Origin: Chromatiales bacterium
GTDB lineage: Bacteria > Pseudomonadota > Gammaproteobacteria > JACCXJ01
Length of the DNA stretch: 54,337 nt
Direction: 5' to 3'
NCBI GenBank assembly: GCA_043673925.1
Contig: JBIMKC010000001.1
Span: 3,106 to 57,442 of the forward strand
Shown here: positions 1 through 54,337 of the stretch, one piece after another
How positions within the stretch are numbered: the stretch's first letter is position 1
Layout: each line of letters opens with the position of its first letter
Program-made: the position numbers and the translations under genes
Notes under the pieces: generated by a model
Database searches by the model: none
Told to the model about the DNA's origin: nothing
What the model saw: the letters and a program-made list of their open reading frames with translations, nothing else

Positions 1-45
1 CAAAACGCAAGCCGTCGAGCTGGTGTTTTCTCATAGTGATTGCGT

Positions 46-864
46 TCAAGCGTTCCGTCCTCGGGGCGCCAAGCAGGCAACGTCCTTGTGCCTGGCTTTC
101 GCTACCACGGAGCGCCGCCGGAGCATGATCAACAACGGCCACGCCCCAAGGGCGGCCAGGACATGCTTGAGGTTGTGGCCGCTCAGCCAACCGCTCAGAT
201 GATACATCTCGACATCGAAATGCTCCGCAATCTTGGCCGCCGCGTAGGCGGCGATCAGGCCCCAATAGCAGTCATCGCGGGTATAGCGGCTCCGCAACAG
301 CAGCAGCATCAGCACGCTGGCAACCATGGGATAGAATTGAACCACGCCATACCAGCGTAAATCCCCCCGGCCTTGTTGCTCGGTGTAATCCCACCACACG
401 ACGCTCGAGAGCCCCGCTAGAACCAACGGCCCGAGCAGCGTCGCGCCCACACGCGCGTCGATACGCTCGCTGACCATGACGCTCACGAGCGCCATGAACG
501 TCAGGGTCATCGGCAGCCGATCCCAGAACAGCCGCGCGTTATCCGGTTGCAGGTGGTACCAGGCCGATCCCAGGCCGGTGAGCATGGTCCCAAGGAAAAA
601 TACGATCCAAGCGCGGCGTTCGCGGTCCGTTGCAAACGCATCGCTCAAGCGGCCTGGAGAGAGCAACCGCGCCAATCCGATTGAACCGGCCAGCATGAAG
701 CCAATGTTGGTGATCACATCACCGAAATGCGGAATTGCAAAGATGACACGCTGGTCGGCGAAATTGTGGTAGTTGGGATCCTGCGGGATCGGGCCAAGAA
801 ATAAGGCGGCGAGTGACGCCAAGGCGCCGGGGGCGATGACAGCCACGATCCGCCAGCGCGACAT
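46..864 (-). CDS. alkaline ceramidase-family integral membrane protein
   Basis: ORF 46..1059 trimmed to the ATG at 864 (MSRWRIV...). It is a multi-TM protein with YHNFADQR..IPHFGDVITNIGF and WYHLQPDN..LFWDRLPM motifs, which I recognise from bacterial members of the Pfam Ceramidase family. The 65 upstream codons are Arg-rich and not protein-like. Confidence 0.6.
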   Translation of the reverse strand: MSRWRIVAVIAPGALASLAALFLGPIPQDPNYHNFADQRVIFAIPHFGDVITNIGFMLAGSIGLARLLSPGRLSDAFATDRERRAWIVFFLGTMLTGLGSAWYHLQPDNARLFWDRLPMTLTFMALVSVMVSERIDARVGATLLGPLVLAGLSSVVWWDYTEQQGRGDLRWYGVVQFYPMVASVLMLLLLRSRYTRDDCYWGLIAAYAAAKIAEHFDVEMYHLSGWLSGHNLKHVLAALGAWPLLIMLRRRSVVAKARHKDVACLAPRGRNA

Positions 865-884
865 CTGCGCCTGGCCGGCGTAAA

Positions 885-1349
885 TCAGCGTGCTGCTGAA
901 AACTCCGGCACGGGCTCGCCCATTCCGGATCGCAGGAAGATCAGCGCGCCGGCCCGTGTGGTGAGTGCAGGGTGGGCGGCGCCCTTGGGCGCAAAGTGGT
1001 AGTCCCCTGCGCCGACGGTGAGATCGCCGTACGTGATCTCCCCTTCCAACACCAGGCATTCCTCGTTGGCCGCGTGAAGGTGCGGTGGAACGATAGCGCC
1101 AGCGTCAAGGCGGGCCAGCAAGGAATTCGCGCGTCCGTTTTCATCCCGGTGCAGGATCTTGAATCGGATCCCGGGCGCGAAGTCCATCCAACCTTCGGCC
1201 GAGCGTATCGTGCGTAGCTGCGTGAGCGGATGCTCGGCGCGCACGCGCGCCATGATCCTCTCGCGCAAGCCGGCCGGCGGCTGCACGGGGGCCAGCGCAT
1301 CGGCCCATTGCGTGAGTAGCTCGGTATCGAATAAATTTTCTTCGTTCAT
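885..1349 (-). CDS. ChrR-like cupin protein (putative anti-ECF-sigma factor, cupin-only form)
   Basis: A 154-aa ORF whose start overlaps the stop of the upstream ECF sigma gene. The C-terminal cupin region (PPHLHAANEECLVLEGEI..GDL..GAGDYHFAPKGAAH) resembles the ChrR C-terminal domain. The N-terminus is short and has no H/C zinc motif. Confidence 0.6.
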   Translation of the reverse strand: MNEENLFDTELLTQWADALAPVQPPAGLRERIMARVRAEHPLTQLRTIRSAEGWMDFAPGIRFKILHRDENGRANSLLARLDAGAIVPPHLHAANEECLVLEGEITYGDLTVGAGDYHFAPKGAAHPALTTRAGALIFLRSGMGEPVPEFSAAR

Positions 1350-1352
1350 TAC

Positions 1353-2111
1353 TTACACCACCGGGGCGCTTACTTGAGCCGCACTGCAATGTACCCGCCG
1401 GGGCCACATTCCACGCGCCTCTACGGCCATTAGCTGCTCTTTCATAAGTTGCATTGCCCGCCGCAAGACCGTCTTCACGGTACCGAGCGGCGTCGCGGTG
1501 TAATCCGCGATTTCCTGCTGGCTGAACCCCTTAAAATAGCTCAGGACCAACATTTGCCGCTCATTCACGCTAAGCGCCTCGAGCGCCGCGCGCACGAGGC
1601 TATGTTCCTCAAGTCCGCAGAGGGCATCCAACGGATCGGCGGCTATATCCGCGTCCTCGCACGGCATCTCGGACGACAGGCAGATCTCCGCCGGATTACG
1701 CCGGCGTAGCAAATCAATCGCGCGGCTGCGGCAGATCGTGTACAGCCAGGTCATGATCTTTCCGCGGTTGGGATCGTAGGCGCCGGCTCGTTGCCAAACC
1801 TGCATGTACACGTCTTCTGTAACCTCTTCGGCATCGTTCCGTTGTCCCGTTATCCGCAAGGCCAAGGCGAAAACGCGGCTTGTCGTCGCATCGTAGAGCG
1901 CGGACAGCGCCGCTTCTTCTTTGCCGGCGATACCCGAAATCAGGCCGCGCAAGGCGATCTCCTGCGCATCAAACTCGGTCGTCTCCGTACCAGCGTTCAC
2001 AGTTGCATTATAACACCCGAACCCAATCTGCGCGCCGGATGCGGCCTGAGAAGGCAAGCGGCCAGACTGACCGTTGCTCCGCGACGCCCGGTGTTCGTCT
2101 GTTGCGTTCAC
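1353..2111 (-). CDS. ECF-type RNA polymerase sigma-70 family factor
   Basis: Region 2 (EVTEDVYMQVWQRAGAYDP..KIMTWLYTICRSRAIDLLRRR) and region 4 (LSYFKGFSQQEIADYTATPLGTVKTVLRRA) signatures are present. The N-terminal 60-70 codons are uncertain and the true start may be internal. Confidence 0.8.
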   Translation of the reverse strand: MNATDEHRASRSNGQSGRLPSQAASGAQIGFGCYNATVNAGTETTEFDAQEIALRGLISGIAGKEEAALSALYDATTSRVFALALRITGQRNDAEEVTEDVYMQVWQRAGAYDPNRGKIMTWLYTICRSRAIDLLRRRNPAEICLSSEMPCEDADIAADPLDALCGLEEHSLVRAALEALSVNERQMLVLSYFKGFSQQEIADYTATPLGTVKTVLRRAMQLMKEQLMAVEARGMWPRRVHCSAAQVSAPVV

Positions 2112-2296
2112 TATCCTCAGTACGTGACGTACGGCATTTTTGGATGTTTCGCGGCGCTTCTCGATGGAGTTCTCCCCCAGCCGCTATGATGGCTCGCATC
2201 GCACCGGACAGATCGAAGCTCACGGTGGATGGGTTAAACTAGGGCGCGTACGAATTTCCGCCGGTGGCCGGGTAGTGATGCTAGGGGTTAACTAAC

Positions 2297-2563
2297 ATGT
2301 CTGAAACAAGATTGCGGCAACATCTCGAAAGGTTGAGGGAACAAGTGAACGATCTCGGTGCGGGGAAACCGGAATCGATAGAGCGGCTAAACCAGCTTAT
2401 TGCGGACATCGAAGGTCAATTGGAAAATCGAGGTGACCAGACCCGGCATGAGGACCTCATCGCCAATGTACAAGGGGCGATCCGGCATTTCGAGGTCGAG
2501 CATCCTCGGGCGACGGCGATTTTGAACGACATCATGGTTGCGCTCAGCAATATCGGGATTTGA
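2297..2563 (+). CDS. DUF4404-like small helical protein
   Basis: An 88-aa ORF ending ..FEVEHPRATAILNDIMVALSNIGI, with an overall pattern like DUF4404 family proteins as I remember them. Confidence 0.5.
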   Translation: MSETRLRQHLERLREQVNDLGAGKPESIERLNQLIADIEGQLENRGDQTRHEDLIANVQGAIRHFEVEHPRATAILNDIMVALSNIGI

Positions 2564-2609
2564 GAGAGTGCCCGCTACAAGCGGCGGGGTGAATACACCA
2601 GTGAACGTC

Positions 2610-3428
2610 ATGAAAATTGCCGAAATGGCATGCATTCAACGTATCACCCTCTACCCGATAAAGTCGCTCGACGGCGTCTCCGTGGCTCAGACGCGCGTCG
2701 CCCAGGGTGGGAGCCTTGAACATGATCGCGCCTTTGCCGTCGTGGATGCCCAAGGCAAGTTTGTAAACGGCAAGCGCTTCGCCGAGGTGCATCGCCTGCG
2801 CGCGCACTTCGATCTGGACACACACACGGTCACGCTTGCGGATTCAGGGACGCGCGCGCCGCAGCGCTTCCGGCTCGACCGGGATCTCGAATCGATGGCG
2901 GCGTGGCTGGGCGGATTTTTCGGCTTTCCGGTCGCGATCCGGCAGGACCCGCGGGCCGGCTTCCCAGACGACACGGACGCCTCGGGACCGACCGTGATCA
3001 GCGCGGCTACGCTGGCGGCAGTCAGCGCTTGGTTCCCCGACGCCACACCGCAAGATACGCGGCTTCGTTTCCGGACCAATCTTGAGATTAGCGGTGTCCC
3101 CGCATTCTGGGAAGACCGTCTGTTCGGGGAGCCCGGCACGCTGGTGGATTTTAACGTCGGGGGGGTCGCTTTCGAGGGCGTCAATCCCTGCCAGCGCTGT
3201 GTCGTACCGGCGCGCCACCCGCGGAGCGGGATCGAGGAGGCGGGCTTCCAGAAAATCCTGGCCTTGAGACGCGAACAGACCTTACCCGCCTGGGCGGCCC
3301 GCTCGCGGTTCAATCACTACTACCGCCTCGCTGTCAATACCCGGATCCCGGCCTCTGAAGCCGGCAAGACCCTCCGGGTCGGGGATGAAGTCACGATCCT
3401 TGGAGTACGCCGCGCGAATGATGAATAG
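2610..3428 (+). CDS. MOSC domain-containing protein (YcbX-like)
   Basis: ORF 2538..3428 trimmed to the ATG at 2610. The N-terminal beta-barrel motif ITLYPIKSLDGVSV and the C-terminal MOSC motif with conserved Cys (GVNPCQRCVVP) are both present. Confidence 0.8.
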   Translation: MKIAEMACIQRITLYPIKSLDGVSVAQTRVAQGGSLEHDRAFAVVDAQGKFVNGKRFAEVHRLRAHFDLDTHTVTLADSGTRAPQRFRLDRDLESMAAWLGGFFGFPVAIRQDPRAGFPDDTDASGPTVISAATLAAVSAWFPDATPQDTRLRFRTNLEISGVPAFWEDRLFGEPGTLVDFNVGGVAFEGVNPCQRCVVPARHPRSGIEEAGFQKILALRREQTLPAWAARSRFNHYYRLAVNTRIPASEAGKTLRVGDEVTILGVRRANDE

Positions 3429-3688
3429 GAATTCCCGGGTGGCGATCTATCGGCCCATAAGTCCGATCGACACAGCACCGAGGGACAGGAATGTGGGCTT
3501 TCGGGTACCGGGGGCCGGCACGCCATGGAGCGATGTGCTGAGCGAGGAGCTACCGAAGCTGACGTGTGCTATGCCATAGAACATGGTTCTCGTGAACCTG
3601 CAAAGCACGGGCGTATGCTGAGAGGTATCCACAGACACCCACGGCATCCCAGGTTGCCAGAATAATCGGACACGTTACTGCAAAATGC

Positions 3689-4711
3689 TTATAGAAGCGG
3701 CGAGCGCGCCAAATCGTCTTCCGAGTACTGCAACTGTCTGCATCGTGCGCTTAATTCGTCGAAAAAGCGATGCACGGTTTCAAGCTGTGCTGCGACGGTT
3801 TCCAGTGTGTTCATGTGAGCGCGGAAGGCGGCGGAGCCGACCAAGCCCTTGGTGTACCAGGAGATGTGCTTGCGCGCCACGCGCACGCCGGTGAAGGTTC
3901 CGTAAAACGAATACAGGTCATCGAGGTGACCGAGCAGTACGCGATGGATTTCTTCAACCTGCGGCGGCGGCAGCTCCATGCCGGTCTTAAGGTAGTGCTC
4001 GATCTCGCGGAAAATCCATGGACGGCCCTGCGCCGCGCGGCCGATCATCACCGCATCGGCGCCGGTGTATTCGAGAACGTGTTTCGTTTTCTGCGGCGTG
4101 GCGATGTCGCCGTTAGCGATCACGGGAATTTTCACCGATTGCTTAACCGCCTTGATGGTGTCGTACTCGGCGTCGCCCATGTACATGCAGGTGCGCGTGC
4201 GGCCATGGATTGCGAGTGACCGAATGCCCGATTGCTCGGCAATCCTGGCGACAGTGAGCGCATTCTTATTATCCTTGTTCCAACCGGTACGGATCTTCAA
4301 GGTGACGGGAACACTCACCGCTTTGACGACGGCCTCGAGAATGCGCGCCACCAGCGCTTCGTTCTGTAGCAGCGCAGAGCCGGCGTAGACATTACAAATT
4401 TTCTTGGCCGGGCAGCCCATGTTTATATCGATGATCTGGGCGCCGCTGTCGACGTTGTACCGCGCGGCTTCGGCAAGCATGCCCGGATCGGCGCCGGCGA
4501 TCTGGATCACCTTGGGCTCGACCTCGCCTTCATGGTTACCGCGGCGGATGGTTTTCTCCGATCCCCATAACAGGGAGTTGGACGCGACCATCTCCGAGAC
4601 CGCCATACCGGCACCCATCAGTTTGCAGAGCTGACGGAAAGGCCGATCGGTCACGCCCGCCATGGGCGCAACGATCAGATTGTTCTTAAGACGGATGGAA
4701 CCGATCTGCAT
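3689..4711 (-). CDS. dusB: tRNA-dihydrouridine synthase B
   Basis: Collinear with E. coli DusB from MQIGSIRLKNNLIVAPMAGVTDRPFR through DINMGCPAKK, TLKIRTGW and HGRTR to GRAAQGRPWIFREI. No fis gene follows it. Confidence 0.9.
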   Translation of the reverse strand: MQIGSIRLKNNLIVAPMAGVTDRPFRQLCKLMGAGMAVSEMVASNSLLWGSEKTIRRGNHEGEVEPKVIQIAGADPGMLAEAARYNVDSGAQIIDINMGCPAKKICNVYAGSALLQNEALVARILEAVVKAVSVPVTLKIRTGWNKDNKNALTVARIAEQSGIRSLAIHGRTRTCMYMGDAEYDTIKAVKQSVKIPVIANGDIATPQKTKHVLEYTGADAVMIGRAAQGRPWIFREIEHYLKTGMELPPPQVEEIHRVLLGHLDDLYSFYGTFTGVRVARKHISWYTKGLVGSAAFRAHMNTLETVAAQLETVHRFFDELSARCRQLQYSEDDLARSPLL

Positions 4712-4786
4712 GCGGTAAAAAAACTCTCCCGGCAAAAAACGTGCGCGGAAACTGCGGGGGGGCCTACGGGCTGCTCTTGCTCACCA

Positions 4787-5401
4787 TCAGTACGCGCCGG
4801 CCTCGTTGCCCCAGATCTCTTGCAGCCCGGCATCTCGCCCGCAAGTATGGCGGTAGTAGCGATAGCGCAGGGGATTCTTTTTATAGTAGTCTTGGTGATA
4901 GGCCTCGGCCGGATAAAAGATTCCGGCGGCGACGATCTGGGTCTGGATCGGGCTCTTTAGTTTGCCGACCTTCTCCAGCTCTGCCTTGCTCGCATCGGCC
5001 AGTTTCTTCTGCGTCTCGTCATGCGTGAAGATCGCGGTGCGGTACTGCGGTCCGCCGTCGCAGAACTGGCGGTCCTTGACCGTGGGATCGACGCTGCGCC
5101 AGTACACGTAAAGCAGCCTCTGGTAACTGACTCTAGCCGGATCGAACACGATCTCCGCGGCTTCGGCATGACCGGTGGCACCGGCGGAAACTTCCTCGTA
5201 ACTGGGGTCGGGTTTGCTGCCGCCGATGTAGCCGGAGACGGCCGAGATAACGCCAGGCACTTTCTCGAAGTCAGATTCGGTGCACCAGAAGCAACCGCCG
5301 GCAAACGTGGCCTTGGCGGTGGCCGCCGAACCGGCGCCGGAGAAGCTGGCGCACAGCGCCAGCACGACCGCAGAGGCGGCACGCTTGATTAGCGGGTTCA
5401 T
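4787..5401 (-). CDS. msrA: peptide-methionine (S)-S-oxide reductase MsrA with N-terminal signal peptide
   Basis: The GGCFWCTE active-site motif is preceded by a hydrophobic leader (MNPLIKRAASAVVLALCASFSGAGSAATAKA). Confidence 0.9.
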   Translation of the reverse strand: MNPLIKRAASAVVLALCASFSGAGSAATAKATFAGGCFWCTESDFEKVPGVISAVSGYIGGSKPDPSYEEVSAGATGHAEAAEIVFDPARVSYQRLLYVYWRSVDPTVKDRQFCDGGPQYRTAIFTHDETQKKLADASKAELEKVGKLKSPIQTQIVAAGIFYPAEAYHQDYYKKNPLRYRYYRHTCGRDAGLQEIWGNEAGAY

Positions 5402-5402
5402 G

Positions 5403-5921
5403 TCAGGTCCTCAGCTCAGGCAGCGGCTCACCTGCCGCCACGAAGCGCAGCGCGATACCGTTGTTACAGTAGCGCAGACCGGTAGGCGCGGGGCCGTCGT
5501 CGAACACATGACCCTGGTGGCCCTCGCAGCGGGCGCAGTGGTACTCGGTGCGCGGCCAGATCAGCTTGTAATCGGTCCGCGTGGCGACACGGCCCGGCAG
5601 CCTGTCGAAGAAGCTGGGCCAGCCGGTGCCGCTCTCGAACTTGTGCTTGGCGTCGAACAGCGGCAGGTAACAGGCGGCGCAGAGGAACAGGCCCGGACGC
5701 TTCTCGCCGTTGAGCGCGCTGGTGCCGGGGCGCTCGGTGTCTTCCTCGAACAGCACCTGGTACTGCTCGCGGCTGAGGAGTTTCTCCCACTCGTCTTTGG
5801 ACTTCATCAGCTTGCTGACTTTAGGTTTGGACCCGGCGGCAGCGGCCTGCACGGAAGCGATGCCCAATCCGAACGTGGCGCCGACACCGGCGAGGGTGCG
5901 CAGAAAGTTTCTTCTGTTCAT
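5403..5921 (-). CDS. msrB: peptide-methionine (R)-S-oxide reductase MsrB with twin-arginine signal
   Basis: ORF 5403..6185 trimmed to the ATG at 5921 (MNRRNFLRTLAGVGATFGLGIASVQAAAAG). It has the SelR domain with two CxxC zinc motifs and the catalytic RYCNNG motif. Its stop abuts the msrA start. Confidence 0.9.
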   Translation of the reverse strand: MNRRNFLRTLAGVGATFGLGIASVQAAAAGSKPKVSKLMKSKDEWEKLLSREQYQVLFEEDTERPGTSALNGEKRPGLFLCAACYLPLFDAKHKFESGTGWPSFFDRLPGRVATRTDYKLIWPRTEYHCARCEGHQGHVFDDGPAPTGLRYCNNGIALRFVAAGEPLPELRT

Positions 5922-5995
5922 GAGCTGTAAAGTACTGTAAAGTACTCTCCATTGTCTAGACAGAAAATCGGCTGAGATAAGATAGGATCCTCGCA

Positions 5996-6232
5996 ATGCT
6001 CGACGCGCCGATAACGGCGGAATACGGGGTCGAAGAAGCAGGCGACGTCGCCCGCGGCGTAGATGCCGGTATGGCTTGTCTCCAAGTATTGGTTGACCAA
6101 AACTCCGTGATCGAGCTTGATACCGCTGCCTGGGATAAACCCGAGATCGGGATCGACGCCAATACCCACCGCGACGAGATCGCAAGCGATCTTCTTGCCC
6201 GAGCTCGTGATCAGGCAGGTTTTTTGACGTGT
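5996..6232 (-). pseudogene. fragment of an FAD-dependent pyridine nucleotide-disulfide oxidoreductase (ferredoxin/rubredoxin reductase type)
   Basis: The minus-strand reading KIACDLVAVGIGVDPDLGFIPGSGIKLDHGVLVNQYLETSHTGIYAAGDVACFFDPVFRRYRRVEH matches only about 80 internal residues of a roughly 400-aa family. The N-terminal FAD-binding half and the C-terminal domain are absent. Confidence 0.5.
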
Positions 6233-6614
6233 TTATGCCATGCGGCGATTAACAAGGGGCGAACTGCTCCTCGGTCGGTTCCGCACAGCAATACCATGGC
6301 TCGCTAAGCTGAGCCGGAGCGAATCGCGCACCCATTGCAGGCAGGGATGGAACTGGACGCCGTAGCCATCGTTCACCTCCTCAATTCGTTTCATGTTCAC
6401 TCCTTAAGTAGCATCAAGGTTGCATCATTCGTGACCGGTTAACGCTTGTAATCACGCGGCTATCCGGCAGACACAGTACTTGAATCGCACCTACGACCGA
6501 ATGGCCTGCCCTCTGGGAAGGGCTGAGATTGTGGGTGCCCCCCCGCTTCCTACAAGTAATCTTATCGCGGTGGTGTAGACTGAAGATCCGCTCGTAATCA
6601 TGGCACCGAGTCCC

Positions 6615-7067
6615 CTAATGGCGCGAGATGAACGCCTTTAGTCGGTCCCAAACTGGATTGCTGCCAAAAAAGAACGTTTGTTCCTCCGCGAGCAGGACAG
6701 TCGGCGCGCCACCACTCGAGATTTCGCCGGCATGGGCAAGGGTTTCTTTGCCACCCGCGGATTGCGCACAGGTTTGCAAGGCCTCCAGGGACGGGAAATG
6801 GATCTCGGCGATCCGATAAAACGGTGGCGGTGTCCCATCCGGAGTTGCTACAACTTTAGTCGCTACAAACCGTGTCTTGCCGACGAGCTTTTCCACGATC
6901 ATCGGCACATGATCTTCGTGATAAAGCTTCTCAAATGCCTCGAAGCTCATGGCGTATTCGGAGGAGAGTCCATCGCGCATCGGCATGTCCCCGTCCTCGT
7001 AAAGCTTCTCGAACGCCCTAATATCATGTGGGCACGGATACATCACCATTAACTTAATATCAGCCAC
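6615..7067 (-). CDS. EthD-family protein, paralog 1 (carries a 26-aa internal insertion)
   Basis: A 150-aa ORF homologous along its length to the ORF at 7323..7733 (e.g. KVVATPDGTPPPFYRIAE.HFPSLEALQ.CAQS.GGKET.AHA.EISSGG). The MxxxKLxVxYP..P....AFEKLY start is typical of EthD/TIGR02118-like proteins. Confidence 0.6.
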   Translation of the reverse strand: MADIKLMVMYPCPHDIRAFEKLYEDGDMPMRDGLSSEYAMSFEAFEKLYHEDHVPMIVEKLVGKTRFVATKVVATPDGTPPPFYRIAEIHFPSLEALQTCAQSAGGKETLAHAGEISSGGAPTVLLAEEQTFFFGSNPVWDRLKAFISRH

Positions 7068-7322
7068 AGCACCCTCCTCTCATTGTCTTGATGGAAAGAT
7101 AAAAAAGCGGCCGATCATTAGAATGTTTTCCTGAACTCATTAGCGCGACTCGATCCGTAATACCTAAGTCCCACAGGGAATGCGTGTAAATCAGCTGTCA
7201 TCCCGGCCATGGATTGGCCGGGACCCAGTGCAGCGATTCCCTCCCTAGACCTGGATTCCGGCCATTCCCTGGCCAGAAAGACAGTACCTGAACGCCGATG
7301 CATCGCTTTCGATTCCTGTACG

Positions 7323-7733
7323 TTATTTGTGGGACACCGTACTAGGAGCCATGGAATTCTCTTGTGGAGCCACACATGCTCGGAGTCGGTCCCAAAGCGA
7401 TTTGCTGCCAAACGCGAATACTTGTTCCTCCGCGATCAAAAATACGGGCGTACCACCACTGGAGATTTCGACCGCATGGGCAACGGTTTCTTTTCCGCCC
7501 TCGGACTGCGCACACGCTTGCAGGGCCTCTAGGGACGGGAAATGAACCTCGGCGATCCGGTAGAATGGGGGCGGTGTCCCGTCCGGGGTCGCCACGACTT
7601 TGGTCGCTACAATCTTCGTTTTACCGGAGAGCTTCGCCACCGCCATCGGTACGTGTTCCTCTTGATAAAGCTTTTCGAATGCGTCGCTATCCAGAGGACG
7701 CGGATAAATCACTATTAACTTAACGCCAGCCAT
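7323..7733 (-). CDS. EthD-family protein, paralog 2
   Basis: A 136-aa ORF that is a tandem paralog of 6615..7067. The sequence immediately upstream of each start codon is also conserved (cagccacagcaccctcct / cagccataacaccctcct). Confidence 0.6.
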   Translation of the reverse strand: MAGVKLIVIYPRPLDSDAFEKLYQEEHVPMAVAKLSGKTKIVATKVVATPDGTPPPFYRIAEVHFPSLEALQACAQSEGGKETVAHAVEISSGGTPVFLIAEEQVFAFGSKSLWDRLRACVAPQENSMAPSTVSHK

Positions 7734-7866
7734 AACACCCTCCTATCGTCGGTTGAGAGAAATTCGCGGATCCCTGTTTCAGATCCAATCAGTCCTCGCT
7801 ATGAGCGCGTTCAAACCCGTGCCCAGCCCAATTATAGACTGTTCGTTCTACAATAAAAGAACAAAA

Positions 7867-8448
7867 TCATTCCAAAGCCTGCAGCGTCACCTTGACCACA
7901 TCTTCGAGGGCCGAACGATCGCTTCGGATCTTTCCAATAACCAAGAGTCCTTGCAGGTTGCAGGTCAAATAGCGCGCTAGCGCGTGCAGATCGCGTTGGT
8001 TATCGAACTCGCCTGTACTCTGATCGCGCAGTAAGGTCTTATAGAAACCGTCCTCGAGTTGCCTTATGCACAGGCTCACCTTCTTGGCCGTGTCAGGATC
8101 ACTCAGTCCCCGCTCAACGGCCGAGTTGGTAACCAGGCAGCCGCGCAACGGCCCGCCGGTTATCACATGCTCAATGACGGTTGCAAAGAACTGACGGATA
8201 GCCGCTTTGCCCGAGGCGTTTGTATCGAGAATATCGAGCAGTTTCCTCACCACCACCTTGCGATAGCGGTCCAGGACCGTGAGAAAAAGGCGTTGCTTGT
8301 CCCCGAAGGCAGCGTACAGGCTACCGCGATGGATCCCCATACTCTCCACCAGGTCTTGGATCGAGGTCGCTTCGTACCCTTTGGACCAAAATGTCTCCAC
8401 GGCCTTGTCCAACACGTCCTCTATGTCGAACTCTCTCGGTCTCGACAC
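7867..8448 (-). CDS. TetR/AcrR family transcriptional regulator
   Basis: An N-terminal HTH (FWSKGYEATSIQDLVESMGIHRGSLYAAFGDKQRLF) and a size of 193 aa. Confidence 0.85.
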   Translation of the reverse strand: MSRPREFDIEDVLDKAVETFWSKGYEATSIQDLVESMGIHRGSLYAAFGDKQRLFLTVLDRYRKVVVRKLLDILDTNASGKAAIRQFFATVIEHVITGGPLRGCLVTNSAVERGLSDPDTAKKVSLCIRQLEDGFYKTLLRDQSTGEFDNQRDLHALARYLTCNLQGLLVIGKIRSDRSALEDVVKVTLQALE

Positions 8449-8649
8449 GCGCCTTACGTTGCTACCTTCATTGCCGATAGTATAAGCCTAGACATTCTAG
8501 ACCAAATAGTCAAGAATGATCTGCGAAATAGTTTCATTAGAGCCCGAATTCAATCCAGGGGTTTCGTTCAACTAATTTTATCGGCTATGCTGTCGCACGC
8601 CGGATAAAATCGTTAGGCCGAAGCTTATACTGGAAGGAGGACTTTTCTC

Positions 8650-9063
8650 ATGGCTATACACTTTACTGGTGGCTGTGCCTGCGGCACCATTCGCTATGAG
8701 TGGTCGGCTGAGCCGGTTTTGGCTGGGAATTGCCATTGCCGTGATTGCCAACGGGCAACTGGAGGTACGTTTGCCCCCCTGGTCTTCGTGCCATGTAGTT
8801 CAGGCACAATCACCGGCGATGTGAAATACCGCGATATAAAAGGTGATAGTGGGCAAATTGTCAGCCGTGGCTTTTGTCCGGCGTGTGGGGCGCGGCTGTT
8901 TCTAAAGGCAGAAACGATGCCCGACCTCATGGGCATCATGGCGGGGAGTCTTGATGACCCAAGTTGGTTTCAACCCACAATGGACATTTACACGGCCAGT
9001 GCACAGCCGTGGGATTTTATGAACCCAAACCTACCGAAGTTTCCCAACATGCCACCGATGTAG
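8650..9063 (+). CDS. GFA-family (glutathione-dependent formaldehyde-activating / CENP-V-like) protein
   Basis: The GGCACGTIRY..NCHCRDCQRATGG and CPACG cysteine pattern is characteristic of the GFA family. The gene is divergent from the TetR gene. Confidence 0.85.
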   Translation: MAIHFTGGCACGTIRYEWSAEPVLAGNCHCRDCQRATGGTFAPLVFVPCSSGTITGDVKYRDIKGDSGQIVSRGFCPACGARLFLKAETMPDLMGIMAGSLDDPSWFQPTMDIYTASAQPWDFMNPNLPKFPNMPPM

Positions 9064-9078
9064 TGTGTTGCATGGAGT

Positions 9079-9336
9079 ATGGAGTATTCAAGCCAAGCGA
9101 CACTCATCGGGTCCCTCGGCGTAGCCCTTCTGCTGCTCGCCTTTCTTTTGAACGTGTTTCGTCTTCTGCGTGTGGAGGGCTACCCGTACATAGTTCTCAA
9201 CCTCGTTGGTGCCTCGTTAGCTTGCTACTCTTCGTACCTGATCGACTTCATGCCGTTTGTAGTTTTAGAGGGTACATGGGCCGTTGTAGCGGGCGTCGCA
9301 CTTGTACGTCGCAAAGCGCGTCGGGCAGACCACTAG
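9079..9336 (+). CDS. small three-helix membrane protein
   Basis: An 85-aa hydrophobic ORF 16 nt downstream of the GFA gene. It is possibly of the CBU_0592 family, but that assignment is weak. Confidence 0.4.
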   Translation: MEYSSQATLIGSLGVALLLLAFLLNVFRLLRVEGYPYIVLNLVGASLACYSSYLIDFMPFVVLEGTWAVVAGVALVRRKARRADH

Positions 9337-9671
9337 GTTCCGCCTGTGAACGGCAGGTGGCGCCATTGCAGTCCTCCGAGAACCACGGCGATCAGGAACA
9401 TAGCGCCGGCGATGAACGTGATTCGAATCCCTGCCGATTCACCGACCTGAATCGGCAGCCTTGACACCAGGGGTCTTGCATCGCGTAGGGTCACCACCGC
9501 TGCATAGCGCTTTCCCTCCTCGAAGTTGCCGTTCAGATCAATAGTGCCGGTCGGATAGGTCTTGGGATCGAGATGCGCTACCGTGCGGACGATCGAAGCA
9601 AAGCCTCCCTCCTCGATGGCCGCGCCCCCGTGTGCGTACACGAAGGACTGACCCAAGATCGTTATTAACAC
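9333..9671 (-). CDS. hypothetical protein with C-terminal TM helix
   Basis: A 112-aa ORF overlapping the stop of the upstream dehydrogenase gene by 7 nt. I recognise no family for it. Confidence 0.3.
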   Translation of the reverse strand: MLITILGQSFVYAHGGAAIEEGGFASIVRTVAHLDPKTYPTGTIDLNGNFEEGKRYAAVVTLRDARPLVSRLPIQVGESAGIRITFIAGAMFLIAVVLGGLQWRHLPFTGGT

Positions 9672-10891
9672 ACTAAATAAACGCAGCGTTGTGATATTGA
9701 TAATGCCTCCGGTTTGAGAGTCTTGCGATAGCTCACGCGGTAGATGTTCCCGCCGTAATCGTCGGAGATGTAGATAGCCCCGTCGGGCCCCTCGGCGACG
9801 TCCACGGGGCGACCGATGACCTCTTCATCTTGCTCGAAGCCTGTAGCAAGTTTGCGCTCGGTGATCTTCCCGGTAGCATCGAAATGCAGCGACACCACCT
9901 CGTACCCGGCTTTCTCGGTACGATTCCAGGATCCATGAAGAGCGGCCAGCGCCGCACCCTGGTAGCCTGGCGGCAGACCGTTGCCGCGAATGAACGACAA
10001 GCCTAAGGGCGCGGTGTGGGCGCCGAAGTTGTGGACGGGAGGCACGCTCTCGCGCACCTCATCTTCGTTTCCGGCGCCGAGGCCGGGATCGGGCGCCTTA
10101 TCGCCGTTGGCATAAGGCCAGCCGTAGAACTTACCGTGCTCGATGCGATTAAGCTCACAGGGGGGAAAGTCATCGCCCAGGAAATCGCGCCCGTTGTCGG
10201 CGCCGTACAGTTCATTTTGTACCGGACGCCAATCAAAGCCCACGGTATTACGAAGCCCGGTGGCATAGATCTGCCCCGCCGTACCATCGGGTCGAAAGCG
10301 CAGCAAGGCGGCGCGCCGGGGATCTTCTTCCCTACAGGCATTGCAGCTCGACCCCACCGACACGTACACCCACCCATCCGGACCCAGGCGCACGCTGCGT
10401 GTCCAGTGTTGGCCGCCGACGGGAAGCACCGCCAGGCGCTCGAAACTGCCGCTCACGTTGCGGACCTTCGCGTCAAAGCGGACGCGCCCCAGCGCGCTGG
10501 TCTCGGCGACGTACAGCCAGCCTTCATGGAGGTCTAGACCATGAGGTCGATTGAGCCCCGTGAGCAAATCTTGACGGCCATCCGGCCGCCCGTCCGCATC
10601 GCTGTCGCGCTCAAGTAGGACGATGCGTCCTGAGCGAGGTAGGCTCACGAGAAGATCACCTGCCTCGGTAAACCGCAGCATGCGCGCATCGGTCAGTCCG
10701 CTCGCGTAAAGGGCAATAGAAAAGCCATCCGGCAAGCGAATTCGATTTCGAAGCGAGTCGGTCGTTGGCGCGCTCCGAAACCATCCGCCGATTGCGCTAG
10801 GCATGTTCACCGTGAAACGCTCGGGCCACAGCAACCATAGGAGAATAGCCCCGACACCGAGATGGAGAAGGCCGCGCGGCACAGTTCTCAT
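9665..10891 (-). CDS. PQQ-dependent sugar (sorbosone/glucose) dehydrogenase-family beta-propeller protein
   Basis: An N-terminal TM/signal anchor, plus GLNRPHGLDLHEGWLYVAET, LRNTVGFDW and ELNRIEHGKFYGWPY motifs typical of the L-sorbosone dehydrogenase family. Confidence 0.7.
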   Translation of the reverse strand: MRTVPRGLLHLGVGAILLWLLWPERFTVNMPSAIGGWFRSAPTTDSLRNRIRLPDGFSIALYASGLTDARMLRFTEAGDLLVSLPRSGRIVLLERDSDADGRPDGRQDLLTGLNRPHGLDLHEGWLYVAETSALGRVRFDAKVRNVSGSFERLAVLPVGGQHWTRSVRLGPDGWVYVSVGSSCNACREEDPRRAALLRFRPDGTAGQIYATGLRNTVGFDWRPVQNELYGADNGRDFLGDDFPPCELNRIEHGKFYGWPYANGDKAPDPGLGAGNEDEVRESVPPVHNFGAHTAPLGLSFIRGNGLPPGYQGAALAALHGSWNRTEKAGYEVVSLHFDATGKITERKLATGFEQDEEVIGRPVDVAEGPDGAIYISDDYGGNIYRVSYRKTLKPEALSISQRCVYLVC

Positions 10892-11775
10892 TCTACGGCC
10901 GGTTCTCGGGCGGCGTCGCGTCGCGGCCGGCCCGCGTCGATGAAGAAGTCAATGATCGACTGATTCGAGGCTGGCCACTGCGCATGGGGCTGGGTTCCCT
11001 CGCAGTATCGGGTGGCCACGCCATGAGCACATTTCGGGTAGGTTTCGCAACCACTGTGCGGTCGCTTGCGAGCACTTAGCTCGCACTGATTACATGTGGC
11101 CCACCAACCCGCCGCGTCCTTCCCGTACCCCGGAAATAGCCCATCGTTTGCGCTGTGCATAATCATTACCGGGAGCGGTTTTGGGCACTCGAAACCGGCG
11201 AGGTCTGCCTTGGTGAAACCCGCGGCACTCGCTGCGATCGCCGCGGGAATATGTTTCGTTCGATCGAGTATCGCCATAGCCAACGCAACGGTTCCACCAT
11301 CCGAGTGCCCGGTCAAATAGACGCGTGTCGTATCGATGCACCATTTTTTCGCGGCGAGACTCGTAATTGCACTCAGATCCTCGATCGCGGAAATGGAGGT
11401 TCGGACGTGATCTGCGTAGGTGATCAGAAATCCTTTACCCGTGGCGATTTTTGTTAAACCCGTAATACGTTCGCTAGCCGCGGCGGAGAGACCCGCTGGA
11501 GCAAAAACGACGAGGAAGGGATGGGCGATGTTTGGTCGATAGTTCTCGGGAGTTCTTACGTTGAAACGAATACCCTTTGGGGTACGTTCGCTGTCAATGA
11601 CCCCCGCGAGACCGATCCTCGAGTGGGGCTCGCAAACGACAGTCGTGCTGCCCCGAGGATACGCGTACACACCAAGGTCGATCTTCCCACGCTCCGTACA
11701 CCCCATCAGCGCGAGTCCCGAGGCGAGAAGCAGAGGCACTAACATGCTCTTCGCTATTACGGTACGAAACGGCAT
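10888..11775 (-). CDS. lipoprotein alpha/beta hydrolase (PHB-depolymerase-family esterase-like)
   Basis: A lipobox (LLLASGLALMGC), a nucleophile elbow (LTGHSDGG), and a 4-nt overlap with the downstream dehydrogenase gene. Confidence 0.6.
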   Translation of the reverse strand: MPFRTVIAKSMLVPLLLASGLALMGCTERGKIDLGVYAYPRGSTTVVCEPHSRIGLAGVIDSERTPKGIRFNVRTPENYRPNIAHPFLVVFAPAGLSAAASERITGLTKIATGKGFLITYADHVRTSISAIEDLSAITSLAAKKWCIDTTRVYLTGHSDGGTVALAMAILDRTKHIPAAIAASAAGFTKADLAGFECPKPLPVMIMHSANDGLFPGYGKDAAGWWATCNQCELSARKRPHSGCETYPKCAHGVATRYCEGTQPHAQWPASNQSIIDFFIDAGRPRRDAAREPAVE

Positions 11776-11776
11776 A

Positions 11777-11960
11777 TCAGGGGAACGCGCGCGCTAGCCG
11801 CGCCCAAACGGACTTACCGCCGAAAATGAACGTTGCTGTTCGGCGACAAGGAAAGGCGCCACCAGCGGAGATCTTAACCGCATGGCGATGGTTGCCTTGC
11901 CGCCCTCGGACTGTGCGCACGCTCCCAAGGTTTCCAGGGACGGGAAACGGACCTATCAAC
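11777..11960 (-). pseudogene. decayed third EthD-family copy (C-terminal half, frameshifted)
   Basis: The nucleotide sequence aligns with 7390-7560 of paralog 2. The translation gives ..HAVKISAGGA..FIFGGKSVWARLA in one frame and SLETLGACAQSEGGKA in another. The N-terminal half is missing. Confidence 0.55.
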
Positions 11961-11967
11961 AATACAT

Positions 11968-12066
11968 GACTGTTCGTTCTAGAATGAACCACAAAAAAAC
12001 TACTTGAGCGCGAACTAAGGTTTTATGGAGGTAAGCCTAGCTGTTATGGAACAAATAGTCAAGAAT
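11968..12066. repeat. collapsed copy of the sequences flanking the TetR gene
   Basis: gactgttcgttcta (11968-11981) is identical to 7837-7850. taagcctag...acaaatagtcaagaat (12032-12066) matches 8483-8517. The 0.6-kb TetR gene that lies between these segments in the intact locus is absent here. Confidence 0.6.
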
Positions 12067-12199
12067 AGCGTCGGCGTTGGAGAAAGGCCTACAACGCGAT
12101 CAAGACGAAGAGTAGGCTAGAGTAGAAAGCAGGCCCTTACCTACCCTCTACTCTACCTTGCGATCTCTGAACTCGAGCGAGTGCCGAGGGCCGGCAAAT

Positions 12200-12472
12200 C
12201 TAGGGATACTTCAGGGTCAGACCCCGCAAAGCGCACGGGATTACTTCGCGGCCGTCGGTCCGGTTTGAGATCAAAGTTACTCGAGGTGGAGTCGACGTTT
12301 TAGCTAGACATACATGGTCGTGACATTCCGGGCAACGATACTCCTGGACGTCCTTATGAGACCGTGCTCTTTCAACCTCGACCCGGAAGACACAGCCACA
12401 AAAGCCGCAGGTTTGCCGAAACTCGCTGCTGGGAGAGAACGCAGCGGTTGTTTCCGTCATTGTGTTACTCAT
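12200..12472 (-). CDS. hypothetical zinc-ribbon protein
   Basis: A 90-aa ORF with CGFC...CPEC spacing typical of a small zinc ribbon, lying in a lower-GC region. Its coding status is uncertain. Confidence 0.3.
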   Translation of the reverse strand: MSNTMTETTAAFSPSSEFRQTCGFCGCVFRVEVERARSHKDVQEYRCPECHDHVCLAKTSTPPRVTLISNRTDGREVIPCALRGLTLKYP

Positions 12473-12541
12473 ACCCGGTCGCCTAGCATCACAGGATCAC
12501 GATCGCTCTGCGAAACGATGGTAAGTGCAATCGGTCGCCAG

Positions 12542-12619
12542 CTAACCATGCTGACCTAATCGGATATCCTCTTGGGTGCCCGGGGGCGACAGATTTCCAA
12601 CATAGATTTTCGTAGGCAT
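12542..12619 (-). pseudogene. N-terminal remnant of an RRM-type RNA-binding protein
   Basis: My manual translation from the ATG at 12619 gives MPTKIYVGNLSPPGTQEDIRLGQHG then a stop. IYVGNLS is the RNP2 motif at the start of bacterial RRM proteins. GGAG lies 10 nt upstream. The ORF ends at TAG after 25 codons. Confidence 0.4.
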
Positions 12620-12633
12620 TGCTAATTGGCTCC

Positions 12634-12656
12634 GTATCCGCAAAAAAAGCGGATAC
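12634..12656 (-). promoter_or_regulatory. perfect 8-bp stem / 7-nt loop hairpin abutting the Shine-Dalgarno of the RRM remnant
   Basis: gtatccgc-aaaaaaa-gcggatac can be read directly from the sequence. Its function is unknown. Confidence 0.3.
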
Positions 12657-12942
12657 ATTGATTAATGATCGCTCGGCGGTCCAGTGTCGGCACAGCCGCC
12701 CATCGCAGGACGGATCACGCGCACGCTATCGGGCGAGTATTTCAGGTGAGATGTGACAATACCCTCGGGTTCTTTCCACAAGGGAAAGCCACCAAATGTC
12801 CCCCGGGACACCCTTAGATCCGGGTCAATGATACCACGGTGTGAGACCCTATGCCAGCCAGAGCTAGGACGGTAGAGGCGGAACTCGGCGACGCCCTAAA
12901 TAGAGAGATGGTGACCGCAAGGATCACACACGGTTCGGCCAC

Positions 12943-15150
12943 ATGAGTGACTGCACGCCACTCGACCAGACCTGTCAGTACTTCGGGATCGCTCACGAAT
13001 ACAGCGACATCCGGGGCAGGCGGCACACTGCCTCGCTAGAGACGAAGCGGGCGCTGTTGGCCTCGATGGGCGTGGCCGCGGGCAGTGATGCTGAACTGCG
13101 CGAGGTGCTCGAAGCTCATACGATGGAAGCATGGAATCGACTTCTACCACCGGTCCGGGTAGTGTGGGAGACCCAAGCACCGATCGAATTTGATATCACC
13201 GTTCCTAGCCCTCAGATAGACAAGCCGATGCGTTGGGTGTTGACGGCTGAGGATGGCGAGTGCTTGGGCGGCAGTTTTTTCCCCGGTACATTGGATGTGA
13301 TCGAGCGCAAGGAGGTCGCAGGAGTCAGCTTTATCCGCTTGGTCCTGCACCTATCGGCGAGATTGGTTCCCGGCTATCATCGCGTCGAGGTCGAGGGTCA
13401 TCAAACCGCTGCCAGCATGGCCCTCATCATTGCGCCCGAGCGCTGCTATCAACCGGCCGCACTTGAGGGTGGTAAGCGCGTTTGGGGTTTGGCGCTTCAG
13501 CTTTATAGCGTGCGTTCGGAGCGGAATTGGGGGATCGGGGACTTCACCGATCTCGGTCGGGTCATCGAAGTGGCGGATGGCTTTGGCGCGGGTATCATCG
13601 GTCTCAATCCCTTGCATGCTCTCTTTCCGCACGCTCCCACGCATGCCAGCCCGTACAGTCCCTCGAGCCGCTCATTTCTCAATATCTTTTATCTGGATAT
13701 TGAAGCCATGCCCGATTTTTTGGAATGCGAGGCCGCGCAAGCGTGTGTCAGCGCGCCGCGGTTTCAAGCGCAACTGCGCGCATCGCGCGCGGCAGAGCTG
13801 GTCGAATATCAGGGTGTCGCCGCAGCCAAGATGGAAATTCTCGATCGGCTCTATCGCCATTTTCACGAGCATCATCGCGACGCGAGTAGTCAACGTGGAA
13901 CCGCCTTCAGAACGTATCAGGCCGAGCGGGGTCAGGCATTGCGGACGCACGCGCTTTTCGACGCCTTACAGGAATCGTTTAATCGTCAAGACCGAGGGAT
14001 CTGGGGCTGGCCCGTCTGGCCCGCGGCTTACCGCGATCCGAATTCCGAGGCCGTATTAGCGTTTGCGGACCGAAACGAGGCCCGCGTCGAGTTCTTTGAA
14101 TACCTGCAGTGGCAGGCAGACGTGCAGCTCGCGACAGCGGCCCGGCGCGCCTGCGAACGCGGCTTGGCGATCGGGATTTACCAGGACCTGGCCCTCGGCG
14201 TCGAGCGCGGCGGCGCGGAGACCTGGGCCAATCAGCCCTTGTACGCATTGGAAGCGGGCATCGGCGCACCCCCGGACGATTTCAACCTCAAGGGACAAGA
14301 TTGGGGGCTCGCGCCGCTCAGTCCAGGGCGGCTGCGCGCGGCTGCCCACGCGCCGTTCGTGGCCGCCTTGCGCGCGAACATACGCCACGCGGGGGCGCTG
14401 CGTCTCGACCATGTCATGGGCTTGCAGCGCTTGTTCTGGATCCCGGCGGGCGGTACGCCGGAGGACGGCGCTTATGTCCACTACCCCTTCGAGGAACTGC
14501 TCGGGATTTTGGCCTTGGAGAGCCAGCATCACCGCTGTCTCGTGATCGGCGAAGACCTCGGTACCGTGCCCGATGAGGTGCGAGCGGCACTGCAACCCGC
14601 GGGCATCCTCGCTTACCGCGTGCTTTATTTTGAAAAATCGTCCGAAGGCGGCTTCAAGCCGCCCGCCGAGTATCCGCGTCAGGCCGCCGTGGCCGTGAAC
14701 ACCCATGATCTACCAAGCTTGAGCGGCTACTGGCGCGGAAGAGATTTGGAGCTTCGCAGAGAGCTTGGCTTGTTCCCTTCCGATGAGCTAAAGGAAGAAC
14801 AAGTGACGGCGCGTGCCGAGGATCGGGCGCGGCTGCTCGCGGCCCTCGATCAAGAAGGGCTGCTACCCGTCGAGTGCAGCGTGCAACCGCCGACGATGAC
14901 GCCGGAACTTGCCTGTGCCCTACACATCTACCTGGCGCGTACGCCTGCCGTGGTCATGATCGTTCAGCCCGAGGACATCTTGTGTCAGCCCGAGCAGGCC
15001 AACCTGCCCGGGACGATAAACGAGCATCCCAACTGGCGGCGCAAGCTGTCTCTGAACCTAGAAGACTGGGCAAGTGATCCGCGCTTTCAGACATTCGCCG
15101 CAGCCCTGCGGAAAGCCCGTGGTCCCAGGCATCCCCGGACGCCTGACTGA
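12943..15150 (+). CDS. malQ: 4-alpha-glucanotransferase (amylomaltase, GH77)
   Basis: RVWGLALQLYSVRSERNWGIGDFTDL, LDHVMGL and VIGEDLGTVP motifs, and a length of 735 aa. Confidence 0.9.
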   Translation: MSDCTPLDQTCQYFGIAHEYSDIRGRRHTASLETKRALLASMGVAAGSDAELREVLEAHTMEAWNRLLPPVRVVWETQAPIEFDITVPSPQIDKPMRWVLTAEDGECLGGSFFPGTLDVIERKEVAGVSFIRLVLHLSARLVPGYHRVEVEGHQTAASMALIIAPERCYQPAALEGGKRVWGLALQLYSVRSERNWGIGDFTDLGRVIEVADGFGAGIIGLNPLHALFPHAPTHASPYSPSSRSFLNIFYLDIEAMPDFLECEAAQACVSAPRFQAQLRASRAAELVEYQGVAAAKMEILDRLYRHFHEHHRDASSQRGTAFRTYQAERGQALRTHALFDALQESFNRQDRGIWGWPVWPAAYRDPNSEAVLAFADRNEARVEFFEYLQWQADVQLATAARRACERGLAIGIYQDLALGVERGGAETWANQPLYALEAGIGAPPDDFNLKGQDWGLAPLSPGRLRAAAHAPFVAALRANIRHAGALRLDHVMGLQRLFWIPAGGTPEDGAYVHYPFEELLGILALESQHHRCLVIGEDLGTVPDEVRAALQPAGILAYRVLYFEKSSEGGFKPPAEYPRQAAVAVNTHDLPSLSGYWRGRDLELRRELGLFPSDELKEEQVTARAEDRARLLAALDQEGLLPVECSVQPPTMTPELACALHIYLARTPAVVMIVQPEDILCQPEQANLPGTINEHPNWRRKLSLNLEDWASDPRFQTFAAALRKARGPRHPRTPD

Positions 15151-15234
15151 CAGCGCCTCACCACGCGTTGCGCTCGGCTCATAGCGCGACAGCGGTTTGG
15201 GAGCAAGGCCGCTATGCGGGAGCGGACGGTTTCG

Positions 15235-17787
15235 TCAAATCCACTTCATCAAGCCCGTCTCGAAGCGATGGGTCAAGAGCTGGTGGTAGGGGTACAGGCG
15301 CAGCTTGTAGGTTTGCAGACCGGAAAAGCCGGGGGTCAATTCGAGCTCGAATCGCGTTTCGCCCTCGGCGTTTGTGTCATTCGCGGTAAAGCGGTGCGTT
15401 TCTATGGCGACATATCGGTTGTCGCGCTCGCTTCCGACGAGACATTCCATCACCACATCCTCGACCGCAAGGCCCCCTAAATGAACAGCGGCGCGGAACG
15501 TGAGTTGCTCTCCCGTCCGGACGCTCGGTTTGGGTTGGTCGAGGCGCTGCAACCGCACCTTGGGCCAGCACTCGCCGACCCGTTGCTTCCATCGCGCCAG
15601 CTCTATCGCCGCGGCGAAGTTATCGGCGGCGAGCCGTTCCTGTTGCAGCGCCGCTCGGCTGTAAAACTTTCTCACATAGTCCATGACCATCCGGTCCGCG
15701 CCATAGCGGGGGATCAGGGATTTTATCGACGCCTTGACCTTGTTGATCCAGCCTGGCGAGTATCCTTGCCGGTTGCGATCGTAATAGAGCGGGATGACTT
15801 CATATTCGAGGATATCCAAGAGTTCCTGCGCCTCCGCGTGGGCATGGGGCTCGGCGGGCGCCGAGGCGCTTTGCGGCGCAATACCCCAACCGTTCCGCCC
15901 GTCATAACCCTCCGGCCACCAGCCATCCAGAATGCTGAGATGCGGCACGCCATTGATGCCGGCCTTCATGCCGGAGGTACCGCTCGCCTCTAACGGGTAG
16001 CGCGGGGTATTGAGCCAGACATCGACGCCCGTAACCAAGCGGCGCGCGAGCGCCAGATCATAGCCCTCGATCAGCAATACCTTGCCCTCGAACTGCGGTT
16101 GCCGCGACAACTCGTGCACGGCGCGGATCAACTCTTGACCGGGTCCGTCATGCGGATGGGCCTTGCCTGAAAATATGATCAGAAATGGCCGATCCGGGTT
16201 GTTCATCAGGCGCGCGAGCCGCGCCGGATCGGAAAACACCAAGGTCGCGCGCTTGTAGGTGGCGAAACGGCGCGCGCAGCCGATGATGAGGATATCGTCG
16301 TCGGCTCCGAGATGGCGGGTAAGGCGATTTATAAGAGATTGACTGTAACCGTTCCTTCTAAACTGCGCGCCGGCGCGCTCACGGAGTTCCTTCACCAAGT
16401 CCGATTTTAATAGCTGGCGCGTGCTCCAAAAAGCTGCATTGGGGAGATCGTCGATGCGCTCCCAGAACGCTTCGTTGAGCAGCTCATTGCGCCATTGAAT
16501 TCCGAAGCGGAAATCGAATAGATGCACCCAGGCCGCGGCCAGAAAGGTTTGCACATGCACGCCGTTGGCGATGCACTCGATGGGGTTTTCATGCGCCGGG
16601 ATCTCGGGCCAGAAAGCGGCCTCCATCCGCGCGGCGGTCTCGGCGTGGGTGCGGCTCACGCCGTTGTGAAAGCGCGAACCGCGGAATGCGAGCGCGGTTT
16701 GATTAAAATTGCCCCCGTGATTGGTGCTGATCCCGAGTCTTAGAAACTCCTCTTCGCTCAGCCCGAGCCGCTCCGGGAAGCAATTGAAATAGTGCCCGAC
16801 CATGCTTGCGTCGAAGATGTCGTGACCGGCCGGGACCGGCGTATGCGTAGTAAATACAGTCCCCGCGGCGACCTGTTCGAGGGCGGCCCCGAAACCGATT
16901 CCGCTTTCCACCAGTGCACGGCATCTCTCCAGGACCAAGAACGCGGCGTGCCCTTCGTTGATATGCCAGACCGTCGGCGCGATCCCCAGAGCGCGCAGCG
17001 CCCGCGCGCCTCCGATGCCCAGCACCATCTCCTGTTGAATGCGCGTGTGCTTGTCGCCGCCGTAAAGCTGGTGGGTGATGTGACGATCGTCGCTGCTGTT
17101 GGCGCTGACGTCGGTATCGAGAAGAAAAAGCCGGATATGGCCCACACGGACCTGCCAGAGTTGGATGACGACCTCGCGGCCGGGAAGCTCCACTACGACG
17201 GTAAGCGGAGACTGCCGCGCATCGAGTACGGGGCTGATCGGCAGATCGTTGAACTCGAGGCGCGATGGCTTTAACTGCTGATTACCGGCCCCGTCGAGCG
17301 TTTGCTCAAAGGACCCCACGCGATAAAGAAGACCGACAGCGACAAAGGGCAAGCCGAGATCACTCGCCGCCTTGCAGTGATCCCCGGCGAGGATCCCGAG
17401 CCCTCCCGAATAGATCGGCAGGCTCTCGTGAAGCCCGAACTCGGCACAGAAGTACGCGATCAGATTGCGGCCGGGATCGATCAATGTCCTGACTTCCGGG
17501 TTGACCTCCTTCGCCAGATAGGTGTCATAATCCGAAAGCACACTGCGATAATCCTGCAGGTAGACGAGATTTTTGGCCGCCGCTTCGAGTTTATCCTGCG
17601 CCACCCGGCGCAAGAATATCTTCAGGTTATGGCCACAGGCATGCCAAAGATCGCGGTCCAGATGCGCGAACAGCGTTCGGATCGGGCGGTTCCAGCTATA
17701 GACTAGATCATTAGCCAGTTCTTCCAGTCTGGCGAGGACCGTAGGGAGTACGGGTTGTATTTCGAGATCGAATCGGGTGCCGGCCAT
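15235..17787 (-). CDS. alpha-glucan family phosphorylase (GT35, DUF3417-type N-terminus)
   Basis: YFCAEFGLHESLPIYSGGLGILAGDHCKAASDLGLPFVAVGLLYR and EASGTSGMKAGINGV motifs, and a length of 850 aa. Confidence 0.9.
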   Translation of the reverse strand: MAGTRFDLEIQPVLPTVLARLEELANDLVYSWNRPIRTLFAHLDRDLWHACGHNLKIFLRRVAQDKLEAAAKNLVYLQDYRSVLSDYDTYLAKEVNPEVRTLIDPGRNLIAYFCAEFGLHESLPIYSGGLGILAGDHCKAASDLGLPFVAVGLLYRVGSFEQTLDGAGNQQLKPSRLEFNDLPISPVLDARQSPLTVVVELPGREVVIQLWQVRVGHIRLFLLDTDVSANSSDDRHITHQLYGGDKHTRIQQEMVLGIGGARALRALGIAPTVWHINEGHAAFLVLERCRALVESGIGFGAALEQVAAGTVFTTHTPVPAGHDIFDASMVGHYFNCFPERLGLSEEEFLRLGISTNHGGNFNQTALAFRGSRFHNGVSRTHAETAARMEAAFWPEIPAHENPIECIANGVHVQTFLAAAWVHLFDFRFGIQWRNELLNEAFWERIDDLPNAAFWSTRQLLKSDLVKELRERAGAQFRRNGYSQSLINRLTRHLGADDDILIIGCARRFATYKRATLVFSDPARLARLMNNPDRPFLIIFSGKAHPHDGPGQELIRAVHELSRQPQFEGKVLLIEGYDLALARRLVTGVDVWLNTPRYPLEASGTSGMKAGINGVPHLSILDGWWPEGYDGRNGWGIAPQSASAPAEPHAHAEAQELLDILEYEVIPLYYDRNRQGYSPGWINKVKASIKSLIPRYGADRMVMDYVRKFYSRAALQQERLAADNFAAAIELARWKQRVGECWPKVRLQRLDQPKPSVRTGEQLTFRAAVHLGGLAVEDVVMECLVGSERDNRYVAIETHRFTANDTNAEGETRFELELTPGFSGLQTYKLRLYPYHQLLTHRFETGLMKWI

Positions 17788-18103
17788 CTTTTAGAGGTTC
17801 CGATACTGTTGCCACTTCAAGCGTCGCTTACTCTTAACTGCATACTTTATGCAAAAGATCTGGTATCCGACAAGCGCGGCCCCGGACGGCTTTGACCGAC
17901 GAATATCGTCGAGCAGGCAGATAAAGGGGTCCTAGGCATGGGAAAATCATTCTCAGTTGTTACCGGCCCCCCTTTCTTTCGGCCCCCTTTCTTTCCAAAA
18001 TATCACTCGGCACGCGGCTGACCATGCCGGCGACGGTTGCCGTAGAACAACGAGGAACCCCAGGAACTCAAGCCTAAACAAGCCCAGGGCATCGCATAGA
18101 GCT

Positions 18104-19021
18104 ATGTTCGTCCGCCAACTGCAGTATCTTGTGGCGCTTGCCCGGACGCGCCACTTCGCGCGCGCGGCCGAGCTATGCCACGTCTCGCAGCCGGCCTTGT
18201 CGGCGGCCATTCAGCACCTCGAGGAAGAGCTAGGCATCGCCATCGTTCGCCGTGATCAGCGCTTCCAGGGCCTCACCCCCGAAGGCGAGCGGCTCCTCGG
18301 CTGGGCACAGCGCGTCCTGGCCGACTGGGAGGGGCTGCGGCAGGAAGCGGCGCGTTCGCGCGGTGAGATCACCGGAACCTTGCGCATCGGCGCCATCCCC
18401 ACCACGATGCCGGTCGTCCCATTGCTCACCTCACAGAGCCGGGCGGCTTATCCCGATATCCACCAAGCGGTCTTTTCGCTCTCCGCCGAAGAGATCATCC
18501 GCCGGCTCGACGGCTTCGAGTTGGACCTCGGTCTCACCTACCTCGAAGACCAACGGCTGGGCGGTTTCCGCGTCCTCGCCTTGTACCGGGAGCGCTACCT
18601 GTTGCTGGCACCGAACCGAGGGGCGTTCCGCGGGCGGGCGGCGATGAGTTGGTCCGAGGCCGCCGAGCTGCCTCTTTGCCTGCTCACCCCCAATATGCAG
18701 AACCGCCGCATCATCGACGCGGCCTTCCGGCAGGCGGGGACCGCACCGAATGTTGCGGTTGAGACCGACTCCGCCTTTGCGCTCTATGCCCACGTCCGCT
18801 GCGCCGGGCTCCACACCATCGTGCCCCACAGCATCCTGTTCCTCCTCGACATGCGCGAGGAGGTCACCGCCATCCCCCTGTCCCCGGAGCTGTCGCGGCC
18901 TATCGGGCTTATCGCGCTCAGCCACGACCCGCCGCCCCCGCTCATCGCCGCGGCCTGGGAGGTGTTCGCGGGCCTCGATCTCCAGAGCCGCTTCGACACG
19001 CTGATAAGCCCCGCAAATTGA
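18104..19021 (+). CDS. LysR-family transcriptional regulator
   Basis: ORF 17957..19021 trimmed to the ATG at 18104 (MFVRQLQYLVALARTRHFARAAELCHVSQPALSAAIQHLEEELG). Confidence 0.85.
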   Translation: MFVRQLQYLVALARTRHFARAAELCHVSQPALSAAIQHLEEELGIAIVRRDQRFQGLTPEGERLLGWAQRVLADWEGLRQEAARSRGEITGTLRIGAIPTTMPVVPLLTSQSRAAYPDIHQAVFSLSAEEIIRRLDGFELDLGLTYLEDQRLGGFRVLALYRERYLLLAPNRGAFRGRAAMSWSEAAELPLCLLTPNMQNRRIIDAAFRQAGTAPNVAVETDSAFALYAHVRCAGLHTIVPHSILFLLDMREEVTAIPLSPELSRPIGLIALSHDPPPPLIAAAWEVFAGLDLQSRFDTLISPAN

Positions 19022-19109
19022 CCCATCCAAACAAACGATTGGACTGACCGGCCTCTTATGCCCGAGGATCTCGCGCTCCCGGCCGCGCCGGGACGGACGA
19101 CGGGCCTAA

Positions 19110-19252
19110 GAGTTTGTGAAAAAACGGTCGCGAGCGAAGGGAGGTCGCGTTCCGCCGGAGCGCAGGAACCGGAGTGTATATTGAAATACATGAGGATTCC
19201 GAGTACCGCCGGAACGCGAGATCCCGAGCGTAGTAGGTTTTTTCACAAACTC
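19110..19252 (+). mobile_element. 143-bp MITE, copy 1 (16-bp perfect TIRs gagtttgtgaaaaaac, flanked by TAA/TAA)
   Basis: The terminal inverted repeats and flanking direct repeats (TAA at 19107-19109 and 19253-19255) can be read directly. It differs at 7 of 143 positions, with no indels, from the reverse complement of 50852..50994. Confidence 0.8.
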
Positions 19253-19300
19253 TAAGCCCTGCAATCTTCAACGATCCCAAGAACCCCAGGAGGTCCTACC

Positions 19301-20503
19301 ATGGCCAAGGTTGTTTGCGTGCTCTACGACGATCCCGTCACCGGCTACCCGAAATCCTATGCCCGCGATGATGTCCCCAAGCTCGAACGCTACCCCGACG
19401 GGCAAAGCCTGCCCTCTCCGAAGGGTATCGATTTTCAGCCCGGACAGTTGCTGGGCAGCGTCTCGGGCGCCCTCGGCCTGCGTCAGTTCCTAGAAAGCAA
19501 CGGTCACAAGCTCGTCGTCACCTCGGACAAGGACGGTCCCGACTCGGTCCTGGAGCGGGAGTTGCCCGATGCGGACATCGTGATCTCGCAGCCCTTCTGG
19601 CCGGCCTACATGACCGCGGCTCGCATCGCCAAGTCACCGAAGCTCAAGCTCATCGTCACCGCCGGCATCGGTTCGGACCATACCGATCTGCAGGCGGCGA
19701 TCGAACGCGGGATCACGGTGGCCGAGGTCACGTATTGCAACAGCATCAGTGTCGCCGAGCACGTGGTGATGATGATCCTCTCGCTGGTGCGCAACTACAT
19801 CCCGTCTCATCAGTGGGTTATCGACAAGGGCTGGAACATCGCCGACTGCGTCGCGCGTTCGTATGATCTCGAAGGCATGACGGTCGGGACCGTGGCCGCC
19901 GGCCGCATCGGGCTTGGCGTGCTCCGCAGGCTCAAACCCTTCGATGTCAAGCTCCACTACACCGATCGGCATCGTCTCTCCCCGGACATCGAGCGGGAAT
20001 TGGACCTCACCTTCCATGCGAATGTCGAATCGCTGGTGCGGGTCTGCGACGTGGTCACCATCAACTGCCCGCTGCACCCGGAGACCGAGCATCTCTTCAA
20101 CGAGGCGCTGCTCGGCAAGATGAAACGCGGCGCCTATATCGTCAACACCGCGCGCGGCAAGATCTGCGACCGCGAGGCGATCGCCCGCGCGCTCGAGAGC
20201 GGCCGGCTCGCCGGTTACGCCGGGGATGTGTGGTTTCCGCAGCCGCCGCCCAAGGACCACCCGTGGCGCACCATGCCCCACCACGGCATGACGCCGCACA
20301 TCTCGGGCACCAGCCTCTCGGCGCAGGCGCGCTACGCGGCCGGCGTGCGTGAGATCCTGGAGTGCTGGTTCGAAGGCCGCCCCATCCGCAACGAGTACCT
20401 GGTCGTCGATGCCGGCAAGCTCGCCGGTGTCGGCGCCCATTCCTACAGCGCCGGCAACGCCACGGGCGGGTCCGACGAAGCGGCGCGCTTCAAGCGGGGG
20501 TAG
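19301..20503 (+). CDS. fdh: NAD-dependent formate dehydrogenase (D-2-hydroxyacid dehydrogenase family)
   Basis: Near-collinear with the Pseudomonas sp. 101-type FDH sequence as I recall it (MAKV.CVLYDDPV.GYP..YARDD, PFWPAY, VAEVTYCNSISVAEHVVMMILSLVRNY, GTVAAGRIG, HYTDRHRL, GDVWFPQP, GNATGGSEEAA.FK). AGGAGG lies 8 nt upstream. Confidence 0.95.
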   Translation: MAKVVCVLYDDPVTGYPKSYARDDVPKLERYPDGQSLPSPKGIDFQPGQLLGSVSGALGLRQFLESNGHKLVVTSDKDGPDSVLERELPDADIVISQPFWPAYMTAARIAKSPKLKLIVTAGIGSDHTDLQAAIERGITVAEVTYCNSISVAEHVVMMILSLVRNYIPSHQWVIDKGWNIADCVARSYDLEGMTVGTVAAGRIGLGVLRRLKPFDVKLHYTDRHRLSPDIERELDLTFHANVESLVRVCDVVTINCPLHPETEHLFNEALLGKMKRGAYIVNTARGKICDREAIARALESGRLAGYAGDVWFPQPPPKDHPWRTMPHHGMTPHISGTSLSAQARYAAGVREILECWFEGRPIRNEYLVVDAGKLAGVGAHSYSAGNATGGSDEAARFKRG

Positions 20504-20556
20504 GTTCGGTTCCCGGCGGGTTACCGGCAGCGGTACCGCGAGCGACGGCGACCCCG

Positions 20557-21363
20557 TTAACGACCGTCGCGGTGATCGATCCCGACCTTAGCGGAATCCC
20601 GCATCGGCATCGGCGCTATCTTTTTAACACGGGCGAGACCGAGCGCGCAGAGAGTTCGTATATGCAACCAGCCTAGATCGAACTCCCACCATCTCGATGA
20701 AAACTTTGCGGAGCTCGGAAACGCGTGGTGGTTATTATGCAACTCCTCGCCCCCGATCAAGATCCCCCAGGGCATAAAATTGGTGGAGGCGTCGGGAAGT
20801 TCGTAATTCCTATATCCCCAATAATGGCCGAGCCCGTTAACCACACCCGCGGCGAAGAAGGGGATCCAAGCCATTTGGATCGCCCAAATGGACAGCCCAA
20901 GCGGGCCGAATAAGATGAGGTCGATCATGAGCATGAGGGGGGTACCGTACTCGAAACGCGTGCTATAAATATTCCGTTCCAGCCAATCGTCGGGTGTGCC
21001 ATGCCCGTATTTTTCCGCGATCGCAGGATCCCTGGCTTCGGCCCGATAAAGCTCGGCTCCCTCTAAAAGCACCTTCCTGATGCCGAACACCACTGGGCTG
21101 TGCGGGTCCTCGGCCGTTTCGACCCGCGCATGATGTTTGCGATGGACCGCGACCCATTGTCTTGTGACCATCGCTGTCGTTAGCCACAACCAAAAACGAA
21201 AGAAATGGGAGATGATAGGATGCAGATCGATGGCTCTGTGAGCCTGATGGCGATGTAGGTAAATGGTGATGGCGACGATCGTGATATGTGTGAGGAGGAG
21301 CGTATAAGCAATGTAACCCCACCAAGGCAGGTCCCAAATGCCGCCCATCATAGAATTTCGCAA
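20557..21363 (-). CDS. membrane fatty acid desaturase (acyl-CoA/acyl-lipid delta-9-like)
   Basis: Three histidine boxes: HRHQAH, HRKHHA and HNNHHAF. Confidence 0.85.
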   Translation of the reverse strand: MRNSMMGGIWDLPWWGYIAYTLLLTHITIVAITIYLHRHQAHRAIDLHPIISHFFRFWLWLTTAMVTRQWVAVHRKHHARVETAEDPHSPVVFGIRKVLLEGAELYRAEARDPAIAEKYGHGTPDDWLERNIYSTRFEYGTPLMLMIDLILFGPLGLSIWAIQMAWIPFFAAGVVNGLGHYWGYRNYELPDASTNFMPWGILIGGEELHNNHHAFPSSAKFSSRWWEFDLGWLHIRTLCALGLARVKKIAPMPMRDSAKVGIDHRDGR

Positions 21364-21381
21364 ATCCCTGTAGCGTTCCGC

Positions 21382-22329
21382 TTAATCGCTACCGGGCGCC
21401 CCTACCACATCGCCCCGTGCTTGCCTGTCAGCGTGGTAAGACGAACGCACCATCGGCCCGCTCGCGACCCGGCTAAACCCGAGCGCTTTAGCATAATCGC
21501 CGAGCGCTCGAAACTCCTCCGGCGTGACGAACCGCTCGACGGGCAAATGATAACGGCTCGGTTGCAGGTATTGACCGAGCGTCAGCATGTCGCACGCATG
21601 CGCGCGCAAGTCTTGAAGGGTCTGCTTCACTTCGTGCAGTGTTTCTCCCAAGCCTAGCATTAGACCGGATTTGGTCGGGATCAAGGCGTGTGCCTGCTTG
21701 AAGCGCTGGAGGAGATGCAGCGAGCCCGCATAGTCAGCGCCGGGGCGGACGCGGCGGTACAAGCGCGGAACCGTCTCAAGATTATGGTTGAAGACATCAG
21801 GGAGCGCCGCATAAAGCCGCTCCAATGCCAGCTCCATACGCCTGCGGAAATCGGGCACCAGGATTTCAATGGTGAGCCCGGGAAGCCGTTGGCGCAGCGC
21901 CGCGATGCACGCGGCGAAATGGCCGGCGCCGCGATCTTCCAGATCGTCGCGATCGACCGAGGTGATGACCACATAGGAAAGCCCCATAACCGCCACCGCC
22001 TTCGCCAGCCGGTGCGGTTCGAGCGGATCGACCGCGCCCGGCCGCCCGTGGGCGACATCGCAAAACGGACAGCGCCGGGTGCAGATGTCCCCGAGGATCA
22101 TGAAGGTGGCGGTTCCGTGCGCGAAACACTCGCCGAGATTCGGGCAGGCGGCTTCTTCACATACCGTGTGGAGGCGCTGTTCCCTGAGCAATTCCTTCAG
22201 CCGCAGAACCGAGGGCGCTACCGGTAACCGGGCGCGGATCCACGGCGGCTTGCGCGCCAAGGGCGGGCTGGTAGCAGGCGCGATCTTACGCCGGCCGGTG
22301 AGTGCTGGGTGGGTCTCGTTGAGTGACAT
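21382..22329 (-). CDS. lipA: lipoyl synthase
   Basis: [13 protein letters not shown] and the radical-SAM motif [10 protein letters not shown]. Confidence 0.95.
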
Positions 22330-22975
22330 CGATTAACGGTCCTCGCGTCCCAGTGAACGCGCCAATATCATAACCGAGATTATTGAGGAGGCGCGCAACC
22401 AGGCATTCCGTGACCACGCTCATGCTTTCCGCGACGCCATGATCGTGGAGCTGGGTCACCCGCAGCCCCGCGTAACCGCAGGGGTTAATTTTCAGAAACG
22501 GGCTGAGGTCCATGTTCACGTTGAGCGCGAGCCCGTGGAACGTACAACCCCGCCGCACCCGCAAACCCACCGCCGCCACCTTCGCGCCGTCGAGATAGAC
22601 CCCCGGCGCACCGGAACGTCTCCGCGCGAGGATCCGCCAAGTCTCGCACAGGTCGATCACCGCTTGTTCCAGCGCGTTAACGAAGCGCTTGACTCCCCAA
22701 CCTATGCGCCGCAAATCGGCAAGCACATAAACGACCAATTGTCCCGGCCCATGGTAGGTCACCTGGCCGCCGCGATCACAAGGGACCACTGGGATCGCGC
22801 CCGGATCCATAAGATGCTCCTCTTTACCGCCTAATCCGAGCGTGAACACCGGAGGATGTTCGAGCAGCCAGATCTCATCCGCCGTCGCCTCGGTGCGCCG
22901 GTCCGTGAATCGGCGCATCGCCTCCCATGCGGCGGTGTATTCCGTTAATCCGAAATCCTGGACGAGAGGCTGCAT
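22286..22975 (-). CDS. lipB: lipoyl(octanoyl) transferase
   Basis: [16 protein letters not shown] motif. It lies upstream of lipA and overlaps it. Confidence 0.9.
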
Positions 22976-22984
22976 TGCTCGCGA

Positions 22985-23254
22985 TTACAGCACCAGAACC
23001 ACGCGCCGGTGACGGCTCAACTCGTGGTAGATGGCATCGAGCTGGGCCTGGCTCTCGGCCTCTACGGTCACCGTCACGGCCAGATAGCGACCGCCGCGGC
23101 TCCGGCGCGTCGTCACCGCCGTCTCCCTGAGATCGCGCACGTGCTTGCGCACGATCCCGACGACCAGCACGTCGAAGTCCTCCGCCGCATGTCCCATGGC
23201 CTTGATCGGGAACGAACACGGGAAGACGAACGGGGATTCGCGTTGCGGATACAT
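22985..23254 (-). CDS. ybeD: YbeD/DUF493 family protein
   Basis: FPCSFPIKAMG motif and the conserved ybeD-lipB-lipA order. Confidence 0.8.
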   Translation of the reverse strand: MYPQRESPFVFPCSFPIKAMGHAAEDFDVLVVGIVRKHVRDLRETAVTTRRSRGGRYLAVTVTVEAESQAQLDAIYHELSRHRRVVLVL

Positions 23255-23289
23255 GGTTTCGGCCGGAGTGATGACTCGCTGAAAGTATG

Positions 23290-23994
23290 TTACCTAATCG
23301 TTCTGAACGTGAGATTAATCCTCGGGCCACAAGGCACGTTCGATTTGGGCACGCGGTGGCGCCAGTGGTGCTGCGTCGCCCCCGACATGAGGAGGAGACT
23401 GCCGTGGGTCAGATCAATCACCGAACGGTAGGCCTTGCAGCGCTTGTGCTGTAGCTGGAAGGTCCGAGTGTTCCCGAAGTTCACCGAGCCAATGACCGGG
23501 TTCGGGCCTAAACTCGGCTCGTCGTCGCTATGCCAGCCCATGGAATCCGCCTCATTGCGATAGAGGTTCAGCAACACGCTATTGAAGTTCGTCCCCGCCG
23601 CCTGCCCTACCCGCTCCCGAATGCTCAAGAGCGCCGCCAACCAGCCCCCCGCGACCAAGCTTAGGCCCGAGTACGCGTAGGTCACGCCCGCCTCGCCGTA
23701 CCAGGCCGTCAGGCGTGGTGAGTTAACCGTGCGGCCGAAGAGCGTGATGCGATCCTGTCGCCAGTCCACGCCGTCCGACAAGCTTTGAAAATAGCCCGCA
23801 CTCTCGGAGGCGGTAAACAATTCGCGCCACAGCATCAACTCCGCATCGGGCAGCGTAATCCGTTGCGGCGCCGTGATCGGCGGTCGAAGCTCGCTTGCCG
23901 GCGCATACCGGCCGGCCGCCCCGCCCCCCAGCCTCACCATATCGTCAATTTGAGCGCCTAGATCGATACTCATGGAGCCGGTAAGCTCCGTCAT
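23290..23994 (-). CDS. alkB: Fe(II)/2-oxoglutarate-dependent dioxygenase AlkB
   Basis: LLNLYRNEADSMGWHSDDEP and ..HWRHRVP.. motifs. Confidence 0.8.
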   Translation of the reverse strand: MTELTGSMSIDLGAQIDDMVRLGGGAAGRYAPASELRPPITAPQRITLPDAELMLWRELFTASESAGYFQSLSDGVDWRQDRITLFGRTVNSPRLTAWYGEAGVTYAYSGLSLVAGGWLAALLSIRERVGQAAGTNFNSVLLNLYRNEADSMGWHSDDEPSLGPNPVIGSVNFGNTRTFQLQHKRCKAYRSVIDLTHGSLLLMSGATQHHWRHRVPKSNVPCGPRINLTFRTIR

Positions 23995-24154
23995 GGAGCT
24001 TTGTTTCCCCCATCATCGTTTGTCAGGTGACCTATTTGACCGCAACCGGCCGTATAAAGAAAGCGGGGCTAACCAAGATCACTGCTTCACTTGACACGGT
24101 ATCGCTGCTTGAATAAAGAATAAAAAAGGGTGGAAATCGCGAGGCGCTCATTCG

Positions 24155-25438
24155 TTGCCTGATGTCCCGATCGGCGCATTGTTCGCCGGTCTGATCGTTC
24201 TCATTCTATTCTCGGCCTTTTTCTCGGGGTCCGAGACCGCGTTGATGACCCTCAACCGCTATCGGTTACGGCACCTCGCGGATCAACACCATCGCGGCGC
24301 CGTGCGCGTCAGCGCGCTTCTGGAGCAGCCCGACCGCTTGATCGGGCTGATCCTGCTCGGTAACAATTTCGTCAATAACCTCGCCTCATCCCTGGCGACG
24401 GTCATCGCGCTCAGCCTCATGGGGCGAGCGGGGATCGCGCTCGCCGCGGCCCTCCTGACCCTGGTCATGCTCATCTTCTCCGAGGTCGCTCCGAAGACCC
24501 TCGCGGTCTTGTACCCGGAAAAGGTGGCCTTCCCGGCCAGTACGATCCTGGTACCGCTTCTGCGGCTGTTGTACCCGGTCGTCTGGATCGTGAACCTGTT
24601 CGCCAACGGGCTCTTGCGGCTCCTGGGAGTCCGGCTCGACGAGGGCACGGCCATGCCGCTGAGCCGTGAGGAACTGCGCACCGTCGTTAAGGAAGCGGGC
24701 GCCTTGATCCCGAAGCGCCATCAGCAGATGTTGGTCGGGATCCTCGATCTCGAGAAGGTCTCGGTGCAAGATGTCATGGTGCCGCGCAACGAGATCGTGG
24801 CGATTGACCTGGACGAGGACGTCACAATCGTGACGGAGCATCTCAGGAACTGCCGGCACACTCGCACGCCGGTCTACCGTGCAACGATCGACAACGTGCT
24901 GGGGTTAGTACACGCGCGCCAGATCCCGCGCATCATCGGCCCCGGCCAGGGCGCCGATAAGGAGGTTATCGAGAAGCTCCTGCTGCCGGCGTACTACGTC
25001 CCGTTCGGCACACCGTTACATACGCAGCTTGCGAATTTCCAGCGCCAGCGGCAACGGCTGGCGGTCATCGTCGATGAGTACGGTGATGTCCAGGGACTGG
25101 TGACGCTCGAGGATATTCTGGAAGAGATCGTCGGGAAATTTACCACCGATCCGCAACAGTTAGGACGCGGGGTATTGGCCGATGTGGAGGGCGGCTATCT
25201 CATCGAGGGCGGGGCCAATGTCCGCGAGCTCAACCGCAAGCTGCGCTGGCGCTTGCCGACTAGCGGACCGAAAACGCTCAACGGCTTGATTCTAGAGGCC
25301 TTGGAAAGCATCCCTGAAGCGGGGACGGCCTTGCGGATCGGCGGCTATACGATCGAGATCATGCAAACCACCGATCATGCGGTCAAGACGGCGCGCGTGA
25401 CGCCACCCGCGGAGAGCCGATTAGCTGACGCGAAATAA
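24155..25438 (+). CDS. HlyC/CorC (CNNM) family transporter: DUF21 + CBS pair + CorC_HlyC
   Basis: A TTG start. It has the N-terminal DUF21 motif FFSGSETAL, a CBS region, and the C-terminal GYLIEGGANVRELN.. transporter-associated domain. Confidence 0.85.
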   Translation: MPDVPIGALFAGLIVLILFSAFFSGSETALMTLNRYRLRHLADQHHRGAVRVSALLEQPDRLIGLILLGNNFVNNLASSLATVIALSLMGRAGIALAAALLTLVMLIFSEVAPKTLAVLYPEKVAFPASTILVPLLRLLYPVVWIVNLFANGLLRLLGVRLDEGTAMPLSREELRTVVKEAGALIPKRHQQMLVGILDLEKVSVQDVMVPRNEIVAIDLDEDVTIVTEHLRNCRHTRTPVYRATIDNVLGLVHARQIPRIIGPGQGADKEVIEKLLLPAYYVPFGTPLHTQLANFQRQRQRLAVIVDEYGDVQGLVTLEDILEEIVGKFTTDPQQLGRGVLADVEGGYLIEGGANVRELNRKLRWRLPTSGPKTLNGLILEALESIPEAGTALRIGGYTIEIMQTTDHAVKTARVTPPAESRLADAK

Positions 25439-25512
25439 GGGCACGCGATTAAATCGCCGGCTATGGGGAACCGGGCGAATAAGCCGCGTGCGCACAGCGC
25501 ACCCCACGCTTG

Positions 25513-26736
25513 CTAGATATCGCCCAGATAGATGCGAAGACCGAAGGAAAAGAGAGCCGAGTCAAGATTGCCCTGCAACTCGGGGCCACCGTCGATCTGA
25601 AGCGTCTGGCCGCGCAAGAAAAGGTATCGCGCCTCGAGGTTGAAGGCGATGTTACTTGTGACAAAGTACTCGATACCGCCACCCAGCGACGCCGCAATGC
25701 CAAGGTCATTCCCGTCCACCACCAGATCCATCCCCGCAGGCCTGCCGTCGTTGCGCTCAGTGATGCCGATACCCACTCCGGCAAGCGCGTAAGGGACCAG
25801 CCGTCCGCCCAGTAGCGGGTGCCGCATCCGAAATTGAGGGAGGACGGTATAGATTGCCTGTTCAGTGATGTCGCCAAAACCGGGACGATGGAGCACCAGC
25901 TCATACGTCTCGAGAGAAATCTCGGCGCCGAAGTTTCGTCCGAAGTTCATACCCACCGCGAGGCCGAAAAGCTGGTCGAGGGTGTCAAAATACGCTGGCG
26001 GCTCCGCGGCGCCTTCGATACCGGAAAAGACCTCGTCGTTCACTGGTAAGGCTCCGCCGGCACGCACACCGAAGTAGAAGCGCGTCGGAACCTTCTCCCG
26101 TGACTCGGCCAGGATTGCCGGCCGCAGTTCAGGGTAGAAGAGCCGCCAGGTGAGCATTGCCAGCAAAGCGTTTGGCGTGATCCCGTGCGGAGTGCCGTCG
26201 ATCTCGAACGCCTGATCGCCAGCAAAAAGCTGCTTGACTTCGGCCCCGAGCGCGATGTTATCAGTCAGGAAATACTCGATGCCGGCGCCGATTGAAGCGA
26301 CGGGGGTGCTGGACTCCGTGTCTATCGTCACGCCGTGCGCCGAAGACACCTGGTCGTTGAACTGTGTGAATCCGATGCCGCCGCCCACGAGCAGGTAAGG
26401 AACGAGCCGGTCACGTAGCAGCGGATAGCGCAGCCGAACCTGCGGCACGACGCTCCAAACGCTGTATTCTCCAATCTTGCCAAAGCCGGACGGTTCGACG
26501 AATAGTTCATAGGAATCAACGGCTACCTCAATACCCACGTATCTGTTCAGGTTGGCGCCGAGCCCTATGCCCCAGGCGTCATGCACACCCGTCAGCGGAT
26601 TGGTGTCCTGCATTCTGAGATTCAGGTAATAGCGGAGGCTATCGCTGTCTTCGCAGCGGGCGGGGGACCCGGGGATCAACCCGATTGCAATCGCCGAGCA
26701 CAGAATGGTCATTCGTGTCATGAAGCTATCTCCCAT
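25513..26736 (-). CDS. outer-membrane beta-barrel protein with internal tandem duplication
   Basis: A signal peptide, alternating hydrophobic beta-strand patterns and a C-terminal aromatic-rich end (FGLRIYLGDI). The two halves are clearly homologous to each other. Confidence 0.6.
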   Translation of the reverse strand: MGDSFMTRMTILCSAIAIGLIPGSPARCEDSDSLRYYLNLRMQDTNPLTGVHDAWGIGLGANLNRYVGIEVAVDSYELFVEPSGFGKIGEYSVWSVVPQVRLRYPLLRDRLVPYLLVGGGIGFTQFNDQVSSAHGVTIDTESSTPVASIGAGIEYFLTDNIALGAEVKQLFAGDQAFEIDGTPHGITPNALLAMLTWRLFYPELRPAILAESREKVPTRFYFGVRAGGALPVNDEVFSGIEGAAEPPAYFDTLDQLFGLAVGMNFGRNFGAEISLETYELVLHRPGFGDITEQAIYTVLPQFRMRHPLLGGRLVPYALAGVGIGITERNDGRPAGMDLVVDGNDLGIAASLGGGIEYFVTSNIAFNLEARYLFLRGQTLQIDGGPELQGNLDSALFSFGLRIYLGDI

Positions 26737-26764
26737 TTATCTCATTTATCTAACGGCACGCGGC

Positions 26765-28129
26765 TTAAATCGACGCCAGGGCCGCCTCCAACCGCTCGGG
26801 CGCGGTGATCTCGAGGCCGGCCATTTCGCCCCGTGGGGCATTCGCCTTCGGGACCAGCGCGCGCCGGAAACCGTGTTTCGCCGCTTCGCGTAACCGCTCG
26901 CTTCCGTTCGGGACTGGCCGCAACTCGCCGGACAAGCCCACCTCGCCGAAGACCACCATATCCGCCGGGAGCGGACGGCCCCGCAGGCTCGACAACACCG
27001 CCAGGGTGACCGCCAGATCGGCGCCCGTTTCGGTGACTCGTATCCCGCCGACCACATTGACGAAAACATCTTGGTCATGGGTCACGATTCCGCCGTGACG
27101 GTGTAAAACGGCGAGCAGCATGGCGAGGCGGTTGGGGTCTAAACCGACGGCAACCCGGCGTGGATTCGCGAGGAAGGACCGATCGACCAGGGCCTGCACC
27201 TCGATCAATAGCGGACGCGTCCCCTGGCGGCACACCATCACCACGCTCCCGGTGGCGCCTTGGGCATGCCGTTGCAGAAAGATCGCCGAGGGATTGGTCA
27301 CGGGCCGCAAACCGCCCTCGGTCATGGCGAAAATACCCAGCTCGTGGACCGGCCCATAGCGATTCTTGGTCGAGCGCAAGATCCTGAAGCGGCTGCTATC
27401 ATCGCCCTCGAAATAGAGCACCGTATCGACCATGTGCTCGAGCACACGCGGTCCGGCGATCATGCCTTCCTTGGTCACGTGCCCGACCAGGAACACGGAG
27501 GCGCCGGAATTCTTCGCGAAGCGGATGAGTTGGGCCGCGCTTTCCCGCACTTGAGCGACGCTTCCCGGCGCCGAGGCCAAGGCCTCCGTAAAAACCGTCT
27601 GAATCGAGTCGATGATCATCACCCTCGGCACTTCTTGCGCGGCCACGCCGAGGATCGACTCCAGGCAGGTTTCGGTTAGGAGCTTGATACGCGCGCCATC
27701 GATCCCAAGCCGCCGGCTCCGCAGAGCGACTTGCTGGGCCGACTCCTCGCCGCTCACATACAGGCCGGAACACTTGGCCTCGCCAGTCGCCGCGGCCAGC
27801 ATCTGCAGCAACAAGGTGGATTTCCCGATGCCCGGATCGCCTCCGATCAATACCACCGCGCCAGCCACGATGCCGCCGCCCAAGACCCGGTCCAACTCCC
27901 CCACACCGCTCGGGATCCCCGCTTCCTCGGCGGGAGAAATCGCCTCGAGCATGCAGGCTCGGGGCGGCTCTGCACTGACGCCTCCGGGGCGGTTTTCCGC
28001 CGCGCCCGGACGCTCTGAATAGGCTATTTCAACCAGCGTATTCCAGGCGCCGCAATCGCCGCACTGACCCGACCACTTGGGCGCAAGCGCGCCGCAGCCC
28101 TGGCATTGATACGTGAATTTAGCCCGCAC
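26765..28129 (-). CDS. radA: DNA repair protein RadA/Sms
   Basis: An N-terminal zinc finger (CQGCG..CGDCGAWNT), a Walker A motif (GGDPGIGKSTLLLQ), KNRYGP, and a Lon-like C-terminal domain. Confidence 0.95.
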   Translation of the reverse strand: MRAKFTYQCQGCGALAPKWSGQCGDCGAWNTLVEIAYSERPGAAENRPGGVSAEPPRACMLEAISPAEEAGIPSGVGELDRVLGGGIVAGAVVLIGGDPGIGKSTLLLQMLAAATGEAKCSGLYVSGEESAQQVALRSRRLGIDGARIKLLTETCLESILGVAAQEVPRVMIIDSIQTVFTEALASAPGSVAQVRESAAQLIRFAKNSGASVFLVGHVTKEGMIAGPRVLEHMVDTVLYFEGDDSSRFRILRSTKNRYGPVHELGIFAMTEGGLRPVTNPSAIFLQRHAQGATGSVVMVCRQGTRPLLIEVQALVDRSFLANPRRVAVGLDPNRLAMLLAVLHRHGGIVTHDQDVFVNVVGGIRVTETGADLAVTLAVLSSLRGRPLPADMVVFGEVGLSGELRPVPNGSERLREAAKHGFRRALVPKANAPRGEMAGLEITAPERLEAALASI

Positions 28130-29204
28130 TTGGGTCGAGAAACCGCGCCCGGCCGCGCACGCCGCACAGCAGCTCGTAAGGAATGGTGTCGGCCCAACGC
28201 GCGACTTCCTCCACGGGCAATCCCGCGCCCCAGAGCAGCACCGGATCCCCGACGCGCGCGGCCGGAACGGGGCGTAAATCCACGCTCAGCATGTCCATCG
28301 AGGCTTTGCCGATCAAGGCGGCTCTTTTCCCGTTCACGAGCACGGGGGTTCCGGAGCGGGCGTGCCGAGGATAACCGTCTCCGTAGCCCAGGGCGACGAT
28401 GCCGATCGGCATGTCCTCCGGGCAACGCCAGTCACCGCCATAACCGACCCCCTCCCCCGCCCGCACGGTCTTGACCGCAATGAGTTGTGATCTCAAGGAC
28501 ATTACCGGCCGTAGACCTTCCGAGGCGGCGCTGCTATCGGCGAACGGCGAAACCCCGTAGAGCATGATCCCCGGCCGGACCCAATCGGCGTAGGCCGCCG
28601 GCCAGGCGAGCAGCGCCGCGGAATTGGCGATACAGCGTTCGGCACGGATATCGGCGCTGGCTTGCGCGAAGCACGCAAGTTGTACAGGCACCGAGGGATG
28701 GCCTCGCTCATGGGCGCACCCGAGATGCGTCATCAAGCGCACGGGCGGGGCGACGGTGCCGCACCGATGTAACTCTTCCCACACGCCGCGGACCCGTTCC
28801 GGTGCGAATCCCAAGCGGTGCATGCCCGAGTCCACCTTGAGCCATACGCCGAGGCGATGCCCTTCCGGGAGATCCCCTAACATCGCAATCTGTTCATCGT
28901 GGTGAATGACGATATCCAATGCCAAGCGCTGCATTTCCCGCAACTCCCCCGGCGAGAACGGGCCTTCGAGCAGGACGATGGGATGTTTCACCCCGCGGTC
29001 GCGCAAGCCTTGTGCCTCTTCGAGACAGGCCACTCCGAATGCGTCCGCCGCGGAAAACGCCGCCGCCATGCGCTGGAGTCCGTGCCCATAGGCATCGGCC
29101 TTGATGATGGCCATAATCTTTCGCCGCGGCGCCAGGACGCGCACGCGCTCGAGGTTAGCCTTGGCGGCCCCTAGGTCGTAGTCGACGCGCGCGGGACGGC
29201 TCAT
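28119..29204 (-). CDS. alr: alanine racemase
   Basis: The IKADAYGHG PLP-lysine motif. It overlaps both dnaB and radA. Confidence 0.9.
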   Translation of the reverse strand: MSRPARVDYDLGAAKANLERVRVLAPRRKIMAIIKADAYGHGLQRMAAAFSAADAFGVACLEEAQGLRDRGVKHPIVLLEGPFSPGELREMQRLALDIVIHHDEQIAMLGDLPEGHRLGVWLKVDSGMHRLGFAPERVRGVWEELHRCGTVAPPVRLMTHLGCAHERGHPSVPVQLACFAQASADIRAERCIANSAALLAWPAAYADWVRPGIMLYGVSPFADSSAASEGLRPVMSLRSQLIAVKTVRAGEGVGYGGDWRCPEDMPIGIVALGYGDGYPRHARSGTPVLVNGKRAALIGKASMDMLSVDLRPVPAARVGDPVLLWGAGLPVEEVARWADTIPYELLCGVRGRARFLDPSAG

Positions 29205-30634
29205 CCATAATCCCTCGCCGGCCCCCGGTAGCTCTCTGCGGTAAAGCTCTCGAAGCGCGTGAATTGCCCCAAGAACGTCATACGCACCGTGCCGATGGGA
29301 CCGTTGCGTTGTTTCGCTACGATGATCTCGGCGATCCCTTTGTCGGCGCTATTTTCGTCGTAGACCTCGTCGCGGTAAATGAACACGATGAGATCGGCGT
29401 CTTGTTCGATGGCGCCGGATTCGCGCAGATCCGCCATGCGCGGGCGCTTATCCGGCCGCTGCTCCAGGCCGCGATTTAACTGCGACAAAGCCAAGACCGG
29501 AACATGCAGCTCTTTGGCGAGGGCCTTGAGCGTACGCGATATTTCCGAGATCTCGGTCGCCCGGTTTTCCTTGATTCCCGGGACCTGCATGAGCTGTAGG
29601 TAATCGACGATCACGAGGCCCAGCCCATGCTCGCGGGCAATGCGCCGGCACTTGCCGCAAAGCTCGCCCGGCGCCAATGCTGGCGTGTCGTCGATAAACA
29701 TCTTGGCTTTGTCCAAGATCGCCACAGTCGAGGTGACGCGGGGCCAATCATCATCGCTCAGCTTCCCGGTCCGCACCTTTCTCTGGTCGATGCGCCCGAG
29801 CGAGGCGATCATGCGCATCGCCAGTTGCTCGCCCGACATTTCCATGGAAAAAATCGCGACCGACAGGTCATCCTTGATCGCCGCGTGTTCCGCGATGTTG
29901 ATGGCAAAAGCGGTCTTGCCCATCGACGGCCGCCCGGCGATGATGACTAAATCCGAGGGCTGGAGCCCCGCCGTTAGCTCATCGAAATCGGTAAAGCCGG
30001 TTGCAATGCCCGTGATCGCGCTGCCCTTGCGAAACAGCGTGTCGATGCGGTCCAGGGCATGGGCCAATAGCTCCTGAACCTTCAGGTAGCCGCGGCGGCC
30101 GCGTTGTTGGTGGTCGGCAATCTCGAAGACCACGCGTTCCGCGGCATCGAGCAACTCATCGGAGCTGCGTCCTTCGGTATTGAAGGCGCCGTTAGCGATC
30201 TCCGTGGCGGCATGGATGAGTTGCCGCAGCACCGCGCGTTCCCGGACAATGTCCGCGTAGGCGGCGATGTTGGCGGCGCTGGGCGTATTCTCGACCAGCG
30301 CGACAAGATAGGCGAGTCCGCCGGCCTTTTCGAGCTCCGCCGCGCTCGCGAGCCATTCCGACAGCGTGATCACATCGTAAGGCTTGCTCTCCGCAGCAAG
30401 CCGCTCGATCGCGCGGAAGATCAGCCGGTGCTCTAAACGATAGAAGTCATGCTCGGTGAGGCGCTCGACGACCTGGGTCCAGCTTTCGTTGTCGAGCAGC
30501 ATACCCCCCAATACGGACTGTTCGGCCTCGACGGAGTGCGGCGGGACCTTAGGACCTTCTCGAACGGCGCCCCGGGGATTGGAAGCGCGATACTCCACGC
30601 TAGCCGGCCCGGGCTCGTAGACCGGCCGCTCCAA
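29201..30634 (-). CDS. dnaB: replicative DNA helicase
   Basis: PPHSVEAEQSVLGGMLL, a Walker A motif (GRPSMGKTAFA), and LSQLNRGLEQR. Confidence 0.95.
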   Translation of the reverse strand: MERPVYEPGPASVEYRASNPRGAVREGPKVPPHSVEAEQSVLGGMLLDNESWTQVVERLTEHDFYRLEHRLIFRAIERLAAESKPYDVITLSEWLASAAELEKAGGLAYLVALVENTPSAANIAAYADIVRERAVLRQLIHAATEIANGAFNTEGRSSDELLDAAERVVFEIADHQQRGRRGYLKVQELLAHALDRIDTLFRKGSAITGIATGFTDFDELTAGLQPSDLVIIAGRPSMGKTAFAINIAEHAAIKDDLSVAIFSMEMSGEQLAMRMIASLGRIDQRKVRTGKLSDDDWPRVTSTVAILDKAKMFIDDTPALAPGELCGKCRRIAREHGLGLVIVDYLQLMQVPGIKENRATEISEISRTLKALAKELHVPVLALSQLNRGLEQRPDKRPRMADLRESGAIEQDADLIVFIYRDEVYDENSADKGIAEIIVAKQRNGPIGTVRMTFLGQFTRFESFTAESYRGPARDYG

Positions 30635-30705
30635 GGCGTAGCGCTGCAGGGCCGAGGGCTCGCCGCCGCAGTGTGACTGACATGCGCTTATCCGTGTTTA
30701 AGCGC

Positions 30706-31167
30706 TTAGGAGGTTCCTTCGTCCTCCGCCGCGATGACGACTTTGACGGCCACATCCACGTCCGGGTGCAGATGCACTCGGACTTCGTGCGCGCCGATCT
30801 CGCGCAGAGGCCCTTGCGGTAGTCTGATACGTTTCTTTTCCATTGCCACCCCCGCTTCCGTCACCGCGGTCGCGATGTCCAGCGTACCGACCGACCCAAA
30901 CAGCTTCCCCTCGGATCCGGCCCGGGCCCGAATGGTTACGGACAGGTTTTCCAGCGCCTTAGCCAGCAACCGCGCCTCCGCTAGCGCCAGCGCCTGGGAC
31001 TTAATCAACTCGCCGCGGGCGGCTTCAAACTTGGCTAAGCTGGCGGCCGTTGCCGGCACTGCTTTCCTGGTTGGAATTAGATAGTTACGCGCATACCCTG
31101 GTTTCACCTTCACGCGGTCGCCGAGATCACCGAGCCGGTGCACTCTCTCGATTAGGATTACTTCCAT
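30706..31167 (-). CDS. rplI: 50S ribosomal protein L9
   Basis: MEVILIERVHRLGDLGDRVKVKPGYARNYLIP. Confidence 0.95.
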   Translation of the reverse strand: MEVILIERVHRLGDLGDRVKVKPGYARNYLIPTRKAVPATAASLAKFEAARGELIKSQALALAEARLLAKALENLSVTIRARAGSEGKLFGSVGTLDIATAVTEAGVAMEKKRIRLPQGPLREIGAHEVRVHLHPDVDVAVKVVIAAEDEGTS

Positions 31168-31322
31168 TACCTCACCTCATTGCTTTCGCTAAACGCTTTT
31201 TGATCGCTGGATGCGCTGAGACACCACACAATACCATGCTCGCCTATCGTGTGATATGTCACTTCGCTCGCTCCGCGGCTCCTGGCGCTCCGGGCTGCTC
31301 GCAACGATTTATTCACAAGCTC

Positions 31323-32249
31323 TTAGGCCGCAGCGCCCCCGCGAAAACTTGGCGGCGGTAGTCCTCTGAAATTGACCGCCCGGTCCAGCAGGCCGCAAGC
31401 GGCGAGACCGAACACGGTGTAGTGCGGGGTGATAAACAGCACCACATAGAGAATCACGAGCCAAGCCTTGGAATATCCCCGGGCCCGATGCTGGTGGTGC
31501 ACGACCGCGAGCCCCTGAAAGCAATAAAGCACACAGGCCACGACCACCAGATCCACGATCATGCCATAGGGACGCGCCCGGCTCATGATTTCGAATACCA
31601 AGTAGATGATCATCGCCACGGTCGGAAACGCCAGCACCCCGGGCAAGCGCAGCACCTCGAACTCCGGGCGGAAGCCTCCCGGGTTATAGAGCACCGCCTG
31701 CCACCAGCGTGCAAGGAGCAGTGTAACGACGATGCTGAATTCTATGGCTGCGGCGATAAGCGGATTCATCACCGCGGCAAGCTCCACGAGCATTTCCTCC
31801 GGGACGAGAACATCGCGATCGGACTCTGCCTGCCGAAACACGCGCTTCAATATCTCCTCCCACCAGGCATCGACGTCGCTCAGCGTAATGCGCATCGCAA
31901 CGACGAAAAGCCCCGCCATCACGCCGACCGCTGAAAGCATCACGCCCTGCTCGCGCGAGACGCGCAACACCAGGGCCGCGAGCCATACCGGCAGCCACAG
32001 CGCCACGAGGAGCGACGCCACCGGCAGGAGGTTACGAAAACCGCCGAACGCCACCGCGCCGCTTAGACAAGCGGCGCCGGCAATGACAAATGTTCCTTCG
32101 CGCGCACCGTGCCGGAGCGCGACCAGACCGACAGCAGCACCGCTCAGGTAGGAAACCGGGGGCATGAGCCAGCTCAAAACACCGCATAGACCCGCGACCC
32201 CCGCGGCCTGCAAGCGCCCGCGCATCACATATTCGGCGAGGATCTTCAC
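31323..32249 (-). CDS. polytopic membrane protein (DUF2232-like) between rpsR and rplI
   Basis: A 308-aa highly hydrophobic ORF in the position a membrane protein occupies in many proteobacterial rpsF operons. Confidence 0.55.
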   Translation of the reverse strand: MKILAEYVMRGRLQAAGVAGLCGVLSWLMPPVSYLSGAAVGLVALRHGAREGTFVIAGAACLSGAVAFGGFRNLLPVASLLVALWLPVWLAALVLRVSREQGVMLSAVGVMAGLFVVAMRITLSDVDAWWEEILKRVFRQAESDRDVLVPEEMLVELAAVMNPLIAAAIEFSIVVTLLLARWWQAVLYNPGGFRPEFEVLRLPGVLAFPTVAMIIYLVFEIMSRARPYGMIVDLVVVACVLYCFQGLAVVHHQHRARGYSKAWLVILYVVLFITPHYTVFGLAACGLLDRAVNFRGLPPPSFRGGAAA

Positions 32250-32293
32250 GCCATCACGCCGGACCGAGCAAGCGGCGGCCGGCCGTGGCGCTT

Positions 32294-32518
32294 TTAATGA
32301 GAGTCACAATAGGGAAGCAGCGCGAGGAACCTCGCCCGCTTGATGGCCGTTGCCAGTTGGCGTTGATAACGCGCCTTCGTGCCGGAGATGCGGCTCGGCA
32401 TGATCTTTCCGGTCTCCGTAAGATAACCCTTGAGCGTGTTTAGATCCTTGTAATCGATCTCCTTGACGCCTTCGGCCGTGAACCGGCAAAACCGCTTACG
32501 ACGAAAAAATCGTGACAT
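32294..32518 (-). CDS. rpsR: 30S ribosomal protein S18
   Basis: [58 protein letters not shown]. Confidence 0.95.
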
Positions 32519-32522
32519 ACTT

Positions 32523-32960
32523 TCACCTCACCTGGACAACATCTGCTATTTCCTCTCCGGCAGTCGAATCCGCGGGATCCGGACTTTCAACCGCGCTCGG
32601 TTCCGGTGCGGATCGTGCCGCCTCGACCGGCTCTTCGTCGTCGGCGCGTCTCGCCAACAGCGAAGGCTCGGTCACCGCTTCATCCCGGCGCATTACCAGA
32701 TTGCGGATGACCGCGTCATTGAATCGGAAAGCGTTGTTCAGCTCGCTTAAGGTCTCCCCGTCGCACTCCACATTCATCAATACGTAATGCGCCTTGTGGA
32801 CCTTTTCGATGAGGTAAGTCAATTGCCTGCGGCCCCAATCCTCGAGCCGGTGGATAGCCCCGCCCCGCGCTTCGATCATCGAACGGTAGCGGTTGATCAT
32901 AGCGGGGACTTGCTCACTCTGATCGGGGTGAACAAGAAATACAATCTCGTAGTGTCGCAT
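32523..32960 (-). CDS. rpsF: 30S ribosomal protein S6 (long acidic C-terminal tail)
   Basis: ORF 32523..33137 trimmed to the ATG at 32960 ([18 protein letters not shown]...). Confidence 0.95.
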
Positions 32961-33090
32961 TAGTCGCTCCTCATGGGTTATCGCCTCCCGGCTGACGCTC
33001 TCGGCGCTTCGCGGTGAGACAAGGAGAGTTGTTATAAGCGCGGCCCGCACGCGGCCGCGCGCTGTTTTCAGCGCCGCGAATTCTATTGCA

Positions 33091-34044
33091 TTAACCTCCG
33101 TCGCGCAATTTTCTGGTTGGATTATGTGCCATCCCAATTGCTTCCGAGGCGCGTTCGGGAGCGCGCATCGGGCCGTACAGCGAGTCCAGGTATTTCCTGA
33201 AATCCGATCTCACCTCCGGGTGTTTCAGCGCATATTCCACCGTCGCTTGCAGAAAACCGAGTTTTGACCCGCAATCGTAGCGTTGCCCTTCGAATTCTAG
33301 CGACAGGACGGTTTTCTTGGCGAGAAGCTTCGCGATGGCGTCTGTGAGTTGAATCTCGCCGCGAGCGTCCTCTGCCGTGTGTTCGAGGACCGGCATGATG
33401 TCGGGCGTAAGAATGTAACGGCCGACCACCGCGAGGTTCGAGGGGGCGTCCTCGGGCCGGGGTTTTTCGACGATGCTGTGTACCTTTCCAACCCGTGGTT
33501 CAATGGCTTGCGAGACCACAATGCCGTATCGGCCGGTCTCCTCTTGCGGTACGGGTTCGACAGCGAGCACCCCGCAGTTATAGCGCGAATACAGATCGAC
33601 CATCTGCGAGAGGCAGCCGGCATGATTACCGTCAATCAGGTCATCGGCGAGCACGACGGCAAACGGTTCTTTGCCAATCACGGGTCTCGCGCAAAGGACG
33701 GCGTGACCGAGCCCTAAGGCTTCGGGTTGGCGAATATAGATACAGGACACGCCTGGCGGGAGTATGTTGGTGGCGAGATCCAGCATCTTGGTCTTATTGT
33801 GTTTCTTTAGCTCGGCTTCCAGTTCATAAGCCTTGTCGAAATGATCCTCTATCGCGCGTTTATTGCGGCCGGTAATGAATACGAGCTCCGTCACGCCCGC
33901 CGCTACCGCTTCTTCGACGGCATATTGAATGAGCGGTTTGTCCACGATGGGCAGCATCTCTTTCGGATTGGCTTTCGTCGCCGGGAGGAAACGTGTCCCT
34001 AGACCGGCTACGGGGAAGACTGCTTTTTTTACCGGCCTACTCAT
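33091..34044 (-). CDS. galU: UTP--glucose-1-phosphate uridylyltransferase
   Basis: [40 protein letters not shown]. Confidence 0.9.
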
Positions 34045-34088
34045 GTAGTTGGCTCCATATTTGAGAAAAATCGGCGTGGCGCTGACCG

Positions 34089-35567
34089 CTACACGCGATG
34101 GTATGCGTCCGCGAAGCGCACGATATCGTCTTCGCCCAGGTACGCGCCCGATTGCACCTCGATGATCTCGAGCGGGATCGTCCCGGGGTTTTCCAGTCTG
34201 TGTTGGACGCCGAGGGGAATATACGTCGATTGATTCTCCGTCAGCAGGAATTCCTCCTCCCCGCGCGTCACGCGCGCCGTGCCTTTGACGACGATCCAGT
34301 GCTCCGCCCGATGATGGTGCATCTGCAGTGACAGCTTCGCGCCGGGTTGCACGACGATGCGCTTGACCTGAAATCGCTCCCCCTGGTCAATGCTTTCATA
34401 GCTTCCCCAAGGGCGGTAGACGCGGCGGTGATTCACGCGCTCTTCCCGTGCGTGTTCCCGCATCCACGCGATCACCTGCTTCACCCCCTGGGCTTTGTCT
34501 TTGGGGAGCACGAGCACGGCATCCGCGGTTTCCACGACGACCAGATCATCACACCCGAGCACGGCGAGGAGACGCGATTCCGACAGCAACAAGTTGTTCC
34601 GCGCATCGAGCGCGCAGACATCGCCAAGAACGGCATTACCGTCGCTATCACGCTCGGCGATGTCCCACAGACTCGACCAGGCCCCGACATCCGACCACCC
34701 TGCATCGAGTGGCACCATCGCCGTGCGGAAGCCAGCGGCAACTTTTTCCATCACCGCGTAATCGATCGAATCGCTGGGACAGGCCTCGAAAGCCTGGCGC
34801 TGCATACGGTAAAACCCGCCGTTGGGTTGCGCCTCGCCACAGGCGCGCTCGCACGCGGCCAAAATGTCCGGCCGGAAATGCCCGATGGCTTGGAGCCATT
34901 GCGACGCCTTCATCATGAAGATCCCGCTGTTCCAGAGACTATTCCCGGCGCTGATATAAAATTGCGCGCGCTCCGCGTCGGGCTTTTCGGCAAAGGCCTT
35001 TACTTGATAGGCTTTGTGCGGAGCGATTGCATCGCGACCCCTATCGATCTCCGCGCCGCGCTCGATGTATCCGTACCCGGTTTCGGGTTTGGTGGGCACC
35101 ACACCGAAGGTGACTAAGTAGTCATCCTGGGCCAATCCGATGCCTCTGAGAACGGCCCGGCAAAACGCCTCGGGGTTTTGAATGACGTGATCGGCCGGCA
35201 TCACGAGGACGACACACTCGGGGCTGCGCGCTTGGCACACCAGTGCGGCACAGGTGAGCGCGGGCGCCGTGTTGCGGCCCACCGGCTCGAGCATAATGCT
35301 GCTTGCCTCGACCCCCACCTGACGAGCCTGTTCGGTCACCAGAAACCTGTGGTCCTCGTTACATACGACGATCGGTGGCGGTAATGTCAGGGAATAAGCG
35401 GCGCTCTCCGACATCGAAGCCAGTCCATCCAGCCGCCGCAGTGTCTGCTGCAATAAAGTCGCCGCCCTCCCAAGCTTCAAAAACTGTTTCGGGTACTGCT
35501 CGCGGGATAGCGGCCAAAGGCGCGTCCCGCCGCCCCCGGCAAGTATGATCGGAAACAGCGTGGTCAT
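34089..35567 (-). CDS. manC: mannose-1-phosphate guanylyltransferase / mannose-6-phosphate isomerase (type II PMI-GMP)
   Basis: [22 protein letters not shown] at the N-terminus and a C-terminal cupin region ([42 protein letters not shown]). Confidence 0.9.
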
Positions 35568-35684
35568 GAGATCTTATGCATCGCCATCGGTACAGCCGGT
35601 GAACCCCCCCCGTATGTTAATCTCGATCGGGCGCGAAAACATACTAAGCCGCGCGCGCCCTCGGATTCGGCTGCGCTGGCGCCG

Positions 35685-36302
35685 TCACAGCGCGTAAACG
35701 ACGCGGCTTCCCGGCGCGTACCGTTCCTCCATGATGGCGCCAATCTCCGAGTAGTGTGAGCGATCGACCCACCACGTCGTGTACGACGCATCCCTGATAA
35801 ACCCAGGCAAAGCCGCGTCCACGATTCCCTCGCGCACCAGCTCCGACACGACCCTATCTCCCGGCGGCGCCGGTACCGATTTAACCAACAGCAGGTGCCG
35901 AGCGGCGAGCGTATGGGCTAACCAGGCGGCAAGACTATCGGAGGTCACACCCCAGCCGCGCGGAATTCCATCGTGCCCCCGCATCATATCGCACGGCAGC
36001 CACACCGCGACGCGCCCCGAGGCGAGCGCATTCTCGATTTGCGCCCGATCCCGCACCGGCGCAAGACGGGGTTCGATCCCGGTCATCATCAGACCGAACT
36101 GTTCCATCGCAAGCACCGCCATTGCGTGCGCGGCCTCATCCGAAAACTTCCACTCGGATTGGGCATGGCGCACCTGGTCGGCGAACGGCCCGCCCCCCGG
36201 CACGATGATCGCCCGCCCCCCGGCGCCTTCGGCCAGAGCGCTGAGCCACCGCGGCAGCTCGCTCGCGTATGCCAGGCTGCCGCCTAACTTAACCACCCAC
36301 AT
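35685..36302 (-). CDS. amino-acid-kinase-fold protein of the H4MPT/methylofuran island (orf20-like; possibly MfnE-like kinase)
   Basis: MWVVKLGGSL...IVPGGGPFAD is an Asp/Glu/uridylate-kinase-type N-terminus. The gene is the last in the co-directional C1 cofactor cluster. The MfnE equivalence is my inference. Confidence 0.6.
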   Translation of the reverse strand: MWVVKLGGSLAYASELPRWLSALAEGAGGRAIIVPGGGPFADQVRHAQSEWKFSDEAAHAMAVLAMEQFGLMMTGIEPRLAPVRDRAQIENALASGRVAVWLPCDMMRGHDGIPRGWGVTSDSLAAWLAHTLAARHLLLVKSVPAPPGDRVVSELVREGIVDAALPGFIRDASYTTWWVDRSHYSEIGAIMEERYAPGSRVVYAL

Positions 36303-37671
36303 GGGTCGCGGGCGCGGCGCTCAGCAGCTTGAGCATGGCCTCGGCTTTGTCCAAGGTTTCCTGGTATTCGGCGCTCGGCTCGGAATCGCTGACGATGCCT
36401 CCGCCGGCCCAGCCGTAGATCCAGTCATCTTTTATCACCAGTGTTCTGATAGCGATGTTGGTGTCCATGCCGCCGTCAAAGCCAATGTACCCGATGGCGC
36501 CGCAGTAAACGTTGCGGCGATGCGGCTCCAGCTCCTCGATGATCTCCATCGCGCGTAGTTTTGGCGCCCCGGTGATCGAGCCGCCCGGAAAGCAGCCGGC
36601 GAGTAAATCGAGCGCATGCCGTCCGGGCTCTAGGCGCCCGGTCACCGTGCTGACGAGATGGTGCACGGTGGCGAAGCTTTCCACCTCGAACAGCGCCGGG
36701 GTCTTGACAGATCCTAGCGCCGAGTTCTTGCCTAAATCGTTACGCAGCAAATCGACGATCATTATATTCTCGGCGCGATCCTTCGCACTCACGCGGAGCT
36801 CCTCCGCCAGCGCTTGGTCGCGAAGCTTGCTCGCCGAGCGCGCTCGCGTGCCCTTGACGGGCCGCGTCTCGATTACGCCGTGGCGCACGTGCAAGAAGCG
36901 TTCTGGCGAAGAGCTCAACACCACGAGTTCGGGCAGGCGCAGGTAGGCCGAAAACGGCGCGGGATTGAGGTACTGGAGCGCACGATAGGCAAGCCAGGGA
37001 TCGCCCTCTACGCAGGCGGAAAAGCGCTGAGCAAAATTGATTTGATAACAATGCCCGTCGCGGAGGTAGCGCTTGATACGCTGAAAGCCGCGGCCGTACT
37101 CGTGCCGGGTCATATTGAAGCGCACCGGCGAGACGACCCCAAACGACCGTCTGCCGGTGTCGCTCACCGAGCGCCCTAATGTCGCTCGTATCTCGAGCAA
37201 CGCAGCGCGGGAACCGTGATCGGAGGCGACCAAAAAGGTTCGCCGCTCGACATGATCGACCACCACCGCCCAGTCATAGATACCGACGGCCATATCGGGC
37301 ACATCGAAATCGGCTGCCGCCATGACCGGCAGGCGTTCTAGCCGCCGCGCCAGGTCGTAGCCGAAATAGCCCATGGCCCCGCCGGCGAACGGGAGACCCA
37401 TCGGCGCCGGACGCGGATCTCCCAGCGATCGCTTGACCAACTCGAAGGGACACTCTTCCGAGATCGCCAACGCGCGCGGAGTCTTGATTTCAGTCCGAAG
37501 ACCCCGAGTCGTCAGGGTCACCGAGGGTTCAGCCGAAAAAATATCGTACCGGGCGCGCTCACCGCCGTAAGCGCCGCTATCGAGAAATATCGACCACGGC
37601 CGGTCGGCGAAGGCAGCAAACACCGCTCCGGTATCCTGCGTATAATTAAGCTCCTCTACGCTCGCACCCAT
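36289..37671 (-). CDS. pabB: aminodeoxychorismate synthase component I
   Basis: Chorismate-binding signatures (FPGGSITGAPK.RAMEII.ELE...R..YCG..GY). The start is placed at the ATG at 37671 (MGASVEELNY); the longer ORF would start at 37716. Confidence 0.85.
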   Translation of the reverse strand: MGASVEELNYTQDTGAVFAAFADRPWSIFLDSGAYGGERARYDIFSAEPSVTLTTRGLRTEIKTPRALAISEECPFELVKRSLGDPRPAPMGLPFAGGAMGYFGYDLARRLERLPVMAAADFDVPDMAVGIYDWAVVVDHVERRTFLVASDHGSRAALLEIRATLGRSVSDTGRRSFGVVSPVRFNMTRHEYGRGFQRIKRYLRDGHCYQINFAQRFSACVEGDPWLAYRALQYLNPAPFSAYLRLPELVVLSSSPERFLHVRHGVIETRPVKGTRARSASKLRDQALAEELRVSAKDRAENIMIVDLLRNDLGKNSALGSVKTPALFEVESFATVHHLVSTVTGRLEPGRHALDLLAGCFPGGSITGAPKLRAMEIIEELEPHRRNVYCGAIGYIGFDGGMDTNIAIRTLVIKDDWIYGWAGGGIVSDSEPSAEYQETLDKAEAMLKLLSAAPATHVGG

Positions 37672-38744
37672 GGGTGAGCCTGGATCAGATACGCGACGGC
37701 AACGGCCGGTGCGCATAGGGCCGCCCCCTCCGCGTAGGCGCCGGCCTCGGGCAGCAAGTCGGAGAAATCGATGTATGGATGGCCTAATTGCCGCGCGAGA
37801 TCACGGGCGATAAAGCGGCCGACCCCGGCGCCGATCAAGGGTAGGGCCTGCGCGGTGGGCCGTCTGGAAAACATGCGCTCCAGGGCCTGCCGGATCCGAT
37901 GCCGCTGCACCCCGGCAATATAACGTGCCAGCCCACGCCATTTATCCGGTTCACCTGCAGCGGCATCGCGCCCTAGCATCCGCGCTAGGCGCCGCGCACA
38001 CGCCTCAATGTCGCTACCCGCGCCGTCGGCGGTCTCACGCGGTGCTAGAAACCCCAGTGCGGGTTCATGCAGCTCTCCGGTAAGCGTGTAGACATCGGCC
38101 ATGGTCGCGAAACGCTCCGCGGTGACGGACTGCCATTCGCCCCGGAACGGCGCCCGCGACACCACGGCAAAAACCGGAGTTCGTATGACCCCGGTGTACA
38201 CAAGCTCCTCGCTGCCGAGCCTTTCAGCATCTGTGTAACCGCGAAAACAAACGTTGCCCCGGCTGAATTCGACGATATCGGTGGTCGTGCTGCCGATATC
38301 CACCAAAATCCCGCAATCACAATACCTTGCCGCGAGGTGCGCGCTTGCATGCCAATTGGCCGATGCGATCTCGTAACAATAGCGCGCAGAGTCCGCCGCG
38401 GCGACGAAACCGGCCTTCCCCGCGTACACGCTCAACGGGACATCGCCGAGGACCGCCATCGACCGTTCCAACAAGCGCCGCACACCCTCGCAGCGATCAG
38501 GGAAGATGTCTGCGAGCTCGCCGGTCATGGTCACCGCATGTGCGTCCCCGTGGATCTCGTTGACCACCGTCGCCAGAGCCTGATCGAAAACATCCAAGCC
38601 CTGCCATAGGGGGCATGGAATTTGTTTGACCCCGAGGAGGCGTCCATCGCGTCCCACCTTAGCCACCTTGAGGTGGGCTCCGCCAAGGTCCCACCCCAGG
38701 TACGCGTTTGCTTCCATCGGGTACTGCACCTGATTTTGCGCCAC
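37656..38744 (-). CDS. hydantoinase/ASKHA-fold protein of the H4MPT-linked C1 pathway (orf19-like; possibly MfnF-like)
   Basis: LGWDLGGAHLKVA and VDIGSTTTDIV are ASKHA phosphate motifs. Its position in the island matches the orf19 family described for methylotroph gene islands. Confidence 0.65.
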   Translation of the reverse strand: MAQNQVQYPMEANAYLGWDLGGAHLKVAKVGRDGRLLGVKQIPCPLWQGLDVFDQALATVVNEIHGDAHAVTMTGELADIFPDRCEGVRRLLERSMAVLGDVPLSVYAGKAGFVAAADSARYCYEIASANWHASAHLAARYCDCGILVDIGSTTTDIVEFSRGNVCFRGYTDAERLGSEELVYTGVIRTPVFAVVSRAPFRGEWQSVTAERFATMADVYTLTGELHEPALGFLAPRETADGAGSDIEACARRLARMLGRDAAAGEPDKWRGLARYIAGVQRHRIRQALERMFSRRPTAQALPLIGAGVGRFIARDLARQLGHPYIDFSDLLPEAGAYAEGAALCAPAVAVAYLIQAHPWVRA

Positions 38745-38759
38745 GAGACGAATACGCGC

Positions 38760-39698
38760 TTACCGCACCGGGATCCGCATACAGGCATCCACTACCGGTG
38801 CGGCTGGATTAAACCGCAGAGACTGCCGCAAACCTACGTACGCCTCTGTGAGGCGCGGATTGATCTCTATCACGATGGGACCCAACTCCGTGATCACGAG
38901 GTCGATCCCTATATAGCCCCGCAGCCCCGGCACCGCCTCCAGAATTCGGCTTACCAATTCCTCGAACTCATGCCGGCGATGCCCGAGCGCATTCACCGCC
39001 ACGCCGGAATATACGAGCCGGTGGTTGGTTATCTGTATTCGCTGCGCATTGCATGCGAGTAAGCTGTGCGATCCATCATAGCACAGCACGCTCAGACTGG
39101 CCGGGATCCCGGGTATATACGGCTGAACAATAGAGCCATTGGTCCACTTTCCGGAACTGATGACATCCTCCGCGCGCCGGAAATAATAGGTTTCTTCACA
39201 CCCAGCGCCATCGTCCGGTTTGATTACCCAACCGCTATCGCTTGCGGGTAATTCCGTGTTCAGGTACGTGGTGTCCGCCACCGGGATATGATGCCTTTTA
39301 AGCTCGCGCGCCGTGCGAAACTTGCTCGCCGTAACCTGGACCGCTTGGGGATGGCAACCGATCAAGATCCGGTTTTTATCGAGCACGCAGCGGTTCAAAC
39401 GCTCTAAAACACCCCCGGTCTCGGGTGCGATCGGCCATACGGCATCGGCAGCCTCGATACATCGCTCCCAGCGCTCCCAAACCGATCCCGTAGGCAAAAT
39501 GACCCGCGTCTCGATGTCAGGATCCAAAGATGCGAGACGTGCGTCACGTGTGGTCGCCGTCTTGACCGTGGGGATCGCGCGGAGATCGTGGAGGAGTGCC
39601 CGTAACATTGCATCACCCGCCGCGGCGAGCGCGACCGGGAGCGCCTCGCCCGCGAGCCCGCCGCCGGTAATATACTCGCACACGAAGATGCGCGGCAT
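38760..39698 (-). CDS. ATP-grasp enzyme (COG1821-like; possibly MfnD-type tyramine-glutamate ligase)
   Basis: An N-terminal MPRIFVCEYITGGG and a C-terminal ATP-grasp core (GYIGIDLVITELGPIVIEINPR). The functional assignment is inference. Confidence 0.55.
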   Translation of the reverse strand: MPRIFVCEYITGGGLAGEALPVALAAAGDAMLRALLHDLRAIPTVKTATTRDARLASLDPDIETRVILPTGSVWERWERCIEAADAVWPIAPETGGVLERLNRCVLDKNRILIGCHPQAVQVTASKFRTARELKRHHIPVADTTYLNTELPASDSGWVIKPDDGAGCEETYYFRRAEDVISSGKWTNGSIVQPYIPGIPASLSVLCYDGSHSLLACNAQRIQITNHRLVYSGVAVNALGHRRHEFEELVSRILEAVPGLRGYIGIDLVITELGPIVIEINPRLTEAYVGLRQSLRFNPAAPVVDACMRIPVR

Positions 39699-39777
39699 CT
39701 CGGAAAAAACATGCCCCGGTATTGGCTACCGGGGCATGTCACAATCAACGCCGTGTCGGGAAGACCACGGCTGCCCG

Positions 39778-40287
39778 TTAGACGTGGTCGGCGTAGGGGT
39801 GTGCCGATTTCTTCTTGGCGACGACGTCCATGGCCTTCGGCAAACGCTTGATCGCGCGTTCGATCGACTCCTTGGTCGCCTGGTAGTTGAAATCTTGGAT
39901 TTTCTTGTTGTCCTCGGCTTCCCAGTGAATGAACACGCCCACGCAGATGAAGATATCCTCCGCTTCGCTGGGGGGAATAATGCCGTTTTCGACCGAATCA
40001 ACGACCGCCATGGCGACCGCACGTTGCGCGGGACCGAACATCTGTACGGCTTGCTTGGCACCCTTGATGGTAACCTTGTTAAAGAGAATGGTGTTGGGTT
40101 TACACGGCAAGTTTGGCGCTACGATCGCCATCAAGGTGCTGCACCCGTCCTTCTGGTTGGTCAAGGCATTGCAGAACGCGGCCTCGACGGCGCTGCCCCG
40201 CGGTCCCATGATGAGATCGACGTGCGCGATCTCGTTGCCATCCCCAACTAAGGATTCCCCGACTAATACTCTGTCAACGACTGCCAT
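39778..40287 (-). CDS. fae: formaldehyde-activating enzyme
   Basis: ORF trimmed to the ATG at 40287. It is collinear with M. extorquens Fae as I recall it ([53 protein letters not shown]). Confidence 0.95.
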
Positions 40288-40392
40288 AGTTTTAGCTCCT
40301 ATTACTTCTCCAGTTGAAGTTTGTCCGACAAGTGTTCTGAAGATAGACATCGCTTGCCACCTTAATATTATTACGGAAAAGGATCTCCCCCA

Positions 40393-41301
40393 TTACCGAG
40401 CTACTGCAGCCGCAACAGCCTGATCGCGATTGAGCCCCGCCAGGAGGTATTCTAAATGGAACGCTAGCAGGCTCGCCACCGTCAGATCCGCGCTGGTCCC
40501 GGGATTGAGCCCCTCCCGTTTTAAATTATTATCGAATTCCTGCAACAAAGGCATTGCATTGATTAAATTTTCGCACGCCTTGAACTGGGATTCCACTTCT
40601 TTTGCATTTCGGCGCACTCCTTCGGCCCGTGCCGGTCCGTATTTCCGCTCAATATGGCTGTCCCGGAACGCGGCCAGAAAGTGTAAGTAACAGGCCACGG
40701 TCGCCCACCGGAGCGCCATCGCATCGTTGCACCCCGGCTTGATGTAGCGTTCGATACAGGGCACGCCGATGCCAAAAATATCAATAAAATCGTTGGCGTA
40801 TTGGAAGGCGATCCTATCCCAGGTCTGAGCTTCGGCCATCGCTCTGCACAAGCTAACGGTGGGATCGCTGTGCACATCGTAACGCTCACGCCGGCCAAGC
40901 CCCGAGGGCGCGGCCAGCGCGATCGCGGCAAAGACCCGACTTGTGTCATCGTGTGTCAGCGAGCGAAGTACTGCTTTGAGCCGCGGCCGCAGCCGCCCTT
41001 CCGGCGATCCCATGAGGACAGAATGCACCAGCGGCGCGCATAGCAGCACGATGCCGAGATTGGTGTTACATCCGACGGCCCGCTGCGTTGCTTCAATGCT
41101 ACGCAGGATGCGTTCGCCGACGCTCAGATCCGGCGCGCAGAGCAGCGGCGCCGCCGCTTCGGCGCTGCGAATAAAATCGGCGGCGCTCATTCCGTGACCG
41201 GGCGCCTGCACGCTGACGTTGCCGGGCTTCAACGCCTCGAGATCCAGCCGGCAGCTCCAGAGCAGAACCTCGGCGACCGCGGGCGCTGCGATCCGGATCA
41301 T
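40393..41301 (-). CDS. triphosphoribosyl-dephospho-CoA synthase (CitG)-like protein of the C1 island (orf9-like)
   Basis: ORF trimmed to the ATG at 41301, which forms an ATGA overlap with the upstream gene. It has EALKPGNV...NTNLGIVLL motifs of the CitG/MdcB family. Confidence 0.7.
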   Translation of the reverse strand: MIRIAAPAVAEVLLWSCRLDLEALKPGNVSVQAPGHGMSAADFIRSAEAAAPLLCAPDLSVGERILRSIEATQRAVGCNTNLGIVLLCAPLVHSVLMGSPEGRLRPRLKAVLRSLTHDDTSRVFAAIALAAPSGLGRRERYDVHSDPTVSLCRAMAEAQTWDRIAFQYANDFIDIFGIGVPCIERYIKPGCNDAMALRWATVACYLHFLAAFRDSHIERKYGPARAEGVRRNAKEVESQFKACENLINAMPLLQEFDNNLKREGLNPGTSADLTVASLLAFHLEYLLAGLNRDQAVAAAVAR

Positions 41302-42212
41302 GATGAATCTACACCATGGCGGGTCCGGACCGCGTCCATGCACGACAGAAAATGGTCCACGAGCCGCTCGGCAATATCGAAGCTCGTGACGCCCTGCAGG
41401 CCCTGCCAGGCCGGAACGCTGTTGACCTCGGTGACCAAGAAACGCCCGTCCTGGTCCTGCATCAAATCGACGCCGGCGTAATCGATGACCATCGCCCGCG
41501 CGGCTTCCTCGGCCAGCATGGCCAGCGGCGCATCGAGAGGGACGGCAAAGCAACGGCCCCCGCGCGCCCGATTGGTGATCCAGTGCGCGCTGCGGCGCTG
41601 CATCACCGCCACGGCGTGGCCATCAATCACCAACACCCGCCAATCGCGCCATGCGCTGTCGCGGCTGTCGATATATCTCTGGAGGTAATAAACCTGGCCG
41701 AAGGCTTCCGGATCCGGTAAGGCCTCGGGGCGATCGACCAAGGTGACGCCGGCTCCTTGGGAGCCGAACAAGGGTTTCATCACCAGCGGCGTCTTTCTCG
41801 CCAGCTCGCGTTCGACCAGCTCGCGCGCTTCCGACTCGGCTTCGAGCACCCAGGTGTCCGGCGTCGGGATCCCGGCTTGTTTGAGCAAAAAACTGGTCAT
41901 CGCTTTGTCGACCGTACGCTCAATGGCGCGCCCATCGTTGTAAACCACGACCCCGAGCGTCCGCAGGGCATGGAGGAGATCGAGCCGCAGGATGACCTGT
42001 TCCAAGGTGCCCCCGGGGACACCGCGTATGAACACCCCCGCGGGCGGCTCACGTTCGAATCCCGGGATGACGACCGGGTTCGGACGTTTGAGATCGAACC
42101 GGCATGCCGTCAAGGACACGGTGCGGCACTCGAAACCCCGCGCTGCGAGGGCGCGTTTCAATACCGCCCCGTGCCAACCGGGATCATCCGTGACGATAGC
42201 CACGCAAGGCAT
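41298..42212 (-). CDS. RimK-type ATP-grasp alpha-L-glutamate ligase (MptN-like)
   Basis: ORF trimmed to the ATG at 42212. It has PLVMKPLFGSQGAGV and DYAGVDLM.D.DGR.LV.EVN motifs. Confidence 0.7.
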   Translation of the reverse strand: MPCVAIVTDDPGWHGAVLKRALAARGFECRTVSLTACRFDLKRPNPVVIPGFEREPPAGVFIRGVPGGTLEQVILRLDLLHALRTLGVVVYNDGRAIERTVDKAMTSFLLKQAGIPTPDTWVLEAESEARELVERELARKTPLVMKPLFGSQGAGVTLVDRPEALPDPEAFGQVYYLQRYIDSRDSAWRDWRVLVIDGHAVAVMQRRSAHWITNRARGGRCFAVPLDAPLAMLAEEAARAMVIDYAGVDLMQDQDGRFLVTEVNSVPAWQGLQGVTSFDIAERLVDHFLSCMDAVRTRHGVDSS

Positions 42213-42217
42213 AGAAA

Positions 42218-43198
42218 TTAAGAGAAGGACCGATCGAGCAAGGCTTCGTTGAATTTGCCGCCGTGGTAGGCCTTTCCGGTCCGGACCGAGCATATCGTGA
42301 TCCGCGCCGGGCTGAACAGCCCCGGATCGATCGCGTAGAAATTATACTTGTAATTCTTAAATATCTCGGCAAAAGGTTTCCCGTAGTCACGCGAAGAACT
42401 GCTCGGCAGCTTGCGAGCCAGATCCTCCGCATCGCTATCACCGCAGTCAACATAGAGCTTGACGTAGCCCCCATACATGATCGCATCGTTGGTTCGGCCC
42501 ATCGCGACAATAAAGTCGTTGGACGGTGGACAGATCGGCGCCGTCGCCATGCCATCGACGATCGCGGACAGCGGGAAGCCAAGCGTGTGCACCCGATGCA
42601 ACGACACCTCGAGGGAGCGCGCCACGACTTGCACCGCCCCGCATAGGCTCGTGGTCGGCGTGAGGATAAAGGTCAGGTCCTGGGGCTTGATGGCGCAGGA
42701 GTTCGCGACTTTCTCGGCGATTTCGACCGGAGGCCGATCCTTGACCTCCAAGACCAAACAGGCCTTGTCGAAAGCGTCTCGATACCCGAGTTCTTGAAAC
42801 AGAGGCTCGTGGCTGCCGATGGCCCGGGCCGGACCCGATCCCAACGCATTAAAGGCGCTCTTGCCCTCCCCGTATTCGAGGCTCCACCCCGCGTATTGGC
42901 TCGCCAAGCAGGCCAGCACCGGGTTCGAGGTATACACATCAAGCTGCCACGGCGAATGGGAAAAGTCCCCCCCGGCGCGGATACTGACCCGCCCGAGGCC
43001 CCCCAGACAGATCTCGGCGATGCGCCGCCCGGCCTCGATCCCGCCCAAAACCGCGATTCCGGCGTCCACAACGACAGTCCCGTTCGTTAAGGTATCCACC
43101 GCCAATCTCAGCGCCGCGGCATTGGCGATCAGAGCTTGCACCAAAGGCTGCGCTAAAGCATTCACACTGGGTTGGTTGTTCATCTTTATTAATTTCAT
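42218..43198 (-). CDS. mch: methenyltetrahydromethanopterin cyclohydrolase
   Basis: Full-length similarity to Mch (SVNALAQPLV..., GG.EAGRRIAEICLGGLG.V, ASQYAGW, GSGPARA). Confidence 0.95.
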   Translation of the reverse strand: MKLIKMNNQPSVNALAQPLVQALIANAAALRLAVDTLTNGTVVVDAGIAVLGGIEAGRRIAEICLGGLGRVSIRAGGDFSHSPWQLDVYTSNPVLACLASQYAGWSLEYGEGKSAFNALGSGPARAIGSHEPLFQELGYRDAFDKACLVLEVKDRPPVEIAEKVANSCAIKPQDLTFILTPTTSLCGAVQVVARSLEVSLHRVHTLGFPLSAIVDGMATAPICPPSNDFIVAMGRTNDAIMYGGYVKLYVDCGDSDAEDLARKLPSSSSRDYGKPFAEIFKNYKYNFYAIDPGLFSPARITICSVRTGKAYHGGKFNEALLDRSFS

Positions 43199-43213
43199 GC
43201 CACCGCCCCGTTT

Positions 43214-44329
43214 CTAGCCCGCTGTAAGCACCGCCAGCAACTTTTGACAACGGGTATCCAGGAGGCGAGTCACAGCGCCCGGCTCACACCCCGCTGCGTG
43301 CACCGTGCAGATCGGCTCCCCGGCGCGCACCCGCGTACCCGGAGCCGGCCGATCACGGCTCCAGCGGGGCCATGGCTGTGGGATCCGCAGCGCATGCGGC
43401 GCGTAGAGAACCCGCACCGCGGCGATTTCTTGTGCGCTGGTCCGGACCGGCAGTCGTCCGCGGCAGGCATCGACATGAACAGTGAATAATCCGCCATCCC
43501 TCTCGTGCAATTCAAAGCTCGCGGTCGGACGCGGGTTGATCTCGAGGAGAGTCCAGCGCCCGTCATCATCGACAATGAAATCCGCGCCGCAAAGACCGCG
43601 CAACCCAAACGCTGCGCTAAGCTCCGGGATGACCTCCGCCAGATCCGTACGCACACGTGCCGGTAAACTTCGATCCGCGATCGCGCCACGATACGTGAAC
43701 CTGCCAGGCTCCTGCCAGATCGCGTTATAGCCGACGATCGCCGCTCTGCGCCCGTTCGCCGCGAAGACCACCGAATGGACCCGCCCGGCGACGGCGCGCT
43801 GTAAAAAATACCCCGACGGACATTGGCCGTCCGCTCCCAGAGGCAGGACGTGCATGCCGCCCGAGCCGCCGATGCGCTTCCGTAACCACCCGCGCGAGTC
43901 GCCAGCGGGGCTCGAACGTGTTTCCGGATACGGGACCCCCAACCGCGACAGGGCGCCGAAAAAACTTGCCGGTTCTTTAACAGAACGCACAATCTCCGCC
44001 GCGTTACCGAGTAACTCCGCGCCCGCCGGCAGAGCGTCCAACAGCGTTGGGTCATGTTCGAAACCGCTGCCGGCGACCACGCCTGCGATCCGATCGCGTG
44101 CGCCCACCCTTTCGATCGCGCCGCATAAGGACTCTCGATCGAAACCTTGCGGCCCCGGACGAACGCGCGCTGCGCTCCGCGCGCACGCATGCGTATCGCG
44201 GTCGGCGAAAAGATCGACCACATGCACCGCGGCACGGCTCCGCTGCGCGGACTGGGCGAGGGCCCGGCCCGATTGGCCGATGATGAGATAAGCGGACTCA
44301 GCCAGCGGCGATCTCCCGGGCCACTTCAA
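43214..44329 (-). CDS. ATP-grasp carboligase-like protein (COG2232 / orfY-like)
   Basis: It sits between mtdB and mch as orfY does in methylotroph islands. It has an ATP-grasp C-terminal core (LRGLCGADFIVDDDGRWTLLEINPRP). The start overlaps the mtdB stop by 32 nt and is uncertain. Confidence 0.6.
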   Translation of the reverse strand: MKWPGRSPLAESAYLIIGQSGRALAQSAQRSRAAVHVVDLFADRDTHACARSAARVRPGPQGFDRESLCGAIERVGARDRIAGVVAGSGFEHDPTLLDALPAGAELLGNAAEIVRSVKEPASFFGALSRLGVPYPETRSSPAGDSRGWLRKRIGGSGGMHVLPLGADGQCPSGYFLQRAVAGRVHSVVFAANGRRAAIVGYNAIWQEPGRFTYRGAIADRSLPARVRTDLAEVIPELSAAFGLRGLCGADFIVDDDGRWTLLEINPRPTASFELHERDGGLFTVHVDACRGRLPVRTSAQEIAAVRVLYAPHALRIPQPWPRWSRDRPAPGTRVRAGEPICTVHAAGCEPGAVTRLLDTRCQKLLAVLTAG

Positions 44330-45206
44330 ATGCCTTGATGTGATCGAGATACACGGGTTTAGCCGCCTGAATCATGAGTTGAAACAGGCGATAATGAACC
44401 TGGTATTTGACATTGCCGATCGCCAAGGCGCCGATGCCGAGGGCCTTGGCCGGAGTCGATTCAAGCGCCCTGCCCTTGTCATTGACGCCGACGCCCTCAA
44501 TTCCGGCCGGGGGCACCGCGTTCACGTCGGCCGCCACCAGAAGTTCAGCCGCGGCCCCGAGTGGATCGCGCGACAGCACTTGAAATCCCGCCTTGGCGGC
44601 GCCGACGACCACATGGGCCCGCGGAAGGAACGCGCGTATGGCCGCGTCATTGCTGCTGTCGGCGCCCTGAAGTTTGACACCGTAACGTTCGTTGTAGGGC
44701 GCCGCGGCCTTCATGGCGGCCTCGGCGCCCCGCTGGCTCGCGAGAAACATATTCGCGCCACTGTTCGATCCCAATATTCCCGCGCACACACCGACGGGTC
44801 CCGTCCCGCCGAAGATATAGACATTGGCGCCGGACAATCCCTGCGCGCGGCCGTTCTTTCTAAGCGCCGTTTCCACACAGGCCATGAGCGCCGCGGCCGT
44901 GGTGATCGCCCCGCTCGGATCGGCGAATACGGAAACCTCGAAAGGCGGCACCATGGCCTTTTTCGCCGCCTCCAACATATCGATCGCGAGCCCGAAGTCG
45001 CGGCCCCCGATAAAGATACCGGTCCGCTTCACGCCGGTGGGGCTACGGGAAAAGATGGTGTCTTGGGTCAACGCGTGGATATCGTCCAGGGTAACGTTGG
45101 TATAGGGGATCACGCCGTTGAACTCTGCCTCATAGGCCATATTGACGTCGAACGGGCTCACGTTCTTCGTCGGGTTGAACATGTGTAGTAAATAGGGGTC
45201 TTTCAT
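44298..45206 (-). CDS. mtdB: NAD(P)-dependent methylene-tetrahydromethanopterin dehydrogenase
   Basis: LLHMFNPTKNVSPFDVNMA..., GIFIGGRD, FADPSGAITTAAA and GGTGPVG motifs, typical of the MtdB/MtdA family. Confidence 0.9.
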   Translation of the reverse strand: MKDPYLLHMFNPTKNVSPFDVNMAYEAEFNGVIPYTNVTLDDIHALTQDTIFSRSPTGVKRTGIFIGGRDFGLAIDMLEAAKKAMVPPFEVSVFADPSGAITTAAALMACVETALRKNGRAQGLSGANVYIFGGTGPVGVCAGILGSNSGANMFLASQRGAEAAMKAAAPYNERYGVKLQGADSSNDAAIRAFLPRAHVVVGAAKAGFQVLSRDPLGAAAELLVAADVNAVPPAGIEGVGVNDKGRALESTPAKALGIGALAIGNVKYQVHYRLFQLMIQAAKPVYLDHIKAFEVAREIAAG

Positions 45207-45281
45207 TTTACCGTCCGTTTATTTCTCAATAAATTCCGCTGCGGGCGTGCGGTCGCGGCCAGCGCCACTTCGCTCTTGAAA

Positions 45282-46295
45282 TTACGCGGCCTTTCTACGC
45301 ACGCCGATCTCGGCGCCGCTATTGCGCCCGCCGCAGACCGAGAAGCTTAAGGGCGCGCCCCATTGCCGGGTGGCCCGTTGCCATAGGCCGTGCGCGCGCG
45401 AAGCGCTGTCGACGAGCGCGAATCCTGTCGGGCCCCAGGAACTTTGTCCCACCCCTCGCAGGCCCTCGTCTTGCAACCAGCGCAGCACCTCCCCGACTCG
45501 CGGACTGCTATAACGGCCCCCCTGGTAGGGGGCGAAATAGTCACCGACCGCCTCCTGAATCGCGGTAATCCCGGCGCCGAAGGCGTCGAAGTCATGTTCG
45601 GCCAAGGCCGGTAGAACTTGCATCAACAGCACCCGGCAAAGATGCGCCGATACCTGCGTGGCCATCGGCGGCATCTGTTTAAACGCCGCGGCCTCCTCGC
45701 TGCCGTTCAACCCGGTCCGGGCTTGATCGGAAATGAGCAGGATCCGCCATGGCGGCGGAAACGCGACCTGACACAGCACCGGCGGCACCACTGTCGCGCG
45801 TCCGCGACCGCCATCGACAAGAAATCCACCGCTCTCGAACGCCGCGAGACCAATCCCCGAGCGAGCTCCCCGCTCGGTGAGTTTCGCAAGCTGACACAAA
45901 TCGCTATCAAGATCGAACAGGCGTACGAACGCGGCGCAGATCGCCAACGCCGATTGGGTTCCCGAACCGAGCCCCACGTGTTCCGGGATCGCCTCCTCGA
46001 TCGCAATCGACACCCCGCCCTTCAAGCCCAGTGTCCGCAGCAGCATCCGCGCGCACTGCTCCGCGCGCCCGCTCGATGGACCCTTAGCATGGATGCCCGG
46101 CGAGCGCGTGACGCTCAGGCGCGTCTGGATCCCGCTCAAGGTCAACCCGAGCCCGCCGAACCGCCGTCCGAGATCGCCGCTCATGTCAATAAAGCCCAGG
46201 TGTAAGCGCGCCGGCGCGGTGACGGTGACGGTCAGGCCATCGTGCTGAGCGCCGAGCGCTTGCTCCGGTAGCGGCGTTGCGGAAGGGTCAGGCAT
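45282..46295 (-). CDS. mptG: beta-ribofuranosylaminobenzene 5'-phosphate synthase
   Basis: A GHMP-kinase-like fold with V.APARLHLGFIDMSG..GRRFGGLG..L and GLGSGTQ motifs. Confidence 0.85.
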   Translation of the reverse strand: MPDPSATPLPEQALGAQHDGLTVTVTAPARLHLGFIDMSGDLGRRFGGLGLTLSGIQTRLSVTRSPGIHAKGPSSGRAEQCARMLLRTLGLKGGVSIAIEEAIPEHVGLGSGTQSALAICAAFVRLFDLDSDLCQLAKLTERGARSGIGLAAFESGGFLVDGGRGRATVVPPVLCQVAFPPPWRILLISDQARTGLNGSEEAAAFKQMPPMATQVSAHLCRVLLMQVLPALAEHDFDAFGAGITAIQEAVGDYFAPYQGGRYSSPRVGEVLRWLQDEGLRGVGQSSWGPTGFALVDSASRAHGLWQRATRQWGAPLSFSVCGGRNSGAEIGVRRKAA

Positions 46296-46384
46296 AGCGC
46301 GGGAAATTCATTCGATCGGTTAATGATATAACACCCATGACTCCCATACCTAACACCGACTCGCCTGATCGGCGCGGCGAAACG

Positions 46385-46413
46385 TTGACGGTTTACCAGG
46401 GAAATGTTAGAAA
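46385..46413 (+). promoter_or_regulatory. candidate sigma-70 promoter for the fwdD-fhc operon
   Basis: TTGACG (46385-46390), a 17-nt spacer, then TAGAAA (46408-46413), about 80 nt upstream of the first ORF. This rests on a pattern match only. Confidence 0.25.
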
Positions 46414-46492
46414 TGTGGTCATGAAACGTAGTCCTTGCGAAGGCCCTCCCAGCGCCGGAGAGACGACCCTCTCGAGGCGTAATAATTAACTA

Positions 46493-46855
46493 TTGACTAT
46501 GGCCGAAAAGATGATCCTCATCCCGGGGCGGACTAGCAAGCAGGGCACGTCATTAAACGCGGGGAAGCTCAAGAAAGAGTACCGGGAAGTGACCTCCACA
46601 GTGGAAATGAACACCGATGACATGACGCGACTCGGCATCAAGGAGGGCGATGCGGTGCGCTTAGCCACGGTCATCGGCGAGACCGTCGTACGCTGCAAGG
46701 GACGCAAACCCACCGACCTGCCCGCAGGCATGTTGTTTATTCCCTATGGCCCGCCGAGCTCTCAGCTTATGGACGGCGATACCGCGGCGAGCGGTATGCC
46801 CTTGTCCAAGAATTTCGAGGTCACCGTGGAGCGCGTCGAAGGCCGCGTCCCTTGA
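46493..46855 (+). CDS. fwdD: formylmethanofuran dehydrogenase subunit D-like protein (molybdopterin-dinucleotide-binding beta-barrel)
   Basis: The L.PGRT..QG......K..Y....S.VEMN..DM..LGIKEGD.V........VV.C........G..FIPYGP pattern matches archaeal FwdD/FmdD. The start could be TTG 46493, ATG 46499 or ATG 46511. Confidence 0.8.
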   Translation: MTMAEKMILIPGRTSKQGTSLNAGKLKKEYREVTSTVEMNTDDMTRLGIKEGDAVRLATVIGETVVRCKGRKPTDLPAGMLFIPYGPPSSQLMDGDTAASGMPLSKNFEVTVERVEGRVP

Positions 46856-46935
46856 TCCGATCCGGCCTTTTTATTCCGCCGTATTCCGGCGCCGGCTTAA
46901 ACCATCACACAACGTAGGGTTTCCGAGGTGACGAT

Positions 46936-48276
46936 ATGACTGAAAATATTCGGACAGTGGAACATGCCACCTGCACCTTTTGCGGTTGCGTGTGCGACGA
47001 TATGGACCTGACGGTCGATCTCGATGCGAAGCGCATCACCAAGGCCAAGAACGCGTGTGTGCTCGGGCGCGCCTGGTTCGCGGAGCATACTATCGAAGAT
47101 CGCCCTTTCGCCTTAATCGACGGCAAGGCCGCCACCACCGAGGAGGCGGTCGAGGCCGCCGCGCAGATCCTCGCCGCCGCGCGGCTGCCGATCATCTACG
47201 GCTTGAGCGACACCACCTGCGAGGCCCAGCGTCAAGCGGTGGCGATATGCGATCTCATGCACGGCAATATCGACACCACCACCTCGGTTTGCCACGGTCC
47301 CTCCGGCATCGCGTTCCAAGGCGTCGGCGAAAGCACGGCCACGCTGGGTGAAATCAAGAACCGCGCGGACCTCGTGATGTACTGGGGTGGTAACCCCGCG
47401 GAATCGCATCCGCGCCACTTCACCCGCTACGCGGTCACCGCGAAAGGACGGTATGTCCCCAATGGGAGAAAAGACCGCTTCGTGGTCTTGGTCGACGTGC
47501 GGCGCACGCCGAGTGCGCCGGTGGCGGACCTCTTCATCCAGGTCAAGCCCGGACATGACTTTGAGCTTTTGTGGGCCCTGCGTGCCTTCGTCAAAGGCCG
47601 CAAGGTCGATCCGAACGTGGCCGAGCGCACGGGCGTGCCCCTGGCGACCATGGAGGATCTCGCGCAGCGGATGAAAAACTGCCGCTACGGGGTCTTGTTC
47701 TTCGGCATGGGGCTGACGATGACCCGCGGGCGCCATTTCAATTCCGGCGCCTTGCTGGCGCTCGCCACGGACCTCAATGAATTTACCCATTTCGTGGCCA
47801 AGCCCGTCCGCGGTCACGGCAACGTTACCGGAGCCGACAACGTCGTCTCCTGGCAGACGGGATACCCGTTCGGGGTCAATTTCAGCCGCGGCTATCCGCG
47901 TTTCAATCCCGGCGAGTACACGACAGTCGATCTGCTCGCCCGTGGCGAAGCGGATGCGGCCATGATCATCGCGAGCGATCCGGCGTCCAATTTCCCGCGC
48001 CAGGCCATCGAGCACATGAAGCGCATCCCCGTGATCGCCTTGGACACCAAACCGACCGACACCACGCAGTTAGCGAAGGTCGCCTTCACCACTTCGACCT
48101 ATGGCATCAATACGTCGGGGACGGTGTATCGCATGGACGATGTTCCGATCACGTTGCGCCCTGCCTTCGAGTCGCCGTATCCGAGCGACGAAGAGGTGCT
48201 CATCGCGATCAAGAACCGGGTGCGCGAGCTGCTGACTCAGAAACGCACGCGGTTCCCCAACCGGAAGGTGGCTTAG
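46936..48276 (+). CDS. fhcB: formylmethanofuran dehydrogenase subunit B homolog, full length with intact cofactor motifs
   Basis: 446 aa. It has an N-terminal C13-x2-C16-x3-C20...C41 motif and TSVCHGPSG (Cys119-His120, nt 47290-47295), within MopB-family similarity. Confidence 0.9.
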   Translation: MTENIRTVEHATCTFCGCVCDDMDLTVDLDAKRITKAKNACVLGRAWFAEHTIEDRPFALIDGKAATTEEAVEAAAQILAAARLPIIYGLSDTTCEAQRQAVAICDLMHGNIDTTTSVCHGPSGIAFQGVGESTATLGEIKNRADLVMYWGGNPAESHPRHFTRYAVTAKGRYVPNGRKDRFVVLVDVRRTPSAPVADLFIQVKPGHDFELLWALRAFVKGRKVDPNVAERTGVPLATMEDLAQRMKNCRYGVLFFGMGLTMTRGRHFNSGALLALATDLNEFTHFVAKPVRGHGNVTGADNVVSWQTGYPFGVNFSRGYPRFNPGEYTTVDLLARGEADAAMIIASDPASNFPRQAIEHMKRIPVIALDTKPTDTTQLAKVAFTTSTYGINTSGTVYRMDDVPITLRPAFESPYPSDEEVLIAIKNRVRELLTQKRTRFPNRKVA

Positions 48277-48290
48277 GTAAACAAGTACCG

Positions 48291-49931
48291 ATGCTACGGA
48301 TATCGAATGGCCGGATCTACGACCCCGCCAACGGAGTGAACGGCGCAGTCCGGGATCTCTGCGTCAATGAGGGAAAGGTCGTCGCGGACGTTCCCGCGGC
48401 GGCGAAACGCATCGACGCGCAAGGCATGGTGATCATGCCGGGGGGCATCGACATCCATTGTCATATCGCCGGACCCAAGGTCAATCTCGCCCGCAAGCTC
48501 CAGCCCGAGGACCACCGACTCGACGTGCATCCCGGCACCGCGATTACCCGTTCCGGGACCGGGGGCGTGGTGCCTTCTACTTTTGCCACCGGCTACCGTT
48601 ACGCGGCGCTCGGGTACACGACGGCGATGGAAGCTGCGGTCACCCCCATCGGCGCCCGTCACGTACTGGAGGAATTTCACGACCTCCCGGTGATCGACAA
48701 GGGGTTCTATGTGCTCCTCGGGAACAACGTTTTCTTGTACGATTTGCTTAAAGCAGGCCGGCGCGAGGACTTTCGCCAAGCGGTGGCCTGGTGGGTCAAC
48801 GCGACCAAGGCGTATGCGGTTAAGTTGGTCAACCCGGGGAGCGATGAGCTTTGGAAGGGACGCCGCAACGCGAACATTACCGATATCAACGAGAATATCG
48901 ACAACTTCGATCTCACGCCGCGCGAAGTGATCAAGGCGTTTATCGAAACCGTCAACGATCTCGGTCTTCCCCACCCCCCGCACATTCATTGCAACAACCT
49001 CGGCCACAGCGGCAACTACACCACCACCCTCGAAACCATGCGGGCCGCCGAGGGACGGCGGGCGCATATCGCGCACGTGCAGTTCCATAGCTACGGCGGG
49101 GAACCGGGCAAGAACCCGACCTCGAAAGGTCCCGAGATCGCGGACTACATCAATCGCCATCCGAATATTACCGCCGACGTCGGCCAGGTCATGTTCGGTA
49201 AGGCCACGGCGATGACCGCCGACGCGCCGCTCGCCTACCTGTTGCGCGGCATCAGCGGCAACAAATGGGTGAACGCCGATACCGAGTGCGAAAGCGGTTG
49301 CGGGATTGTGCCCTTTACCTATCAAGAAAAAGTCTACATACACGCGCTGCAGTGGGCGATCGGACTGGAGTTGTTCCTGTTATCCGAGGACCCGTGGCGG
49401 TTGGTCTTATCGACCGACCATCCCAATGGCGGTTCCTTCATGAAGTACCCGCGTTTGATCCGCTTGCTCATGGATCGGGAATTTCGCAACCAAGAGATCC
49501 GGAAGGTGAATCAAAAGGCGATCCGCAACACCGTGCTTGCGGACACACTCGACCGCGAGTACACCCTGGAGGAGATCGCGATCATCACCCGGGCCGGCCC
49601 CGCGCGCGCGCTCGGGCTGAAGGACAAGGGGCACCTCGGCGTCGGCGCAGACGCCGACATCACCATTTACGACGAGCACGACGACAAGGAACGCATGTTC
49701 AGCACGCCGCGCTACCTGATCAAGGACGGCGTCGCGGTCATCGAAAACCACGAATTCCGTTGTGACCACGAGGGGCGTATCCTGCATACGGCCCCCGCGT
49801 ACGACGCCGGGATCGAGAACAGCATTAAACCCTTCTTCGAGGATAACTATAGTATTGTTTTTGAGAATTACGCGGTCACGGACCGGTATCTGCACCACCA
49901 CCAGGTGATACCGACAGTCCTAGAACGATAA
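48291..49931 (+). CDS. fhcA: formylmethanofuran dehydrogenase subunit A homolog (amidohydrolase)
   Basis: 546 aa, with the GGIDIHCHI metal-binding HxH motif and amidohydrolase-fold similarity. Confidence 0.9.
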   Translation: MLRISNGRIYDPANGVNGAVRDLCVNEGKVVADVPAAAKRIDAQGMVIMPGGIDIHCHIAGPKVNLARKLQPEDHRLDVHPGTAITRSGTGGVVPSTFATGYRYAALGYTTAMEAAVTPIGARHVLEEFHDLPVIDKGFYVLLGNNVFLYDLLKAGRREDFRQAVAWWVNATKAYAVKLVNPGSDELWKGRRNANITDINENIDNFDLTPREVIKAFIETVNDLGLPHPPHIHCNNLGHSGNYTTTLETMRAAEGRRAHIAHVQFHSYGGEPGKNPTSKGPEIADYINRHPNITADVGQVMFGKATAMTADAPLAYLLRGISGNKWVNADTECESGCGIVPFTYQEKVYIHALQWAIGLELFLLSEDPWRLVLSTDHPNGGSFMKYPRLIRLLMDREFRNQEIRKVNQKAIRNTVLADTLDREYTLEEIAIITRAGPARALGLKDKGHLGVGADADITIYDEHDDKERMFSTPRYLIKDGVAVIENHEFRCDHEGRILHTAPAYDAGIENSIKPFFEDNYSIVFENYAVTDRYLHHHQVIPTVLER

Positions 49932-49954
49932 GAATTCGAATAAAATCCTTCTCC

Positions 49955-50851
49955 ATGAATATTCAATCCACCGAGGTTATCGACACCTTCGCGGAGGCTT
50001 TCGCCATGTGGGGGGCGCGGGTGACCATCACCGCGGCGACCCCCGCGTGGGCCCTCGCCGCCGCACGGTCGATGACCGGATTCGCGACCTCGGTGATCGG
50101 CTGTAAGTGCGAGGCCGGGATCGAGCGGGAGCTGTCCGCCGAGGAGACGCCCGACGCGCGCCCCGGGATCAGCGTGTTGCTGTTTTCGACCAGTTTGGAG
50201 GGGGCCGGCAAACGGCTGCTCGAGCGGATCGGTCAGTGCGTGATGACCTGCCCGAGCACCTCATGTTTCAACGGGCTCGCCTCGGGCGAGGGCGTGAGCG
50301 TCGGCGGCAAGCTTCGCTTCTTCGGCGACGGCTATCAGATCGGTAAGTCCCTGGACGGGCGCCGCTATTGGCGCATTCCGGTGATGGATGGCGAATTTGT
50401 GGTCGAAGACCGCTTCAATATCCAGCCCGCGGTGGGCGGCGGCAATCTTTTGATCCACGGCCTGGATCAAACCCGGACCCTGGAAGCAGCCGAGGCCGCG
50501 GCCGGCGCAATGCGCGCCGTTCCCGGCGTGATTCTGCCGTTTCCAAACGGTATCGTGCGCAGTGGCAGCAAGCCCGGATCGCGTTACAAGGGCCTGCCGG
50601 CCTCCACCAACGATGCTTACTGTCCAACGCTGCGCGCGTTTTCCGCGGCGACCGAGGTCCCCCTTGATGCCGCTTGCGTGTTGGAAATCGTGATCGATGG
50701 GCTCGAACTGCGGGGGGTCCAAGACGCTATGCGCGTTGGCATCAACGCGGCTTCCGGGAACGGCGCCTTGCGGATCTCTGCTGGAAATTACGGTGGGGAT
50801 CTCGGCCAGTACCGGATCGGTCTGTACGAGCTTCTTCAAGCGGCGACCTGA
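49955..50851 (+). CDS. fhcD: formylmethanofuran--tetrahydromethanopterin N-formyltransferase
   Basis: IDTFAEAFAMWGARVTITAA...WA..AARSMTGFATSVIGCKCEAGIE matches Ftr. Confidence 0.95.
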   Translation: MNIQSTEVIDTFAEAFAMWGARVTITAATPAWALAAARSMTGFATSVIGCKCEAGIERELSAEETPDARPGISVLLFSTSLEGAGKRLLERIGQCVMTCPSTSCFNGLASGEGVSVGGKLRFFGDGYQIGKSLDGRRYWRIPVMDGEFVVEDRFNIQPAVGGGNLLIHGLDQTRTLEAAEAAAGAMRAVPGVILPFPNGIVRSGSKPGSRYKGLPASTNDAYCPTLRAFSAATEVPLDAACVLEIVIDGLELRGVQDAMRVGINAASGNGALRISAGNYGGDLGQYRIGLYELLQAAT

Positions 50852-50994
50852 GAGTTTGTGAAAAAACCTACTGCGCTCGGGATCTCGCGTACCGGCGGTG
50901 CTCGGAATCCTCATGTATTTCAACATACACTCCGGTTCCTGCGCTCCGGCGGAACGCGACTTCCCTTCGCTCGCGACGGTTCTTTCACAAACTC
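50852..50994 (-). mobile_element. 143-bp MITE, copy 2 (inverted relative to copy 1; flanked by TGA/TGA)
   Basis: TIRs are gagtttgtgaaaaaac and gttctttcacaaactc. Direct repeats are TGA at 50849-50851 (the fhcD stop codon) and at 50995-50997. It differs from copy 1 at 7 of 143 positions. Confidence 0.8.
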
Positions 50995-51015
50995 TGAGCG
51001 ACTAGTTTCGTTACA

Positions 51016-51834
51016 ATGATTCTAAAGCTCGTACTCAAGCACGAACCGGAAGTCCCGCTAGAAGCCGAAGTCATCACGCCGCCGAAGCTCAACGGTTTGA
51101 GTATCGGTGAGATCACGAAGCTTCCGCTGCAATACGGGAACGAACGCGTCGAGCTGGGCGAGTTTTTTCGAGTCGAGGGCAGCTATAGCGGTGAAATCCG
51201 CGTGGAGGGTGATCTTGCGCGCGTCAAGCTTGTCGGCGCGGGGATGAGCGAAGGCCGGATCGTGATACATGGCCGCATCGGGATGCATCTCGGCGCCGGG
51301 ATGTCGGGCGGGGAGATCCTCGTCGAAGGCGACGCCGGCGATTGGGTCGCGCCCGAGATGTCCGGAGGCCGGATCGTCATCATGGGCAATGCCGGACACA
51401 TGATCGGCAGCGCCTATCGGGGGAGTCCGGCCGGCATTCGCGGCGGGGAAATCCTCATCCACGGCAATGCCGGCAACGAGATCGGTCACGCCATGCGCAA
51501 AGGACTGATCGCGATCGGCGGAGACTCTGGCGACTTTACCGGGGTCAGCATGCTCGCGGGGACCATCATCGTGATCGGCGATCTCGGCAACCGCACGGGG
51601 GCGGGAATGAAACGCGGTTCCATCGTCTCGATGCGGCCCGCGCAGATGCTGCCGACCTTCAGCTATGCTTGCAGCTATCAGCCGCAGTTCCTGCGCCTGT
51701 ACCTAATGCATTTGTCGCGGCTGGGGCTACCGGTCACGCCCGCTCATCTCAATGGCCGCTACCAACGCTGGAGCGGGGATGCGCTCGAGATGAACCGCGG
51801 CGAGGTGTTGCTGCTCATTGGCGAGGCCGCGTAG
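51016..51834 (+). CDS. fhcC: formylmethanofuran dehydrogenase subunit C homolog
   Basis: Repeated G-x-G-x-G beta-helix repeats (GAGMSEGRIVIHG, GAGMSGGEILVEGDAG, EMSGGRIVIMGNAG, IRGGEILIHGNAG), as in FwdC and the GltB C-terminal domain. Confidence 0.9.
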   Translation: MILKLVLKHEPEVPLEAEVITPPKLNGLSIGEITKLPLQYGNERVELGEFFRVEGSYSGEIRVEGDLARVKLVGAGMSEGRIVIHGRIGMHLGAGMSGGEILVEGDAGDWVAPEMSGGRIVIMGNAGHMIGSAYRGSPAGIRGGEILIHGNAGNEIGHAMRKGLIAIGGDSGDFTGVSMLAGTIIVIGDLGNRTGAGMKRGSIVSMRPAQMLPTFSYACSYQPQFLRLYLMHLSRLGLPVTPAHLNGRYQRWSGDALEMNRGEVLLLIGEAA

Positions 51835-51910
51835 ATCGGCGATGCGCACCTGAGAAAGCACTCCAAGCCGGAACCATAAACCACTGTCACTGCGTCGCGA
51901 GGAGATCCAA

Positions 51911-52216
51911 ATGACCACAATCGTAACCGAAAATTGCCTCCGGTGCCGCTTCACCGACTGCGTCACCGTCTGCCCGGTGAACTGCTTCCATGGGGACGAT
52001 GAAATGCTGTATATCGACCCCGAGGTCTGCATCGACTGTAGCGCCTGCGTACCCGAGTGTCCGGTACATGCCATCCATGAGGGGGAAGACATTCCCGACA
52101 ACCTGAAAGACTGGATACAGATCAACGCCGACCGCGCCCCGAACTTACCCGTGATCGATGGCAAACAAGATCCGCTGCCCACGGCCGAGGCGCGCCAAGC
52201 GGAGTTAGGGTATTGA
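51911..52216 (+). CDS. fdxA: 7Fe ferredoxin (Azotobacter FdI type, 3Fe-4S + 4Fe-4S)
   Basis: CLRCRFTDCVTVCPVNCF and CIDCSACVPECP motifs. Confidence 0.9.
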   Translation: MTTIVTENCLRCRFTDCVTVCPVNCFHGDDEMLYIDPEVCIDCSACVPECPVHAIHEGEDIPDNLKDWIQINADRAPNLPVIDGKQDPLPTAEARQAELGY

Positions 52217-52241
52217 TAGAAGTATGTTGCGCGTGCGGTAG

Positions 52242-53618
52242 ATGAATACCTTAGGAACCCCTGAAAACCCATTGCAGATCGCCGTCGTCGGCAGCGGCCC
52301 GAGCGGCTTCTACGCCGCCGAAGCCCTGATCAAGTCCGGGCGCGCCGTGCGCGTGGACATGTTCGAGCGGCTCGCCTCGCCCTTCGGGCTCGTACGCAGC
52401 GGCGTCGCGCCCGATCACCCCAAGCTCAAACAAGCCATCCTCGTCTACGACAAGATCGCGCGCTCGCCCGAGTTTTCATTTTGCGGCAATATCAATGTGG
52501 GCAAGGACATCACGCTCGGCGAGCTGCGCCAGAACTATCACGCGGTCCTGTTCACCTGCGGGGCGGAAACGGACCGGCGGCTCGGGATCCCGGGCGAAGA
52601 TCTCCGCGGCAGCCATACCGCCACCGAATTCGTCGGCTGGTACAACGGTCATCCCGATTATCGCGACCGGGTGTTTGATCTATCGCACGAGGTCGCGGTC
52701 ATCATCGGCCAGGGCAACGTGGCCGCGGATGTTTGCCGCATCCTGGCCAAAACGGCGGGCGAGTTAAAACATACCGATATCTCGGAGCACGCGCTCGATA
52801 CGCTGGCCGAGAGTAAAGTGCGGGAAATCCATGCAATCGGACGCCGCGGACCGGCGCAAGCGAAATTCACCAGTCGCGAATTGCGCGAGTTCGGGGAGCT
52901 CCGCGATTGCGATCCGCGCGTCGATGCGCTGGAGTTAACTCTGAATCCGGAAAGCGAGGCCGAGCTCGCCGACAAGAACAACGTGGTCAGCGCCAAGAAT
53001 GTCGAGATCTTCCGTGATTTCGCCCGGCGCATGCCGAGCAAGCACCGACGCTGTATTTTCCAGTTCCTGCGCGGCCCCGTGCGGCTCGAAGGCGAGGGGC
53101 GGCTTGCGCGCGTGGTGCTGGAACGCAATCGGCTGCAAGGGGCGCCGTTTCAGCAGTCGGCGCGGGGCACGGGGGAGATCAGCACGCTCGAATGCGGGAT
53201 CTTATTCCGCAGCATCGGCTATAAAGGGGTGGCCGTTTCCGAGGCGCCCTTCGACGAGCGCAAGGGCGTGATGCCAAACCGCGCCGGACGCGTGCTCGAC
53301 AGTGACGGCAGTGTCGTTCCCGGTCTTTATTGCGCGGGCTGGATAAAACGCGGTCCAACCGGGATCATCGGGACCAATCGCGCCTGCAGCGTGGAAACCG
53401 TCGGTTCGCTGCTTGCGGATCTCGACGCACTCGCGACACCGGGCCCGAAAAGCGGGAGGGACGGTATCCGAGCGCTCATCGAGCAGCGCGGTTTGCGCTC
53501 GGTCAACTACGAGGGTTGGCTAAAGCTCGACGCCGCCGAAGTCGAGCAGGGTAAACCCAAGGGAAAACCGCGCGAAAAATTCACCCGGCTGCATGAAATG
53601 CTGGCGCTTCTCGGATAA
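52242..53618 (+). CDS. ferredoxin--NADP(+) reductase, adrenodoxin-reductase/FprA type
   Basis: IAVVGSGPSGFYAAE, FERLASPFGLVRSGVAPDHPKLK, and a second dinucleotide motif (VAVIIGQGNVAADVCR). Confidence 0.85.
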   Translation: MNTLGTPENPLQIAVVGSGPSGFYAAEALIKSGRAVRVDMFERLASPFGLVRSGVAPDHPKLKQAILVYDKIARSPEFSFCGNINVGKDITLGELRQNYHAVLFTCGAETDRRLGIPGEDLRGSHTATEFVGWYNGHPDYRDRVFDLSHEVAVIIGQGNVAADVCRILAKTAGELKHTDISEHALDTLAESKVREIHAIGRRGPAQAKFTSRELREFGELRDCDPRVDALELTLNPESEAELADKNNVVSAKNVEIFRDFARRMPSKHRRCIFQFLRGPVRLEGEGRLARVVLERNRLQGAPFQQSARGTGEISTLECGILFRSIGYKGVAVSEAPFDERKGVMPNRAGRVLDSDGSVVPGLYCAGWIKRGPTGIIGTNRACSVETVGSLLADLDALATPGPKSGRDGIRALIEQRGLRSVNYEGWLKLDAAEVEQGKPKGKPREKFTRLHEMLALLG

Positions 53619-53626
53619 AGCTCGCG

Positions 53627-53895
53627 CTGAGCGGAGTTCGCGATCGCCTTCTGCGCCGCCAGCGCATGCCCCAGGACGCCGAGGGCACCGGCGCCGTCGC
53701 GCGGGGGATGGGATAGGGACGCTGGCCTTTGCGGCGCAGCTCCTCGTAGAGCGCCTGTATACAGCGATCCACAGCAAGCGTATGGTGCGCAGTGCGCACG
53801 CAGATTATTCGTCCGGTTTCCCCATAGCCGCTTTCGGTTCGTGGCAGCGCGGCAGCGCCGTCAGGACCTCCCCGTGGGTCAGGTGTGCCTGCCGG
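53627..53895 (-). pseudogene. frameshifted internal fragment of a D-cysteine desulfhydrase / ACC deaminase-family PLP enzyme
   Basis: On the minus strand, ..ALYEELRRKGQRPYPIP continues in another frame as RDGAGALGVLGHALAAQKAIANSAQ. This parallels E. coli DcyD ..[38 protein letters not shown] as I recall it. Both ends of the gene are missing. Confidence 0.4.
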
Positions 53896-53900
53896 GCTTC

Positions 53901-54092
53901 CTAAACTCCAACTTCAGGTACAGAAAGATTCCGACAAATCTTTCGCGCTAACTGGTTGGAGATTTCGATATGGCGTGGAACGGCTGCAATTACACCGGTG
54001 GCGGAATTGGTCCAAAGTGAGTGAGAACTACCTTCACGCTTGAGATAACAGCCGTGTTGCCGCAAATGCAGGAGCAGTGCGCTGCGCTTCAC
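53901..54092 (-). CDS. hicA: HicA-family mRNA interferase toxin
   Basis: 63 aa, MKRSALLLHLRQHGCYLKREGSSHSLW.N, typical of the HicA/YcfA family. Confidence 0.85.
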   Translation of the reverse strand: MKRSALLLHLRQHGCYLKREGSSHSLWTNSATGVIAAVPRHIEISNQLARKICRNLSVPEVGV

Positions 54093-54304
54093 GATAACAC
54101 GACTGTTTCACGTTCCGCCTCCGAAGGTACTCCACGTAAGCAATCCTCACGGCGATCCTCAAGAATGAGAGCAATTGCGCCAGCCAAGCTCGCTCGGGCT
54201 TCTTCCTTAGTTCGGCCTTGACCATTTGCGCCCGGGATCTCGGGACAGTAGGCAATAAACCACTCGCCATCTCGCTCAAAAATTGCCGTAAATTCGTTTC
54301 GCAT
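54089..54304 (-). CDS. hicB: HicB-family antitoxin (short form)
   Basis: 71 aa, FTAIFERDGEWFIAYCPEIPGANGQGRTKEEA. It overlaps the hicA start by 4 nt. Confidence 0.8.
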   Translation of the reverse strand: MRNEFTAIFERDGEWFIAYCPEIPGANGQGRTKEEARASLAGAIALILEDRREDCLRGVPSEAERETVVLS

Positions 54305-54337
54305 TTGTCACCTACCGGGTGAAATCGAATTGGCTCA

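What the first reader, a model, noticed from the sequence alone, without database searches (positions are those of the whole stretch)
46493..51834. The formylmethanofuran dehydrogenase-like operon looks like a complete, possibly redox-competent archaeal-type Fwd/Fmd rather than a hydrolase-only Fhc
Seen in sequence:
- A 120-aa FwdD-like ORF lies directly upstream of the B subunit.
- The B subunit is 446 aa, not truncated.
- It carries an N-terminal C13-x2-C16-x3-C20...C41 motif (nt 46972-46995 and 47056-47058), which is the MopB-type 4Fe-4S pattern.
- It also carries TSVCHGPSG with Cys119-His120 (TGC CAC at 47290-47295). This mirrors the (Se)Cys-His metal-ligand pair of FdhF (VUHGPS) and, as I recall, the Cys-His pair at almost the same residue number in Methanothermobacter FwdB.

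Established knowledge: in the Methylobacterium extorquens paradigm the complex has only four subunits (FhcA, B, C, D) and acts as a formyltransferase/hydrolase that releases formate. Its B subunit was reported (Pomper and Vorholt) to be about 37 kDa and to lack the Mo, molybdopterin and 4Fe-4S binding motifs.

Inference: this organism may keep a metal/pterin-dependent enzyme that oxidises formyl-methylofuran directly to CO2, or runs in reverse. The window also encodes an NAD-dependent formate dehydrogenase (19301-20503).
Basis: partly seen in the sequence, partly recalled or inferred. Interest (0 to 1): 0.7.

Follow-up and report, generated by a model that had tools for sequence, protein, structure and literature searches.

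The report
Bacterial formyl-methanofuran dehydrogenase with NADPH module
This uncultured soil methane-oxidiser relative, like hundreds of other bacterial genomes, encodes a version of the last C1-oxidation complex that keeps every sequence hallmark of the archaeal metal-pterin dehydrogenase and sits next to a ferredoxin and an NADPH-ferredoxin reductase, so it probably burns the formyl group straight to CO2 rather than releasing formate as the textbook bacterial complex does.

Summary
The 120-aa ORF is an FwdD homologue. The 446-aa B subunit has the four [4Fe-4S] cysteines, Cys119-His120, and also Arg292, the third catalytic residue of FwdB. It scores far better against archaeal FwdB/FmdB structures (E 1e-114) than against M. 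extorquens FhcB (E 3e-19).

In 80 related genome loci, all uncultured MAGs, these residues are invariant and FwdD lies directly upstream in 79. Seven cultured proteobacterial fhc loci keep the FeS cysteines but have lost Cys-His and Arg and have no FwdD. The FeS motif is therefore not diagnostic; the catalytic triad plus FwdD is.

A 7Fe FdxA ferredoxin (51911-52216) and an adrenodoxin-reductase/FprA-type NADPH:ferredoxin reductase (52242-53618) follow subunit C. This pair flanks the cluster in about 64 of 69 loci with enough sequence and in none of the seven degenerate loci.

The complex is a hybrid, not purely archaeal. It has Fhc gene order, an operon-encoded formyltransferase and an FhcC-type C-terminus, and no FwdF/G polyferredoxin.

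Best reading: a formyltransferase/formyl-methylofuran dehydrogenase passing electrons to FdxA, FprA and NADP+. This is inferred, with no biochemistry. I rate it a new variant of a known kind.

The parts
46296..46492 (.). 197-nt divergent intergenic region between the RFAP synthase gene (minus strand) and fwdD. It presumably holds the promoters and the leader.
   Evidence: No Rfam family approaches its threshold and there is no Moco riboswitch. No consensus sigma-70 site was found here.
46493..46855 (+). FwdD homologue. This is the MopB 'domain IV' cap, a molybdopterin-dinucleotide-binding beta-barrel. 120 aa from TTG; ATGs at 46499 and 46511 are possible true starts.
   Evidence: Pfam PF01568 4e-12 and NCBIfam FwdD 9e-25. 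Solved FwdD chains match at 1e-19 to 1e-15. It lies directly upstream of B in 79 of 80 related loci, and 37 positions are at least 95% conserved.
46936..48276 (+). FwdB-type catalytic subunit, annotated FhcB or 'formylmethanofuran dehydrogenase subunit B'. 446 aa. Cys13/16/20/41 are [4Fe-4S] ligands, Cys119 is the predicted Mo/W ligand, and His120 and Arg292 are catalytic.
   Evidence: TIGR03129 3e-151. 8rja_B 1e-114 and 5t5i_B 8e-110, against 6s6y_B 3e-19. All seven key residues are invariant in 81 of 81 sequences. It retains 111 of 169 archaeal-invariant positions.
48291..49931 (+). FwdA/FhcA amidohydrolase subunit, the formyl-methanofuran/methylofuran hydrolase site. 546 aa.
   Evidence: TIGR03121 4e-211. 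It is closer to archaeal FwdA (8rja_A, 495 bits) than to M. extorquens FhcA (370 bits). The metal-ligand motifs DIHCH, AVKLV, HIHCNN, HVQFHS and STDHPN are present.
49955..50851 (+). FhcD/Ftr, the formylmethanofuran:H4MPT formyltransferase. 298 aa.
   Evidence: Pfam FTR plus FTR_C and TIGR03119 3e-119. The best solved match is M. extorquens FhcD 6s6y_D (314 bits), ahead of archaeal Ftr (291 bits).
51016..51834 (+). FwdC/FhcC beta-helix scaffold subunit, 272 aa, with an Fhc-type C-terminal region.
   Evidence: TIGR03122 3e-80. Archaeal FwdC alignments stop at residues 205-227. Only M. extorquens FhcC aligns through 216-266, the region that docks FhcD in 6S6Y.
51911..52216 (+). 7Fe ([3Fe-4S][4Fe-4S]) ferredoxin of the Azotobacter FdI/FdxA type, 101 aa. 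It is the proposed electron acceptor of the B-subunit cluster.
   Evidence: NCBIfam FdxA_Protbact 3e-34. A. vinelandii FdI structures match at 6e-29. All nine Cys are at least 95% conserved in 60 sequences. It is adjacent to the cluster in 58 of 80 loci.
52242..53618 (+). Adrenodoxin-reductase / M. tuberculosis FprA-type FAD enzyme, 458 aa. It is the proposed ferredoxin:NADP+ oxidoreductase.
   Evidence: 1cjc 2e-107 and 1lqt (FprA) 4e-106 over the full length. The GxGPSG, GQGNVA and GRRGP motifs are at least 95% conserved in 66 sequences. It lies downstream of C in 53 of the 80 related loci and upstream of fwdD in 11. No terminator-like site separates C, fdx and fprA.

Best explanation
The seven co-oriented genes fwdD-fwdB-fhcA-fhcD-fhcC-fdxA-fprA encode a hybrid formyltransferase / formyl-methylofuran dehydrogenase.

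Proposed steps:
1. FhcD, docked on the Fhc-type C-terminus of subunit C, moves the formyl group from formyl-H4MPT to the furan cofactor.
2. Subunit A hydrolyses it at a binuclear metal site.
3. The formate is not released, unlike in M. extorquens Fhc. It passes to a Mo- or W-bis-pyranopterin centre held between B (Cys119, His120, Arg292) and the FwdD cap, and is oxidised to CO2.
4. The two electrons leave through the N-terminal [4Fe-4S] cluster of B to the 7Fe ferredoxin FdxA.
5. The FprA-type reductase passes them on to NADP+.

Shown here: homology, residue conservation, and conservation of the gene neighbourhood.

Inferred: cofactor binding, formate channelling, the oxidative direction, and the Fd-to-NADP+ route. 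The direction follows from thermodynamics. From established values, E0' of CO2/formyl-MFR is about -530 mV and of NADP+/NADPH about -320 mV, so oxidation is strongly downhill and NADPH-driven reduction is not.
For: - B is a full-length FwdB homologue with the FeS cysteines and the Cys-His-Arg triad. The model enzyme has lost all of these.
- The triad and the FeS cysteines are invariant in 81 of 81 sequences carrying Gamma-, Alpha- and Betaproteobacteria, Gemmatimonadota and Chloroflexota labels.
- The window keeps 111 of 169 archaeal-invariant positions, against 56-62 for degenerate FhcBs.
- FwdD is directly upstream in 79 of 80 loci. The single exception has transposase-like ORFs inserted there.
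- Natural FwdD-FwdB fusion proteins exist and mostly keep the triad. One was confirmed to be archaeal.
- FdxA and FprA homologues are identified confidently.
- FprA is adjacent in 64 of the roughly 69 related loci with enough flanking sequence. It lies downstream in most proteobacterial loci and upstream in Gemmatimonadota and Betaproteobacteria, so the linkage survived rearrangement.
- Seven cultured proteobacterial fhc loci with degenerate B have no FwdD, Fdx or FprA within 9 kb, although synteny with the H4MPT genes is otherwise the same.
- Subunit C keeps the FhcC-type C-terminus, and Ftr is closest to FhcD.
- The family is common: at least 587 matching stretches in the species-representative genome collection.
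Against: - There is no biochemical, metal or expression evidence.
- No Mo/W-cofactor biosynthesis, fdhD or tungstate/molybdate transport genes occur in the window or in the 8-kb flanks of related loci, and the rest of the genome could not be read.
- The window also encodes a metal-free NAD-dependent formate dehydrogenase (19301-20503). That implies a pool of free formate and fits some formate release.
- The 80 loci are related, with B 74-96% identical, and may descend from one cluster spread by transfer. The FdxA/FprA linkage is therefore not 80 independent observations.
- Three or four loci with room lack FprA (L059, L061, L080, perhaps L032).
- The FwdF/G polyferredoxin that wires archaeal FwdB is absent, so FdxA docking is a guess.
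- The AlphaFold model of B was poor (pLDDT 64.6, with the active-site loops below 50), so structure adds little.
Confidence: 0.6

Rival explanations
1. B/D is an active metal-pterin dehydrogenase, but FdxA and FprA are not its redox partners. On this reading they sit next to the cluster for another reason, for example to supply electrons to a step of H4MPT or methylofuran biosynthesis such as dihydromethanopterin reduction, or for general Fe-S or P450-type functions. The real acceptor of B would then be some other ferredoxin, a quinone-linked system or a cytochrome.
For: - The cluster lies inside an H4MPT/methylofuran biosynthesis island.
- Archaeal dihydromethanopterin reductase (TIGR02700) carries a ferredoxin domain that weakly matches this Fdx.
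- The usual physiological direction of FprA-type enzymes is NADPH to ferredoxin (established knowledge).
- A few type-1 loci lack FprA.
- The related loci are not independent samples.
Against: - The pair lies immediately next to the structural genes on the same strand, 76 and 25 nt apart, with no terminator-like site.
- It stays attached to the fwd/fhc genes when the order changes from downstream to upstream.
- It is absent from all seven degenerate fhc loci, which have the same biosynthesis genes nearby.
Confidence: 0.17
2. The complex still works as a formyltransferase/hydrolase that releases formate. On this reading B and FwdD are structural scaffolds whose catalytic motifs are retained relics, or they bind the cofactor without turnover.
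For: - The only bacterial complex studied biochemically is a hydrolase with a scaffold B.
- The operon has Fhc gene order and an Fhc-type C/D interface.
- An NAD-dependent formate dehydrogenase is encoded in the window.
- Degenerate FhcBs keep the FeS cysteines without a catalytic site, so motif retention without dehydrogenase function does occur in this family.
Against: - Lineages in which B is a scaffold have lost Cys-His-Arg and FwdD. Here all are invariant across 81 sequences that differ at up to about 25% of other positions.
- Two thirds of archaeal-invariant positions are kept, against one third in the scaffolds.
- A separately encoded 120-aa cap protein is maintained in 79 of 80 loci.
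Confidence: 0.12
3. The enzyme runs in the archaeal, reductive direction. On this reading it fixes CO2 to formyl-methylofuran with electrons from NADPH via FprA and FdxA, feeding a reductive C1 route.
For: - All parts of the CO2-reducing Fwd core are present.
- FprA-type reductases normally reduce ferredoxin with NADPH.
- The [4Fe-4S] cluster of FdI-type ferredoxins has a very low potential (established knowledge).
Against: - Going from NADPH (-320 mV) to CO2/formyl-MFR (about -530 mV) is strongly uphill, and no bifurcating or energy-coupling module such as Hdr or Eha/Ech is encoded nearby.
- The neighbours are the oxidative formaldehyde pathway genes fae, mtdB and mch. In some loci they include a methanethiol-oxidase-like gene that would produce formaldehyde.
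- The closest relative is an atmospheric methane-oxidiser lineage, USC-gamma.
Confidence: 0.04

Closest known systems
Archaeal tungsten/molybdenum formylmethanofuran dehydrogenase FwdABCDFG / FmdABCD... (Methanothermobacter wolfeii, PDB 5T5I)
   Same: Homologues of A, B, C and D are all present. B has the same [4Fe-4S] Cys motif, the identical SVCHGPS Cys-His segment and the RGHxNVTG arginine. B is 41-44% identical over its full length with few indels.
   Different: - There is no FwdF or FwdG polyferredoxin; a 7Fe FdxA and an FprA-type flavoenzyme are encoded instead.
- The formyltransferase is encoded inside the operon.
- Subunit C has the bacterial Fhc-type C-terminus.
- The host is an aerobic bacterium whose neighbouring genes belong to the oxidative formaldehyde pathway, so the direction is probably oxidative.
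Formyltransferase/hydrolase complex FhcABCD of Methylorubrum extorquens (PDB 6S6Y; Pomper & Vorholt; Hemmann et al. 2019)
   Same: B-A-D-C gene order, the formyltransferase as a cluster member, an FhcC-type C-terminal region, and a setting among fae, mtdB, mch and H4MPT biosynthesis genes.
   Different: M. extorquens FhcB is 361 aa. It lacks the FeS domain, Cys118, His119 and Arg288, and has loops that block the pterin site. It has no FwdD and releases formate. Here every one of those features is in the Fwd state, and an Fdx/FprA pair is attached.
Degenerate FhcB clusters of cultured Proteobacteria (Paraburkholderia, Caballeronia, Azoarcus, Azospirillum, Thiodictyon)
   Same: Full-length B with the four N-terminal cysteines, the same B-A-D-C order, and in Azospirillum the same upstream synteny.
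   Different: B is only 25-29% identical. Cys-His and Arg are replaced. There is no FwdD, FdxA or FprA within 9 kb.
F420-reducing formylmethanofuran dehydrogenase of the ethane oxidiser Candidatus Ethanoperedens (PDB 8RJA; PMC11493965)
   Same: It is a precedent for an Fwd core working oxidatively and wired to a soluble two-electron cofactor rather than ending at ferredoxin. It is also the best-scoring solved relative of both B and A.
   Different: It is archaeal and anaerobic. Its acceptor is F420, reached through a different added module, and it has no formyltransferase in the complex.
Bacterial fwdD-containing H4MPT clusters of NC10, Firmicutes and Synergistetes (Chistoserdova 2013/2016)
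   Same: Bacteria that keep an fwdD homologue beside the fhc/fwd genes.
   Different: [quoted passage not shown] Here it occurs in a gammaproteobacterium and in many Gamma-, Alpha- and Betaproteobacteria-labelled MAGs. I could not check whether those other clusters carry FdxA/FprA.
Mycobacterium tuberculosis FprA with 7Fe ferredoxin; Azotobacter vinelandii FdI
   Same: The same two protein families form a known NADPH-ferredoxin redox couple (the pairing is established knowledge).
   Different: In those systems electrons flow from NADPH to ferredoxin and on to P450s or other acceptors. Here the proposed flow is reversed, and the genes are fused to a C1-oxidation operon.

Membership tests
Formylmethanofuran dehydrogenase (Fwd/Fmd, EC 1.2.7.12) | The B subunit has a Cys or Sec metal ligand followed by His, plus the catalytic Arg (FwdB Cys118, His119, Arg288). 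| tested here: met
   Cys119, His120 and Arg292 align with them. They are invariant in 81 of 81 relatives.
Formylmethanofuran dehydrogenase (Fwd/Fmd, EC 1.2.7.12) | The B subunit has an N-terminal four-cysteine [4Fe-4S] motif. | tested here: met
   Cys13, 16, 20 and 41 are present and invariant. The motif is also kept by degenerate FhcBs, so it does not discriminate.
Formylmethanofuran dehydrogenase (Fwd/Fmd, EC 1.2.7.12) | An FwdD subunit (MopB domain IV) caps the pterin site. | tested here: met
   The 120-aa ORF matches solved FwdD chains at 1e-19 to 1e-15. It is directly upstream in 79 of 80 loci.
Formylmethanofuran dehydrogenase (Fwd/Fmd, EC 1.2.7.12) | An FwdA amidohydrolase with binuclear metal ligands and an FwdC beta-helix subunit. 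| tested here: met
   TIGR03121 4e-211 and TIGR03122 3e-80. The ligand motifs are present at motif level.
Formylmethanofuran dehydrogenase (Fwd/Fmd, EC 1.2.7.12) | A polyferredoxin electron module (FwdF and/or FwdG). | tested here: not met
   No such gene occurs in the window cluster or in the related loci. A 7Fe FdxA is present instead.
Formylmethanofuran dehydrogenase (Fwd/Fmd, EC 1.2.7.12) | Bound Mo/W-bis-pyranopterin guanine dinucleotide and formyl-MFR:acceptor oxidoreductase activity. | not testable with these tools
   This needs metal analysis and an enzyme assay. As a proxy, 111 of 169 archaeal-invariant positions are kept.
Formyltransferase/hydrolase complex (Fhc) | The formyltransferase FhcD is part of the cluster, in B-A-D-C order. 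| tested here: met
   The best solved match of Ftr is FhcD 6s6y_D.
Formyltransferase/hydrolase complex (Fhc) | FhcC has a C-terminal helix-loop-helix that docks FhcD. | tested here: inconclusive
   Residues 216-266 align only with M. extorquens FhcC and not with archaeal FwdC. This is sequence-level evidence only; the interface was not modelled.
Formyltransferase/hydrolase complex (Fhc) | B is a non-catalytic scaffold: no metal-ligand Cys-His, no Arg and no FwdD. | tested here: not met
   All are present here. This contrasts with the M. extorquens enzyme and with seven degenerate loci.
Formyltransferase/hydrolase complex (Fhc) | The product is free formate. | not testable with these tools
   This needs an enzyme assay or labelling.
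Adrenodoxin reductase / FprA-type NADPH:ferredoxin reductases | Full-length homology, with the FAD and NADP dinucleotide motifs and the GRRGP Arg-Arg pair. Assigning that pair to the 2'-phosphate of NADP is from memory. | tested here: met
   1cjc 2e-107 and 1lqt 4e-106. The motifs are at least 95% conserved.
7Fe FdxA / Azotobacter FdI ferredoxins | The CxxCxxxxCxxxCP ... CxxCxxCxxxCP pattern and the FdI C-terminal extension. | tested here: met
   A. vinelandii FdI matches at 6e-29 over residues 4-94. The FdxA_Protbact score of 117.5 bits is below the 135-bit cutoff. The Cys pattern is conserved.

The most novel reading that the evidence does not exclude
A large and so far uncultured group of aerobic bacteria ends formaldehyde oxidation without free formate. 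The group includes relatives of the USC-gamma atmospheric methane oxidisers, sponge-symbiont-like gammaproteobacteria and Gemmatimonadota. On this reading an oxygen-tolerant Mo/W formyl-methylofuran dehydrogenase, physically fused to the formyltransferase, channels the formyl group to CO2. It captures the very low-potential electrons (about -500 mV) on a dedicated ferredoxin and converts them to NADPH through FprA. These aerobes would then own a ferredoxin-reducing C1 step previously thought confined to anaerobic archaea. The M. extorquens Fhc would be the derived, degenerate end-point of this enzyme rather than the bacterial norm.
Probability: 0.4. Interest if true: 0.8.

Novelty: new variant of a known kind. 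Interest (0 to 1): 0.7.

Why it matters
The textbook bacterial H4MPT pathway ends in a hydrolase that releases formate, and the one surveyed statement on record says fwdD is absent from Proteobacteria.

If this cluster is active, three things follow:
- Carbon and electron budgets drawn for many uncultured methylotrophs and methanotrophs are wrong at the last step. This includes relatives of the upland-soil atmospheric-methane oxidisers. There would be no obligatory formate pool, there would be a Mo/W requirement, and one extra NADPH or reduced ferredoxin would be gained per C1.
- It would supply the missing evolutionary intermediate between archaeal Fwd and bacterial Fhc that Hemmann et al. 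postulated: loss of dehydrogenase activity coming after association with the formyltransferase.
- It would offer an oxygen-exposed CO2/formyl-MFR catalyst wired to NADPH, which is of interest for engineering.

The hypothesis is directly testable by heterologous expression. A practical point also follows: the automatic labels 'formylmethanofuran dehydrogenase subunit B' and 'Fhc subunit B' hide two functionally different states. These can be told apart by three residues and the presence of fwdD.

Tried and rejected
- Moco riboswitch in the 197-nt leader: an Rfam scan of 45900-47100 at E up to 10 gave only three chance snoRNA/sRNA hits.
- Promoter and terminator scan of 45200-54337: fewer hits than in shuffles, so nothing usable. 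The one useful point is that no terminator-like site separates C, fdx and fprA.
- Mo/W-cofactor genes: Pfam/NCBIfam annotation of about 45 window ORFs found no moa, moe, mob, fdhD, mod or tup gene. There is only a MOSC-domain protein at 2538-3428.
- Clustering of flanking ORFs in the 80 loci found only H4MPT-pathway genes and a methanethiol-oxidase-like group. The first clustering, on stop-to-stop ORFs, was swamped by antisense ORFs and was discarded.
- AlphaFold2 of B with a 32-sequence alignment gave a poor model (pLDDT 64.6). Foldseek still ranked FwdB (E 9e-37, TM 0.65) above FhcB (E 3e-19, TM 0.48), but I give this little weight.
- Naming a cultured organism that carries this cluster type failed.
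- Literature: ten searches found no paper that places fwdD in Proteobacteria, or that links Fwd/Fhc to FprA-type reductases. The library holds open-access papers only.
- The automatic alignment of 150 cluster representatives was too noisy for exact motif counts. I use it only qualitatively: the FeS cysteines are near-universal and the triad is in the minority.

Full report
**Origin of the window**

The B protein is 100% identical to a protein of a 'Chromatiales bacterium' MAG. It is 96% identical to 'Fhc subunit B' of Chromatiales bacterium USCg_Taylor, the upland-soil-cluster gamma lineage. The window is therefore from an uncultured gammaproteobacterium related to atmospheric methane oxidisers.

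**Checking the observation**

ORF listing and direct reading of the sequence confirm each item:
- a 120-aa ORF at 46493-46855;
- a 446-aa B subunit at 46936-48276;
- Cys13, Cys16 and Cys20 at 46972-46995, and Cys41 at 47056-47058;
- TGC CAC at 47290-47295, encoding Cys119-His120 in TSVCHGPS.

The small ORF carries the molybdopterin-dinucleotide-binding domain. It is most similar to FwdD models and to solved FwdD chains.

B matches archaeal FwdB/FmdB chains over its full length: 8rja_B at 1e-114 and 5t5i_B at 8e-110. It matches the 361-aa M. extorquens FhcB only at 3e-19, and only from residue 60 onward.

Hemmann et al. 2019 state that M. extorquens FhcB has Ser62 in place of Cys118 and lacks His119 and Arg288. 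They also report that it lacks the N-terminal FeS domain and FwdD, and has three loops that clash with the pterin.

**Is the B/D pair under selection as an enzyme?**

A scan of one genome per species found at least 587 matching stretches. The best 80 loci are all MAGs, with B 74-96% identical to the window. By record label they comprise:
- about 60 Gammaproteobacteria-type labels;
- 12 Gemmatimonadota;
- 2 Alphaproteobacteria;
- 2 Betaproteobacteria;
- 2 Chloroflexota;
- 2 with other or doubtful labels.

In the window plus these 80 sequences, Cys13, Cys16, Cys20, Cys41, Cys119, His120 and Arg292 are all invariant. FwdD lies directly upstream of B in 79 of the 80. The exception, L039, has transposase-like ORFs in that position.

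I used three archaeal FwdB/FmdB proteins with solved, cofactor-containing structures to stand in for pterin-site integrity. They share 169 invariant positions.
- The window keeps 111 of them, and many of the changes are conservative.
- Three degenerate bacterial FhcBs keep 56-62.
- From residue 100 onward the window-FwdB alignment has only two small indels. There is therefore no sign of the pterin-blocking loop insertions described for FhcB.

**The control set**

Seven fhc loci from cultured Proteobacteria were compared: Paraburkholderia (two), Caballeronia, Azoarcus, Azospirillum (two) and Thiodictyon. These lie on chromids or plasmids.
- Their B subunits are 25-29% identical to the window.
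- All keep the four N-terminal cysteines.
- All have lost Cys-His and the Arg.
- None has FwdD.

Two conclusions follow. The catalytic triad and FwdD are gained or lost together.

Two further observations agree with this. Natural FwdD-FwdB fusion proteins exist among distant relatives and mostly keep the triad. One of them sits in an archaeal locus next to a small ferredoxin, FwdA, FwdC and Mch.

Two more genes follow subunit C on the same strand, after gaps of 76 and 25 nt with no terminator-like site.
- The first (51911-52216) is a 7Fe ferredoxin of the Azotobacter FdI/FdxA type.
- The second (52242-53618) is a full-length homologue of adrenodoxin reductase and M. tuberculosis FprA, an NADPH:ferredoxin reductase. 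Its dinucleotide motifs and GRRGP are conserved.

The distribution of this pair across the loci is as follows:

| Set | Fdx/FprA status | Loci |
|---|---|---|
| Related loci | Fdx and FprA downstream of C | 53 |
| Related loci (Gemmatimonadota, Betaproteobacteria) | FprA upstream of fwdD, with Fdx detected in 4 | 11 |
| Related loci | Fdx but no FprA (L079) | 1 |
| Related loci with sequence to spare | Both absent | 3-4 |
| Degenerate control loci | Neither within 9 kb | 7 of 7 |

Some Gemmatimonadota loci also swap the order of Ftr and C while keeping all the components. Linkage that survives rearrangement, and that tracks the catalytic state of B, is the main argument that FdxA and FprA are the electron outlet of the enzyme.

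**The complex is a hybrid**

Each subunit was compared with solved structures of the archaeal enzymes and of M. extorquens Fhc:

| Subunit | Closer to | Evidence |
|---|---|---|
| A | Archaeal FwdA | 495 bits against 370 bits for M. extorquens FhcA |
| B | Archaeal FwdB | |
| Formyltransferase | M. extorquens FhcD | 314 bits against 291 bits for archaeal Ftr; it also sits inside the operon in Fhc order |
| C | Mixed | Archaeal FwdC alignments stop at residues 205-227; only M. extorquens FhcC aligns through 216-266 |

Residues 216-266 of C correspond to the helix-loop-helix that docks FhcD in the crystal structure. No FwdF/G polyferredoxin is encoded.

In the terms of Hemmann et al., this looks like the postulated intermediate: the formyltransferase is already associated, and the dehydrogenase module has not yet been lost.

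**Mechanism proposed**

1. FhcD transfers the formyl group from formyl-H4MPT to the furan cofactor.
2. Subunit A hydrolyses it.
3. Formate is oxidised at the Mo/W-pterin site of B/D.
4. Electrons pass through the [4Fe-4S] cluster of B to FdxA, then through FprA to NADP+.

The oxidative direction is inferred from two things. The neighbouring genes fae, mtdB and mch belong to the oxidative pathway. The thermodynamics, from established values, also point that way: CO2/formyl-MFR is about -530 mV and NADP+/NADPH is -320 mV.

Homology, residue conservation and synteny are shown. Everything downstream of them is inference.

**Evidence against, and gaps**

- No Mo/W-cofactor biosynthesis or transport genes are in the window or the flanks, and the rest of the genome is out of reach.
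- There is no Moco riboswitch.
- The window also has an NAD-dependent formate dehydrogenase with a LysR-family gene upstream. This suggests that free formate exists in this organism.
- The 80 loci are related to one another, so the counts overstate independence.
- The AlphaFold model of B was of low confidence, and its Foldseek ranking (FwdB above FhcB) carries little weight.

**Novelty**

- Automated annotation already calls these proteins 'formylmethanofuran dehydrogenase subunit B' or 'Fhc subunit B'.
- Metagenome papers draw 'Fwd' for bacterial MAGs without comment.
- Wells et al. 2023 noted that the Cys-bearing FwdB family has 149 bacterial representatives and attributed them to transfer from archaea.
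- Chistoserdova 2016 recorded fwdD in NC10, Firmicutes and Synergistetes but stated that it is not present in Proteobacteria.
- In the searchable library I found no paper that describes the proteobacterial fwdD/fwdB-type cluster, the co-variation of FwdD with the catalytic triad, or the FdxA/FprA linkage.

I therefore rate it a new variant of a known kind, of fairly high interest and directly testable.

Noticed in passing
window 35685-46295 (minus strand): A contiguous H4MPT/methylofuran pathway island runs divergently from fwdD. It contains RFAP synthase (45282-46295), MtdB-type methylene-H4MPT dehydrogenase (44298-45206) and an ATP-grasp protein (43214-44329). It continues with Mch (42218-43198), an MptN-like glutamate ligase (41298-42293), a CitG-like protein (40393-41553) and Fae (39778-40350). 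The remaining genes are an MfnD-like ATP-grasp protein (38760-39698), a hydantoinase-like protein (37656-38744), a chorismate-binding PabB/TrpE-like enzyme (36289-37716) and an amino-acid-kinase-fold protein (35685-36302). Azospirillum has the same upstream order next to its degenerate fhc cluster.
   Followed up: partly
window 17957-20503: A metal-free NAD-dependent formate dehydrogenase (19301-20503, 2-hydroxyacid dehydrogenase family) lies next to a LysR-type regulator gene (17957-19021). Its presence alongside a putatively formate-free terminal step is unexplained.
   Followed up: partly
window 2538-3428: A MOSC_N plus MOSC domain protein (YcbX/mARC-like). This family is molybdenum-cofactor dependent. 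It is the only hint in the window that the organism makes Moco.
   Followed up: no
L031, L068, L070 and about 9 other loci, upstream of fwdD (e.g. L068:1277-2659, L070:4112-6315, L031:2925-3674): In 12 related loci a group of genes sits just upstream of the fwd/fhc cluster: an SBP56-family protein (methanethiol-oxidase-like), a MauG-like di-haem peroxidase, a SCO1/SenC protein and a redoxin. This suggests formaldehyde from methanethiol oxidation as the feed in those organisms.
   Followed up: partly
L039:6700-8000: The only related locus without fwdD has IS3-like transposase ORFs inserted directly upstream of an otherwise intact B with the catalytic triad. This is a possible recent disruption.
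   Followed up: partly
L084 / L085 8001-12739 (archaeal contig): A natural FwdD-FwdB fusion of 572 aa is followed by a 127-aa two-cluster ferredoxin, a 63-66-aa ORF, FwdA, FwdC and Mch. It sits in a contig with proteasome and exosome genes. Similar 570-606-aa fusions are among the best distant representatives.
   Followed up: partly
L020, L027, L036, L053, L054 (Gemmatimonadota loci): The gene order is D-B-A-C-Ftr instead of D-B-A-Ftr-C, and FprA (with or without Fdx) lies upstream of fwdD. In seven Gemmatimonadota loci FprA is present but no FdxA was detected at E 1e-5.
   Followed up: no
window 12943-17787: Glycogen or alpha-glucan turnover genes lie back to back: a MalQ-type 4-alpha-glucanotransferase (12943-15150) and an alpha-glucan phosphorylase with a DUF3417 N-terminus (15235-17787).
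   Followed up: no
window 50852-51015: A 164-nt gap separates the formyltransferase gene from subunit C. This is much longer than the other junctions in the cluster (14-80 nt). No element was identified in it.
   Followed up: no
PDB chain 9sfi_Q (alignment): This archaeal FwdB homologue, deposited as 'Molybdopterin oxidoreductase', has an unknown residue X in SVXHGPS where the window has Cys119. It is presumably selenocysteine. In the representative search, several hits that begin near query residue 126-148 may be Sec-containing genes split at the UGA codon.
   Followed up: no
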